Source: Oopsacas minuta
Taxonomy: Eukaryota > Animalia > Porifera
Reading direction: 5' to 3'
Length of the DNA: 64,000 nt
Assembly (NCBI GenBank): GCA_024704765.1
Contig: JAKMXF010000303.1
Coordinates: forward strand, 251,266-315,265
Positions 1 through 64,000 of this stretch are shown here, in pieces. The notes beneath the pieces are model-generated. The model was not told where the DNA came from. It did no database searches and was given only the letters and a program-made list of their open reading frames with translations. The translations under genes and the position numbers were made by a program. How positions within the stretch are numbered: position 1 is the first letter of the stretch; the number at the start of each line of letters is the position of its first letter.

Positions 1-1
1 A

Positions 2-1090
2 CAAACAATCAGTGTTTAATTTTTCGAAATACTCCCCACTATTATTTATACAGCGTTGAAGACGCTCCAACCATTGTACAAAAATATTTTTATAGTCTTC
101 CGGCGGTATCCGTTTGAGATACTGGAAAATCGCCGATCCTAGTTCTGCACTGTTGCTAAAATGACGACCAGAGAGGTATTCCTTAAGCTTAGGGAAGAGA
201 TAGAAATCACAAGGAGCTAGATCTGGGCTGTAGGGTGGATGTTCAAGCTCAATCATCCCCATCCTTAAGATTTTTTCTTTGACTTGCTTAGTTTTGTGAG
301 GACGGGCATTATCATGTAATAATCTCAACCCTTTAGCACCAGTCCTTTTTCTCCTCTTCAACAAGCTTTCTTCCACTGCACCAAGACAATTACTAGTGTA
401 GAAGCTTCCAGTAACAGTTTGTCCCTTTGGAATTATCACCTGGGCCACTGGGCCATGTGCATCAAAAAATATGCAATACATGATCCTCGATGATCTGAAA
501 TCTGGACGCGGTATCATCGGAGGGTCCGACTGCTTTCCTATCCACACCTTATTTGCCTGTTTGGAAAAAGGTGTGTTATACTGAACCCATGTCTCATCAC
601 CAGTCACTATCTCAAATAATCTTCGCGGGTCGCATTCTTTGTAGGATTTAAGGAGATCACGACAACATCTCACCCTTGTCTCTTTCTGGGCCTTTGTGAG
701 TAAATGTGGGACCCATCTGGCACAAACCTTCGTCAACTTGAGCTGTGATCTTAAAATGTGGTCTACACTTCCCATCGAGATGCCAACACTATTAGAAAGT
801 TCCCTGATAGTTATATGTGGGTCTAGGTCTATCGGTTTCTTAATAGCGCACGATTTAATGGGAGATGCAGCCGTAATTGGTGCTCCAGGCCGAGGGTCAT
901 CTTTGATAGACTTTCTTCCCAGCCTGAAACGCTGAGCCCATCTTCTGACTCCTGCATAAGACAGAGCACCTTTCGTAGTATAGACTTGAACCAAATCAAG
1001 ATGTATCTCGTGTGCAGATTTCCCGAGGAGAGTACGAATCTTGACATAAGCTCTTTGCTCGATTTTAGAACTCTTGCCAAGTGATGTCAT
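2..1090 (-). mobile_element. Mariner (Tc1/mariner, D,D34D) transposase ORF, uninterrupted, running off the window edge
   Basis: Hand translation from ATG 1090 to position 2 gives 363 codons with no stop. Motifs WVPHLLT, VTGDETW, LHDNARPH and HPPYSPDLAPCDFYLFPKLK are present, with 34 residues between the second and third Asp. It is absent from the ORF track because its stop lies outside the window. TIR not identified. Confidence 0.95.
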
Positions 1091-1455
1091 AAAGGTATAG
1101 TATAAAAAACACCTGTTGTAAAATTTTATATAACTTGTTGAGTTTTTAAGCGATAATGAAAAAGTCAATAGCTTGTAGACAGAGGATTAAGTATTCATAT
1201 TCAAATATCAATATATTATTGTTGTGTTATAAATCCCCACAGTAACACAGTGATCAGAGTATATTGAACGCCCGTAGTAGTTTGTCAATTTAGAATACCA
1301 TATTTCCCTGAATAGGCCTCTCTGTACCTATTCAGAGTAATGCGGTATTTGGTTTCAACATCCATCGCGATAGATGCCTTCATGTTCCCTGTGTAGATAT
1401 TAACATGTTCCAAATGTCAAGATAGTCCGTAGTATATATGTTTACATTGTTTTAG

Positions 1456-4400
1456 AGAAGAGAGACAGCTACAAAGGTATTATTAATGATTTCACGAGCT
1501 TAACAATTACATGTACTCAGCTGTTAGAAGAAAAACACATAATAGATGCATACTACCCTGGTATGGGTGTTATACATTATGTCACCAATAATAATACACG
1601 AATTGGCCAGTTGTTATCTACATCACATCAGAAAGGTATTCTGACGTCACTCATCAATCTGCTTGTTAACATACATAACTCCTTTATTAGCAAATATACA
1701 GAATCCTATCCAGAGTCAAGGTACACCAAATATTATATACAGGGGACTCCCCTTCATAGAGCCACCGAATAATCGGGTCACTTAGCCAATATGGAACCAT
1801 AAAAATAGTGTCCAGTTAATTGGATCAAAATGGATTGGCCCCGATGTGACCCCATTAAGCGGAGTCTATTGAGTTATTTGTTATACGAATTTTAATTTGA
1901 ATACTTTTACTTAACAGACCTGAAAGAAGTATTCCTCTCAGTCTTGTTACTCCTCATCAACTCATCAATTATACAGATCAGTTAGATAATTTAATTCTTT
2001 CTAATGCTACACATTCGTTTCGAGTTGGAGAAGGACGATTGGTTAAGTATGACTTTATTGGTATTCAGAGAGAGTTTTGTGATCGTTTCATGTTTAACAA
2101 GCCTTCTATTGAGAATGATTTGGACTTTGGATTGACAGAATTGACTCAATTGAGACTTTTTGATAATTTGAAATTAATACAGATTAACATTCAACAGGTG
2201 TGTTAATATTTTTCTGAATAATTAAGAAGAGAGCGGATCTAGCCTCATCAGGATCAGAGTTTTATCTAGGTGCTTGGTTTAACAGTGTCAGTTTAGCAGC
2301 CATGAAGGATACCTAGTGTGATCAGTCTTTTAAATTTTCATAAAATACTAGCATGATATTATTAGCGCGGTCAAGCTATTTAGAATAGCGTGAAGGATGG
2401 AATCTGTTCACCGATCTTTTAATTATTAAGAATTCATCTGATAGCTCGGATCCGAATTATTGAGAATTTACAGAATTTAAGTTTATTTGGGTCTGTTATC
2501 GGTTGTCGGAAGATTTTTTCCGGTATTTGTATGAAACTTTCTATATTTTGCATGTTTGCTGACTGGTTAACATCACTGTAACATAAATTTTATTTGATTC
2601 CATATAGGAAGAAGTTTCAGAATACATTTGGAATTCTATTAAAGCAGAACTAAATGAATCAGCTGATATTTCAGGAATAATATCTCTCATAGAGTTAGTG
2701 ATTAGTTTTGTTTCATTTGGTAAACAGAAATCTTTTCAAACGATCACACAGTATATGCATGAAGTACTCAAGTACCCTAACAACAAATGTCTTATCGATC
2801 CTGATGTGAGTTATTACTTAATATTTATGCTATTGTATTCAATTGAAGCTCTGCAAGAGTTAACTAAGGACTATAGAGTAGAGACCCTGATAAAGAAGTT
2901 GTGGTATTGCAAAAAACAAATTCGCTACGAGTAACCTTATTAGAGAGCTGTCCTAATTACAGGGTTATGAGGATAAATATTCTCAGACTGTTGAATCCTT
3001 ACCATATCGGGATAAATAGCACCGACTCCGGGGGCAGGGTTTGAGCCCTCTGGTTCATTCAAGTTGTCATAAATTTCGGCGCCCCTGATCGGAGGGATAA
3101 CCGTATCTAAGGGAGTAAGCCAGTAAGGGGTAAACCCCAAAACTGTATCCTTATTAATCAGGTTCCAATTGGCAAAATAATTGAACCGACACAAATGTAG
3201 AATTAACTATACGTCTACGTATAATATAATTTATGTGTTGTTAGGTAGATGATCAATGCTATCTTAAACACCTTTTATCTCTCTGGCAGAAACTATCCGT
3301 TTTTAGAGCTAAACTTCTTCCTAGATTCTATAAGGTAAGTAGCATCAATTCTCTATTAATATTGAATAAGACATCAGGAAATGAAGTGTGGAAATCGAAA
3401 ACGCTTACTTTCATGCATAGACGTAGCTAAAATTCTAAGGTGCAGGGACGTCTCTAATATTTTTTACCTAGGGGAGCAGGACGAAGGGCAAAGTGTTTTC
3501 CCACGTTTATCAGGGGGCGTGCCAAGTGGCGGATCTATTAAATGTATAGTTGGGTATAACTATCCAGCTGGGCAGTGGCGTCGTGTGACTTTGAAATCTA
3601 GGGGGACACATTCAATCTGGTGGGCTCCCAGTTTTAGGTGGGGTTATATGGGCCCTGTAAACAATCAGTAAGATCCAGGAACGAAACTTATCGCAAGAAA
3701 TAACCTTTGGTTTGCAATTGGCCCAGTAAGTTGACATTTTTCTGGTACTTGGTGTAATGAATATGATCTGGGAGCTTGGGGAATATTGGGTCTGGGCCAC
3801 TGCAATATTTTCAGTGAAGTCAGGGCGTAGCCCCTGGAAAACAAACTATAATTGTTACCACATTAATTACCATTGCCCCCTATGCCCCTCTGCGCCAACG
3901 TTCCTGTTAAGGTGTGCAGTTGAAGTGCTGAAAGAGAATTAAAGCTGTAAATTCTTCCATAAATATTTATTAGCTGATTGAATAATTTGTCATATATTGA
4001 TATGAAGGTTAATTTTTCCACTCAAAAATAATTATTATTAGAATAATAAATATAAATTCTAAACAAAAAATTAGTTTAAGTAAATCTACTTACCGTTCTT
4101 CTCAAACTTTTACACATTTCCCACGACTTTTTCTGCTTTCACCTAAACCCGAAATTGTCTCTGATCCCTTTATATCCACTCTATGACTATATTATCTCTC
4201 TAGTTTTCACACTTACTCAATTGCTATTCAACAGAATTGGATACAAGTCAATGCAAAACCTTAAAGAATGGATTAGAAACTAAATACATCAACGATATTC
4301 TCGATCTGTTATATTGTTTTATCAAATTTAATTTGCATAGTCAGATAGAAGTTGCTACTCCTCTTACACACAATGAAAAGTATTATTATAGTAGTATATT

Positions 4401-5721
4401 TGTCATAGGCGTAGAGTTCCTGAAATCCCAAGGGGGCGAAAAGTCTTCAACTCATATCCAATCTCTGTCCAGTAATATCACAACTACGTATTTAATTGCA
4501 TGCAAAGGATTACAAATATGCATTTTTCTTGGATTCTAGGCCCAAAAAGGTTCATCATATTAATTACAAGTAAAGTTCCCAAAGAATTTTGACCAAAACC
4601 AAGAAGTTCGTTTTTGAGCTCTTAGAACCCTTTAAATCGAGAAATATTTCAAACCCCTGATTAGGGAACTACTGTATTTCCCCAATAAGCTCCGGAAGCC
4701 GCTAGAAAAAGGCTCCAAGATTTGTGAATAAAATTCATCACCTCCCTCTAGAAGAAATGTTTGATGAAATATCCGTCTGTTTCCCCGAATCATTGTATTT
4801 CAAAATTTGTAAAATACGAAAAATACTCACGGAAAGAATAAGCACCTGAGCACTTATTCAGGGAAATAAGATATACAGAATAGTGATTAGTATAGTGCAA
4901 TCACAGCGGAAATATATACTTAATATTCTTCATTATTACCATATGGTTAAATTGACTGAGCAAAACTTATTATAGTGATACCAGAGTAAGATTGGGGGGT
5001 GTCATCTAGAAAATTTTGCAGGGCAGCCCCCCTGCCCCCCTAAACTCTACGCCTAAGATATTTGTGCTTATTTCATTATCTCATTCATTTCCAGTAATTG
5101 TATTGGAAATTTATGATAAGGACAGTGTAAGTAGTCCGTACTTCCACCCATCCCTTTGGTTGTGGGAATCTAAAGCTGGACACGATTACACGAAATTACC
5201 ATACATTTTGACGAATTTTCTAAAAGGTGAATATTGTCACACCTCTGAAGTGTAATTAAATTATGATTCGATAGGATGAACACCATCGGTCTATTGACTG
5301 ACATTTACCTAAAATTTTCTTATCAGCGCCGGTGTTATTCTATACCCCATCTCAGTTTCCAAAACCAGAGCTTTTCTTGGCAATAATCTTCTATTGATCT
5401 CCGTCCTACTCTATCAGCAAGCAGTGCAATGCTACTACCGTCTATCTTTATATTAGTGTGTATGATCACTTCTATTTTAATACTTGTAAACGTCCAGCTT
5501 CTTTGTACATTGTATATACACTTAATTCTTGTAATATTGACTTTATTATCGTGTACTTATTTAGTTTGCAAAGGAGTCTATGTGAGTTTTCTAAATGGAA
5601 TCTGATTCTACCTCAAGACAATCAGTACATCAAAATAGTAATTCCTGAAAGTTTTTTAGTTTGCCACACAGTGAGCACCTGGAATATATTGATTGAATAC
5701 TCGAAACAAATGCAAGCTTGA
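1456..5721 (+). CDS. RNF213 (mysterin)-like giant E3 ligase, C-terminal exons (5' partial)
   Basis: Phase-compatible GT-AG exons 1456-1720, 1918-2197, 2608-2805, 3245-3334, 4204-4379 and 5565-5721. The joined peptide (ILTSLINLLVNIHNSF..HQLINYTDQLDNLILSN..YDFIGIQREFCDRFMFNKP..ISLIELVISF..CYLKHLLSLWQKLS..IPESFLVCHTVSTWN) resembles the RNF213 C-terminal region (LIRLHNEI..HVISYEVERDLTPLILSN..DLEKIQRQIVSRFLQGKP..CQLKHTIALWQFLS..FPEEILLASCVSVW). Confidence 0.75.
1740..1871. mobile_element. Tc1/mariner(pogo)-type MITE in an RNF213-like intron
   Basis: Imperfect TIR CAGGGGACTCCCC / GCGGAGTCTATTG, TA on the left side, inner inverted repeat TAATCGGGTCAC / GTGACCCCATTA. Confidence 0.5.
3443..3906. mobile_element. 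hAT-type MITE (intronic)
   Basis: Termini CAGGGACGT / ACGTTCCTG with 8-bp flanks CTAAGGTG and TTAAGGTG (7/8 match, TSD). Confidence 0.7.
4404..5057. mobile_element. hAT-type MITE with perfect 8-bp TSD (intronic)
   Basis: TIR CATAGGCGTAGAGTT / AACTCTACGCCTAAG; ATATTTGT at both 4396-4403 and 5058-5065. Confidence 0.9.
4672..4871. mobile_element. Tc2/pogo-like MITE nested inside the 4404-5057 hAT element
   Basis: TIR CTGTATTTCCCCAATAAGC / CACTTATTCAGGGAAATAAG, TA-flanked. Same family as 22010-22180 and a fragment near 27901. Confidence 0.75.
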
Positions 5722-6111
5722 AAATATTTTCTGTACAAAGTTTTAGCTTCTGATTTTTTATTTGTAAATTTTTGCTCCACACCTATAATTTTTTACGTTA
5801 AGGTGCATTCGTATTTATATATGATTCTACTGGATTTGACAGTATATTAAAATGTTTGCGTATTGTGCGGTTTGTATCTTATATGCATTATTTAGGCGCA
5901 GGCATTAAGTCAGGTTCCAATTACGATAGAATGAACTTTAATAACGGGGAAATTGTTAATTTCCAGAAACGAAGATACGGGTAGCATTTTTCAGGGTCTA
6001 GGCAATGCACCCCGTTTATTGAGTTTACACTGTACTTTTATAACGAACAACCAGTCAACCTTCGAGATTTAATCAATAGATACATACGTATGTACTATTT
6101 TGCAGTTAGTT

Positions 6112-6468
6112 ATGAGTCAGATGGGAGCACAGCTACAAGGCTACAACAACGAACTGGTTAAATGTATAGAAGATCTCTGTGCTAAGAGAGACGAGGGACA
6201 GAGACAGATACTCATTGAGGAAGAGGAGAAGTCCAAAGTACAGGGGGACATTAAAATATTGTCTGAACGTCTTGCTAAGATAAACGAGAGCTTAGCTAAG
6301 AAGATAGCTGCTAGAAATGAATATGACAGGATAATAGCAGAGACAGAGAATGCATACAATAAAATACTGGAGAGTTCTCAGGCTCTGTTACATGTACTCA
6401 AGAGAGAGACCGTTGTTCCTCCCAGCAAATTATCACATAAGGAAGAAACTAGAATGAGTCAATCTTAG
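6112..6468 (+). CDS. SSNA1: Sjogren syndrome nuclear autoantigen 1 (NA14), centriole/microtubule coiled-coil protein
   Basis: [51 protein letters not shown] closely matches SSNA1. True ATG is at 6112; the ORF-track start is a TTG. Confidence 0.97.
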
Positions 6469-7224
6469 CAATAATTAATTAATATTTTATTTGCACTAAC
6501 CTTAATTCACTATTAAACTACATTACAGCCTTAATATATTTGGTCGAGACTGGTCACTTCGATTTTAATTTATTGAATTCTTTGAAATACAGATAGCTTA
6601 TATATATCCTTGGTCAAATAACCCAGTGTTTTACAACCTCTTGCCCCTCCCATAGACACTATTCTTTTCGTATACCCCCAACCTTCAAGCGCCGTGGCGT
6701 GTGGACCCCTTTTGAGGTTAGGGAACCCTATTATGAGTACAATAGAACTCAAATAAGAGGTAGGTACTATTTCTTATATCCCAACAATTATTTATAATTC
6801 ATTGTAATGTAATAGCTATTTAAATTTGGTTAAGACGTACTAGTTTTTGTTACCCGAGGGTGTACGTCATATCGAGTTATACTGTAAATTTGAGTCAATA
6901 AATATTTTTTAGTGCAGCTAGAAACCCTATTGGTATGAACGATGTGCGACGTCCGTCTGCGCGGCCATGCGAAAATTAATGACACAATTGGGCTTAGACA
7001 TATTGTCAGGGGTAATTGGGTGTATAGAGTCCGATTCTGAGATTTTCAGAGCATGAACCTATAAATACATACACATTTATCTTATGGTTAATCATATTAT
7101 CCACACCTTTGGAATCTAGCTCGAATAATGTTTGTTAGATTCCATTATCTATCAGAGTTTATTGGATAGAAATTGCCCGAGCTTCACTCTTAATCTGTCG
7201 ACTGGACAACTTCGACCCCTTATT

Positions 7225-7310
7225 CAGGGGCGGTCCCAGGATTTTGCATACTCGGGGCAAGGATTTTCAAACCGGGCAAATACCACCCCCCCTCCTTGGG
7301 ACCGCCACTG
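7225..7310. mobile_element. 86-bp hAT-type MITE
   Basis: TIR CAGGGGCGGTCCCAGG / CTTGGGACCGCCACTG; flanks CCCTTATT and CCCTCATT (7/8 match, TSD). Confidence 0.85.
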
Positions 7311-7510
7311 CCCTCATTTTAATTGGGTGTCATGTCTGGAAACAAATGTCTACTACCTGTAGACTCGCTCTGCTTAATTAACTCTATGAGGTGTATAGTT
7401 ACTATATTTTTTTAACAATTTATTTAACAAAAGAGTGGCATTCAACATATGACAATAATAGTTTACAATATATTCTTACTCTTCATAATGTAATATTGGA
7501 GGTGAAATGC

Positions 7511-7891
7511 TTACGAGTTTATGCTAGTAGCACCAGACTGAGGGACAGGTGGTCTACTGAGTATTCTAGCCTCATCTAGTTGTCTCTTCCTATCAATTGC
7601 TTGTATCAATAAAATATTGACATTACTTAGAGTGTTAGAAGCTAGTGAAATTCTTTTCATCTCATCTACAGTGTATTGACAATCAAACACTACCCCTTTA
7701 AGCTCTTGGTTCTTGTCATTAAACTCCTCCCCTCTACTCACCAACTCAGACATACTCCTTCTCATATGATCCTGAACATGATATAGTCCTAGACTGGGCT
7801 GAAATGCACTGTACTGATAAATCTCTGAGAGACTATTTGTTATTTTTATTGCTCGCTGAGTTGTGCTAGAGCTCAGCCTCGTATTATGCAT
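7511..7891 (-). CDS. BORCS8: BLOC-1-related complex subunit 8 (MEF2BNB)
   Basis: KITNSLSEIYQYSAFQPSLGLYHVQDHMRRSMSEL resembles BORCS8 [35 protein letters not shown]; similar length. Confidence 0.85.
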   Translation of the reverse strand: MHNTRLSSSTTQRAIKITNSLSEIYQYSAFQPSLGLYHVQDHMRRSMSELVSRGEEFNDKNQELKGVVFDCQYTVDEMKRISLASNTLSNVNILLIQAIDRKRQLDEARILSRPPVPQSGATSINS

Positions 7892-8176
7892 ACTAACTGT
7901 AATACACAGGAAACTTTAGTTAAAGGTAGTACATGGTTAATCATATGAATTATTTCAATTGTCCTGTAGACAACTGTCATTTTAGGGATGAACCCCTTTT
8001 TGTCTCTATCTAATTTTGCTGGCTAGCCACCCAAGCCACCCCTAGGCCCTTGTGTATAAAGGCGTTCTTTTAACTTTATAATATGTCCTAATTGTATGAA
8101 TCCTTCAATGTAGAATATATTTATATATTGAGGGAAATATATGTTAAGAGAATTACATGTATAAATATTAACATTG

Positions 8177-9585
8177 TTATACAGGAATAAATGGATAAGA
8201 TGCTCGTGATAATATTCCACACATATTGTATCCTCTAGCAATCCTTACATAGCCCTCCTCTCCCCAGCTAGTCCCCCAGCTATTTTTAACCAGCCAGTAG
8301 TCCTCCCCCTCCCAGCTCCCATATCCTACAGCTAACATAGCATGTGTAAACTTCCTTGAGGAACAGCTGTAGTCTCTATACACTCCACTGTTGTAGAAGT
8401 GAAATGACTTAGAAGAAGCATCAATAGCTATTGCTACAGGTCCTATACTAACTAGTGTATTCATCATATCACTATCTGATGCTCGTATACTTCTATAGGC
8501 TTGTACTCTTATCTTAACATCTATTGATGAGTACGTGCAACTACCTAGCTAATGGAACTACGTATAAACTAATGTAAATTAAGATAGTACAAATATACTT
8601 ACTTCACCGTTATAAGGATAATCCTCACTCATCTCAGCTCCATACTTCTTCCAGTAATTGAATACATATACCATCCATCCTCCTGAACAGTCCCAGTTCC
8701 CATACCCTCTAGAGCAGTCCACTACCTGCTGCTCTGAGAAGGAGACCAACTCTCCGTAATGCAGTTTGTACTGACCTTCTAATGCTCCGGTAGCACTGAA
8801 TGCGTAGCAGGACCCACACACACCCTACGTATGTACGTTCTGTAAAGTCAGTATTATGCTATTACCCTCGAAATCCGGGCAACAATTTCCCAAAAAATTG
8901 AAATTAAATTGAACATTTCTAACAAATATTTTAATAAATACAATCTAGATTCGGAATTAAAATACATCTTGATATAGTTATTGTATGTAAATTGGATCTA
9001 CCACATAGAGTTATTGTTATTTCTGATATCCGGGCACCCTCTAGACGACATTTCCAATCTCAGAGGTTCTACTGTAATAGGAGCTTAATAGACACTATTC
9101 AAATTGTGATTACTAGTGTTTACCGAATAGGTAAGAACTAACCTGATCCTTAACAGGAGTAACTACACCATATTCTCTCCAGTCCCAACTAGATGGTAAT
9201 TCTCCAGAGTATTCCACATCTGCTAGAGAAGTATTGTCACTGTAGTTAAGATTTAATTCTTGTGGAATTAAGTAGTTAATAGAGAACTCTTGGTGAGTCT
9301 GTAAATAATCAAAAGGAAATTAATAATTTTATATAGAATATTGTCTAAACTTACAAGATCTCCAAACTTGTTAACTTCTAACTTATATGAGTTATTATTA
9401 GAGTTTTCTTTATCAACAAATATTCTATTATTTTCCCAATTCATTCTTCTCAGTTCCTCCTCTCTCCTGTCGTAAGTCTTGCTATTCTTTATTCTCCAAT
9501 TTCTCCACTCATTTTCATCTACAAAATACTTACATTGCCATATATTGATATTTTGAAGGATAAACAGGAATAACAGAATTTTCAT
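8177..9585 (-). CDS. Cathepsin L-like (papain C1A) preproprotease with silicatein-like residues
   Basis: Exons 9585-9355, 9298-9143, 8824-8603 and 8548-8177. Signal peptide, I29 propeptide (VNKFGDL), LPSSWDWRE..VKDQG, CGSCYAFS, THAMLAVGYG and YWLVKNSWG are present. Confidence 0.95.
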
Positions 9586-10406
9586 CTCTCTAATTCAATT
9601 CCTATATTACCCACTATATATGTTGTATTTACCATGGCAATAAGGTTCTTGCTGTCAGGATTCTTAATTCGATCATCTATCTGAGGTCAACGCATGATAA
9701 TATCCAATCTAATATTATTCTCTATTCTATGATACTAATTTTTAAAATGTTAAGTTAGATATCTTTTGCATTACACTCCTATAAATACAGCGAGTAATGT
9801 TGCATGAAATCATATGTAGAATTCGGTCTAAAATCTGTGAAATTTCATGAACTGCTTTGCCCATTTTTGATAATAATTAGTTTGAGGCATCCATCTTAAC
9901 ATCTGGGGCGGTGGTGGAATTTCGGATCAAGTAGAAATAGCATTATCCGGCACTTATTAAGATGAAAAAGATTGATAGGTGAGAATTGTTCCTGAATTAT
10001 TTATGTGATATAATGCAATTCATGAGTGTCTGTAGATTATGCAAGCTCTACTAGACGAATGAAAGTGGTGATAAATTCAGTTCTATTGTCCGATTCAATG
10101 CTGTGTAGCTGAATCAATAAATGCGAGAAAACTTGTTTCAGCTCCACTACCTGCATGAATTAGATAAATCTCATGCGGGTGGCGGAGCTAAATAAAATTC
10201 CACATATTGTCCTAAAGTCCATCTTATACGATGCAATTGTTGCATGCGACAAAGTTGCATTATGTATGGCGTGCTAAATACGAATTGCTTGGAGTTATTA
10301 AATAAATAATTATCGACCCGGTAAAGATCAAACTCAATTCGAAAATCGTTTTGATTTTGTTAAACGAACAATACACGATTGTATAATAAATATAATTACT
10401 AATCGA

Positions 10407-10655
10407 TCAACTTTCATTTTCTTGATCTTGATCTTGTATTAGCGGTTTAAACTTGGAATCTCCAAACGTCTTATTCTCTATTTCCTGTAGATACCTCTCG
10501 TTACGGATCTCTTCTATGCTCTTACCCTTGATCTTCCTCCTAGGTGGTCTGATGTAAGATTCTACTGAATACCCGACTAAACCGATCAGGACTGTGAGTG
10601 GGAGGAGGAGGATTGGTGCATACCCACGGGATATATTTGCTAACAATGCCCACAT
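10407..10655 (-). CDS. SMIM12: Small integral membrane protein 12 (UPF0767)
   Basis: MWALLANISRGYAPILLLPLTVLIGLVGYSVESYIR..KSIEEIRNER resembles SMIM12 [46 protein letters not shown]. Confidence 0.85.
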   Translation of the reverse strand: MWALLANISRGYAPILLLPLTVLIGLVGYSVESYIRPPRRKIKGKSIEEIRNERYLQEIENKTFGDSKFKPLIQDQDQENES

Positions 10656-11387
10656 TATATAGTGTATAAGTACCGTGATGGAGAGAAAGGAAAAGAGAGC
10701 TCACTGGTAAAATAGATCTACCAAAGCTAAAATACAAATTTGTATATGTATGTGATTTAATGGAGATTTAACAAGCGAACATTATAATTTGTAATGACTG
10801 ATGAGGAAATATTTAATTAAGTTATAAATCAGCTTGTTGCCATTAATTCCACAGACTTTCATAGCTTGAAGGGAGACCACTTTGTTGTAGAACAGGAAAT
10901 TTGAATTCCTAATAGAATTGCTGTGAATATCATAGTAGAATGATTTCTATCCTTATACTTTACAACAATGCCATTGGGATTGTCAAACTCTCCTATTCCT
11001 GATATCTCTTCACAATTACAACAACTCGAATTGTGTTTCCTTGATAAATCTCAGAAATGAGAAATTCGAATTCGATACAACATTCCATAAATCCTTCCCT
11101 TGACAACTCACAAACTGACATACAAACAAACAAACAAACAAACAAAAATGGCAACTTAATATAGATAGATATAAATTCGTTTGCACGTAAACTGCAAAAA
11201 ATTAATTTCAAGTATTAAATAAATTCCAACACTAACCGTCTAATCCTGTAAAGTACTCCAATCAAGTGAACAAGTAAAAATATTGTTGCGGAATTAATTG
11301 CGGGATTTCTATCATAAACCTAATCAATGAATAACAGCTACTACTGGCAGTATATACGAATGATGAGATGAAGTAGGATAGAATGTA

Positions 11388-13070
11388 ATGCCTGGTAAGC
11401 GTACAGCTGAAGTATACACCTACATAAATTCTGACGGGGAGTGGGACAGCTTAATTTCCAGCACACATGGACTCCTTGTGATAGAGATACATGCAGAATG
11501 GTGTGGTACGTGTAAAGCATTACATGGAATATTCAAGAGATTCACATTTGAACATCTTGGTGATATACATTTCGCAGCAGCAGCAGCAGAATCTATTTCA
11601 TATCTAGAGGCTTATAGAGGGAGATGTCAACCTACTTTTCACATGTACGCGAGTCAAGTATTGGTAGGAGTTATTCACGGATCCAGAGGAGCACAGATTC
11701 AAGAAAAGATGCTAGAATTACTACAGAAAGAGAAGGACATAGCCTCAGGAGAGGGAGTTAGAATAGAAGTTGTTGATAGCGAATCTCAGCTATATCCATT
11801 GGATATAGCTGAGATGAGAGAGAATCAGGGATTGGTTCTGGAGCTAGAGGAAAAGGAAGTAACTGTAGTTGTCATAAAACCTGATGTAGTGAAGGCGGGT
11901 AAAGTAGAAGAGATAATGGAAGAGATAAATGATAAAGGAATACAAGTATTAGCTAGAGAGGAGTTAATACTAACTGGGAGCTTTGTAGAGGAGCTGTATA
12001 TTCATCTCAGGGACCAACCACAGTTTCCAGATCTGGTTGCATTCATGACAGGGGGTCCGTCTGTCTGTCTAGCTCTCACACAGTCCAGTAACAAGGATAA
12101 GGGTATAGTAGAGGAGTTCAGGAATATAATCGGGCCCTATGATGCAGAGCTAGCTCGAGTAGAAGCTCCCACTTCTCTACGAGCTAAGTACGGTACAGAC
12201 GCGATTTATAACGCTATACATGCTAACAGTACACGTGAACAGGCTGCTAGAGAACTGGCATTCTGTTTCCCGAAGCTAGGAGGAGACAAGAGGGGAGAGA
12301 TACAGAGGATACTAGCACTGGTACGTCTGGACTCTCTGAAGAAAGACAAAGAAGAGATCCTGTGTCAGATCAGAGAGGCCAGGTTTGAAATAGCCTGTAT
12401 TAGAGAGATAAGCTTTGGACAGGATAAGCTACACGAGTTAAGTGAGCAGGACGGCAGTATGAGTAGCTACATTACTAAATACATGATTGATACTCCTGTA
12501 TTAGCTCTCTGTCTGTGTAGAGAAGATGCAGTACAGGGATGGTTGGAGATGATAGAGGGAGATAAGGTAGAGAGCGTATGTGAAGAGCAGAATACAAAGG
12601 TGTTCTACGGATCCTCACAGGAAGCAGAGGTTGAACCAGATTTAGATCTAATCTTCCCTGTAGACCAGACAGTAGCTGTTATCAAGCCTGATGCTATGGA
12701 ACACAAAGATCAGGTCTTGAAGAGGATTGAGGATTCAGGTTTCCATATTGCCATGCAGAAGGAAACAGAACTTTCACAGGATTTAGTCAGTACTATATAT
12801 CAGAACAAGAATGAGAGTGATTACTATGATTCACTAGAAGAATTCATGTGTAGTGGTCCCTCACTTATGCTAGTACTCTCTAAGAGAGATGCAGTCAACA
12901 ATTGGAGGAATTTGATAGGACCAGTTGATCCTGTAGAGGCACAAGAAATAGCCCCCACCTGTCTCAGAGCTATTTTCGGTAAGGATATCCTGGAGAACAG
13001 ACTACACGGATGTTCTAGTAGAGAACGAGTAGATGATCTGATTAAAGTTATATTCGAAGATAACCAGTAG
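11388..13070 (+). CDS. NME8: Thioredoxin + three NDK-domain protein (NME8/NME9, dynein IC-like)
   Basis: N-terminal Trx fold (WCGTC) followed by three NDK repeats (TVVVIKPD..NAIHANS, a degenerate middle domain, TVAVIKPD..NRLHGCS); single exon. Confidence 0.85.
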   Translation: MPGKRTAEVYTYINSDGEWDSLISSTHGLLVIEIHAEWCGTCKALHGIFKRFTFEHLGDIHFAAAAAESISYLEAYRGRCQPTFHMYASQVLVGVIHGSRGAQIQEKMLELLQKEKDIASGEGVRIEVVDSESQLYPLDIAEMRENQGLVLELEEKEVTVVVIKPDVVKAGKVEEIMEEINDKGIQVLAREELILTGSFVEELYIHLRDQPQFPDLVAFMTGGPSVCLALTQSSNKDKGIVEEFRNIIGPYDAELARVEAPTSLRAKYGTDAIYNAIHANSTREQAARELAFCFPKLGGDKRGEIQRILALVRLDSLKKDKEEILCQIREARFEIACIREISFGQDKLHELSEQDGSMSSYITKYMIDTPVLALCLCREDAVQGWLEMIEGDKVESVCEEQNTKVFYGSSQEAEVEPDLDLIFPVDQTVAVIKPDAMEHKDQVLKRIEDSGFHIAMQKETELSQDLVSTIYQNKNESDYYDSLEEFMCSGPSLMLVLSKRDAVNNWRNLIGPVDPVEAQEIAPTCLRAIFGKDILENRLHGCSSRERVDDLIKVIFEDNQ

Positions 13071-13832
13071 ATATCAGTTGTAGTATAGATACATGTATAT
13101 TGTGTAATTATGATAACTCTTAAATATCCGCTATTAATTACGTGTGTTATCAATATTAACCCATCATTACATCCTCTCACATTCCAGTGTACACAAGTGG
13201 CACTCTGAATTATACGGGTACATGACCGGACATCTCTATGCAGAGATATGTGTTCAGGAAGGGGTTTACATGCCAGTGATTGGATAACAGTGGATACGAT
13301 TTGAAATATTCTGAACAAAAATGTTATACAGAACTGTTTACTTTTGTACTGATAGCAAACATGTATAAAGAGAAAATATCTATTTCATTTCAATTACGTA
13401 GAACTCAGATTAGTCGTACCTTCGGGAAACTAAAATTAATACGCACTATCCGAGTGTACGTCTTATCCGAATAGGGTTTGTATAAAATGATTGGAAACTA
13501 ATTTTATGGTTTGATAGTTTGTATTAATTAAACAAGTCAATGTCTTATCCGAGTTATACCGTATGAATGACTGCTGCAGAGTTAATATTTAAAATGGGTA
13601 GGCAAGGTGAATAACAGACATACGATGTAACAAAAAGTTGTGTTACCCATTGGGTTGGTATTGTATTCGCTAATTTGTATTAATTAATACGAGTATGTAG
13701 TATGTCTGATTTAATATAATTATATCCGTTGAGACGATCGACAATACTAATATATTCCAATAGCACATAATTATTAATGATGTCACATGAATTATTATAG
13801 TCATAGAGTACCATCTACACTACTGTATTGCA

Positions 13833-16800
13833 TCAGTGTCTGTATCTCTCTTTCTCTCTGTACCGATCTGAGTAAGATCTATGACGTGGATCTTCTGGGG
13901 AGCGAGACCGATCCCGTCTACTATCTCTCTCATAATCTCTCTTCCTTTCCCGGTCTCTATCTCTATCATGTCTGTGTCCACGATGTCTGGATAAGTATAA
14001 TAATTATTAAATTTAACACTATGTAATTGAATACTAATGGTATTATACATGCCTGGAGCTTGAACTGCTTCTGGAATGATATCGCTTCTCTATATCCTTC
14101 ATCCGTTCGTATAGAGACTCTATGACTAGCTGATTACCGTTTGAGTCAGGACCTGACTGCTTCACTAGGGATATAGCAGTACGTAGCGTGTCAATAGCAG
14201 AGTCATAATTCCCCAGATTTGATTCTGCTACAGCTCTCTGAATTGCGTTATATGACACAGCCTTGTTACGCTGAGTAGCATCATTGTCTTCAATTCCTTA
14301 TACAGAATAGTATAAATACTGATTGTAAATAAATAAATATTTGATTTTATTGTATTGTATTTAGAAACACATAGGATGATATTTTAAGTCTTATTCACCT
14401 AACCTAAAAGAGAGAAGAATATAAATATCCGAGATTAATACAGCAACGGATACAACTCACATAGCTGACTGTGAGAACATCTCAACCTACAATAAAGTGA
14501 GTTATAATTAGATGAAGTAGTTATCATCAGCTATGTATATGTACTACATACATGAGGCTGTGCTCCTGAGAAGAAGGCTGGATTAACGTGTGGAGCTAGG
14601 CCCTTGGTGCCTCCCAATCCTCCCAATACTATACAATAGAATAATATTTAACTGGTGATATAGTAAGGTTAGTTAGTTAGCATACCTCCTGCATGTAGAG
14701 ATACCTGCGGTACGGGAGGAGGGAGTCCAGCTAAGGTAAGACCAGGGGGAGGAACATGGTGAGGGGGTATAGGAGGGAGGAGTTGTGATGGGTCTGCTAT
14801 GAGAGGTCCTGTAGCTGAGAGGACAGGAGGAGGAGGTAGACCTGCGTAAGTTTGTAGACCTACATACATCTAGTATAATATAATTACCATATAATTACTC
14901 AGGATAAGTACCTATAGGTCCTGCTGGTGGAAACATAGTTGGAGCTGAGAAGGCCTTTACTTCTGTAGATTTCTTCATTGTATTCTGACCTGCTTTCATA
15001 GGACCTCTCCCGCCTTTAGAATCTGATGCTAGATTGTGTGACGTATAAATTAAGAAGGATACATAGGTATAATAGAATCACTAGAATGTAATCTTACCTT
15101 CTCTGGACCTCTGCTCAAACTGGTGAGCACTCGTCTTGGAAGCCATAGCTAATACTGGAATCTGGCCATGGATAACACTAAATGAGTTCAATTAAGTTTT
15201 GGGTGAACTTCGTTGAATGAATTTAATCACGGAATTATGTTTATTCTAGGCTCATGTACTCACCAGTCTTTTAGCTTCTCCACTGCTTCTTGTGCTGTCT
15301 CCTCGTTCTTTAGCTCGATTAGAGCAAACCTAAATTTAGAAACATCGTTTTAATAGCGAATACACTACCTCTATGCTGTGATATAATACCTTATCAACTA
15401 GTTGTACAGGAGCATACTCTTTATGTATAATTATTAATATATAATTTTAATTACCCTTTAGATTGTCCATTTGCTCTATTTTCGAAGAATTTAATAGCCT
15501 TAACTTCCTGGAATTCATTCTCCTTCAACAGCTGAACTAAGTCTACATCAGTTGTCCACTAAATGAGAATATTTGATATACAAACAGAAATCAGTGTGTA
15601 AATTCATAGTAAGTATAGAAACTTAATGTTATAATTGAATTTAATAAATTTTCCAAAAACATACAGAATTATACTAAAATACAAATACGTAGTACATTAC
15701 AAATGTAGTATTTCTATCCCTTATATCGGTATAACAGAATTAACTATATAGCTATCATGTAATACAAATGCTATATTGAAGTCCAGATGGAGAGATGACT
15801 GTCTTTAGCCTTCAGGGCAAATTCAGCATTTAACAATATATGCAATAAATCTACACAAAATCGCTACAGCCATCTTATCAGATACAGCATGAGGTATGTA
15901 GTAATACAAAATGCGCTTAGTTACAAGCCCACCAAGTGGGATTACAAACAATTTTGATCTATACAATTTGACGTATAACTATCCGTTAAGTAACAGAAGG
16001 TAGTATAGCATAAATTAACACAAAATAATCAGCTAAATACCCATGTCAGGTTGCCAATGAAGATGGCGTTCCTCTTATTTGGGTCAAATGAGATCCCTAG
16101 TGTAGAGTTGTCCACTGAAGTGCTCTGAGAAGTTTTTCCAGCAGGAATTCCCTCCTGTGTCTGTTTGGATAACAGCTCTGCCTTAAGCCGAGCTGACTCT
16201 GGTTAGAGAGAGTTTGAAATACAAGCATTCGAGAATGTTCACAACATAGTGTCATTTCAAAAAGTACAATTATTCGAAATGTGAAAATTATATCTATATA
16301 TGTTAGTTATTAATTATCGCTGTATAGTAGTGATAATATAATGTTTACCTCCTAATTCTTCGTTGTTATTGTCAGCCTCAAGTGCCAGCTATAATGTAGA
16401 CAAAATATTATATAAACGTGTGCAGACATTCGCAAGAAGGCTGGAAGATTTTGCGGCCAGGGTCATCACCAACCTGACAGTTTCCGCCGATCCTGGCACC
16501 TAACATTCGATTATTTTATATTTCCACAAGTACTGTCAAATCAGGTTAAAACGAAGCTTAAGTGACTGCAATTATTTCGTATTTCAATATAATCGATGAA
16601 ATAAATGTTACTTCGACGCTTTGGGTCCTTATTGTTATAATTTCAGACTTGGATATAAGCGGGTGTTTGGATATATCCGTATTCGATATAAATGAAGTCG
16701 ACTGTATATACAGTGAACTCCCGTTAAAACGAAGTGATTCTCTAGCCCCTATAACTTTGAAAGTAATTGATTTTACTCCGCTTATAACGAAGTGAAATCG

Positions 16801-17165
16801 TAGCCCCGAGCACTTCGTTATAACGAGAGTTTATTGTATATAAATTATAAGTATGTATAAGTACGTATGCAATGTTGGTCCGGTATGTCCAATAATTGCT
16901 AGCAATTTCAGTACTCACATCATCCATTTCTTGTTTGAAATTATGTATGGGTACAACTGGGGCAGTGAGCACGTCATCTAACAGATCTTCAGACACACTA
17001 ACGGTTCCTTGATTCTCCAATTTAATATTCTACAATATAATATAATATATAATTATTCTTATAAGATGTATTGTAAAATATTCAGGAACTCACCACCTCC
17101 TCCATTTCCAAATCAACTGGATCATCCAGAACATCAGTGTACAGATCGACTCCCGAAGTAGACAT
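13833..17165 (-). CDS. CPSF6: Cleavage and polyadenylation factor CFIm68, multi-exon
   Basis: First exon MSTSGVDLYTDV; RRM exons IFIGNLTW / WTTDVDL..IKFFENRANGQSKG / FALIEL; a Pro-rich exon; AIQRAVAESNLGNYDSAIDTLRTAISLVKQS; RS/RD-rich tail with TGA at 13833-13835. Confidence 0.93.
16711..16836. mobile_element. Tigger/pogo-like MITE in a CPSF6 intron, abutting the end of a second MITE (~16640-16705)
   Basis: TIR CAGTGAACTCCCGTTAAAACGAAGTG / CACTTCGTTATAACGAGAGTTTATTG, TA on both sides. Confidence 0.8.
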
Positions 17166-17420
17166 GAGTATAATAACTCTAATATACTGACAATTGAAGT
17201 GCATTTAATTTCCTATTAATTGACTCGTATATTAGGTACCGTAAATATTCATACGCCAATCCTTTTTGGATGTACTAACGTATTAAGTATTTTTGATTGA
17301 AAAACACTTCAGAGAGAATTATATAAAGTGTACAAATTGAATAGGTACAACTCTTAATAATTGTTAAGTAAAATAGGTAAGTCGATATCGCTTCGGTTTA
17401 ATGATTACAAAAATAATGTA

Positions 17421-17587
17421 CAGTAGAGTCTCGTTAATACGTACACTAGGGGACTACCAAAATTCGTACTCCTTATCCGGAGTACGTATTATCCGAACTA
17501 ATTTATATTGAAAAGGCATCGAAGGGGACTGATAAAGTGTACAAATTTGTTCTCCTTGACCGTGTTCGTATTAACGAGACTTTACTG
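17421..17587. mobile_element. Tigger/pogo-like MITE in the CPSF6-ECI2 divergent intergenic region
   Basis: TIR CAGTAGAGTCTCGTTAATACG / CGTATTAACGAGACTTTACTG, TA on the left side; a shorter copy lies at 27603-27701. Confidence 0.85.
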
Positions 17588-17641
17588 ATATTTAATCACA
17601 AAAGGTAAATAATAGTCACAAGACTGTTTCAGATAATTAGG

Positions 17642-18900
17642 ATGATTACCTTCAAACTGTTCAATAATTACGGAACTCAACAGCTGATGAGGCCAATCGT
17701 ACCAGGTATTGCGAGGAGACTGTTCGGCTCGACGAACCAGGGAGACTTCGAATCAGCTCAAGAGAGAGTGAAACAGCTCTCAGCAGATCCGGGAAACGAA
17801 GCTAAACTCAAACTGTACGGATTTTTCAAGCAAGCTACTCTAGGAGTATGTAATACTCCGAAACCTGGAATGATGGACTTTGTAGGAAAGGCTAAGTGGT
17901 CGAGCTGGAAAGAACTAGGTAACAATTACGTATATATCCCGTGTATTTTCCTGATGCTTTTCCTTGCGAATAATGCAATATTTCGCAATAATGCTTGTTC
18001 CTAACAATTGTTTTGATTATTATAGGAGCAATGACGAAAGAGGAAGCAGCTAAATGCTATGTGACATATGTCAACGAACTAGTGTCAATAGACGCAGGCA
18101 GCAGTACTAACACACCTCCCTCTCCAGTTGATAAAGACGCCAATATAATATACAGTATAAAGCATTCGTATGCTGAGATTAGACTGAACAGACCTAAGAA
18201 GTTCAATGCAATCACATGGCAGATGTATGGAGAGATTGGGGAGTTCCTAGATAGAGCGAGGAGAGATACGGTTAAGTTCGCGGTTATAACAGGTACAGGA
18301 GACTATTATAGCAGTGGAAATGATCTTGGAAATTTCGCAGAAATTCCTCCCGAGGGACCTGAAAAGATGGCAAAAGATGGAGAAAAAGTTTTGAAAAAAT
18401 TCGTCGCTAGTTTCATAGATTTTGATAAACCTCTGATTGCGGTTGTTAACGGGCCAGCGGTAGGAATACCAGTCACTACTCTGGGGTTATGTGACATAGT
18501 CTACGCAAAAGATTCCGCGACTTTTCACACTCCATTTACAAGTTTAGGCCAAAGCCCTGAAGCTTGTTCTTCCTATACATTTCCCTTGATGATGGGTCCT
18601 GCAAAGGCTAATGAAATTCTACTATTTGGTAAGAAGCTATCAGCAGAAGAAGCATGTGATAGATCCTTAGTGACTAGAGTAGTTCCTTCAGGCAATTTCG
18701 AAGAGGAAATAGAATCTATGTTGAAAAAGTATTCAGAACTTCCTCCTATCTCTCTGCGTACTTCAAAACAAATAATCAGAAACACACACAAGGAAAAGCT
18801 ACATGATATTAATATCAAGGAGTGTGCCTTACTGGCAGAGAGATGGATATCTGATGAATGCATATCAGCTATCATGAAATTTTTTCAGAGGAAGAAGTAA
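17642..18900 (+). CDS. ECI2: Enoyl-CoA delta isomerase 2 (ACBP + crotonase domains), two exons
   Basis: ACBP domain ([23 protein letters not shown]), GT-AG intron at about 17919-18025, crotonase domain ([32 protein letters not shown]). Confidence 0.95.
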
Positions 18901-19293
18901 AGGACAAAAAACATTATCATAAGTATTATTCTATTTGATATCCAATACACTGATTCTGTTCTGTTCTGTTTTGTTAGTGTGATATCATTAATATATTGCG
19001 AATCACATAATTATATGTTTGGGAACCTAAATGGGAAATGCTATGTACGCATACATATATCATGTAACAGTTTTGCAATCAACGTATTATAGATTCAGTA
19101 TTGTAGGGGATAGTTGTATAGAGGACATCTGAAGTTATTCGTTTGTAACAGAATAAATCCTAATTGTTTTGATTAAATGAAGGTCACAAAAGAGCGAACA
19201 TATTCGAATACAGATAAACTCAGCGATATATAAATACATAACTCAACTAACAAAAGCAAAATCTACAAATAATGTTAAAAATACAGCTCATCA

Positions 19294-21027
19294 CTATACT
19301 GTTTTCCCTCTAATCAGAACTCTTTTCCGTGTAAAATTATTCAAGATTCGTTTGGTATTTACACACGACTTCTCATCTGTTCTAGCTTCCAGCCTTCTAG
19401 TACAAAGCAGTAATTTCTCTTGTACTTTCTTAGTAACTATCTCTTCTGAATAAAGAGATCTATTTTTACCTACATACACAAATGGTTTCTGTTTAAACTG
19501 AGCTTTGACAAGCTCCGAAACAGCTGACTTATGAGAATCCCAATCTTCCCCTCTCTTCTCGACGACACATTCCAGCTCATCAACTATGACGTCATTCAAA
19601 TTACTTAACTTTCCAAAAAGCTCTTCACAGATTCGGAACTTTGAAACAACTTGTAATAACTCCAGACAGAGCTGTTTGATAATGATATACACAATATTAA
19701 GAGTATTATAGTTGTTGTATTCTAGAATAACCTGTATAACGTCTGGAGAGAATACTTCATATAAGTCCCTGGTTACCACACGGAAGGTTGGCATGTGTAA
19801 ATGATAGAAAGCTAGGAATGCTTTAGAAACATTACTGAGCATGGTATGCTGTCGGTTGGTTGATGGTTGTAAGAACCTAAATCTCTGTAACTCAACTGCT
19901 AGCATAGAGAAATGGTCAGACAAGTCAGCTTGGAGTCTGGATAGCTCACTGGCTAGCACTCTATCAGAAGTTCCTTGTGACAGCCCTTCTACTTGCTGTA
20001 TGAATGGAGGGAATGAATTTAGTATATACTCTTTGTGTTTAATCAGAGATGTGTATAGATCTAATAAATTCTCTATGAACTCATCATTTGTGTCTCGTTC
20101 TTCTACTTTCTCAACAGTTGTTCGTTTTTCTAGTAACAGCTGTTGTGTCTGTGACTCACAACTGCGACACATTCTCAGCAGCTGGAACACAGGTGGCTCA
20201 ACAGCTGGACTTCCTTCTAACCCGTTAATAGCCCAATGTGTAGTGGTATCTTCTACAGAGTTCTTGTATAACATAAGGAGAGGAGATACACAGTCTGAAC
20301 AGAAAATACGTCCACAAATACGACAGTGTTGTTTGCTTGAGAGCAGTGAGAATACTTTCCTACAGGTGTGACAAGCCGTAACTTCGTGTCCTGGCTGCCA
20401 GAATATTCCTTGTTGCCACTCAGGCATCTTGGCAGTGCTAACCCACTCATTGATAGAAGACTTGAAACGACTAGTAGTGCTCCTAGAGAATCCTGTACAC
20501 AACCGATCAAGCTCCTTACTGACTTGTATATTCATATTTCTATTCTTGTTAACTGGTCTAGACTTATGGTATCCATTAGAAATGGATGTTTGCATGGGAA
20601 CAGATTTTCTTCTCAGACAGAAAAACCCTTTGAAATCCCTCAGGTATCCTGGCTGTTGTCTAACGTGTAGGTCTGCGAAACAGGGGGCACATGTTTGTCT
20701 GAGGGTCCCTCCCAGTTCTCTACCGTGAGAGGTACATTCAAAACAGAAGGTACGTCCACACAGGTAGCACTTTCTACGGTAGAGTAGTAGTTTCTTATTA
20801 CACAGAGGGTTACAGCAATGAGTTATCAGGTCTTGACTGTCAAACCTTGATAGTATACTACTTCTAACAGACTTAGAACCTATTGGAGTAGAACTGTTAT
20901 CATTATATGATTCTGACTCGTTGAATACATCATTCAGTTCTTGTTCGTTTAGCTTATCATCTTCATTGAGTGAGCTATATTCTGGCTGGCGAGTGAGTTG
21001 AGATAGAGGACGATCTCTGTAAGCCAT
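19294..21027 (-). CDS. Double FYVE-type zinc-finger protein, rabenosyn-5/Vac1(Pep7)-like
   Basis: Two FYVE-like Cys patterns (CNPLC..CYLCGRTFCFEC..CAPC; WQPGH..CHTC..KQHCRICGRIFCSDC..RMCRSC) followed by a helical region resembling rabenosyn; single exon. Confidence 0.7.
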   Translation of the reverse strand: MAYRDRPLSQLTRQPEYSSLNEDDKLNEQELNDVFNESESYNDNSSTPIGSKSVRSSILSRFDSQDLITHCCNPLCNKKLLLYRRKCYLCGRTFCFECTSHGRELGGTLRQTCAPCFADLHVRQQPGYLRDFKGFFCLRRKSVPMQTSISNGYHKSRPVNKNRNMNIQVSKELDRLCTGFSRSTTSRFKSSINEWVSTAKMPEWQQGIFWQPGHEVTACHTCRKVFSLLSSKQHCRICGRIFCSDCVSPLLMLYKNSVEDTTTHWAINGLEGSPAVEPPVFQLLRMCRSCESQTQQLLLEKRTTVEKVEERDTNDEFIENLLDLYTSLIKHKEYILNSFPPFIQQVEGLSQGTSDRVLASELSRLQADLSDHFSMLAVELQRFRFLQPSTNRQHTMLSNVSKAFLAFYHLHMPTFRVVTRDLYEVFSPDVIQVILEYNNYNTLNIVYIIIKQLCLELLQVVSKFRICEELFGKLSNLNDVIVDELECVVEKRGEDWDSHKSAVSELVKAQFKQKPFVYVGKNRSLYSEEIVTKKVQEKLLLCTRRLEARTDEKSCVNTKRILNNFTRKRVLIRGKTV

Positions 21028-21328
21028 TAAGAGTTCATTTGATATATTAAATTTGATAAATCAAATAGAACTTTCCTATCAATAGAAATTAAATATATTC
21101 AGAAAACAGCAATAAAATTACTTGAATTGAGGTACCAAAACTCACTATATGTTTAATTGATACAATGTTTTACTGGTATACGTATGTGTAATCTACTACA
21201 TAACTACATAGATTTTCTGTTTCAAAAATACACAAATTAGATATACAGTCAGAGATGAAATGATAACATGATACAAACACAACTCAGAATAGTTAAATGT
21301 GATGGAACTGTGGAGTATTGACAGAATT

Positions 21329-24300
21329 CTAAGCATTTTCAAGTTTGATCTTAATCCCGTGCTCTGCTTTTATAACTAAGCGAAAAGCAGGCTCATAAGA
21401 ATGTGTATCGTCAAGAGATATTTTGAATTTCTTGAGGATAAGCGCTAGAACTATTTGCATTTCTTGCAAAGCAAACTTCTGTCCAATACAGTTCCTAGCT
21501 CCAGCTGAGAATGGTATAAAAGAGAACGGATTAATCTTATCAATATTCTCAGGGCTAAATCTATAGGGATTAAATTTGTCTGGTTCTGGCCAGAACTCTT
21601 CCAGATAATGAGCTTGATATATACCTACATTTAATAGTGATCCTGTAGGTATTGTATGTCCATCAATAACCATAGGTCTAGAGTTGACCTTTGATACAGA
21701 CGTGGCTACAGGATACATTCTGAGAGTTTCTCGTATAAACATAGAAAGGAACTTAAGTTCCTGAATATCTTCTTTAGTAACTTCATCTCTATCTCCTATA
21801 AATGAACATAAATTTAAAATCTAGAATAGAATAGAATTGAATGCATTAAAAAGTCGCATCTTAAGATTTCAATTCATTGAATATTTCGATTGTGTCCGTT
21901 TTATCGGTTACCTAAACTCCTTTAATGATCTGACTATATTCGCGTAGATTGGGTAATGACGGATATACGTATTACGTAGCGTAGAATATGTCTCAAAAAG
22001 AATAAAATACAGTATTTCCCTGAATAAGCACCGGGCTAGAAAATGGCTCCAAAACCTGTGAATATCACCACCCTCTAGAAAAATAATTTATTGAAATTTA
22101 CGTCACATCTTTTGTATTTTCGAAAATTGGCAAATAATTGGACGAAAAAATGCCAACGAAAAGAATAAGCAATAAAACGGTATATTTACTCAGGTCCTAA
22201 ACAATTATTAAGAAAAAACAAGCAAAATTGATTGAACAAGAATTACAAGGTAAACTGGATGTATTCTGGTAAGGTTTGTTTTTCCAAAAATATCAGATTG
22301 AGCATTAACCAAAATAAAAGCACTCACCAAAGGGAAGAAATAAGAAAACTTACCTATCTAGCAGCAAAATAGAAAGTATATCTACCTCCAAACAAAAAGT
22401 AATAGGTTTAGGGCAGAAAATAAGAAAAACTCAGTCACAGATAAAACTCCAAAATCACAGCTATCGAAGACTGCTAGACAGGACACATACACTTATTGAA
22501 CGGTTTACTCACGGCTATGGAAGATGAACACTTAGACCACTCAATATTGTCCCTAGAAGAACTAGAAATACAGCCTTTCTATAAGGGGTCTTATGAGAAT
22601 TCAATAAGACTGGACAGAACACCAGCAGGTAGATTTCAGAAAGTCCCCCTGGCTATTCAGGAACCACTCCAGCAACTACACCCAGATCCACCAACTCAGC
22701 ATGCAGCAGCATTCTCCCTCTTCAATAGCTAGTTATCTCCTCCATTGTAATGAGTCCATTCAATAAAACTGTAAATTTATTGTTGTTTTTATGAATATAA
22801 AGTAAACACATTTCAATATTGTTGTAGAAACATGCTTTCAATGGTTATACTGAGGTAATCGAGTATGCTGAGTCCAAATATGATATTGTAAAGAACATTT
22901 TGGGAATATTTGTTCACTTTTGGGGTCATAAAGTAAGCAGATTTAATTGATAATGGCAGTATCATGTTTGCTACAGTTAAGATTATGAGTTAATGTACGC
23001 GAGGGCCGTAGGCCCGAGTGTGGACACAAAGTGTTCGCAACCGCGTAGCGCGAGCAAGCGAAGCGTGCTCGTATAAGTGAAAATAAAAAGGTTGTTTTTA
23101 TCAATAACTGTGTACCTTCCCAACCTTACCACAAGTCAAATGTCACAGGAAGAACATTCGTGATGCAAACTATCAATACACCAGACAACTAATAACTAGT
23201 CCGCCAATTCTCAAGGCATACAACTATCTATGGGAGGAGTAGACAGACACAATCGTCTTGTAGCTCCTCATGCAATCCCTCTAACAGCCAAACGGGATTA
23301 TCTGAAGGTATTCTTTCATATTCTTGATTCAGCCATGGTCAATGAATGGATCCTAATCAAGATAGCTCTAGAAGCTAGAAGAGAGTTGAATTAAACAGCA
23401 AAATGTCGCTATACATTGGCCTGGTTTAAAGAGTCTGTAATTATATCACTATATGATAACTATACCAGTCGAACACAACAACAGAATTAACCAACAAGCA
23501 AGGGAAGATAATTCTTCCCATCCAATGACAGGATTTGATTACCCAGCACCAAATACAACCAGTAACACAGATAGAAGGTAGGAAGATATATCGTTTGTAA
23601 AAAGTCAAAACGTACTGCCTGTATGGGTACAAACAAAGATATTGCTACGATTGCAGGTAGACAACACTTGAACTTATAAAGCAACATCAAGAGATAGCAT
23701 GTCTGTAATTGAAGAACAGCGTCAGCTAACTCAATCTGAAACCATTGCTCATTCTGGCGAATAGCTTTAGAATAAATAATAATTTGTCTAAATAGATGCT
23801 TTTTACAGCCATACCATTAGTTAAGTTGTGTTTTTCAGTTGAAATAATATGACAATAGGCATTACCGTTAAAAATATAATTAAAAAGCTATTTCTGTATT
23901 TAGCAATCAAAGAAAAATTGAAAATTTGTCAAATACTAGACATATACAGTATTCCAATTACTAATTGTATCTAAGAGCCAGAAGTAAAGTATAACTATAA
24001 TTATGTGATCAATAAATAATTATTAAGTAAATCGAGCATATAAGTACATCTTAATACGGACATGTTATCTGAGTATTGTTGAGAGAGGAGGAGGTATTAA
24101 ATGGAGCAGTAATAAACACATTAGAAGAAGGAGGTCTGTAGAAAGAGAATCCTAAACCTACTACAAAGGAAGCTATTAAAACTACAATTATAACTATCTT
24201 AACAATATCCTGATACCCAATCATACAGCTCCTACTTGTCTTACTAATATTATGTGTCAAGAAAGGATTTAATTCATTGTTTGAACGAGCCAAATCATTG

Positions 24301-27300
24301 GTAGAAGAACTACTGTCATTGTTTAATTGTGAAAATCCAACATTATCCTGAGCTATATCTGCAACTCTCCTCCAATTAGTACACACTAGAAGTATATTGT
24401 ATAATATAGCCTGTAAGAATACAGCTGATCCCATTCCTATAAAATAACCTTTAGTAGCCATCTTCAAACCAACAGACAAGCAAATAGCAAGAGGAGTAGC
24501 GAAAAATTGATAGATTAACAGATTCGTAATAGATGCAATTCCCTGACGACCACATCCCTTCAATATTCCACTCGCCATTAACTGGAACCCATCAGCATTT
24601 TCGAATATACCAATAACAACTAGAGTCTGAGAAGCCCCCGCTATAATACAGGCATCTTTAGTGAATAGGTGAGGCAAGTGATATCTGAGTAGCAGTACTC
24701 CAGCTGAGAAGTGTAGTCCAATCACAAATATTATAGATAGACATAAATACGCTACCCTACGAGCTAACTTAGGATTATTGGCTCCTAATAGATTACCAAC
24801 ACGAACAGTGGCAGCTACTGTATAACCGATAGGGATTGAATACAACTGGTCACTTATCTTAAACATAATCGAATATATACCAATTTCAACCTTGGGATAA
24901 GCACTAGTTGCTCCTACAACTAAATATCCAATTTCAAAAGCCCACCATTCAAAGCATATCATTATTAATCCAGGTACTCCATACTTACAGTAATGTAACC
25001 AGCCTTTTAACGCGTCACAGCTCCAACCTGGCCACGACGTGTGATAGAGAGAAGAAAACCGAATATATAGTAAGTATAGAATTGCAAGAGACCAGTAAGA
25101 TAAGGACAGAGCCATCGCCGACCCCTCCACACCAAGTCCCAGATGCACTACGAATAGATAATGACAACCAATATTAACTACATTACCTATTGCTGTTAAG
25201 AATATGGTAGGATTAACTACATTCTGTGTTTGTAGAAACTTAGTGGAGAGAATGTATATAATTACAGCTGGCTTAGCAACGCATAGGATCCTCAGGTATT
25301 TACCAGCTATAGCAGCTACTTCTACATCTTGATGTAGCAGGATCAGAAGTGATTCTGTATTCAACCACATGGCCCAAATAGGAAAACAAACAAGTAAACA
25401 AAGTATGCTAGCACGCTGGAAATACACACCCACAATACGGTAGTTCTTACCTCCGTAAGCTTGTGAACACAGAGTATCCATGCCAGAACTAAGTCCAACT
25501 ACAATAGAAGTACCTGTAACGTTAGCGAATGATAGAGCTAGTGCAGTACCGTCAAGGTACACACCTCTTCCAATATGACCTGTGAATATCAAACATATTA
25601 CTGATAACATTGTGGTACTGAATGAAGATAGAACACTAGGCCAAGCTAGTTTGTTAATGATAATACATTCATGGATTATCCAGAATGATAGTAACTTTCT
25701 ATACCATTTTGTAGATGGAAGATTTTGATACTTCTCTGACTCATGCATATTGTAATGTAGTAAATATAATAATAGAGGAATTTTGTGTGTGTATATAAGA
25801 ATCCATCAACTTAGGTCACAAGTAATGGATAATACAACTGTCTTATACAGAGAGTATGTCAAGAGGCATATCGTCACAATGTTCATGTATTATTTATTTA
25901 TACGTAATCTGGACAAGTGGAAAAATGAAGTTTAAAAATATTTAACTATGTTCCTTATGATTCAATACCAAGTATATAGTTACTACGAAAGAATTGCTAC
26001 TCAGTATCTGATAGTTTGTACAGGAAAATAGGGAGAACTAAGAACAGTCCGCTAATAGTGGATAACTGAATACAAACACTTTTTATTTACATCCTCTATG
26101 TCAGTGATTCTCAACTGGACTCAACCGGTGTACCCCAAAAACTAACTTGCACAGATTATCTTTGTTTAAAATGCTTTCAGTGGCTTTTATCCTAGCTCTC
26201 TGAGTATAAAATGGGAAGTATCAAAAGGAACTACCCTTCACATCAATATTTACACTTACGATATAACTCACCTAAAACCTTGATTATTTCCTGTCTACAC
26301 TCTTCCTGTAACTGAGGATATCTCCCAAAGTTATAAATAGCCCATCCCATAGAGCTAGAAGTAGTATCATGACCAGCAAAAATAAACACATTAACTTCTG
26401 ACTGTATTTCTTCATCAGTGAGATAGCTGCCATCTGCTTTGGGAGTCATTAACAAAATTGTACAAAAATCCTTCATATTCAATGAATCATTCTCCTTAAT
26501 CTCTTTACGACGTTCATTCAGAAAATCTAGATTAGCCTTACGTACGTATTCCTGTGCCTCGAATAGTTTTTTATAGTGTGAAGATAGTTTGTATATAAAA
26601 TTAAATCTGTACAGTGGGTTTTTAATACGTACTTCAATTGCTGAATTTGTGAAATTATGCGCTTTTTCATACTCTTGTAATGAGAATCCCTCTCTCTTCT
26701 GGATGGAAGACTTCATAGAGAAAGCGGATTGTAAAAAGGCGTCGAGTGCGAGAATATCTAGATCAGGAGAACAGTTGAAGTACTCAGATGCTGTACAATG
26801 CTCCTCCCATTTACTTAACATCATTCTAGCAGTTCTATTGAATTGCTCAACATAGATATTGAGCATATCAAAATGGAACACAGGAGTTAGCATTTTTCTC
26901 CTCTCTTTCCAGTCTGATCCATCAAGTAATAACAAGTTATTCCTCGAAAACTGTGTAATCAATTGAGTTCCTCCACCCTTCTCCGATTTCATTTCGAGAA
27001 TTAGTTGTTTAATAGTTTCAGGGTGACTAAGTTGAATTTGAATAACCCATGGAGCAAATACATAACGACAGAGTTTGGGAAATTTCGCAGCCCACTTCCT
27101 CTTAAAAAGAAAACCTTTAGAAACAGGTCGCATATCTCTCAAATGTCCGTAGAACCAATGGGATATGGGAGGACCTGGAAGAGCCCTCACAATCTGGATT
27201 CGTCTCCAGTAAGGAATCACTACCATAACCAAGTAGAGACATAAAGAAATCAAGAAGATGAATGGTAAAGAGCTCCATATGAAATAGGATAAGTGATATA

Positions 27301-27316
27301 TCAGAGCTATCAGCAT
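21329..27316 (-). CDS. Cytochrome P450, CYP4 clan; two exons separated by a 4,476-bp intron
   Basis: Exon 1 (27316-26272) has the TM anchor, PGPP and I-helix FIFAGHDTTSS and ends VLG/gtgag. Exon 2 (21795-21329) starts after tatag and carries ExLR (IRETLR), PYRF and FSAGARNCIG. Both junctions are phase 1 and together give a full ~500-aa P450. Confidence 0.93.
22010..22180. mobile_element. Tc2/pogo-like MITE (same family as 4672-4871)
   Basis: CAGTATTTCCCTGAATAAGCACC..GGCTCCAA..TGTGAATA..CCCTCTAGAA shared with the 4672 copy; ends AAAACGG followed by TA. Confidence 0.7.
22380..22780 (+). mobile_element. Possible decayed 3' end of a CR1/L2-like LINE
   Basis: Stop-riddled frames give RNTAFL..EFNK and FQK..PDPP patterns reminiscent of LINE ORF2 C-termini, ending at AATAAA. 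Weak evidence. Confidence 0.3.
23141..23355 (+). pseudogene. piggyBac (PGBD) transposase fragment with a frameshift
   Basis: CHRKNIRDANYQYTRQLITSPPILKAYNY, frameshift near 23228, then MGGVDRHNRLVAPHAIPLTAKRDYLKVFFHILDSAMVNEWIL. This matches the piggyBac P..I..YN..MGGVD..D..K.W..F..LD.A..N motif. Confidence 0.85.
24051..25748 (-). CDS. MATE / SLC47-like multidrug and toxin extrusion transporter, intronless, nested in the CYP4 intron
   Basis: LAWPSVL, GLSSGMDTLCSQAYG, ICFEWWAFE, VRVGNLLGANNP, GILKGCGRQ; 12+1 predicted TM segments. Confidence 0.95.
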   Translation of the reverse strand: MHESEKYQNLPSTKWYRKLLSFWIIHECIIINKLAWPSVLSSFSTTMLSVICLIFTGHIGRGVYLDGTALALSFANVTGTSIVVGLSSGMDTLCSQAYGGKNYRIVGVYFQRASILCLLVCFPIWAMWLNTESLLILLHQDVEVAAIAGKYLRILCVAKPAVIIYILSTKFLQTQNVVNPTIFLTAIGNVVNIGCHYLFVVHLGLGVEGSAMALSLSYWSLAILYLLYIRFSSLYHTSWPGWSCDALKGWLHYCKYGVPGLIMICFEWWAFEIGYLVVGATSAYPKVEIGIYSIMFKISDQLYSIPIGYTVAATVRVGNLLGANNPKLARRVAYLCLSIIFVIGLHFSAGVLLLRYHLPHLFTKDACIIAGASQTLVVIGIFENADGFQLMASGILKGCGRQGIASITNLLIYQFFATPLAICLSVGLKMATKGYFIGMGSAVFLQAILYNILLVCTNWRRVADIAQDNVGFSQLNNDSSSSTNDLARSNNELNPFLTHNISKTSRSCMIGYQDIVKIVIIVVLIASFVVGLGFSFYRPPSSNVFITAPFNTSSSLNNTQITCPY

Positions 27317-27602
27317 TATAACTATGGAAATATTGCGGAATTACCTGAACACATCTAAAGAGATACAATCTATTAAAGTTTCATTATACTAAGTAAAAGA
27401 ATAATTCAACAGTAATGTAAAAACAAATGTAACCCAGTACTCGTAATTGCTTCTAGCACCGTAAAAAAAGAAAATTTATTAAAAATATCAGTTGAGAGAC
27501 CGGAGTGCAGCTTGAGATCTCTTCCAACCCTGGCACTCAAATACACTGACTAGATTTTGGAACCAAATAGAGTTAGTCATAGAATGCTATGATTTAATTT
27601 GC

Positions 27603-27701
27603 CAGTAGAGTCTCGTTAATACGAACACGGTAAGCGTAACTTCGGACAAGGAGTACAAATTTTGGCAGTCCTCTGGCGTACGCATTAACAAGACTCTACT
27701 G
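27603..27701. mobile_element. Internally deleted, inverted copy of the 17421 MITE family
   Basis: TIR CAGTAGAGTCTCGTTAAT / ATTAACAAGACTCTACTG, TA on the right side. Confidence 0.8.
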
Positions 27702-28227
27702 TAGTTTAATTCTGATGTATAGGTGTGAAATAAGAAGATAATCGTGAAAATTTTGCAATTGTGTACTATACCAAATGAAGATAGGACACTCAGCCACGCC
27801 AGGATTAACTAGATTCTGTGAAAATTCGGAAGGCTAGACTAAACAGAGTCAAGCTAACGAACAGATTAAAGTACCTCTCAACATCGTTCATGTGAATATA
27901 CCGTATTTCCCTGAATAAGCGCAGGGGTATTCCCAAAAACGAAATCAACGAAATAAGGTATTCTCAACTTTAGAAAATAATACACGTATACAGCAGAGAT
28001 ATAAAATGAGAAGAACTATTTAGAATAAATTTTAATTAGAGTAAAACTCCTCAAATCAAGTCACCCAGTCTGTAGGGCGGCCGACAATGACCGTATCACC
28101 AACAAATCATCATAATTAAGCAAATAAAACAAGAAATGGAATTCAATATTCTACCATCAAACATGCAAAAGGAATAAAATAAAGACAATATAATTCAGAT
28201 GAACAATAGTTACAATACAGAGATTAC

Positions 28228-29184
28228 TTAGACCTCTTGAGGAGCTCCCTCATATTCTAAGATTTTTGGCAACTTGTTCAAATTATTAACGTCATACATA
28301 GACAAGTCACATACAACCTCTTCTTTAGCTCGCTCCCGTTTGTAGAGAATATTAAAATGTCTCCTTCCTACTATGAAAATGAACAATACTAGAATAATTG
28401 TAGCGAATATTATCCCAATGATTACCAAAATAACAAGGATGACTAATAGCATAATCACCAGGACGTGTGAGTTCCCTCCCATGTTACAAGATGTTCCTGT
28501 CCCGGTACATCCGGTACATCCGGTACAGCCTCCACACCCACCTCCGTATAAAGGCGCCACTGGGTAGTAGTACCCCATGTGACAAGGATACCCGAACCAA
28601 CAGCAGTACAAACCTAAGAAAGGAACGTTTGGATCTCTACAACAGCTCGGAGCTTGACAGCACAGACAGAAGCTGCCTACGATAATACCAATAATACCGA
28701 GACTAGCAAAGAAGAATACTATACCAGCAAGATAGTACACACCCACTTGTGTAGCAACAGGCCACGATTCATATGGAAACAGATGCCAGATGTTCCTACC
28801 AGCTGCTATGTCAAGTCCATAGCTAATAGCAGACATCGCCACTATCAGGAGCTCTACTATGATAAGAAGAGTCAGAATGTCACGTGTCAATAGCATGCAG
28901 AGCTTCACACGTTTGGACACACGTGGCTCCTTCATACACAAGCGGTATTCGTAAGTACAGGTATTACAGTGTGTGAAACAAGTTAGGTTATAGTTAGTAG
29001 CACGCCAGTTATCGAGACATTTCCTGTGAACCCATTTAGAAGACCCTGTACACAAGCAAGGAGCAATAAGCCCTGCACCTCCATCGAAACAGATCCTGCA
29101 AATGTCTCCTTGATTTACATCCTCTTCTAAAGTGCTATAGTTACCTCCACGGACTTTGTAACAGCCACAACATCCTGTTGGCAT
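28228..29184 (-). CDS. RING-CH (RINGv) membrane E3 ligase of the plant/protist-type Cys-rich family
   Basis: CRICFD..LIAPCLCTGSSKWVHRKCLDNWR..CNTC, TRDIL, multiple TM segments, a Cys/Gly-rich loop and RRHFNILYKR. First ATG is at 29184; the ORF-track start is a TTG. Confidence 0.85.
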   Translation of the reverse strand: MPTGCCGCYKVRGGNYSTLEEDVNQGDICRICFDGGAGLIAPCLCTGSSKWVHRKCLDNWRATNYNLTCFTHCNTCTYEYRLCMKEPRVSKRVKLCMLLTRDILTLLIIVELLIVAMSAISYGLDIAAGRNIWHLFPYESWPVATQVGVYYLAGIVFFFASLGIIGIIVGSFCLCCQAPSCCRDPNVPFLGLYCCWFGYPCHMGYYYPVAPLYGGGCGGCTGCTGCTGTGTSCNMGGNSHVLVIMLLVILVILVIIGIIFATIILVLFIFIVGRRHFNILYKRERAKEEVVCDLSMYDVNNLNKLPKILEYEGAPQEV

Positions 29185-29673
29185 TTCTCTAACTAAAAGA
29201 AATCTATAGTAGAGTAAGTTGAGTACTAAATCACTTCTAAACTTCAGTAAATTCGCAATAGGTGAAACAAATTTTGAGGATTCCGATAGTAACAAGTTTG
29301 TATGGTAGATTGTAAGTATTTCAATAAGGGTATGTCATAAACAAGTTGAAATCAGAATTCGTGTTCTTCCATATGCCAAAACAGGCCAACAATGAATGGG
29401 AAGAACTCATTGTCGTTTAACATCAAATTATTGAATTAAGTAAATTAGACACCAGCAGAGCAAAAGCAAAGAAGTGATTTTAATTAATAGAATAAATTAT
29501 TCGAATGTATAAACAGGTAAAATACTACAATAATATAAAATAGGAGTAAACATAACTAAACATGAATTCAAAAGAACTAAGAGGTGAGGTGCAGGAGTGT
29601 TGTAAGTGAGATGTCAGATTGATGGTAAGTAGTGCCAGTTAGTTGAAGAAAGCTCGTTTTCACACAGTTGAGA

Positions 29674-32203
29674 ATGTACCAGTCAGAGAAAAGGAAGGAA
29701 AACCGTTGGAATTAGGGAGGTCTACATTCTTTCCATGTTCCCCTACCCCTCAGGGGCTCTCCACATGGGGCATGTGCGTGTGTACACCATCAGTGACACA
29801 CTCGCACGCTATCACAGAGCCAGAGGTGAGAGTGTGCTACACCCGATGGGCTGGGATGCATTCGGTCTGCCAGCAGAGAACGCAGCCATCGAGAGAGGAC
29901 TGAGTCCAGTCGAGTGGACACAGACCAACATCAGTCAGATGCGTCAGCAACTGAATCAGCTGAACTTCCAGTTCGACTGGGAGAGGGAAGTGACCACGTG
30001 CAGACCCGACTACTACCGCTGGACACAGTGGCTGTTCACACAGCTGTATCGTCATGATCTGGCCTATCAGAGGGAAGCCTACGTGAACTGGGATCCTGTG
30101 GACGGGACAGTACTGGCCAATGAACAGGTGGATGCTGAGGGGAGGTCGTGGCGGTCCGGTGCAAGGGTAGAGCGTAGACGACTGAACCAGTGGTTCGTAC
30201 GTCTCACACACTACAGAGAAGCCCTCCTGAAGGGTCTAGCCGAGCTGGACTGGCCGGAGAAGGTGAAGCAGATGCAGCGGCACTGGATCGGTCGAGCTGA
30301 GGGGTATCTGATCAGTTTCCAGTTACAGGAAGGAGATGGCAGTGTGAGGGAGGGCGACAAGAGACAGGAGCCGTTGAGGGTATTCACTACCAGCCCAGAG
30401 AAGCTCTTGGACACCACCTTTCTGGGTGTGTCACGTGAACACGCGTTGAGTGAGGGGTATTCGCGTGATACACACCTGAAGCACACTTCCAGCAGTGAGG
30501 CAGACTGTGAGAGGGAGGGCATCAGGCAGGAGACGGTGAGAGGCGAACTGCTACCAGTTCGAGCTGTCCATCCTATTACTGGTGAGCTGCTACCTGTACT
30601 CAAGTTGGACCATGTGGTACAGGAGTATGGCACGGGTGTGGTGATGGGTGTACCGGCTCGCAACAAGAGAGATGCTCGTGTGGCAGAGCACTGGGGCTGT
30701 GCTGCTGTATCGGGAGTAGCTCTCTCTCCGGATGGTACTCGCGTACAGTCCGGTGACATGCTGGGGATGAGTGTGGAGGATGCACGGGGTGTTATCCTGT
30801 CTCAGAACTGGATTCAGGCTAGTGAGCAGTTCCGTCTACGTGACTGGCTCATCTCACGACAGCGCTACTGGGGCTGTCCTATCCCGATGGTACACTGTCC
30901 CACATGTGGGACCATCCCTGTGCCTGAACAGGAGCTGCCTGTCCTTCTACCGACTGACCTGCAGCTGACGGGTAGAGGCAGTTCCCCGCTACGCACCTGT
31001 CAACAGTTCACGTCTACTGTCTGTCCTCAGTGCGGCAGTCTACACGCACAGCGGGAGACAGACACCATGGATACGTTCATCGACTCTTCCTGGTACTATA
31101 TGCGCTATTGTGACCCTCAGAATGGATCAGCACTGTGTGGAGTAAAGGCAGCACGCCGCTGGCTACCAGTAGACACGTATATCGGCGGGATTGAGCATGC
31201 AGTTCTCCACTTGCTGTATGCACGCTTCGTGAGCCACTTCCTCTACGACTTGGGCGTGTCACCTGAACCGGAGCCTTTCAGGAAGCTGATCACCCAGGGC
31301 ATGGTGACCGGCAAGACATACCGGCTGATCGGCTCCCTGCGTTACATCCAGCCCGAGCAGGTGGAGACAGGAGCGGGAGGGGTGCTGGTAGAGAGGGGCT
31401 CACAGCAGAGGGTGGAGATGTTCTGGGAGAAGATGTCCAAGTCGAAGTACAACGGTGTGAATCCACAGGTTATGGTGGAGAAGTACGGCGCGGATGTAGT
31501 CAGGCTGTTCCTACTCTTTAAGTCACCCCCACATCTGGACCTACAGTGGGATGAGACGGCCATTGTGGGCATTGTACGCTGGAGGGCTAAACTGGAGGGA
31601 ATACTCGCTGAGCACGTCCGCCACTACCACGCCAGTCAGGATACACACAGGGAGACTGCACCTGCTGACGGGGAGGTGCTAGAGGGCCTGGAGTCACTCA
31701 CCCAGAGAGCAGTACATGTTTCTACACAGGCTATGACGCACATCTTCAACTTCAACTCCCTCATCGCCCAGCTCATGAAGCTCACCAACTATATACGCAA
31801 GCACAAGGATGTGCTGTCTGGCACACACGCATGCCAGCACAGTCTGAGGACGCTACTGGCGCTCTTACACCCCATGGCTCCACATATCTCCACTGATCTC
31901 TGGAGCCGACTGGAGAGGGATACATACTCGCCAACCATCCGTGCCATGTGTCGCGGTATCAAGGCAGACACTGCAGGCCAGGAGCACCAGGGAGCAGGCA
32001 AGCCTATCCCATTCTCTGTCCTGCTGGACAACCAGTGGGTGTGCACTATCTATATCCCCCTGGGTGTCACAGACTCAGAGGAGGGCATACGTCAGGCAGT
32101 ACTAGCACACCCGTGTGTACAGGCGGTATTGGGGGGTCAGCAGCCCTGCAGAATGGTCTCTCAGATCAATCAGAAAACTATTGTATTGATCACCAAAGAA
32201 TGA
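29674..32203 (+). pseudogene. LARS2: Mitochondrial leucyl-tRNA synthetase copy 2: 5'-truncated/frameshifted (ATG 29674 out of frame; open from 29735)
   Basis: HMGH and KMSKS motifs are present and the protein matches the minus copy from MFPYPSG to KTIVL. One extra A (GGAAAACC versus GGAAACC) at about 29699-29702 breaks the frame from the ATG equivalent to MYH of the other copy. Functional status is uncertain. Confidence 0.75.
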
Positions 32204-34745
32204 GTAGTAAGGAATTCATTCCTAGATTGAGGCTCTCACCTCAATCTAGGCTACTTACTACTCATTAAATAATACAATAGTTTTCTGATTGATCTGAGAG
32301 ACCATTCTGCAGGGCTGCTGACCCCCCAATACCGCCTGTACACACGGGTGTGCTAGTACTGCCTGACGTATGCCCTCCTCTGAGTCTGTGACACCCAGGG
32401 GGATATAGATAGTGCACACCCACTGGTTGTCCAGCAGGACAGAGAATGGGATAGGCTTGCCTGCTCCCTGGTGCTCCTGGCCTGCAGTGTCTGCCTTGAT
32501 ACCGCGACACATGGCACGGATGGTTGGCGAGTATGTATCCCTCTCCAGTCGGCTCCAGAGATCAGTGGAGATATGTGGAGCCATGGGGTGTAAGAGCGCC
32601 AGTAGCGTCCTCAGACTGTGCTGGCATGCGTGTGTGCCAGACAGCACATCCTTGTGCTTGCGTATATAGTTGGTGAGCTTCATGAGCTGGGCGATGAGGG
32701 AGTTGAAGTTGAAGATGTGCGTCATAGCCTGTGTAGAAACATGTACTGCTCTCTGGGTGAGTGACTCCAGGCCCTCTAGCACCTCCCCGTCAGCAGGTGC
32801 AGTCTCCCTGTGTGTATCCTGACTGGCGTGGTAGTGGCGGACGTGCTCAGCGAGTATTCCCTCCAGTTTAGCCCTCCAGCGTACAATGCCCACAATGGCC
32901 GTCTCATCCCACTGTAGGTCCAGATGTGGGGGTGACTTAAAGAGTAGGAACAGCCTGACTACATCCGCGCCGTACTTCTCCACCATAACCTGTGGATTCA
33001 CACCGTTGTACTTCGACTTGGACATCTTCTCCCAGAACATCTCCACCCTCTGCTGTGAGCCCCTCTCTACCAGCACCCCTCCCGCTCCTGTCTCCACCTG
33101 CTCGGGCTGGATGTAACGCAGGGAGCCGATCAGCCGGTATGTCTTGCCGGTCACCATGCCCTGGGTGATCAGCTTCCTGAAAGGCTCCGGTTCAGGTGAC
33201 ACGCCCAAGTCGTAGAGGAAGTGGCTCACGAAGCGTGCATACAGCAAGTGGAGAACTGCATGCTCAATCCCGCCGATATACGTGTCTACTGGTAGCCAGC
33301 GGCGTGCTGCCTTTACTCCACACAGTGCTGATCCATTCTGAGGGTCACAATAGCGCATATAGTACCAGGAAGAGTCGATGAACGTATCCATGGTGTCTGT
33401 CTCCCGCTGTGCGTGTAGACTGCCGCACTGAGGACAGACAGTAGACGTGAACTGTTGACAGGTGCGTAGCGGGGAACTGCCTCTACCCGTCAGCTGCAGG
33501 TCAGTCGGTAGAAGGACAGGCAGCTCCTGTTCAGGCACAGGGATGGTCCCACATGTGGGACAGTGTACCATCGGGATAGGACAGCCCCAGTAGCGCTGTC
33601 GTGAGATGAGCCAGTCACGTAGACGGAACTGCTCACTAGCCTGAATCCAGTTCTGAGACAGGATAACACCCCGTGCATCCTCCACACTCATCCCCAGCAT
33701 GTCACCGGACTGTACGCGAGTACCATCCGGAGAGAGAGCTACTCCCGATACAGCAGCACAGCCCCAGTGCTCTGCCACACGAGCATCTCTCTTGTTGCGA
33801 GCCGGTACACCCATCACCACACCCGTGCCATACTCCTGTACCACATGGTCCAACTTGAGTACAGGTAGCAGCTCACCAGTAATAGGATGGACAGCTCGAA
33901 CTGGTAGCAGTTCGCCTCTCACCGTCTCCTGCCTGATGCCCTCCCTCTCACAGTCTGCCTCACTGCTGGAAGTGTGCTTCAGGTGTGTATCACGCGAATA
34001 CCCCTCACTCAACGCGTGTTCACGTGACACACCCAGAAAGGTGGTGTCCAAGAGCTTCTCTGGGCTGGTAGTGAATACCCTCAACGGCTCCTGTCTCTTG
34101 TCGCCCTCCCTCACACTGCCATCTCCTTCCTGTAACTGGAAACTGATCAGATACCCCTCAGCTCGACCGATCCAGTGCCGCTGCATCTGCTTCACCTTCT
34201 CCGGCCAGTCCAGCTCGGCTAGACCCTTCAGGAGGGCTTCTCTGTAGTGTGTGAGACGTACGAACCACTGGTTCAGTCGTCTACGCTCTACCCTTGCACC
34301 GGACCGCCACGACCTCCCCTCAGCATCCACCTGTTCATTGGCCAGTACTGTCCCGTCCACAGGATCCCAGTTCACGTAGGCTTCCCTCTGATAGGCCAGA
34401 TCATGACGATACAGCTGTGTGAACAGCCACTGTGTCCAGCGGTAGTAGTCGGGTCTGCACGTGGTCACTTCCCTCTCCCAGTCGAACTGGAAGTTCAGCT
34501 GATTCAGTTGCTGACGCATCTGACTGATGTTGGTCTGTGTCCACTCGACTGGACTCAGTCCTCTCTCGATGGCTGCGTTCTCTGCTGGCAGACCGAATGC
34601 ATCCCAGCCCATCGGGTGTAGCACACTCTCACCTCTGGCTCTGTGATAGCGTGCGAGTGTGTCACTGATGGTGTACACACGCACATGCCCCATGTGGAGA
34701 GCCCCTGAGGGGTAGGGGAACATGGAAAGAATGTAGACCTCCCTA
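29713..34745. repeat. Giant inverted repeat: arms 29713-32187 and 32271-34745 (2,475 bp each), 83-bp quasi-palindromic spacer
   Basis: Mirror coordinates sum to 64458 at both ends, so there is no net indel. All mirrored ORFs in alternative frames translate identically, and spot-checked segments show no mismatch. Confidence 0.98.
32221..32250. other. Perfect 12-bp stem / 6-nt loop hairpin at the palindrome centre
   Basis: CCTAGATTGAGG-CTCTCA-CCTCAATCTAGG, flanked by a second 13-bp pair AATGAGTAGTAAG / CTTACTACTCATT. Confidence 0.95.
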
Positions 34746-34783
34746 GCCCCAACGGTTTCCTCCCCCTTCTCGTCATGATACAT
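32258..34783 (-). CDS. LARS2: Mitochondrial leucyl-tRNA synthetase copy 1 (intact frame; true start may lie upstream of 34783)
   Basis: [61 protein letters not shown] and KMSKSKYN. First in-frame ATG is 34783; the frame stays open to 35185. Confidence 0.95.
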   Translation of the reverse strand: [841 protein letters not shown]

Positions 34784-35264
34784 TCTCAGGTTTGTGTGAA
34801 ATAGTGATGAGCTTGATTTGTTAGTAGGCACCTTATAGTTCGAATAATTATGTTGCGGAATATATCCACGCCGAATTTCCTTTATAATACATTTTCCATT
34901 GAGAAGACCTCCTGCACCCCATAGCCTCTGATTCTGTCGCGAATGAAGAAAACGATGCAGAGCAGATGAGAATAAATATTGCCCCCTATCTGGGGTTGAG
35001 TATTTGAAGTGATGTAGTTGTGAAAAACTAAGTGATCTGTGTGAAGATTGGAATGTAAAATTGAAATTTTTGGTAACAATAGGTAAGGCAATAAATGGTA
35101 TAGAAATATTTGAGGAATAAATTTGTGGTTTGATATAAAGTATAAGCGTACTAATGAATATCAGAAAAAGAATGGTAATCAATCTTTATAGCTATACATT
35201 ATTACGTAAGTATTTTGATGATTACACAAGATATTTAGGACAAAAAGAACTTAAAATGATAAAA

Positions 35265-35529
35265 GCACCACGATGCAACTTTGTTGCATGAAACAAGGCA
35301 ACATGCGCGGTGCAACAATGCAAAATTATCATGCAACATTGTTGGAGAAAACAGAACATGTTATTTCCATGCAACAAGTTTCTTACAACATTGTTGCATA
35401 CAAGATACAACTCTGGCCATATAGGGTGTAACAAATTTGCCCCCAAAATTCATGCAACAATGTTGCAAGCAATCTTTTGCATGGAAAATTTAATATACAC
35501 GATGCAACAGTTGGCATCGTGGATGGTGC
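35265..35529. mobile_element. Non-autonomous DNA element with internal ATGCAACA/TGTTGCAT repeats (Harbinger-like?)
   Basis: Termini GCACCACGATGCAAC / GTTGGCATCGTGGATGGTGC; the motif is repeated many times inside, with a related stretch near 10230-10260. No TSD resolved. Confidence 0.55.
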
Positions 35530-36245
35530 AAAAATAAATTGATAAGAAGAATTCTTTTCTTTAAAGAATAAACGCAATCTGTTGTCTAAATAAGTAAATA
35601 CTAAATACACAGAAATCAAACATTTAGCTGGGTGGTTTTCCACGATTTGCCATAAAATAAAACTAGAGCAAGGCATATGATATATGTGAACCAGAGTCAT
35701 ATAGATTATTCAGAGCACGCTCCTAAATATAATTTCATCAAAATCATACACCTAGAAGAGCGTTAGGCGCGCGGGGCAGTCCTAGATAATTACTTGATGT
35801 GAACGGTTGTTTTAATTGGAGAATATATGAAAAGCGTGAGAAGAAAGTAAACAACAATGATTGCATAAGAAAATAAAGTGCCTATAGTAAATTTTACTAT
35901 ATTGATCTAAATTAGGGAGAAAAGCCAAGACAGGGGTGGATTGGGGACTTAAAGCGGCCTCGCCAAATAGTCCTAAACCAATTATGTTAGTCAACACACA
36001 CCGGTCCACTAGCTCACCAGCTCACTAGCCTATCAGTCCATACGACCACCAGCCCACTGGGCATTTGCTAGGTATCTTGGTGGCCCAATCTGCCTATGGG
36101 CCCGGGTCTAGCTATATCACTTCCATCTCAAGTGACAGGTGTTTGTAGCGAACATAAACAGTAACTAACTATACTAACTATATAAGATAACACAACTAAG
36201 GTTAAAATATAAATGCAAAGAATAAGTTAAGGAGCGGGGAGAAAC

Positions 36246-36279
<34 letters not shown>

Positions 36280-36329
36280 TCATCTCAAATTTAGTACAAT
36301 GAATAATTCATATATAATTTGTTCCTAGG

Positions 36330-37772
36330 CTAAGTTTGACTGAATCTTTTGCATAAGAGTGAGTCTGGGTCTGAATTGGTAAATACGAAGTCATTAGAGA
36401 TAAATGTTTCTTCGAAGTATATAGGGTGGTGAATCGGTTCATCAGTTATATGACTTGGGAGAATGTCTTGATCACTGACGAGCCAAGAGTCGAAATCAAG
36501 AGGAAGATTAGCAAAGTATAAAAGGTCGTTTTCAGGATATTCCATAGAATCCTCGTCAGAACCAGTTTCTATGAATCCGTTAGGGAATGCAGAGAGTAGG
36601 AGAGCTGCTTGTGTATCACTGGGCTCAGAGGCTGGTCTAGGTACCTGCTTCATAACATTAACAGACTCCATTACACATTGGAAGCTACCTACTTCCTCTA
36701 CATGTACGTGTAGCTTGGAATCATTCATAATAGCGTTATCTTTGTTAAGTAATGGGATTATAGGAGGTTGAGGTTGTGGATCTAGCTCCCAGTGCTCATA
36801 TACTTGTTTATACATATCTAGATCAAAATCTGGAAGTAGATGAGCCTGGTTATAGAACAGATAGCAATTGTATACGGCGTGTCTGAGACAGTCAGACCAA
36901 CAACGGAGCCTCTTACTATCCATGAGACGCTGATCAGTTTTGATGTTTTGCCAGGGTACACAGCCTGGCCACCAGTCAGGAACCATGGATGGGTTATGCC
37001 ACTGCGGAGTCTTCCTCCCCTCTGCTTCACACAGTAACATCCGGAGGAATGATCTCAGTTGAGCTTGAGTCATCTCCTCCACAGAAGTAGGGATACCATG
37101 GATTAGGATGGGTGGCAGAATATTAGAGACTGATTTGAAATTTATATCAAATTTACTCGCTACTCTCTTGTGCATCTGCTTCAATTTACGATGAGTATTC
37201 TTTTGTATGTGGTGTGCGTACTTGCTAACATACTCTTTGATAGGAGAGGTCCCGAATATCTTCATAGCGTTAGTGGGATTTACCTCACTCGGTTCATAGA
37301 CAACTACTGTTGCCTGAAGACCTACATGCATTGAGAACTGGTGGAGTAGATCTTCTAACTGCTGCACATACTGGGCATACAGCTTCTTTCTAATCTCAGG
37401 ATTTTTCTCGAACACAACACTCGGTTCCTTGTGACGGCCACTCGAGATAGCAGCAATGGAAGACATCCCTGCAATGCCTTGCTGACAGAGCTCTTGGAAC
37501 AAGGGACCCTCTTCGCTGTCTAGAAGGAACATCTTATTGGAATCCTTCCTGATCTGACCTGTTGATTTTATACTCTCCAATTTGCGACGTCTCTTCAGAT
37601 CATTCCGCTCTCCATGACAGTGTCTCTGTTTAGCCCGCTTCTGCAGAGAGCCCAGCTGATTAGTCTGCCTCTTGCAACAATCCTTTCTCTCTGAGTAGGA
37701 GGAACTAGAGTTCACAAGTAGAGGACAACTCTCAGTTTTATTTTCTACATTTTGTGTATTAGTGTCAGCCAT
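36330..37772 (-). CDS. NRF1: Nuclear respiratory factor 1 / EWG family transcription factor
   Basis: VGLQATVVVY, KIFGTSPI, MTQAQLRSF, PDWWPGCVPWQNIKTDQR..WSDCLRHAVYNCY match the NRF1 DNA-binding domain. Confidence 0.9.
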   Translation of the reverse strand: MADTNTQNVENKTESCPLLVNSSSSYSERKDCCKRQTNQLGSLQKRAKQRHCHGERNDLKRRRKLESIKSTGQIRKDSNKMFLLDSEEGPLFQELCQQGIAGMSSIAAISSGRHKEPSVVFEKNPEIRKKLYAQYVQQLEDLLHQFSMHVGLQATVVVYEPSEVNPTNAMKIFGTSPIKEYVSKYAHHIQKNTHRKLKQMHKRVASKFDINFKSVSNILPPILIHGIPTSVEEMTQAQLRSFLRMLLCEAEGRKTPQWHNPSMVPDWWPGCVPWQNIKTDQRLMDSKRLRCWSDCLRHAVYNCYLFYNQAHLLPDFDLDMYKQVYEHWELDPQPQPPIIPLLNKDNAIMNDSKLHVHVEEVGSFQCVMESVNVMKQVPRPASEPSDTQAALLLSAFPNGFIETGSDEDSMEYPENDLLYFANLPLDFDSWLVSDQDILPSHITDEPIHHPIYFEETFISNDFVFTNSDPDSLLCKRFSQT

Positions 37773-39581
37773 GTCTGGATTTTACAATTTGCTTGTCAAA
37801 TGTTTTCCTAGTAATCATTCTCTTTAGTGCTAGTAGGTACTGTTAGAGAAGTCCAAACGAGTAATTGTAAGTTTACGGTTTTGGGACGACTCTTGTTTCT
37901 AATTATGTGACATAAATAATTAGTAAATAAATAAATAAATAGAAGTAGATCAACATTAATAAAAGTCATAATCATTAATGTATTATTGAAATGTGTGATT
38001 ACTGTAGAATGTAGACCCCCTAGCTAATCCGAACAGCCCAGTATAATGAAGTATAACAAATATACGTATGTTATCATTCGGATTATTGAATAGCATCGAA
38101 TCTATATCAACATTATTAAATCTCAATTGTTGTTTGTTTATTTGGTTGTTTATCCGTTGTCAAGGAAAGGATTTACGGTATGCAATTTTGAAATTGTCTC
38201 ATAACTATGTATTTATTGTGTTTATCAAGGAAGTAAATAGAATTCAATAAAACTTCACTAAATATAGCGAACATGCTGAATCCGATTTTCACACTTTTGG
38301 ATTAATCATACGAAATTTATTGTTGTTTTTATGAATAGAAAGTAAACAAATTATCCAAATCTCAAAATATAAGTACAAGCTTGCTCTAAACGGCAATTTT
38401 TGGGACGAAATTCACACCTATGACGAAATTATGAACGAAGTCCCGAGATTACTAGCCAAAAGCGACATAGCCTCTCCAGTGTCACAACAGAAGGCCATTG
38501 AATGTAATTTGGATCGGCTATGGATAATATAATCTTAACTATTCTGTGAATTCGAGGCACGTAGTGTCGAGTATATCTGTTGCGTAGCGCCCAATAACAC
38601 TACAAAATTTAGCTGTTGAATTAATACTTAAGCTAACCTGGAGCACTAAGCTGTCACGGAGCGGCCTAGCAAGCAAAGCGCGTTAGTATTATACGATCTT
38701 GGAGAACGTACATTTTCACGAAAGTTGTACAAACCATAGAATGATATGTACAAGCGATTGTGTAAGAAATTCAAAATAAAATAACTTAAAGTGCAAATGA
38801 ATAATTACTATTACTACTACTACTATGCATTTATATATATTGCATGTGTCTAATTATTAATCTTCTATTTATAGAATGTGGTAATAGCCCTTGATTAAAT
38901 TACTGTAACTTATTACATAACATTGTTGCCTAAAGCAGTTATAACAATCAGAAATGTAAATATCGTCACCAAATTTATCAATTGCTATACATCAGGCTGG
39001 TTGTATTCACAATATAATTCAGGATACAATTTAATAACTCTTGGTGATAAGAAACCAAAATTGTAAACAGGTATTCCATTCAGATATATTCCGTGTTCGA
39101 TATAACGGGAGTTGACCTTAGCTAATTAACTATTTTCACCTCCGATTTATTACAGACTACATGGTTAGTAATACAACTAATGACACATTACGTTTCCCTG
39201 TATTATCTATGTAAATCCCTGGAAGCTGGAGCAGATGTTTAATTCGATAACTACTAATCTAGGAAGGCACCATTTTGGAGTTATGTGTTCTGAGATATTT
39301 CATATGAATTATATGCATAAATATATCGCAGATATCATAAGTTTCAAAAAGAACCAGTATCTCTGAGGAGGAGCTTGAAACTCTTTGACAAATGATCCAC
39401 AAGATAACCAGGCCGATGCGAACTTTTGTAGATTGGCAAGTCTGCCTGTAGCTGTATCCAATTGAAAATTAATAACCGGGGAGGATTACAATTGGAACAA
39501 TAGACTACGATTATAACACAGTGTATTCATTATCCAAGGAATGTTTTAATCAACAACAAAATAACAGAGAAAAATAATTTC

Positions 39582-41072
39582 TCACATAGTGAGACATACA
39601 TTCCTCACTACTCTTTCCCAACAAGTGAGCAGATGAGAAACAGTGTACTCCCCTGCAACTGATACCATCTCCTCAACAAAGCTCTTCTTAACCTGACGAA
39701 GGAATGGAGTAGAGTCATAATGCTCAGTGAGGTCTGATTCAGGACTAGACCGAGGGTAGTCAGCTGGTATCTTTACGATTAGAGGCGGGACTACTGGAAG
39801 ACCTTCTCGCTTGAGGTTACACTCCAGTTTTAAGTTAAAGCATACACTATTAGAAGTAGAGATTATGTCTACGGAGAATATACGGGGATCGAGACGTTCT
39901 ATTTCAAACTTGAGGAAATACTCAGTTCGGTTGATTGGAATATCTAATGTAAAGTCAGCAGGCAGTCTATTGTCTGGGAACTTGCTATCAGAGAAGAAGT
40001 TAAGAGAGGTTGTATTGATAGAAGTATCAGTGAGAGTTAATTGTAATATCTGTTTCCACAAGTGTTCACACTCCTGAATAATCTCACGCAATCCTTCCTG
40101 CTTAGGTTTTAAGAGAGGTAGGAAGGAATTTATCTTCTTAACATACTCGTTATCTTGTTCCTTATTCTGAGCTCGGTAAGTTTCAAATGTAGAAACGATT
40201 TCCTTTGATCTTTTAACCAAATCATTTTCCTCTGGGAGCGGGTTAGGTACAGATGGAATGTTTGGATACTGCTGATACAGCTGAGTATTAGAGGGAGGCT
40301 GGTGAGTATCATGGGACATTCCTATAGGAGGATGAGAGGGCCCCGAGGAGGCTAGAACACTCCCCATCATTGGATGTTGATCTTCTATCTTAATTCCTTG
40401 GAGCTGTGTGTTAACATTCATACGTAATCCATCAAGTGGAGGCTTAGGTACCACGTGAGAGATCCCAGGCATACTTAATCTAGGGTGTTGCTGTGGATGT
40501 GTGGGATACCCCATAGACTGAGTGAGACTCATTTGTCCAGGAGGAGGATACATGGAATTTCTCAACATGTAAGAGTTACCAGCATGACCACTACTCATGC
40601 CTTGTTGGGATCCATGGTAGCTCTGCATCATTGTACTCTGACCCATGCTTATGTTACCCATGCCCTGAGCACTCATGATATTCTGAGGGGTTTGTGTCAA
40701 CTGGTGGGGATGAGGTGCGTAATGTCCATTCATACCATAGCTCTGATTTGTCATTGCAGGATTGAAACCTGTCATATGATTTGGATTAACTCTCCCTGAT
40801 CCCATCCCCATAACAGCTTTACTAGGCATAACTGTACCCATACCACCAGCAGGATGTATGCTCTGTGCTGGACGATAGGGTCTATTGAAATTTTGGTTAG
40901 GATAGTGATGATTGCCTGAATAATGTGCGTAGCTCCCCTGTTGTCCTAACATCATTGAACCTCTCGGTTGATGGTACGAAGCATCAGGTGGCATTCCTTG
41001 CATTGATCCTATACTCATCATTTGTCTATTACTTTCCAAATCATATTGAGGTTGTCTAGGATGTGTATACAT
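39582..41072 (-). CDS. MED15: Mediator subunit 15-like (Q/M/P-rich N-terminus plus MED15 C-terminal domain)
   Basis: EIERLDPR..LPVVPPLIVKIPADYPRSSP..YDSTPFL..VSHLLTCWE resembles the MED15 C-terminus. No KIX domain is visible. Confidence 0.8.
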   Translation of the reverse strand: MYTHPRQPQYDLESNRQMMSIGSMQGMPPDASYHQPRGSMMLGQQGSYAHYSGNHHYPNQNFNRPYRPAQSIHPAGGMGTVMPSKAVMGMGSGRVNPNHMTGFNPAMTNQSYGMNGHYAPHPHQLTQTPQNIMSAQGMGNISMGQSTMMQSYHGSQQGMSSGHAGNSYMLRNSMYPPPGQMSLTQSMGYPTHPQQHPRLSMPGISHVVPKPPLDGLRMNVNTQLQGIKIEDQHPMMGSVLASSGPSHPPIGMSHDTHQPPSNTQLYQQYPNIPSVPNPLPEENDLVKRSKEIVSTFETYRAQNKEQDNEYVKKINSFLPLLKPKQEGLREIIQECEHLWKQILQLTLTDTSINTTSLNFFSDSKFPDNRLPADFTLDIPINRTEYFLKFEIERLDPRIFSVDIISTSNSVCFNLKLECNLKREGLPVVPPLIVKIPADYPRSSPESDLTEHYDSTPFLRQVKKSFVEEMVSVAGEYTVSHLLTCWERVVRNVCLTM

Positions 41073-41136
41073 CTAAATGGTGTAAAGTTAGATATTCAGT
41101 CGGGAAACAGTTTGTAATTGCGAAGACCTGTTAGAA

Positions 41137-41223
41137 CAGTGCAGTAGTTCTCAACCTGGGGTCCACGACCCTTAGTGTTTCTGTGGTCCCAGGTACGCGG
41201 GTGAAAAAAGCTTGAGAACCTTG
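41137..41223. mobile_element. hAT-Charlie-like MITE
   Basis: CAGTG(CAGTA)GTTCTCAACCTGGG..AAAAAAGCTTGAGAACCTTG, with TGTTAGAA on both sides. Confidence 0.8.
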
Positions 41224-41638
41224 TGTTAGAACAATAAATATAGCAATATTTTGAGTCAATGTTAAACTATCCTAATTTTATTTTAATCGGATTAGTTCAA
41301 GGGATCGTGGGAAGTATTTAAAGAACTGTGAGGTATTAAGTGGGATAGGGCCGGTGTTTGTACTCAGGCAAACCCACTTTCTCTGCCCTGGCAATAACAA
41401 AATCTCAAATACGAAAATGAATAAAATTTAAATAAAATCAAGCAGTTAAGAAAAATAATAACTCAAAAAATATACGTCTCACACAATCTGACTAGTAAAT
41501 TTAAATATTCCACGGTATTCCAATTATATTATTATATTCGCAAGAACACGAATACTACAAAAACAGTTTAACGTCTTTGACAGTAAATCATAAATAAATA
41601 TAACTAAGTTAGCACAAATGAGAATAGAAAAGAATAAA

Positions 41639-44197
41639 TCAGAAACATCTTTTGATGACTCCATCTTTGGCATAAATAATAATGTATTCAGGAACACAAG
41701 CCTTATCTGTGTATAGACACAGTTCATCATAATTTAAACTCCCTCCTGCGTGACCGTAGAGTGAGTTGTATTTCGAATCTGGAGCTGTCCTATTTGGGTT
41801 ATCTTTGAATTCTAGCTGCTTGAATCCTGGAGCACATTTCACATAGAACATAGCTCTATATCCATAGCTATCAACTCCCAATGTGTAATCATGACACTTT
41901 GAACTTTCAGGAGCAAAGTATAGCCCCCTCCCAAAACGAGTGAAACTAACATTAGTACCAACTTTACTTATGTCAAATCCTTGACGAGACACCAGACATA
42001 TTGTACAATCAGTACGATTACACAATGTTTTTGTATTTAGCAGGTCACAGGTTATTTTACAACCATGGAAATAATATTCAATAGTCTTTGCCTTTTCTCT
42101 CAGGCTCTGCAGATATTCATTGAACTTACCCTCTACTCCATCTGGTCTCACTTTAAATATTGCAGTTACTGCTGGACAACCCCCTTTATGTTGGTTCCAT
42201 TGCTTTTGGAATTCTGCAGATACAGAGACAAAATCTTCGTGCTTATTGTCAAGTTTAAGCACACCGTAAGCTAAAAATATTTAGTATTAAATATGCAATA
42301 AAAGAATAATATATTCTGTAAATAAGTAAATAATAATAATAATAATATAATAATAATAATAATAATACAGAATAGTAAGCTATCCTCTCCCTCTCTTTGG
42401 AAAACGGAACACACTTTATTGCATTTTTCTTATCTTTCTAGAGTAACATTAAGCTGCACAATAGTAAACCAGGAGAGGATTGTTTGAAGGTGCTAGAGCT
42501 ACTTACAAATCTTGCAGTCGATTAGTATTCATGTTTTGATATGTAATGTACCATAATTCGATTTACACTAAGATTATATACAGTTTAATTACCTGTAAAG
42601 TGCTGCTGTGCACATGTCTGTCCACAGAAATCGAACAATTTCTTCTCTTTTATGTTATAAAACTTAGGTCTCCCACAGAGGCACGCCTTATTAGCAGGGA
42701 TTGGCACTACTTCTGGAATAATACAATCTACAGGATTTTCTTGAGCTAGATAGCAAGCCTCGCACCATTTGTATCCTTCATTCGGATCATTCTTTCCGCA
42801 CTTTCTACATGTGTCATCAGTTTCAAAACAAGCCTGACACCAAGAGAATCCCGGGTTAGCCTTACCGGATTTACATTTGGTGCAGAGAGAAGGAGGTTTA
42901 TTCTGCATACAAGTCATGCATAACTGGCCCTTGTTAGTAGGTCCAGGAGGTAGTATTACTCCACACATGGTACAGGATTTGTTTCCTATATATTGTAAGT
43001 AGTTATTGGACATTGTTATTACTTATTTGTGTAATATATTGGATATCAGTCAATTCCCGTTAATTAATGCCTTCCGACATTATCACTATATCATTATCAT
43101 GCTAATATCAGTGGCGCATCCAGGAGAATTGTGAGGGGGGTGTTCTGGAGCGAGCGAAGCGAGCGACGGTAAGAGGAGGCTTGCCCCTCAGAAAATTTTT
43201 TGGATCTTAGACGCTAAAACATCAATGTACAGCTATTCTTGTCGCATAGTAGGAGGAGTGTAATATTGTGCAGTTGTACCAAAGTTGTTTAGATAACATG
43301 AAAATTTATTACATAATCATATTTATACTATTTAGTGAATACAAATTTAGTCTACTAATACATAGTCATCGGGAGCCTTTGAGATATCGTCTGGAAAACT
43401 GGTGAAAAAATATTTGTGAAAATTGGATAGCATTCTGTAAATAAGATTCCAAAAGCTCTCCGATTATTAAGGAAATCCTCTTGGAAACCAATTATGTGGG
43501 GGTGTTTGAACACCTAAATCTCCCCCTTGGATACGCCACTGAATGTTCTATGAATTTGGAAATTTGACACCATAAATATCACAGCAGTGGTTCCACAGCT
43601 TGTGTTAAAATTGGTATAGGAGTCCCACGGATGAAAAAGGTTAGGATCCGCTGACTTAGTGCAATATGTACCAATACGTATTATACGTATTCCCTTTTAA
43701 TTGAAAGACATATTAAGCAATTCAATTACAGTATTTAAACTACTAGCTACTCATATATTCTAGTATTTATTGAGCTAATTCTTACCCACATAAGCTGGTT
43801 GTTGGTTAGGAGGATTCATAGGCATTCCTGTGTAAGGTTGGAATGAATTAGGTTGCGGACAAAATGGGTTCATGTTAGGAGGCATGAATGGTTGTTGCAT
43901 AGAGGGCAAAGAGTACATGGGCTGTTGGAATTGGGACTGGACAGGAAATGAAGACTGCATTGGAAAAGGTTGCATATTCTGATGTACACCCATGCCCTGT
44001 TGATGTTGATAGCCCATCTGTGGCTGTTGAAACGAGGGCTGGGTAGGATTGAATCCTAGATTTGGCATGTCTCTCATGGAAGGTTGTACTCGACCTCCTG
44101 GGGTGTGGTCCTCATAAGGACAATCGCAATAGTCACAATTACCACTTGGTGTTTCAAAATACTTGGTACAACTTCCACAACGTCCACAACTTGACAT
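41639..44197 (-). CDS. PARP-like (H-Y-E) ADP-ribosyltransferase-domain protein with Cys-rich zinc-finger N-terminal exon(s)
   Basis: Catalytic exon 42270-41639: YFHGC, C..C zinc insert, RFGRGLYFAPESSKCHDY, NYDELCLY. Upstream ATG-led exons 44197-43786 and 43013-42593 both end in phase-1 GT donors matching the acceptor at 42270. Confidence 0.75.
43109..43541. mobile_element. hAT-like MITE (TSD not preserved)
   Basis: TIR CAGTGGCGCATCC / GGATACGCCACTG. Confidence 0.7.
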
Positions 44198-44805
44198 TTT
44201 AGCTATTTAGAAATAGTAAGTAGTAACAGAAATAATCCTGGCTTATAATCTGCATAATTAAACATAGGCAATGGAAGAATAATTGCTACTTGATACCCTC
44301 GTGCAATCATGTATGCTCTATATACTTATTCGTTGATATTTACATTCTACTTATATTTAATAAATATGAAGTAAGCTTTCAAGATAATCTGTACTAGTGG
44401 GAGTATTGCTAAAAAAGTTTCGACCCCTAAGAATTGAATAATCTCTCTCCAAAAGGTGGTCGTTATCTGACGTAGATATAATCAACGTAGCAGTTATATG
44501 GCACATGTCGTCAATACCGCAAACTACATATTTTGTCCACACCTTTGAATACTTGTTATTAATAGATTATATCGTGGATTACGAAGTTCATGATTGTATT
44601 TACCTTTCTACAAACAATTAAAAAACTATAGTATACAAATAGTAGTCACTCTGTAACAATCCATAGTTAGATATAGGTATATTGTTAATAAGATTATTAA
44701 TTAAGCGAATGCAATCAACTCAAGATACCTAAAATGCGGTTAACAAATGAAAGAAAGACTAAGTCAATAGCGACTTTCAAATGGAACAAGTGTAGAAATA
44801 TAAAA

Positions 44806-47800
44806 TTAACTCTCATTAGAGTGAGTTACTTTCTCTAAGGTTTTAGCTCTCGTTATATGACAGGTAGTATAACTATCATTCGTATAGCGTGTCTTATACT
44901 CTTCTGGTGTAGATATGTCTTTGTCTGAGTGATGTTCTAGATTGATTAGTTCTGTCTCTAAACAGCTGCGATTCACATCAATCAGCTGGCGCTTGATCTT
45001 CTCTCTCCTGCAGATCATATAGGAGAGGTTACGCGCCTTCTCCAGGTCTAGTCTCAGTTTGTAGAGCTTCCTCTCATTGACTTTATCTCTAGAGGGTAGG
45101 AATACTCTCTTCACTTTATCTTTATTTTTTCTAGGGGGAGAGTCTGGAGGTGAGGAACTGACGTCAGTGCTATAGGAGCTGACACTCTGTTTGAGTTGAC
45201 TAGTATCGAACTTGTGTAAATGAGGTTTCACTACTTCCTGTAGAGACTCTGTCACTAGAGGTTTACAGTGATTAGCTCGTCTCTTCATGCTCCAGTAGTT
45301 ATATACTAGTTCTGATGTTTCTCGTGAGATATTAAGCTGAGATAGCTCAGTAGCATCAGTGTAGTTATCGAACTGTTGCTCCATCTCCACCAGCTTGCTG
45401 GAGCAAGGTATGTGAGTAGACCTATCAGATTTGTCACATGATCTGTGTCTGGGACAGAAGGCTTGGAGGTGACCAGAGGGAGCTTGGAACATTTCGAAGT
45501 TATTCTTCCGAGCACAAGATGTGTGAAAAGCTGTGACACAATGAGGCTCAGAGCACTGAATACAGGCACCCTTCCTGATTCTACATACTGAGCATATGAG
45601 GTTCCATCTGCTGGTGTTGATCTTACTGACGTCAATATATTCTGTTAGAGATCGCTTGTTGGAGCTCAGACGTGTCTTGGTCCGGGGACTTAGACCGAGT
45701 TCTGGGATCCAGCGGGCACAACTCACATGTACCCAGTACTTCCCACAGTTAGAAGGCTTGAGAGCTCCTCCTGGGGGAGAGGGACATAGATGGCAGTTAG
45801 GTTGAGGGCTGTCCTGAGACACATCTAAGATAAGAATATAGGTACGTATATTAAAATAAAAAGTATAGAAAATAGCTTACTGTGTATCGCGAATCCTATA
45901 TAATCCGCATAGTAGTCAATATACAATGTGATTATACAAATTGTGCTAACCATAGGTTTCTAAATATGTTTATAATCTCCTCAGCGTTTATTTGGGGTAA
46001 ATCAAAATTAAATTATCCTACAGTATCGGTCCGTAGCAAATATGAAAGGAAGTTACATTAATTTGTGGCCGAATTGTACCACGTAAATGCATAATGGAAC
46101 CTATTAAGCCGAGTCCATTGTATATTTGAATTTATAAGATTTCAAATTATTAATTTATCAGGAATTTATTAATTGTAAATAAGATAAGAATAATAGATAA
46201 TATTATATGATAAGAGATAGTTAACTAACCAGTATCATTGATGGTTGGTTTTAGACAAGGAGCACATAGCCATGGTCCTTCAGGTACTGTAGTGACTCCA
46301 TAACAGAACTGATGGACACACACATTACAGTAGTCACAGAAGACAAGTTCGTTGTCTCGTGACGCGTCTAGTTCTCCACATACGTCACAAGCAACCTCGT
46401 CATCATACTGTATCCCTAGTTTCTCTTGTGTACGGATAGCATGAGCCATATTTCTGTAGACAGCATGTTCGAGTAGGATGATAGACTACAAATAGATATG
46501 CAATCAATATAAACAATTGAATATTGTAAATTATTCATCTTCAAGCTCTGCTATAAATGAATTTGATCAGAAAACCTATAAGTAAGAATTTCTCTAGCCA
46601 CAAATCAGTCCCAGGAAATATAGACTACATCTATCTATAAGTTACATTCCCCATCATTATCCTACACATCAGTTTCGATTCAAACTTATTGGTATCGCAG
46701 TTGCAGAATGAATTTGAGACAATTAAATAAATCATGAATGAGATGCTATAATATAGCTATAGAACAGCAAGGAAAGACCTGCCAAAATACGTTCTCCTTA
46801 TATGGATTTCGTTTTCTACGTATGAATATGTTACCGTCATACTACTCAGTTTGACGGATACTCAATTTGGACGGTGACATATATAGAGATAAGATAGAGT
46901 TATTGTGACTAGGGATAGGTAGAAACTAAGTTATAAATAACCCCAAATATAACCATAGAAGTTTATACTCACGTAATCAACTCTTTTGTTTTGATGTAAA
47001 ATAATTGAGATTAATGAATTAAACATACCTGTCTTAAAGTTTCGGGAGTAAGTGAAGAGATGTTTTGATTCAATTGAGTGTGATTGATTGTTTCTTTGGT
47101 ATGATTACAAGTTCGAGATACAAGTTCAAGCCAACAAGCATCCAGATCATCTAGAGAGTAGGATGATGTTATCGGTAATCCCTGGTCTTGAATGTATTTC
47201 TTAGGTCTGTGAGAATTACTCGAATAGTCAGGCGGTGGCCAGTATGTATTCTGAGGTATAAGGTCTCCTCGTTTCTTGTTTTTACTGCCAGGAGTGTCTG
47301 ACTTTATTGATGGAACCTGTACAAGAAGTATTGTAACACCATGTACGATATCACTCAGAATAAGCCGTCTTAGAATTACAGTAAAACCTCCACAAACGGG
47401 GCTGTGGAAACTAGGAACTTATAGAAACGGAGTGAAATAAATAAAGTGAATTTGTGGTCACATACGAATGAACCTCTACAAATGGGAATTTGACTGAAAC
47501 TGAGAAGACGGGGTAGCATTTTCGGCCTCCCAGGCCGGCCCCATTTGTGGAGGTTACATTGTACCAGTTATAGAATAAAATATCCATCATAATTAGAGAT
47601 ATATGAAACTTACTTGTACTCCTTTCTCCCATGAGTGTCTCCATTGATCCTGTATGATGACATATGAGCCATGATCTAGATGCGTGCTGTCAGACAGCTT
47701 CATGTTAGTAATTAGGTCAGTTCTGAAACATTCCATAGTTTTAGAATGGGAAGGAAGGAATGCTTGGTTGGTTGTATGCGGAGCAGACGCGGGGTGATCA

Positions 47801-47892
47801 GTTTTACACATGTCTAACACCGGAGATATGATGTCAGACCTCTGATGTACAGGGAAGATTGAGCTCTTGCTTCTCAAGTTGGGAAGAGACAT
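44806..47892 (-). CDS. JADE (PHF15/16/17)-like HBO1 complex subunit, about four exons
   Basis: FRTDLITNMKLSD..QDQWRHSWEKGVQV (EPC-N), PHD CDVC..LVFCDYCNVCVHQFCYG, zinc knuckle/PHD2 GALKP..WVHVSCARWIPE..GACIQCS..AFHTSCA, LYNYWSMKRR and LRLDLEKARNLSYMICRREK. Confidence 0.9.
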
Positions 47893-50150
47893 GATTTGAA
47901 GCTAGTCGTGAGTGGAAGGGGCTGGAATTCATGTTACATTCATTCATTCACTGAAGTACAGTAGGCAGTGCTACGTAACGTACAGTATGTAAAATATTAA
48001 TTATTTAGGCGCATGTCTAGTAGCCACAAACTTAGCATTGTAAGCAATATCTGCTGTATTAGTAATGAATGGAATAGCAGCTGTGTATAAATGAGAAGCC
48101 ACTCATCTAATAATGAAATAGCTATTGTTGTTTGTGGAGTGAAGTTACGTAAGATGATTAGTAACGTATTAGATATATTATAATGGTGTTGACATATTAC
48201 ATACTTGCCACCTGAGTGAAGACAAAGCGGTCCGGGAGTTACTAAATTAGCAAGACATCGCGGGAAAAAGCATATTTACAATTTAGGTTGGGGTGCTACA
48301 AAAGTGGAACAATTAGGGTTGGACTTAGAATATGTTGTAATAAAAGCGAATTACGATTTTTGTTTTAGCTTTATTATTGTAGTTTAACAGAAAAAAAAAC
48401 AAGTCTCATGCCAAAATGTGTGTGTAACTTCTATTTTTAGCCACTTAATTACAGCTTACTAAACTTTGACATATTTTCTGTTAAATGACAATTTTTCGTA
48501 CATCTGTATAAGTATTTCAGATCTAAAGGCAGTGCATAGCAAATTTCCAGAAATATGTATGAATTTAATAGAAGTCAGTATTCCCCAATTATTAGTAAAA
48601 TTATTTCTAGAAAGATTTTCTCATATGCGTATTTCATTTTTCATAGAAGATAAGTATTTTTGGTGAACTTGTATTGTCAAAGTGATCAATGTGGGCCACG
48701 GTTTGTCACGAGTACGTTAGGTGAGGGGTTGGATCGTGTCTACACGAGAGACACAGGAACTTGAGTAAAATGATATCTTGGGTTACAGGTGAAGGCATGT
48801 TATACACAGCCAAGATAGAGATCACCGCAATCCTTCGTTGGAGAGAGTTCTGCTGGCATCAGGGTACGTATGAGTATATCTCCCCGTAACTCACGAAAAA
48901 ACGATTATTCTATTAGTTTCGATTGACTGCGAGTATTTGTCGATCGTGTGGGAGGAAGCTATACACTGCACATGCGTGATAGTTGCTATGATTCATAGGA
49001 GTAAAGGTTGGCTGCAGTATGTTATGAGGGACATAGGGTTCCTTTAAGGGAGAAGAGTTACTACTACTTCTTTTGGAATTATTGTTGCATACATTCGGAA
49101 GATTGAGCTTGCCAATAAGCTGCATTCGAAGCATCCTCGGTTGAGCAAACCGCATAACTTACATTCCACAAATATTTCCGATAAACCAATATGACCGTTG
49201 GACTCCCAAGACATTAATTCCTATACGACGATAATACATTTCCCTTGTCTAGCATTAGCGGATTACGGTTTATAAATAAGTACACAGCAGCCACGAATTG
49301 TGCTTTTAGGCAATTAAATTCATAATTTTTTATGACCTAAACATATAAAACTTGATTAAATATCGTTAATTACATCTTAACTATATATTTTGTAAAATTT
49401 TCTCACAAAAACATACGATGACATTATGTATTCTTAAGAAATATGTGAAAGACTTTAACGAAATTATTAGGCCGCAGCGGCCGATCCCGTAAAATCGTGT
49501 CTAGATTTAGAGGGTTGATATGTGCATAATTAGACTCAGTACGCCTACCGGCGTTGAACAAGGGGTCATTTCGATAGGGTTAGGACAAATTTTGAGAATG
49601 GAAAGTTACCACATTCCTGCGTTGCTAGGGAAAAATATTCCCAAATATATTCAAGTGACCACTCAAACGACGAGAAGTTTATCACTGATAGCGAATATCG
49701 ACAAAAAATTCGTTTCGAATTGAACTGAATTCGCATTTTTAATCTTCAAAATGTATCAAAAGTGGTACACTTAAGTGGCTAAAAAAGAACTTTCACGCAC
49801 ATTTGGGCCTGGGACTTTTTCTGATAAACTACAATAATAAAGCTACAAGAAAAATCACATTTAGCTTTTGTTGCAATTTATACTAGGTTACCCCTTTTTG
49901 TTACGATACTATAAGTATGATATTAGCACTTTAGCAGTTGTTTCAGTAACATAAAGTCAGAATGTTAACACCTTTATTGGGCAGGCATATCAAGAACAGT
50001 AAAATCCATAGGATATGCAATACCTGAGCTTTCCTCCAATTATATTATTAAAAAGGTGGCATTGTAACTACAGAACTTTATGGTTTAAGATCTTCATATA
50101 GGGTCGAATTTACCTCACATAGATTTTGTAAAAGTTTGGTGCCTATGCAG

Positions 50151-50426
50151 CAGTGCTCGACAAATTCAATATGATAGTAGTTCCAAAAATATCTGTGGTT
50201 AATTAGCCACGATCAGGCAGAAGCTAACTTAGCCATCTGAGCTAGTTAAGCTTTAGGCAATAAAATGAAAAATCAGTGAATAAGTCACTTGTACGACTAA
50301 AGCACCACATTTAGACTCTTAAATCCTCTAATTAATACAAGGCCATTGAAAATTCTGCGTGTAAATTGGTGGTTTATCAGAAGGTCTTGGTGGCTAACAC
50401 CAAACCACCAGATTTGTCGAGCAGTG
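50151..50426. mobile_element. hAT-type MITE with perfect 8-bp TSD
   Basis: TIR CAGTGCTCGACAAAT / ATTTGTCGAGCAGTG; CTATGCAG at both 50143-50150 and 50427-50434. Confidence 0.9.
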
Positions 50427-52153
50427 CTATGCAGTCAAAGCGGCACGAATTTTGAAGTGGTCCTTTAAAATCAGTAGTAGAAATACCATAGTGGTCTTAA
50501 TTAACAACTATAGCAATACAGGAGCGGCGCAAACTGACAGGCTAGACCACTTTTTGGTTTCTATTCAATCCTGTAAGCCGGACCATTTTGCCCTAAATCA
50601 AGCCAATCGCCTGCCTATTAAACAGGGACGTCGCCACGGGGGGGGCATAGAGGTCAATGCTCCCCCTGGTAAATCCTTGCCCCGGGGCATGCCCCTCCTG
50701 GTAAATTCGTGCCCTGGGCATGCCACAGGACCCCTTGACTTAAATTGCAACTGGAAAATTTCGGCTCGCTTCGCTCGCATCTTACCCTAACATTATTTAA
50801 TCTAACCCATAAATAAGGGATATAGCTTGTATTGATCTACCGAACTAGGTAATATTTTTTAGTGTTTACACCCTGAGCAAATGCAGTGTTTTCCCCAGGC
50901 CGTTTTAGCGTACTGGGCCGGCATCCCTTCAGTTGTTAACAAATATAGGCACCCATTTACTTTAGCCACTATACTAAAGTATAGTCGGCACAGTAGAAAG
51001 TAGAATTGACCATAGAAGTTATGATATCAAGGATTATCGTACGATTTATCCGGTCGATGCCTCCATTGATATAATTATTGATAACTTCTCGTTGTTTGTT
51101 TCAAGATTTCATTAATTATTCCTAAAATATAACTGAGAAATTGTTTCAAGATTCAAACCTACGTGGCAGTACAAAGGTAATTAATGTAGTAGCTATTATA
51201 GCTTATTGTCCAAGGGCTACGCCCCGTCACGACTGGAAAACCTACAGCACCTCAGACCCCCAGCTGCAGTAGCGTCGTGCATATGTGACTGAGAGCCCAC
51301 CAAATATTCTCCGAGCTACACATCATTACTCGACCAGAAAAAACAACTTTCTTGGGGCAATTGCAGACCATACGTTATTTCTTTCAATTGTTTGGCTCTT
51401 GGACCTTACTGATTGTTTACAGCGCCCAAGGCTTTGAAATCTGGGGTGCACAAATTCAATCGGGTAGGAAACATCTAGAACTTTTTGACAACCAGATTGA
51501 ATTTGTGACCCACTGGAACAAGTGGCGCCGGCCCTGCTATGAATGGATATATCCCTACGTAGCTTGATTGGGTGAGATGAGAAATTATGACAACTATTGC
51601 TAACTATTGTGTATCACTAATGGAGACGGACGGTCAGTCTCTCTGTAGTATAATCATATTTACGGCTTTAAGTTGGAAAAATCTGGATATTAATTAAAAG
51701 TGATCTCCTGTACGATTTCGCATCTATTGGGGAATTGATCGTAGACATAGTATAGTGGTAGCTCCCTTTCATTCGAATTTGCAATAGCATTAACTAATTC
51801 AGTTGAATAATACAACTGCTTTGAAAAGTTCAAGATTTCGAAATTAACTTACCTGTATTCTGTAGTACATTTCTTGTTGCCTATTTAGGCCCGCGTACGG
51901 CAGGTCCGGCCATTGCCGGATTTAGGGCTTAGGCCGACCAAAAATATTTGCAATGATTCATAAGGATCAATATCTGATTCTAGTTTATCTAGAATCTAGC
52001 ACAGCTGCACGTAATTGAATTAGTGTTGTTATTCAAGAACTCCAACAAGCAATTTTCTATGAATCAGCAGTGAATAATTAATACTTAAATAAACTACACA
52101 GTATCATCATCATCACTATCTATAATTATATCTATACAACCATGAGTCTATTG

Positions 52154-52729
52154 CTAAGAAGGTTGAGAATCAGTAGTATCTCCTGTCTTACTCAGATGCT
52201 TGATAACATCTACCCAGTTCCAGCCACGAGGTTTCTCTCCTTTAGCATCTGTCATGTTTGCTAGTTTCCTCTTAGTAGCCTTGGTAAGATGTTCCTTCTT
52301 TTCTCGTCTCACTTTAGGTAATTGTGAAGAGTTTGCTTGGTTAGATTCTGCTGAGAACTCAGCTACTACTTCATCCAGATTATCTTTCCCCCATTCTAAT
52401 AACGAGTATACCATCTGTACTCCTAACAGGTTATCTGCCTCAGTCTGTAGTGCGTAGATTATAGCATCTTTCTCCTCAGTTCTCAGTTTAGTATTGTACA
52501 ATAATTCCATGTGTATGTTAGGTGGATCATCTGGATAACTGGAAGTGAAATCGAATTGTACTATAAACTCTTTAAAGTCTGTAGGATAGAATTTATAAGT
52601 CAGAGATCGAGGATCTAAAATCTTAAAATTATCGTCATCTTGGTATATGCTATCTAAAGTCTCAAATTCCTCTTTCAACTGCTCATCGCTAGATTCACTA
52701 CTACTACTACTTGATAGCTTCTCTGCCAT
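52154..52729 (-). CDS. RWDD4: RWD domain-containing protein 4
   Basis: EEFETLDSIY, YPDDPP, KKEHLTKATKRKLA..KGEKPRGWNWVDVIKHLSKTG. Confidence 0.95.
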   Translation of the reverse strand: MAEKLSSSSSSESSDEQLKEEFETLDSIYQDDDNFKILDPRSLTYKFYPTDFKEFIVQFDFTSSYPDDPPNIHMELLYNTKLRTEEKDAIIYALQTEADNLLGVQMVYSLLEWGKDNLDEVVAEFSAESNQANSSQLPKVRREKKEHLTKATKRKLANMTDAKGEKPRGWNWVDVIKHLSKTGDTTDSQPS

Positions 52730-53344
52730 CAGATAATGTAACCTTAAAGTAAATTACTTGTTTCTCACCCATCTATCTCTAGGAGATAGGGATACGGACG
52801 TTATTTTATTTTTATATTCGTTAAGCATAGGAATGCTGACTTATGCTATTGTGTACGAACATTCAGCAGGAGGGGGAGGATCGGGGAGAATCGAAGAAGC
52901 TCAGCCCAGCCATAGTGGTCAAGCTACACCCTGCTAGTCTCTAACAATGTTATACTTATCTATATAGGACAGGACCGGCGGAACGGGTTTTGTAATGGAC
53001 CGTTAAAACTGAACCAACCGGACCGGTGAAGGCTGCCCTATATATAGGTATGATCGATAATCAGGGATTGTTAAATACGAGACCGTTTTAAGTTCACACC
53101 CACAAAATTTAAGGTCGCCTGATTACAGATAAATACGAAGCTCCTAGCAAGACATACGAATAAGTACGTGGCTATTATTAACATAATACAAGTATTATTA
53201 TAATAGTACTTTAATGAAAATTCTTCAATTCTGTACAAATTAAAACTCGTAATTATTAAATGCAAATTACAACATTCAACTGAATCGAATTAATGATACA
53301 AGTACGTAATACAACCTTATTGATTAAGTAAAAATCACTAGTGT

Positions 53345-54616
53345 TTAACGGGATATAATATTTTGACTGGGGAAAGTAGGATAGATTTGGAATGCCTGTA
53401 CTTTAGAGAGTAGAACAAGAGTAATACCAGAAAGGATGACAAAAATAGACACAAGGAATATAAATAAATTCTTCCAACCTCTGTAAGCAATTATACTCCA
53501 GAGGAATCCAATAGTAGGAGTAGCTGATGCAATTATAGGGAAGGTCACAGCTGACGACATTTTTTGGTTGAGGAACGCCCACAACGATATAGCTATGCCA
53601 GTGAATATCCCTACAATAAGGGCAGGGAGTATAGACCGAGGTAGTATGCGTGGTGCATTACTCATATACAGAGAGTACAGTACCATGAATAGAGTAGAAG
53701 TCATAAACACACCAGTTGTATAGGGGAATATATAGTCTAGAGAATTATAGCTGTAATAAGAATTACTATCAGCTAGAGTTTGTAGTATCCGCATAGGTAG
53801 GAAATGGGTACCCCACGCTATACCCATGAGTATTGAGAGAATATAGCCTATAACTTTCTTCTTGAATGGACTGAGTGTGTATAAATATCCTCTTAGTAGT
53901 CCCAACCTACCAAAATTCCTGGCATTACGGTATATTTCAGGAGTAGGATAACCTGGTGCAGACATTAATTTGTTTAGATTGTTATATGAATTATTACTAT
54001 TGATAAGTAATGTAGTATTAATATTGTAAGTATCTGTACGGTGTTCTTTCAGGAAAGCTAAGAGAATTACTCCAGACACACACATTACCAATCCACCGTA
54101 GTTAAAGAATGGAATACATAGCTTTTCATATTGTACTCCCATCATACTCAGGAATCCTGTACTCCACCCACTCCCAATGAATACTAAGCTCCACATTAGA
54201 ACTCCTGTATTAAACCCAACTAATCGTATCATTGGAATTAGAAAAACGTTACCCCCGGACCATATGACACCTCCTAATATAGCTAGCGGGTAGAAATGAG
54301 CTGAGGACTGTATTAAGTGCACAACTAATCCACATATCCATACTCCAGTACATACCATCCACTGAAAGAATATACCATCTCCAATATTGTATCTCTTAAG
54401 CAGAACATAGTTACTACCCAATAACATAGCAGGTATAAATATGAGGAGAGAGTCCTTCACTCCAATACTGGTGGTACAGAATTGAGTAGAATTGGAGATG
54501 TTATACCAGGCATGTGTTGTGGTATGTGTTGTTGTGTATGGCAATACTTGCAATAGAGAAGAAATTAGTAGAAATTGTACAACAAAAAAAGAAGAGCTAA
54601 GTGTGAAAATCTTCAT
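53345..54616 (-). CDS. TMEM144: Transmembrane protein 144 (DMT-like)
   Basis: GSNYVLLKRYNIGDGIFFQWMVC, FYPLAILGGVIWSGGN, FSGxHF-like AWGTHFLP, DYIFPYTTGVFMTS. Confidence 0.88.
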   Translation of the reverse strand: MKIFTLSSSFFVVQFLLISSLLQVLPYTTTHTTTHAWYNISNSTQFCTTSIGVKDSLLIFIPAMLLGSNYVLLKRYNIGDGIFFQWMVCTGVWICGLVVHLIQSSAHFYPLAILGGVIWSGGNVFLIPMIRLVGFNTGVLMWSLVFIGSGWSTGFLSMMGVQYEKLCIPFFNYGGLVMCVSGVILLAFLKEHRTDTYNINTTLLINSNNSYNNLNKLMSAPGYPTPEIYRNARNFGRLGLLRGYLYTLSPFKKKVIGYILSILMGIAWGTHFLPMRILQTLADSNSYYSYNSLDYIFPYTTGVFMTSTLFMVLYSLYMSNAPRILPRSILPALIVGIFTGIAISLWAFLNQKMSSAVTFPIIASATPTIGFLWSIIAYRGWKNLFIFLVSIFVILSGITLVLLSKVQAFQIYPTFPSQNIISR

Positions 54617-55310
54617 TCATTTAATGTACAGAATTGTTTTGTTGAGATAAAATACATTTACAGCTACCCAATAGAAACTCAGTAAGATATTAGATTTGGA
54701 AATGGTATAATGTAAAATTACTAATTTAGTTCTACGCACTCATTTTTATGTACACAGACAATACTTAATACGGCATCTCTTAATAATGAGTGCATATGAC
54801 TACATATAAATACTGTATTGACTCGAACAATAGCCCCTCGCTCACCAATGAGCTAACTAGAAATAATTATTAATTATATAACTGGGGTATAAATATAAAT
54901 AACTCTCAGTAGCACAGATTAGTTGGTGTATTTCTACAGGGCAGTGGCGTAGACAGGGTGGCACAAGTGAAGCATTTGCGCCACCTGTTTTTACTTCGCG
55001 CCTGGTGACATCGCACCACATGCCCCAATTTCGGAGTAAGGAAAGTAATATTTTCGTGCGTTAAATGATTTAAATCATTTCACACTGTAGCAATTATCAG
55101 TGAATATTTGTAAATTCTCAATTTCAAGGAAAATACAACAGAAATATTAACACAGTCCTAATGAGCTTATTTCAGTTGAACATTCGTCTAATTATAATTT
55201 AATTAATACACATGTAAGAATATATAGCATTGTTCAAAAACATATATTCTACCATAAAATACAACTTTCCTGCAAATTGACTAGCCCGTATGATACAGGG
55301 TAATCATCTC

Positions 55311-58300
55311 TCAACCATCAAGAGCTTCCAATACTGTACGACGATGCCAGAATGCTACCTGTAAAATGAAGCAGCAAGCTAGACTAGCAATGAAGAAAGT
55401 AGCATGGATTGAGTACAAAGTGAAGATAATGAAGTTGAGTGGCACACCAATGGTGCTTATAGAAACTAGTGCTATCTTATCTCCCATCTTGTAAGCGTTG
55501 ATAAAATTGAAATGGAAAGGTATATTTATTGATATAATGATAACTTCAAAAATAGTCAGCCAGCTCAAACGGTGTAGGATTAATATCTCAGCGAAATAAT
55601 AAGCGTGTAGGAAGAGATCAAATGCAGCAAGGGAAGGCCAGAGCCTATTCTCAGAGTGAATAGAAGAGATCAATAAATTATCATTCTGCATCAACAACAG
55701 TATTACGCTACCAAATAGGAAAGAAAGTTCAATCTCGTGTTGAAACGGAGAAAAGATGAGAGAAATATACGCAACGAAACAACTAAAGTTAGCTATAAGA
55801 GGATAATATGTCGTCTCAATCTCCATAAACCCAGAGGTCTCATCTCCCCCCAGTGCGTATTTCTTCACCTGCTGCTTCAGCTTATATCCTACCGCAATTA
55901 CCAGACAGTTAATCACCCAGAACTGAGAGCACTTTATATCGTTAACACGAAACTGAATTTGAACATAAGCGAATACGAACTGTAGTACAAATGTACCTAG
56001 CAACACGAAATATGTGAGTATGTCTTGGTAACAAGGAGGCTGTTGAGGAGATGCTACTACAGCTCTATAGAGGAGATATGACGTCACACTTCCTGATAGA
56101 CCGTATATTTGCCAGAGCAGGTTAGGAAATGGACCTAACAACAAAGCTATCCTCAGTCCTATCAACCAACCAGATACAAGACAAGTAGTTTGAATGAATC
56201 TGAATCTCTGTTTCCACTCCAGGATATGAGATAAGAAGAAATGTATTCCAACAAATGATATAATAGAGAAGAGAGACCAGTCAATAACTAGTCTCCAGCT
56301 TACAGCTAGTAGCAATCCCTTCTCTCTGAGAGGAGAGATATCACTCTCCATGCCTAGTATAATATGGATAGCACTGAGTAGCTCTGATATCTCTAGACTG
56401 GGTTTAAAACTGTTGAGTAGAGTGGAACAGCCTCCACACACAATGACAACCCCTGCTAGTAACTTCTTGGTAGCCTGACCTCTCATCTGGTCAGGTCGTG
56501 CCAGGAGCAGACCCACGGATAAGCAGAAGGCAGTTAGTGTGATAGCTAACAGATCTGCTGGAGTAGGAGAGTTGATGTAAGCAAGAGAGAGAGCTGGCTT
56601 AATCAGTGATTGTTGAGACAGTAATAACGTCAGTAGCATGATACCAGCATAAGCTAATCTCTTTATACCTACTAGCTCTGTGTCAAACCTCAGAGCTCCT
56701 AGCGTCAGTAATGCTATTACGAAGCCTGGCAGGAAGCTGGGGAGAGCTGATGTCTATGATATAAACAATAATATCACGTATAACTTGATTAGTATCAATT
56801 AGATTAGTGGTAACCTTTTTCGCCCGTGGACAACCTATACCAAATTTAACACATTCTGTTGACCTCCTCTCATAGACTGCAATACAAAACAATCCAGGTA
56901 GAGAACAGCTGTATTAGATCAGTGGTTCTCAACCTAGGGTCTGTGGCCCTAAAAAGTTTGCATTATCTTTACTGGCTAGCGGTCTACAGACCCAATAAAA
57001 TTGGCCAAAGGGGTCCGTGGGTGAAAAAGGTAGAATCACTGTATTAGATCATAAGCATACTTACCTGTGAGAACTCTATGTTAGTGTGAGATAGGTCAGG
57101 GAGCATCCATACTAGTTTGGTTAAGTGCAGACTAGCACTGACCCATGAGACCGTGAGTTTAAGAGACTTGCTCCTGTGTAGACGGTCTGTTACCATCATG
57201 CCTGCAGCAGAGGTAGATAGGAACATCCAGTAGGAGTAGAGCTCTTCTCTCACCAGCCAATACTCACAGAGTAGTATCCCGGATAAATGTAACAGATACA
57301 GAGGAGAGGGTATATTCCTCCATTTGTACATTAATACTACAGACAGGATAGCTGTACAGAGGAGTAGCAGTAGGAACAGCTGGAGAGAAAACTCTATCCC
57401 CCATGCTATTAGGGGCCCGGAATATTCTAGTCTCCAGGGGAGGAAGTAAGAAGCTGTGACGTAGAATATACTCAGCAGAACACATACTAGTTTGAGTCTA
57501 GCAGATCGTTTCTCTGCTGCACTGACTATAGTAGCAAATAGACCAGCTAATACTAGCAGGATAGGGAGAGATACAGACCAGTTAATTAAGAATGTCTCTT
57601 TAGAGAATATGAGACTACCTGTAACAACTGCTACACATCCAGACACAGCCCTGACATATACCAGAGGAGAGCTGTTACCCATTGTATACCCACCCAAGAA
57701 CCAGAATAGTCTAGCTTTAGATAGGAGAGTGAGTAGAAATATTTGGAGAGAGAATACCCATACTAGTCTAATCGGTTGCAGCTGCTCTCCTAGTATCAGA
57801 ACCTTATATATATTACAGATGAATTCTACTCCACAGGGAGCCATGAGAGAGCCAGCTGTTAGGATAGCTGTCATAGGACGAGTAAGTATAACTACTGGGA
57901 ACTTAGTAGAACCGGGACGATAGAAGGAGGAAGTAATGGGTACAAAATACAGGAAGGCAATGGCTGACATCACAAAACATGAGATAGTACCTATATAGTG
58001 TATACTGAATAGGAAGAGACAAGCCCACAGGTACACAAGGAATAGGAGAGGAGGAACTAGTACAAACATTAGCTCCTCTATCAGTACACACATAGCAGGC
58101 TCTGTAACTCTCAAATGTGGGAATTGTAGAAGTGTCCATCCTCCTAGACCTATTATGAAGCTATAGGTAAGACTCAGGAGGGGTGTGTTCATGAAAGATC
58201 TCCATATCAGGGGGAGTATGGAGAAGAAGTTAGCAACCTACACAATAGATAAGGAATACCATATTAATAGTAGTAACTAGTGCTCATATATTAGCAATAT

Positions 58301-59214
58301 TCCCTTAATGAGAATTTTTTCATGGATTTAGAGTCCATTTTGTATTAGAAATAATTATTTCAATACAGTAGACCCTCTCTAATCCGAACAGGCTAAAGAT
58401 GCTATACAACTTTTGGAAATGTTGTAAAATGTTCATAAATAACTATTTGTATCCAATTCTACTGGGGACAAATACATATTACTATTTACACATGTTGGCA
58501 GCCTTTTCATCGTATGTACAACATTCGAAAAATGCACCATAGATCCTATAGTATTGTTTCAATGCATTTCGCTAATCAGAACGAATTAGGTATATTTGAA
58601 TTGAAACAATGCTGTTTGGATTAGCGAGGATGTACTGTAGAAGTTCGCGTATTAGTAAGGGAAATTAGTGCAAATACGACTTGCCAATAGGAAAACTCCA
58701 CTGAACTGCTATGATGCTGTATAATATAACTCACCTCAGCTGATATTATCGTAATCAGACACACCAATAGAGAGTGTTTAGGTAAACTGAAATTAAGTGT
58801 GAAATATATAGCTAGAGCTCCTATACAGAGAGTAGCTAGGAGACCCTTGCCTGAGAGAGATAGGACCACGAATAGGGCGGGGAATATACCTATAGCTAAT
58901 CTCAAATTGTGTGAGAAGGGAGAGTTCTGGAACCAGGAGGGTGGATGTTTAAAATCTTTAGATTTGATAGGATTCTGGTTAATGAGGTCTTTGAAAGGAG
59001 CTTCATACTCCTGTTGTATCTGTGTAGCATCGTCTAGAGATATGGTGTTAGGAACCCTAGCTCTAAGACCACTGCCCTCTCCATCTATATCTACAGGCGC
59101 CAATACAGATGTATAGAGTTCTGAGGTGTTGTTACCTGGATCTTGTTGTAAATTTGTTACTATCGTTACGTTATGACCTGGCACTATCTCAGATTGTTCT
59201 GTTAGAGTCGCCAT
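55311..59214 (-). CDS. Multi-pass membrane protein similar to plant NO EXINE FORMATION 1 (NEF1), three exons
   Basis: Exons 59214-58735, 58237-57065 and 56753-55311, all phase 0. SPFSHNLRLAIGIFP..ATLCIG, WTLLQFPHLRVTEPAMCVLIEELMF and YSYWMFLSTSAAGMMVTDRL..WVSASLHLTKL parallel Arabidopsis NEF1 segments in the same order, as recalled from memory. Confidence 0.75.
56920..57041. mobile_element. hAT-Charlie-like MITE in NEF1-like intron 2
   Basis: CAGTGGTTCTCAACC..GAAAAAGGTAGAATCACTG with a perfect TATTAGAT duplication. Confidence 0.92.
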
Positions 59215-59621
59215 ACAGACTATTATAATAGCCTATAACAAGAATAAAGTACAGAAAATGTTTTATGTAGAATATTAATATAATATTTCTATGATAATAT
59301 TCCCCATAGCATCCTATACATGTATAGAATACTATGTATCACCATATTAAGCTCGGGCACAATCTGACAAACTTTAGGAATATTTAATTCTCTCTCAATC
59401 AGGTCTTGTAGATGTTCTATGGAAGGATGAAAATCCTTCCCACTGATGCGAATTTTCTCTCGATGAACATTTCCATCGTTCAACCTGTTACCATCAACAC
59501 TACCTCAATGTAATTATTGTTGTTATTTTCATAATTAAACACAATGAATCTTTGGAAGGAAACAAAGTTAGTCAATAAATGTACTACCAACCACAATTCA
59601 CAAACAAAGGGCGATTTGCGA

Positions 59622-59784
59622 GCACTACTTTGACTCACATAACTTCATAACCCCTCCACAGATTATCCTGATATTTCATTAACATATATATCTCAAGTGT
59701 AGCTTTCCGCCATTTAAATTGTTAACACTTAGCATTAAGGATAATCTGTGGAGGGTTATGAAGTTATGAGAGTCAAAGTGGTGC
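59622..59784. mobile_element. Foldback-like MITE with ~47-bp TIRs
   Basis: GCACTACTTTGACTCACATAACTTCATAACCCCTCCACAGATTATCCT versus AGGATAATCTGTGGAGGGTTATGAAGTTATGAGAGTCAAAGTGGTGC. Confidence 0.85.
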
Positions 59785-60007
59785 AAACTTTTTGCTGCTA
59801 AACGTGCTGCTAACTTCACATCCACACATAAGCATACCATAAATGATAAATCCACGAATAAGCGCCAGGAGTTCGTCTAGCCGAAATATAAAGATCTCAA
59901 GCTGGGCATAAAACTGTGCTCTATATACATTAATTCATATTTAAATGCATAATACAGAAAAAACAAAACAATAATAAGACTCTACTGAGTTCTACCAAGT
60001 TGAGAGT

Positions 60008-61519
60008 TCATTTATTTCTTATCATAATCTTTATGTTGAGACAATTTCCAATTAAGAGATCTCTATTGAAGATGTAATCATGAGATATCAAATTAGCACA
60101 TCCGTAAGCAGAGTTCCTGGGTCCCTCCGGTCTGACAAAGAAATGAATGTTCTTCTCGCTGAGTATGATAGAGTTTGTTACAGCTTCGTTACCTTGTTTG
60201 TCTAGAATAGCGAAAATAAACCTGTCATTCCCCATTCTGAAAGGCCAGGCAATCTCATTATCATACGGGCCCTTGAATAGCGTGATAAATAGTCCCATGT
60301 TTGGGATAGAATTACAGAAGAATCTGACTGATGGATGGAATAGGTAGCGACCTACGTAGAAGGAGGGTCCCCACTTCTCCTTCTTTTCTTCCATCATCTT
60401 AGATATATTCTCTATCTTCCAAACAACCCCTACCCCCCTAATATCCTGACTTCTGAGTAGAATCTGAACCTCTCTGTTGAGATCCTCAATTGGATCAGTT
60501 CTATTACGCACACAGGTTGTAACAGTGATACAGTCTCCAGAGCAGTAGTCTGAGAGGAGAGAGGAGATGGATACCAGCTCAGCGGTACCAGGAGCCTTGT
60601 TCCTACTGCTTTCTGGCCTTTTGAAGTTATCAGTATTCGATTCACTAGTAGATACAGTGAGAAGTGTCACTTCAGTCCCACATGTCTTTCTCAAGGTGAA
60701 TACGAACTTCTCTCTGTCCAGGCGGAAGGGCCAGATCATGTCTTGATCTCTCTCACCTCTCACCAGACACAAGAACAGAGCTACGTACGAGGTATCTTCA
60801 TACCCGAAAGCAAGCATTATCTGAAATTTGTATCCATCTACGTAGAAGTAAGGGCCCCATATCTTAGCTCTCTCTTCTATTTGCTGTGCTACACCAGTGA
60901 CTACCCACGACACTCCGTCTGCCCGTATTCTATTACTGAGCTTTACAGCCTCTATCTGAGCAGCTAGTAACCTTGTCTGTTGTTTTAAACTAGATTCTAA
61001 CTCTAAATTCCTAACCGTCAATGCTTCTATCTTTATATTGCTACTATCTAATTTCAGTGTACACTTTTTAACTTGTTCTAGCAGCTGTAGCATATGTTCA
61101 TTACAGCTCTCTTTTAAATGAGAATCAATCTTTCCTCTTTGTATCAGTGTTTTACAGCCGTATTCTGAATATACACAGCTCTTAGCTCTGTACACGCAAT
61201 GCTCAAAATGTTGTTGTACTTTAGGTATTACATCTACCCATATACAGCCGTGTGTGTGTAGAGGACATTGTATCCTGAGCTCTGCTACCGTCTCACCTAC
61301 TACTCCAGGATCTACACCCTCACTATGTGAATCATCGTGCTGTTTGAAACATTCTTCTCTCATAACTCCACCACACACACGACATATTAGCATCTTCTCC
61401 TCTAGCTCGGTTAACTCTTTAATTAGTAGATCCTTCCTGTATCCCCCTAGTACAGGTTGTTCATTGTTCTTTCCTACGTGCTCGTATAGTAACTCATACG
61501 CCGAAATATTCGTGCACAT
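60008..61519 (-). CDS. TRAF-like protein with degenerate RING, zinc finger, coiled coil and two MATH domains
   Basis: CRVC..QCPLHTHGCIW..HFEHC..C.YSEYGC..H; MATH1 FYVDGYKF..ALFLCLVRGERDQDMIWPF; MATH2 FYVGRYLF..LFKGPYDNEIAWPF. Confidence 0.85.
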   Translation of the reverse strand: MCTNISAYELLYEHVGKNNEQPVLGGYRKDLLIKELTELEEKMLICRVCGGVMREECFKQHDDSHSEGVDPGVVGETVAELRIQCPLHTHGCIWVDVIPKVQQHFEHCVYRAKSCVYSEYGCKTLIQRGKIDSHLKESCNEHMLQLLEQVKKCTLKLDSSNIKIEALTVRNLELESSLKQQTRLLAAQIEAVKLSNRIRADGVSWVVTGVAQQIEERAKIWGPYFYVDGYKFQIMLAFGYEDTSYVALFLCLVRGERDQDMIWPFRLDREKFVFTLRKTCGTEVTLLTVSTSESNTDNFKRPESSRNKAPGTAELVSISSLLSDYCSGDCITVTTCVRNRTDPIEDLNREVQILLRSQDIRGVGVVWKIENISKMMEEKKEKWGPSFYVGRYLFHPSVRFFCNSIPNMGLFITLFKGPYDNEIAWPFRMGNDRFIFAILDKQGNEAVTNSIILSEKNIHFFVRPEGPRNSAYGCANLISHDYIFNRDLLIGNCLNIKIMIRNK

Positions 61520-61571
61520 CTACCCTCAGATTAATAGGATAATAATACGCACCTATATAATAACTCAATTA

Positions 61572-61729
61572 CATTGGGCATCGCTTATAAGAACACCGGT
61601 TGTAATAACATATCGAGTATAACAACCATTTCCTGGAAAACGGTTCTCATATACTCTTGAATAAAATACACCGGTTATAAGAACATATTTTCCTACTATC
61701 AAGGGTGTTCTTATAAGCAATAACCACTG
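61572..61729. mobile_element. Tigger/pogo-like MITE
   Basis: TIR CATTGGGCATCGCTTATAAGAACACC / GGTGTTCTTATAAGCAATAACCACTG, TA on both sides. Confidence 0.85.
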
Positions 61730-61972
61730 TATTATACAGTCATAGTAGGTCATGATACAGTCTATTATCTGCAATCAAAGATGCCAACTCACATGGATTT
61801 TAACTATCCTCATAGATAATCATTGTCTCACGGATTGTGAGACACCAGGTTGGCTTATAGGTAATCACCTGTTGTATCTTATAAGAGATATCAAATATTA
61901 AACCTGTATAATTTAGAACTACGTACAATAAACATACATCTTGCATAGCAACTAGAATGGAGTACAAATATG

Positions 61973-63387
61973 TTAGGCTAGCTTAGCTTTATGTTTCCCT
62001 TTGGTTTCGGGTCGTGGATACTCTTCAACTGTTTCATTCAAGCACTCCTGTTTTAGAAACTGATCCAATACCTTCTCTAACCCATCTTCATAACAAGCTA
62101 CTTCTAGTCCCTCCCACTCAGCCTTAAATATTTTATTCATGTCTTGCTGCTTCAGACCAGCAGCCATAGTTTCTGCCTGGTCAGCAAACAATTTAGTCTG
62201 ATCTAGAGCAGCACTAGTCTCCCCCAGGATGATAGGATATATTGAGCGTAGACCAAATGCACACAGTATGTAGAGACTCATGCTGCTTACCCAGCTAGCA
62301 TCTAGATTCTCTATGTCTACACCGGTTTGTAACATCGGCTTGAATCTAGCTGTCAAGGGGAATGGTACCTAAGATGACATAAGTATACTTAACAACCCAT
62401 TGTAATAATTCGGGATATTCGAAAAATTCGAAAAAAAGTTTTACATCCATCAATACTTTTCTGGCATTTAGGAAAAGGTACACAAATACAGTGGTAGTAC
62501 CTCGAATATCCGAACTTGCTCCAGGTCCCAGTTCCTATTCCACTACGTTTAAACGACCTCAATCATTAGGACAGTAAATTATCCAAACGTTTTTTACCAG
62601 TCCGAATTAGTTCGGATAATCGAGGTTGTACTGAACTAGGATTCATGTAAATCCAGAGAGGTGTAAGATATTACTTATGAGAGTTAATACGTGATCTAGG
62701 TTATCACACACATCTACAAATATGAATCTCACTATACATACTGTTACTAATTGATATTGAATACAACCTGTTCAGAAATATAATTTACAATCAGCGCCCA
62801 GACGTTATTAATTACTCTACAGAGGGATGGCAAACATGTATAATATTTGGTATAGCTAGAATATCCATCTTAGTACCTTAGTAAGGAGAAACCCTGAGAA
62901 CACATAAGACATCCATCCGCCGATCAACATCATAGGAATTATGTGTGCCATCTTACCCATCTGCATATTGAGCATAGCTGAGGGATCCTGTAACATATTG
63001 AGGGTGGGACGGGTCTGTTTGAAGTACCCATCCTCAGGATCATTGAAATATGATTTGCGAGATAGAAATGCTTCCTTTGGGATTAGTCTATTGGAAAAGA
63101 ATATACAATACAAACTCGGCATTAAATGTCCTACAAGGGAAGGAACCAAAAATATAGGCGATATTTAGGAGACAGACAACATACCCGCCATTACGAATAA
63201 GCTGCTTAGCTCTGACTAGTGCCTGACTGTCCTTGATCTCCTGGGGAGTTACATTCTTATCGTGTGGAGATGAGAATATAGTAGTGATATAATGAACGCA
63301 AATGTTGAATAAGAAAGTTATTAGAAAGATAGGGAGTAGTACCCACAGTCTGGTGGCAGGGTCTAGAGTAAGTTCTGTTTCCGACAT
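61973..63387 (-). CDS. EMC3: ER membrane protein complex subunit 3 (TMEM111), three exons
   Basis: LTLDPATRLWVLLPI, IPKEAFLSRKSYF, IPMMLIGGWMSYVFSGF..KVPFPLTARFKPMLQTGV..LDASWVSSMSLY. Confidence 0.97.
62489..62633. mobile_element. Tigger/pogo-like MITE in an EMC3 intron
   Basis: TIR CAGTGGTAGTACCTCGAATATCCGAACT / AGTTCGGATAATCGAGGTTGTACTG. Confidence 0.75.
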
Positions 63388-64000
63388 AGTGATAAGCTAA
63401 TTGCATATGATATAAATCAGTGAGTAACAACTAACAAGTTGGTTATATACTGTGTTATAGTACCAGGTATAATAGCTAGAAATGGCTTGTCGTGAAGCTA
63501 TCTACTAGACATGTTTATTTTCCTATCAATTTGTCCTGAATAGGTAGGCAAAAATAGTTGAAATTACCATTTATTCATAGCTACTAGGCTATGCCATTAA
63601 TTCCATCAATAAAATAAGTCTGTTCGATAGATATATCCCAACTGGATGCAATAAAAACAAATTCTTCTAGCTCTAGCTGGGCTTTTATACCTATATACGA
63701 GTCTATACCACTAGCTATATGTCTGTAATTCATATAACATAAGTACCTGAGAAGACAGGGGGTCGCCACAAAGAGCTATTACGAAAATATATGTATATAT
63801 ATGAGCGCCCTGGATCGAGACTTAATATAGTAAAGAAGCATATTTAATAGCATATCAGCCAAGTACATTAACATAACATAATTACAGCTTGTTCATAAAT
63901 ACAGATTTTATGGAGATGATATACTAATTATCAACAGGGTAGTGCGCATAGTGCGAGAACTAAAAATCTCCAATAAACTATACAATCAACTGTAAATTCG

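What the first reader, a model, noticed from the sequence alone, without database searches (positions are those of the whole stretch)
29713..34745. Self-correcting genic palindrome: two tail-to-tail mitochondrial LeuRS genes with apparently identical 2.5-kb arms
Seen: the arms mirror with no net indel and give identical translations in all listed frames, so synonymous sites appear to match too. Yet homology continues outward as clearly diverged sequence, and the centre is asymmetric. A fresh duplication or a fold-back read would not leave diverged shoulders. Known: arm-to-arm gene conversion maintains palindromic genes on mammalian Y/X chromosomes. Inference: an old inverted duplication of an essential housekeeping gene kept homogeneous by intrachromosomal conversion with almost no spacer, which is unusual.
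Basis: partly seen in the sequence, partly recalled or inferred. Interest (0 to 1): 0.9.

Follow-up and report, generated by a model that had tools for sequence, protein, structure and literature searches.

The report
Ancient conversion-maintained LeuRS gene palindrome
The mitochondrial leucyl-tRNA synthetase gene of this animal sits tail-to-tail with a beheaded mirror copy of itself, and related species show that the pair is very old yet has been kept almost identical by repeated copying between the two halves.

Summary
Arms 29713-32187 and 32271-34745 are 2475 nt each with no mismatch, around an 83-nt hairpin-like spacer and ~65-nt diverged outer shoulders.

It is not an assembly artefact. 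In two independent short-read runs the flanks lie at 68-75x, the arms at 128-149x and the centre at 74-90x.

The same palindrome occurs in at least five related lineages:
- One contig carries it whole, with arms 98.5% identical.
- A second, 5.7-kb contig also carries both arms (99.9%).
- Two contigs of one assembly overlap exactly through the centre.
- Two further contigs stop just past the centre.

Core arms are 98.5-100% identical within a genome but 67-84% between most lineages. The core tree pairs arms by genome (100/100; p-AU 1.5e-78 against pairing by type). The outer shoulders instead group by arm type across species (94/94). So this is one old inverted duplication followed by concerted evolution.

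One correction: only the minus-strand copy is a full gene. The plus-strand copy lacks at least 85 upstream codons, and its shoulder decays in every species.

GC3 is high in the arms (0.64 vs 0.38), but biased conversion is only moderately supported.

This is a new member of a known kind. First-stage notes, unchecked, report other such palindromes in this genome.

The parts
29645..29712 (+). Outer shoulder of the truncated copy (P arm). It is diverged homology to 34746-34813, with an in-frame stop 13 codons upstream of the VYILSM motif.
   Evidence: It groups with the P-type shoulders of other species, not with its own partner.
29713..32187 (+). P arm: perfect inverted copy of the main LeuRS exon. 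The ORF 29735-32203 gives 822 aa starting at MFPYPSG, with no upstream coding extension.
   Evidence: About twice the flank depth in runs X2 and X3.
32188..32270 (.). Asymmetric 83-nt spacer. It is a nested imperfect hairpin and holds the two different stop codons and last residues of the two copies.
   Evidence: (RNA fold -57.5 kcal/mol, z -10.3). Unitigs bridge both inner junctions at single-copy depth.
32222..32249 (.). Central stem-loop (11-bp stems of the GATTGAGG / CCTCAATC type around a 6-nt loop). Its core motif recurs at the palindrome centre in the L001, L002, L003 and L006 lineages.
32271..34745 (-). F arm: the main exon of the functional mitochondrial-type LeuRS gene, identical to the P arm.
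34746..34813 (-). Outer shoulder of the functional copy. It is coding and keeps the frame into the arm (..SSSLFHTNLRMYHDEKGEETVGAREV..).
   Evidence: It groups with the F-type shoulders of other species.
34814..34993 (-). Upstream coding extension present only in the F copy. It is conserved at about 50% amino-acid identity in four lineages (ALYRYL..IQGLWGAGG..KVPTN). The open frame runs on to 35182 without an ATG, so the start exon was not located.
28228..29295 (-). Flanking RING-variant (RINGv) gene, pointing away from the P arm. Context only.
   Evidence: Not syntenic in the relatives.
36330..37772 (-). Flanking NRF1-type DNA-binding protein gene, upstream of the F copy. Context only.

Best explanation
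This is a real and ancient genic palindrome.

Origin (shown to be old; mechanism inferred). In a common ancestor of at least six sampled lineages, the mitochondrial-type LeuRS gene underwent an inverted partial duplication. The copy ran from just upstream of the PYPSG/HIGH region to a short hairpin in the 3' end. That left a full gene (F arm, minus strand here) tail-to-tail with a copy that has no promoter, no start and no first 85 or more codons (P arm, plus strand). Fold-back priming at the conserved central stem-loop is my inference for how it arose.

Maintenance (pattern shown, molecular step inferred). Intrachromosomal arm-to-arm gene conversion, meaning homologous repair that uses the other arm as template, has repeatedly homogenised about 2.2-2.5 kb of the arms.

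Selection (inferred, with weak direct support). Purifying selection acts only on F. It filters what conversion spreads, so the P arm looks intact inside the tract while its unconverted outer shoulder decays.

Composition (moderately supported). Conversion appears GC-biased and probably contributes to the high GC3 of the arms.
For: (1) The structure is real.
- Arms have 0 mismatches over 2475 nt.
- Short-read unitigs of runs X2 and X3 give flanks 68-75x, arms 128-149x, and a centre unitig (32134-32324) at 74-90x. That unitig reaches 54 nt into both arms.

(2) The palindrome is conserved.
- L002 carries the whole palindrome, with arms 98.5% identical in the core and a 164-nt spacer.
- L004 and L005 are two contigs of one assembly with different flanks. 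Their last 103 nt are exact reverse complements, and their arms are 100% identical over about 2.2 kb.
- L006 carries both arms at 99.9%.
- The L001 and L003 contigs stop just past the centre; L003 ends where the identical arm would begin again.
- Run X5 (organism B) has one arm contig 1.8% different from the window, at about 3 times its flank depth.

(3) Evolution is concerted.
- Core identity is 98.5-100% within a genome and 67-84% between most lineages (92.8% for the closest pair).
- The core tree pairs arms by genome at 100/100. Forcing F arms together costs 1552 lnL units, p-AU 1.5e-78.

(4) There was a single old origin.
- The outer-shoulder tree splits P from F across species at 94/94.
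- The P-side neighbours are shared: Peptidase_M24 in L001, L003 and L005, and a 347-350-aa membrane protein in L001, L002 and L003.

(5) P is truncated and unconstrained.
- F copies keep VY[IV]LSMFPYPSGxLHMGH plus about 85 conserved upstream codons.
- P copies carry stops, two 1-nt deletions (L005), HKGH in place of HMGH (L007), and SKSHYPTG or LPTPPYPSG.
- In L002, arm-specific derived changes are 11 synonymous to 6 non-synonymous on F, and 4 to 10 on P (p = 0.07).

(6) GC.
- Arm GC3 is 0.64 against 0.383 +/- 0.045 for 13 other ORFs of the window.
- GC3 steps up inside the F reading frame at the arm boundary in four lineages.
- L002, whose arms have drifted 1.5% apart, fixed 66 S>W and 31 W>S changes. 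Its sister L003 fixed 55 and 72 (Fisher p = 2.6e-4).
Against: - No long read spanning the whole 5.1 kb was examined. Read laying returned only assembler contigs, which can hide rare variants, and the runs come from the same sample as the assembly.
- Run X1 shows arms at 4-5 times the flanks rather than 2 times. This is unexplained; GC bias of that library is a guess.
- GC3-rich single-copy genes exist next to the palindrome in relatives (M24 0.55-0.67; L004/L005 neighbours 0.53-0.62). The GC signal is therefore not specific to conversion.
- A comparison of unfixed with fixed changes for biased conversion was not significant (p = 0.64).
- The shoulder tree rests on only 93 columns.
- The window's own P-side flank is not syntenic with the relatives.
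- The start codon and first exon of F were not found, and no RNA data show which copy is expressed.
Confidence: 0.88

Rival explanations
1. Assembly artefact. A fold-back chimeric long read, or a haplotype mis-join, created a false mirror copy of a single-copy gene, and polishing made the arms identical.
For: Perfect identity and a tiny spacer are what a fold-back read would give. Four relatives' contigs break at the palindrome, so this region is hard to assemble.
Against: - Arms lie at about twice the flanks and the centre junction at single-copy depth in two short-read runs.
- The diverged shoulders exist as separate unitigs in those runs.
- The same structure occurs in independent assemblies of other species. 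One has arms 1.5% apart (L002), which no fold-back read would produce.
- Two contigs with different flanks overlap exactly through the centre.
Confidence: 0.02
2. Recurrent young duplications. The 3' hairpin of a single-copy LeuRS gene repeatedly primes fold-back inverted duplication, so each lineage has its own recent palindrome and no long-term conversion is needed.
For: A conserved central stem-loop sits at the centre in several lineages. Fold-back priming at short inverted repeats is an established route to inverted duplications (PMC10622511, abstract). Arms are nearly identical within each genome.
Against: - Outer shoulders group by arm type across species at 94/94, and the duplication breakpoint is in the same place.
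- Inner shoulders of L002 and L003 also match by type.
- P-side neighbours are shared across the deepest split.
- P shoulders carry accumulated damage that fresh copies would not have.
Confidence: 0.03
3. Two working genes. Both copies encode functional LeuRS proteins, for example with different N-termini or targeting, and identity is kept by selection on both as well as by conversion.
For: Both arms are open reading frames. The window's P copy starts with ATG at MFPYPSG and was annotated as an 822-aa protein. The two copies have different C-terminal residues.
Against: - P lacks the 85 or more conserved upstream codons. Solved bacterial LeuRS structures align from about residue 31-33 of the chain to residue 12-13 of the 841-aa annotated product, so an N-terminal segment is needed.
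- P shoulders in other species break the PYPSG/HIGH signature or the frame.
- Arm-specific changes on P in L002 are mostly non-synonymous.
Confidence: 0.05
4. Retained for a function of its own (this can coexist with the main explanation). The P arm is kept by selection for one of two reasons. Read-through of F into P gives a 2.5-kb hairpin RNA that feeds RNAi or editing and tunes LeuRS. Alternatively, P serves as a built-in repair template for an essential single-copy gene.
For: - A non-coding 2.5-kb copy is retained in all six sampled lineages, over about 0.7 substitutions per site of core divergence, in gene-dense loci.
- The central stem-loop is conserved.
- No canonical AATAAA or ATTAAA follows the F stop codon on its strand within the spacer (sequence read directly).
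Against: - No RNA or small-RNA data could be examined.
- Persistence can be explained without a function. Conversion repairs small lesions in P, and lesions that spread to F are removed by selection.
- Rfam finds nothing meaningful.
Confidence: 0.2

Closest known systems
Mammalian sex-chromosome palindromes (human and ape Y P1-P8; 12 primate X palindromes)
   Same: - Inverted arms around a unique spacer.
- Arm identity kept above 99% by arm-to-arm gene conversion.
- Orthologous palindromes shared between species.
- Arms richer in GC than flanks: 46.3% vs 41.2%, with inferred equilibrium GC of 60.9% vs 39.9% (PMC8981503).
   Different: - Arms here are only 2.5 kb with an 83-164-nt spacer, against tens of kb to Mb.
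- The cargo is one essential housekeeping gene, not testis-biased multi-copy genes.
- One arm is a truncated, non-coding copy.
- Chromosomal context is unknown.
- The lineages sharing it differ by about 0.7 substitutions per site, far more than human and macaque.
- Arm GC (56%; GC3 0.64) lies close to the equilibrium value inferred for primates rather than far below it.
Functional gene plus 5'-truncated inverted pseudogene in a low-copy repeat (IKBKG/NEMO with its partial pseudogene on human Xq28). Recalled from my own knowledge; no paper was retrieved.
   Same: An essential gene lies in opposite orientation to a partial copy that lacks the 5' end, and near-identity is attributed to gene conversion.
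   Different: The human repeats are tens of kb and separated by other sequence. They are young and are known mainly for pathogenic rearrangements. Here the pair is compact, tail-to-tail, and conserved across deeply diverged species.
Concerted evolution of inverted duplicate genes and organelle inverted repeats (Drosophila Amy and Hsp70 pairs, plastid IR copy correction). From general knowledge; see also the reviews PMC3924832 and PMC3924837 listed.
   Same: Coding cores are homogenised while flanks diverge. Synonymous divergence appears lower inside the repeat: LeuRS four-fold sites differ by 0.44-0.53 against 0.60-0.68 for the M24 neighbour.
   Different: In those cases both copies are functional genes, or the whole repeat is functional. 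Here only one copy is.
Experimental long palindromes and quasi-palindromes as fragile sites (yeast Alu-IR system, PMC8053094; PMC10164571)
   Same: Long, closely spaced, identical inverted repeats that can fold into a hairpin or cruciform. In this case the terminal loop is about 6 nt.
   Different: In yeast, fragility falls as the spacer lengthens and the arms diverge. This natural 5-kb quasi-palindrome has nevertheless persisted in every sampled lineage.

Membership tests
Gene-conversion-maintained palindrome (Y/X type) | Two inverted arms around a short unique spacer | tested here: met
   Arms 29713-32187 and 32271-34745 with an 83-nt spacer. Arm depth is about twice the flanks and the centre is single copy.
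Gene-conversion-maintained palindrome (Y/X type) | Arm-to-arm identity far above the identity of orthologous arms between species (concerted evolution) | tested here: met
   98.5-100% within a genome against 67-84% between most lineages (92.8% for the closest pair). The core tree pairs arms by genome at 100/100, p-AU 1.5e-78.
Gene-conversion-maintained palindrome (Y/X type) | The duplication is older than the species that share it, shown by unconverted parts grouping by arm rather than by species | tested here: met
   The outer-shoulder tree splits P from F at 94/94 on 93 columns. P-side neighbours are shared across lineages.
Gene-conversion-maintained palindrome (Y/X type) | GC enrichment of the arms caused by biased conversion | tested here: inconclusive
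   For: GC3 0.64 vs 0.38 in the window, a step inside the F reading frame, and the L002 vs L003 contrast at p = 2.6e-4. Against: M24 and the L004/L005 neighbours are also GC3-rich, and the unfixed-versus-fixed test gave p = 0.64.
Gene-conversion-maintained palindrome (Y/X type) | Spacer inversion through arm-to-arm crossover | tested here: inconclusive
   The centre of L006 is flipped relative to L001 and L007. However, L007 is a short-read scaffold and L006 contains frameshifts, so misassembly is not excluded.
Gene-conversion-maintained palindrome (Y/X type) | Large arms on a sex chromosome carrying testis-biased multi-copy genes | tested here: not met
   Arms are 2.5 kb and carry one housekeeping gene. 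Chromosome type is not testable here. This feature describes the mammalian examples, not the mechanism.
Gene plus truncated inverted pseudogene pair | The partner copy lacks the 5' coding part and is not under protein constraint outside the converted tract | tested here: met
   P copies lack 85 or more conserved codons and carry stops, frameshifts and HIGH-motif damage. In L002, P-specific changes are 10 non-synonymous to 4 synonymous.
Hairpin-RNA (endo-siRNA) locus | One transcript spanning both arms, and arm-derived small RNAs | not testable with these tools
   No run could be identified as RNA, and the single read-laying run returned assembler contigs only.
Assembly fold-back artefact | Single-copy arm depth, and absence from independent data and from relatives | tested here: not met
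Bacterial-type (mitochondrial) leucyl-tRNA synthetase | Class I catalytic core with HIGH (HMGH) and KMSKS motifs, the LeuRS-specific editing domain, and an anticodon-binding domain | tested here: met
   Pfam PF00133, PF13603 and PF08264. HMGH and KMSKS are visible in the translation. Bacterial LeuRS structures match at E = 4e-180. Mitochondrial targeting itself is inferred, because the N-terminus was not found.

The most novel reading that the evidence does not exclude
The truncated arm is not a passive passenger. It is kept by selection in every lineage because the gene and its mirror copy work as one unit. Either transcription reading through the 83-nt centre yields a 2.5-kb perfect hairpin RNA that feeds RNAi or editing and autoregulates mitochondrial LeuRS, or the copy serves as an on-site repair template that lowers the effective mutation rate of an essential gene on an ordinary chromosome. 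If first-stage notes of other homogenised inverted pairs in this genome hold up, this lineage may use such self-correcting palindromes widely.
Probability: 0.2. Interest if true: 0.8.

Novelty: new member of a known kind. Interest (0 to 1): 0.6.

Why it matters
Palindromes kept alike by gene conversion are best known from mammalian sex chromosomes. There they are huge, hard to sequence and only tens of millions of years old.

This one differs in useful ways:
- It is a 5-kb example that a single long read can span.
- It contains an essential housekeeping gene.
- It is shared by lineages whose core sequences differ by about 0.7 substitutions per site.
- The tract boundaries sit at different places in different species.
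- One lineage (L002) has arms that have begun to drift apart, with GC falling.

That makes it a small natural experiment for four questions:
- how fast conversion runs;
- how long its tracts are;
- how strong its GC bias is;
- how a gene coexists with a decaying partner without being poisoned by it.

It also bears on why a near-perfect long palindrome, a structure that is fragile in yeast models, can persist for so long.

On the practical side, it shows that contig ends falling just after a gene's stop codon in HiFi assemblies can mark real palindromes.

Tried and rejected
- Assembly artefact: rejected on depth, centre unitigs and relatives.
- Independent duplications per lineage: rejected by the shoulder tree and synteny.
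- Foreign origin (gene transfer or contamination) as the cause of the GC jump: rejected. The protein is an animal-type mitochondrial LeuRS. The AT-rich upstream part of the same reading frame is contiguous with the GC-rich arm. Relatives show the same pattern in their own genomes.
- Intron reading of the F shoulder: I first took a TACTAAC motif for a branch point. I dropped this because that stretch is conserved as protein in four lineages.
- Unfixed-versus-fixed test for biased conversion in L002: not significant (p = 0.64).
- Naming the organism: two protein searches gave only unnamed ENA relatives at 59-80% identity, with named animals at 40% or less (molluscs, bryozoan, sponges). The phylum stays open.
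- P0007 / L008, the next-nearest LeuRS: an AT-rich short contig with no palindrome. Uninformative.
- Rfam and tRNA scans of the locus: nothing above threshold.
- RNA evidence: no run could be identified as RNA.
- Literature: no paper links LARS2 to an inverted repeat with gene conversion, and no IKBKG pseudogene paper was retrieved.
- The A>G difference at 33665 between X1 and X2/X3: it cannot be read as a variant shared by both arms, because contigs pop bubbles and the runs share one sample.


Full report
**1. The observation**

The repeat finder finds one inverted pair in the region, 29700-32187 against 32271-34758, with 83 nt between the arms. It is the only repeat of 80 nt or more in the 64-kb window.

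A base-by-base comparison shows three mismatches, at 29710-29712.

Outward, homology continues for about 65-70 nt at roughly 75% identity with small indels.

The spacer is a nested, imperfect hairpin with about 10 extra bases on one side. As RNA it folds at -57.5 kcal/mol, z = -10.3.

The arms are 56% GC in a window that is 37% GC elsewhere.

**2. What the arms encode**

Each arm carries a long reading frame with the class I synthetase core, the LeuRS editing domain and an anticodon-binding domain. The HMGH and KMSKS motifs are present. Solved bacterial LeuRS structures match at E = 4e-180. This is the bacterial-type enzyme that serves mitochondria in eukaryotes.

The neighbours are animal genes: RINGv, an NRF1-type factor, Med15, an NME8-like protein and TMEM144. 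The nearest named relatives of an NME8-like protein from the window are animals at 40% identity or less. The phylum stays open.

**3. Is it an artefact?**

No. The single read-laying run used Logan contigs of three runs from one sample (X1-X3) and one run from a second organism (X5).

| Run | Flanks | Arms | Centre unitig |
|---|---|---|---|
| X2, X3 | 68-75x | 128-149x | 74-90x (32134-32324, 54 nt into both arms) |
| X1 | 217-271x | about 1080-1260x | 359x |
| X5 (organism B) | about 7x | 23x | 7x |

- X2 and X3 show what a de Bruijn graph gives for a true two-copy palindrome with a single-copy centre.
- Long unitigs run through the arms without bubbles, for example 1646 nt in X3.
- One site near the centre (32294) differs between the arms in X2 and X3.
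- X1 shows arms at 4-5 times its flanks. I cannot explain this; GC bias of that library is a guess.
- X5 has one 2422-nt arm contig that differs from the window at 44 sites.

These are contigs, not reads, and X1-X3 share a sample with the assembly. Spanning long reads are therefore still worth checking.

**4. Relatives**

A protein search found unnamed ENA proteins at 59-80% identity. I fetched their contigs.

- **L002** (a 1.7-Mb contig) holds the same tail-to-tail pair. Its arms are 9936-12348 and 12513-14925 with a 164-nt spacer. About 34 interior differences are spread evenly along them.
- **L004 and L005** are two contigs of one assembly with different flanking genes. Both end just after the LeuRS stop codon. 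Their last 103 nt are exact reverse complements of each other. Their arms are identical over about 2.2 kb, with diverged shoulders at both ends.
- **L006** (5.7 kb) carries both arms.
- **L001 and L003** contigs stop just past the centre. L003 runs through it and ends where the identical arm would begin again.

A near-perfect palindrome is a natural place for these assemblers to stop. L002 was probably resolved because its arms differ by 1.5%.

**5. Concerted evolution and a single old origin**

In the core (window 29800-32100 and its equivalents), arm-to-arm identity within a genome is:

| Genome | Arm identity |
|---|---|
| window | 100% |
| L002 | 98.5% |
| L004/L005 | 99.8% |
| L006 | 99.9% |

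Identity between lineages is 67-84%, and 92.8% for the closest pair.

- The maximum-likelihood tree of the core pairs arms by genome, every branch at 100/100. Holding the four functional-type arms together costs 1552 log-likelihood units (p-AU 1.5e-78). The distance from the window to L004 is about 0.68 substitutions per site.
- The 93 columns of the outer shoulders give the opposite picture. Six P-type shoulders and four F-type shoulders separate at 94/94, across species.
- The inner shoulders of L002 and L003 also match by type.
- Flanking genes on the P side are shared across the deepest split: Peptidase_M24 in L001, L003 and L005, and a 347-350-aa membrane protein in L001, L002 and L003. 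The window's own P-side flank differs.

Together these results show one duplication before these lineages split, followed by homogenisation of the core. This is the classical signature of arm-to-arm gene conversion.

**6. One gene and one beheaded copy**

In all four lineages where an F arm was recovered, it keeps VY[IV]LSMFPYPSGxLHMGH. Upstream of the palindrome it also keeps about 85 further codons, conserved as protein.

Bacterial LeuRS chains align from about residue 31-33 to residue 12-13 of the 841-aa product annotated for the F copy. The enzyme therefore needs that extra N-terminal part.

No ATG lies in this extension in any lineage, so a start exon remains to be found.

The other arm, on the plus strand here, loses homology about 65 nt outside the tract. 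What is left decays:
- a stop 13 codons upstream in the window;
- SKSHYPTG in L001;
- LPTPPYPSG in L003;
- HKGH in place of HMGH in L007;
- two 1-nt deletions in L005.

In L002, where arm-specific changes exist, those derived on F are 11 synonymous to 6 non-synonymous. Those derived on P are 4 to 10 (p = 0.07).

The edge of the identical tract sits at different codons in different lineages.

**7. GC content**

Evidence that fits biased conversion:
- Arm GC3 is 0.64 against 0.383 +/- 0.045 (maximum 0.46) for 13 other ORFs of the window.
- Inside the F reading frame, GC3 rises from about 0.3-0.5 upstream to 0.6-0.8 in the arm, in four lineages.
- L002, with drifting arms, fixed 66 S>W and 31 W>S changes. 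Its sister L003 fixed 55 and 72 (p = 2.6e-4).

These values can be compared with primate X palindromes, where arms are 46.3% GC against 41.2% in the flanks. The inferred equilibrium there is 60.9% against 39.9% (PMC8981503).

Evidence that weakens the inference:
- LeuRS has the highest GC3 in every locus, but the single-copy M24 neighbour reaches 0.55-0.67.
- Neighbours in L004/L005 reach 0.53-0.62.
- None of these lies in a local repeat.
- The comparison of unfixed with fixed changes was not significant.

I rate biased conversion as a likely contributor, not as shown.

Four-fold sites of LeuRS differ less between lineages (0.44-0.53) than those of M24 (0.60-0.68), although LeuRS is the less conserved protein. 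This is one comparator only.

**8. Mechanism**

Shown:
- The structure is real.
- The duplication is old.
- The core evolves in concert.
- One arm is truncated and its shoulder is unconstrained.

Inferred:
- The duplication arose by fold-back at the conserved central stem-loop.
- Homologous repair between the arms does the homogenising.
- Selection on F filters what spreads, so P is in effect refreshed from F.
- Lesions in P are either repaired from F or, if copied into F, removed by selection. That could keep P in place without any function of its own.

A direct function for P, as a hairpin RNA or as a repair template, is not excluded. I give it about 0.2.

**9. Comparison with what is known**

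The mechanism is that of mammalian Y and X palindromes, and of inverted gene pairs that evolve in concert. The gene-plus-truncated-inverted-copy layout recalls IKBKG and its partial pseudogene. That comparison rests on my own knowledge; no paper was retrieved.

What is unusual here:
- the small size;
- the near-absent spacer;
- the essential single-copy cargo;
- the non-coding partner;
- the depth of conservation.

In yeast, fragility of inverted repeats falls with spacer length and arm divergence (PMC8053094; PMC10164571). Long persistence of this quasi-palindrome is therefore notable.

I found no paper on a LARS2 palindrome.

First-stage notes of this scan, unchecked, list several other homogenised inverted pairs elsewhere in this genome. 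The phenomenon may be common in this lineage.

**10. Verdict**

| Item | Verdict |
|---|---|
| Observation | confirmed |
| Novelty | new member of a known kind |
| Interest | 0.6 |

Noticed in passing
window 35200-35550: A dense cluster of GTTGCA / TGCAAC dyads: 9 in 300 nt where 0.11 are expected. Several are arranged as TGCAAC-N3-GTTGCA. It lies upstream of the functional LeuRS copy and is absent from the matching regions of L002, L004 and L006.
   Followed up: partly
window 29300-35200, run X1: In run X1 the arms lie at about 1080-1260x against flanks of 217-271x and a centre of 359x. That is 4-5 times the flanks rather than the 2 times seen in X2 and X3. Library GC bias is a guess; extra copies in that library are not excluded.
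   Followed up: no
L006:3250-3440 compared with the last ~200 nt of L001 and of L007: In L006 the inner-shoulder type that adjoins the truncated arm in L001 and L007 adjoins the functional arm instead. This could be a real flip of the centre by arm-to-arm crossover or a misassembly. L006 has frameshifts and L007 is a short-read scaffold.
   Followed up: partly
L001:6116-7642, L003:4204-5661, L005:7637-9091: The single-copy Peptidase_M24 neighbour is GC3-rich (0.55-0.67) in AT-rich surroundings without lying in any local repeat. GC3 therefore varies among genes in these genomes for reasons other than palindromes.
   Followed up: partly
L001, L003 and L005: LeuRS compared with M24: Four-fold degenerate sites of LeuRS differ less between lineages (0.44-0.53) than those of M24 (0.60-0.68), although LeuRS is the less conserved protein (57-70% vs 78-82% amino-acid identity). 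This may reflect a lower synonymous rate inside the palindrome.
   Followed up: partly
L001:1867-2598 and 4285-5067: Two tandem SH2-domain genes share a 300-nt block at 96% identity followed by a 271-nt block at 81%. This may be another sharply bounded conversion tract, this time between direct repeats.
   Followed up: no
L004:5711-6280: A 30-nt tandem repeat array lies inside the BORA_N-domain gene of the most distant relative.
   Followed up: no
window 32294 and 33665: Contigs of X2 and X3 carry T at 32294, in the right arm only and 23 nt from the centre, and G at 33665. X1 and the assembly carry C and A. All three runs are labelled as one sample, so these may be haplotype differences.
   Followed up: no
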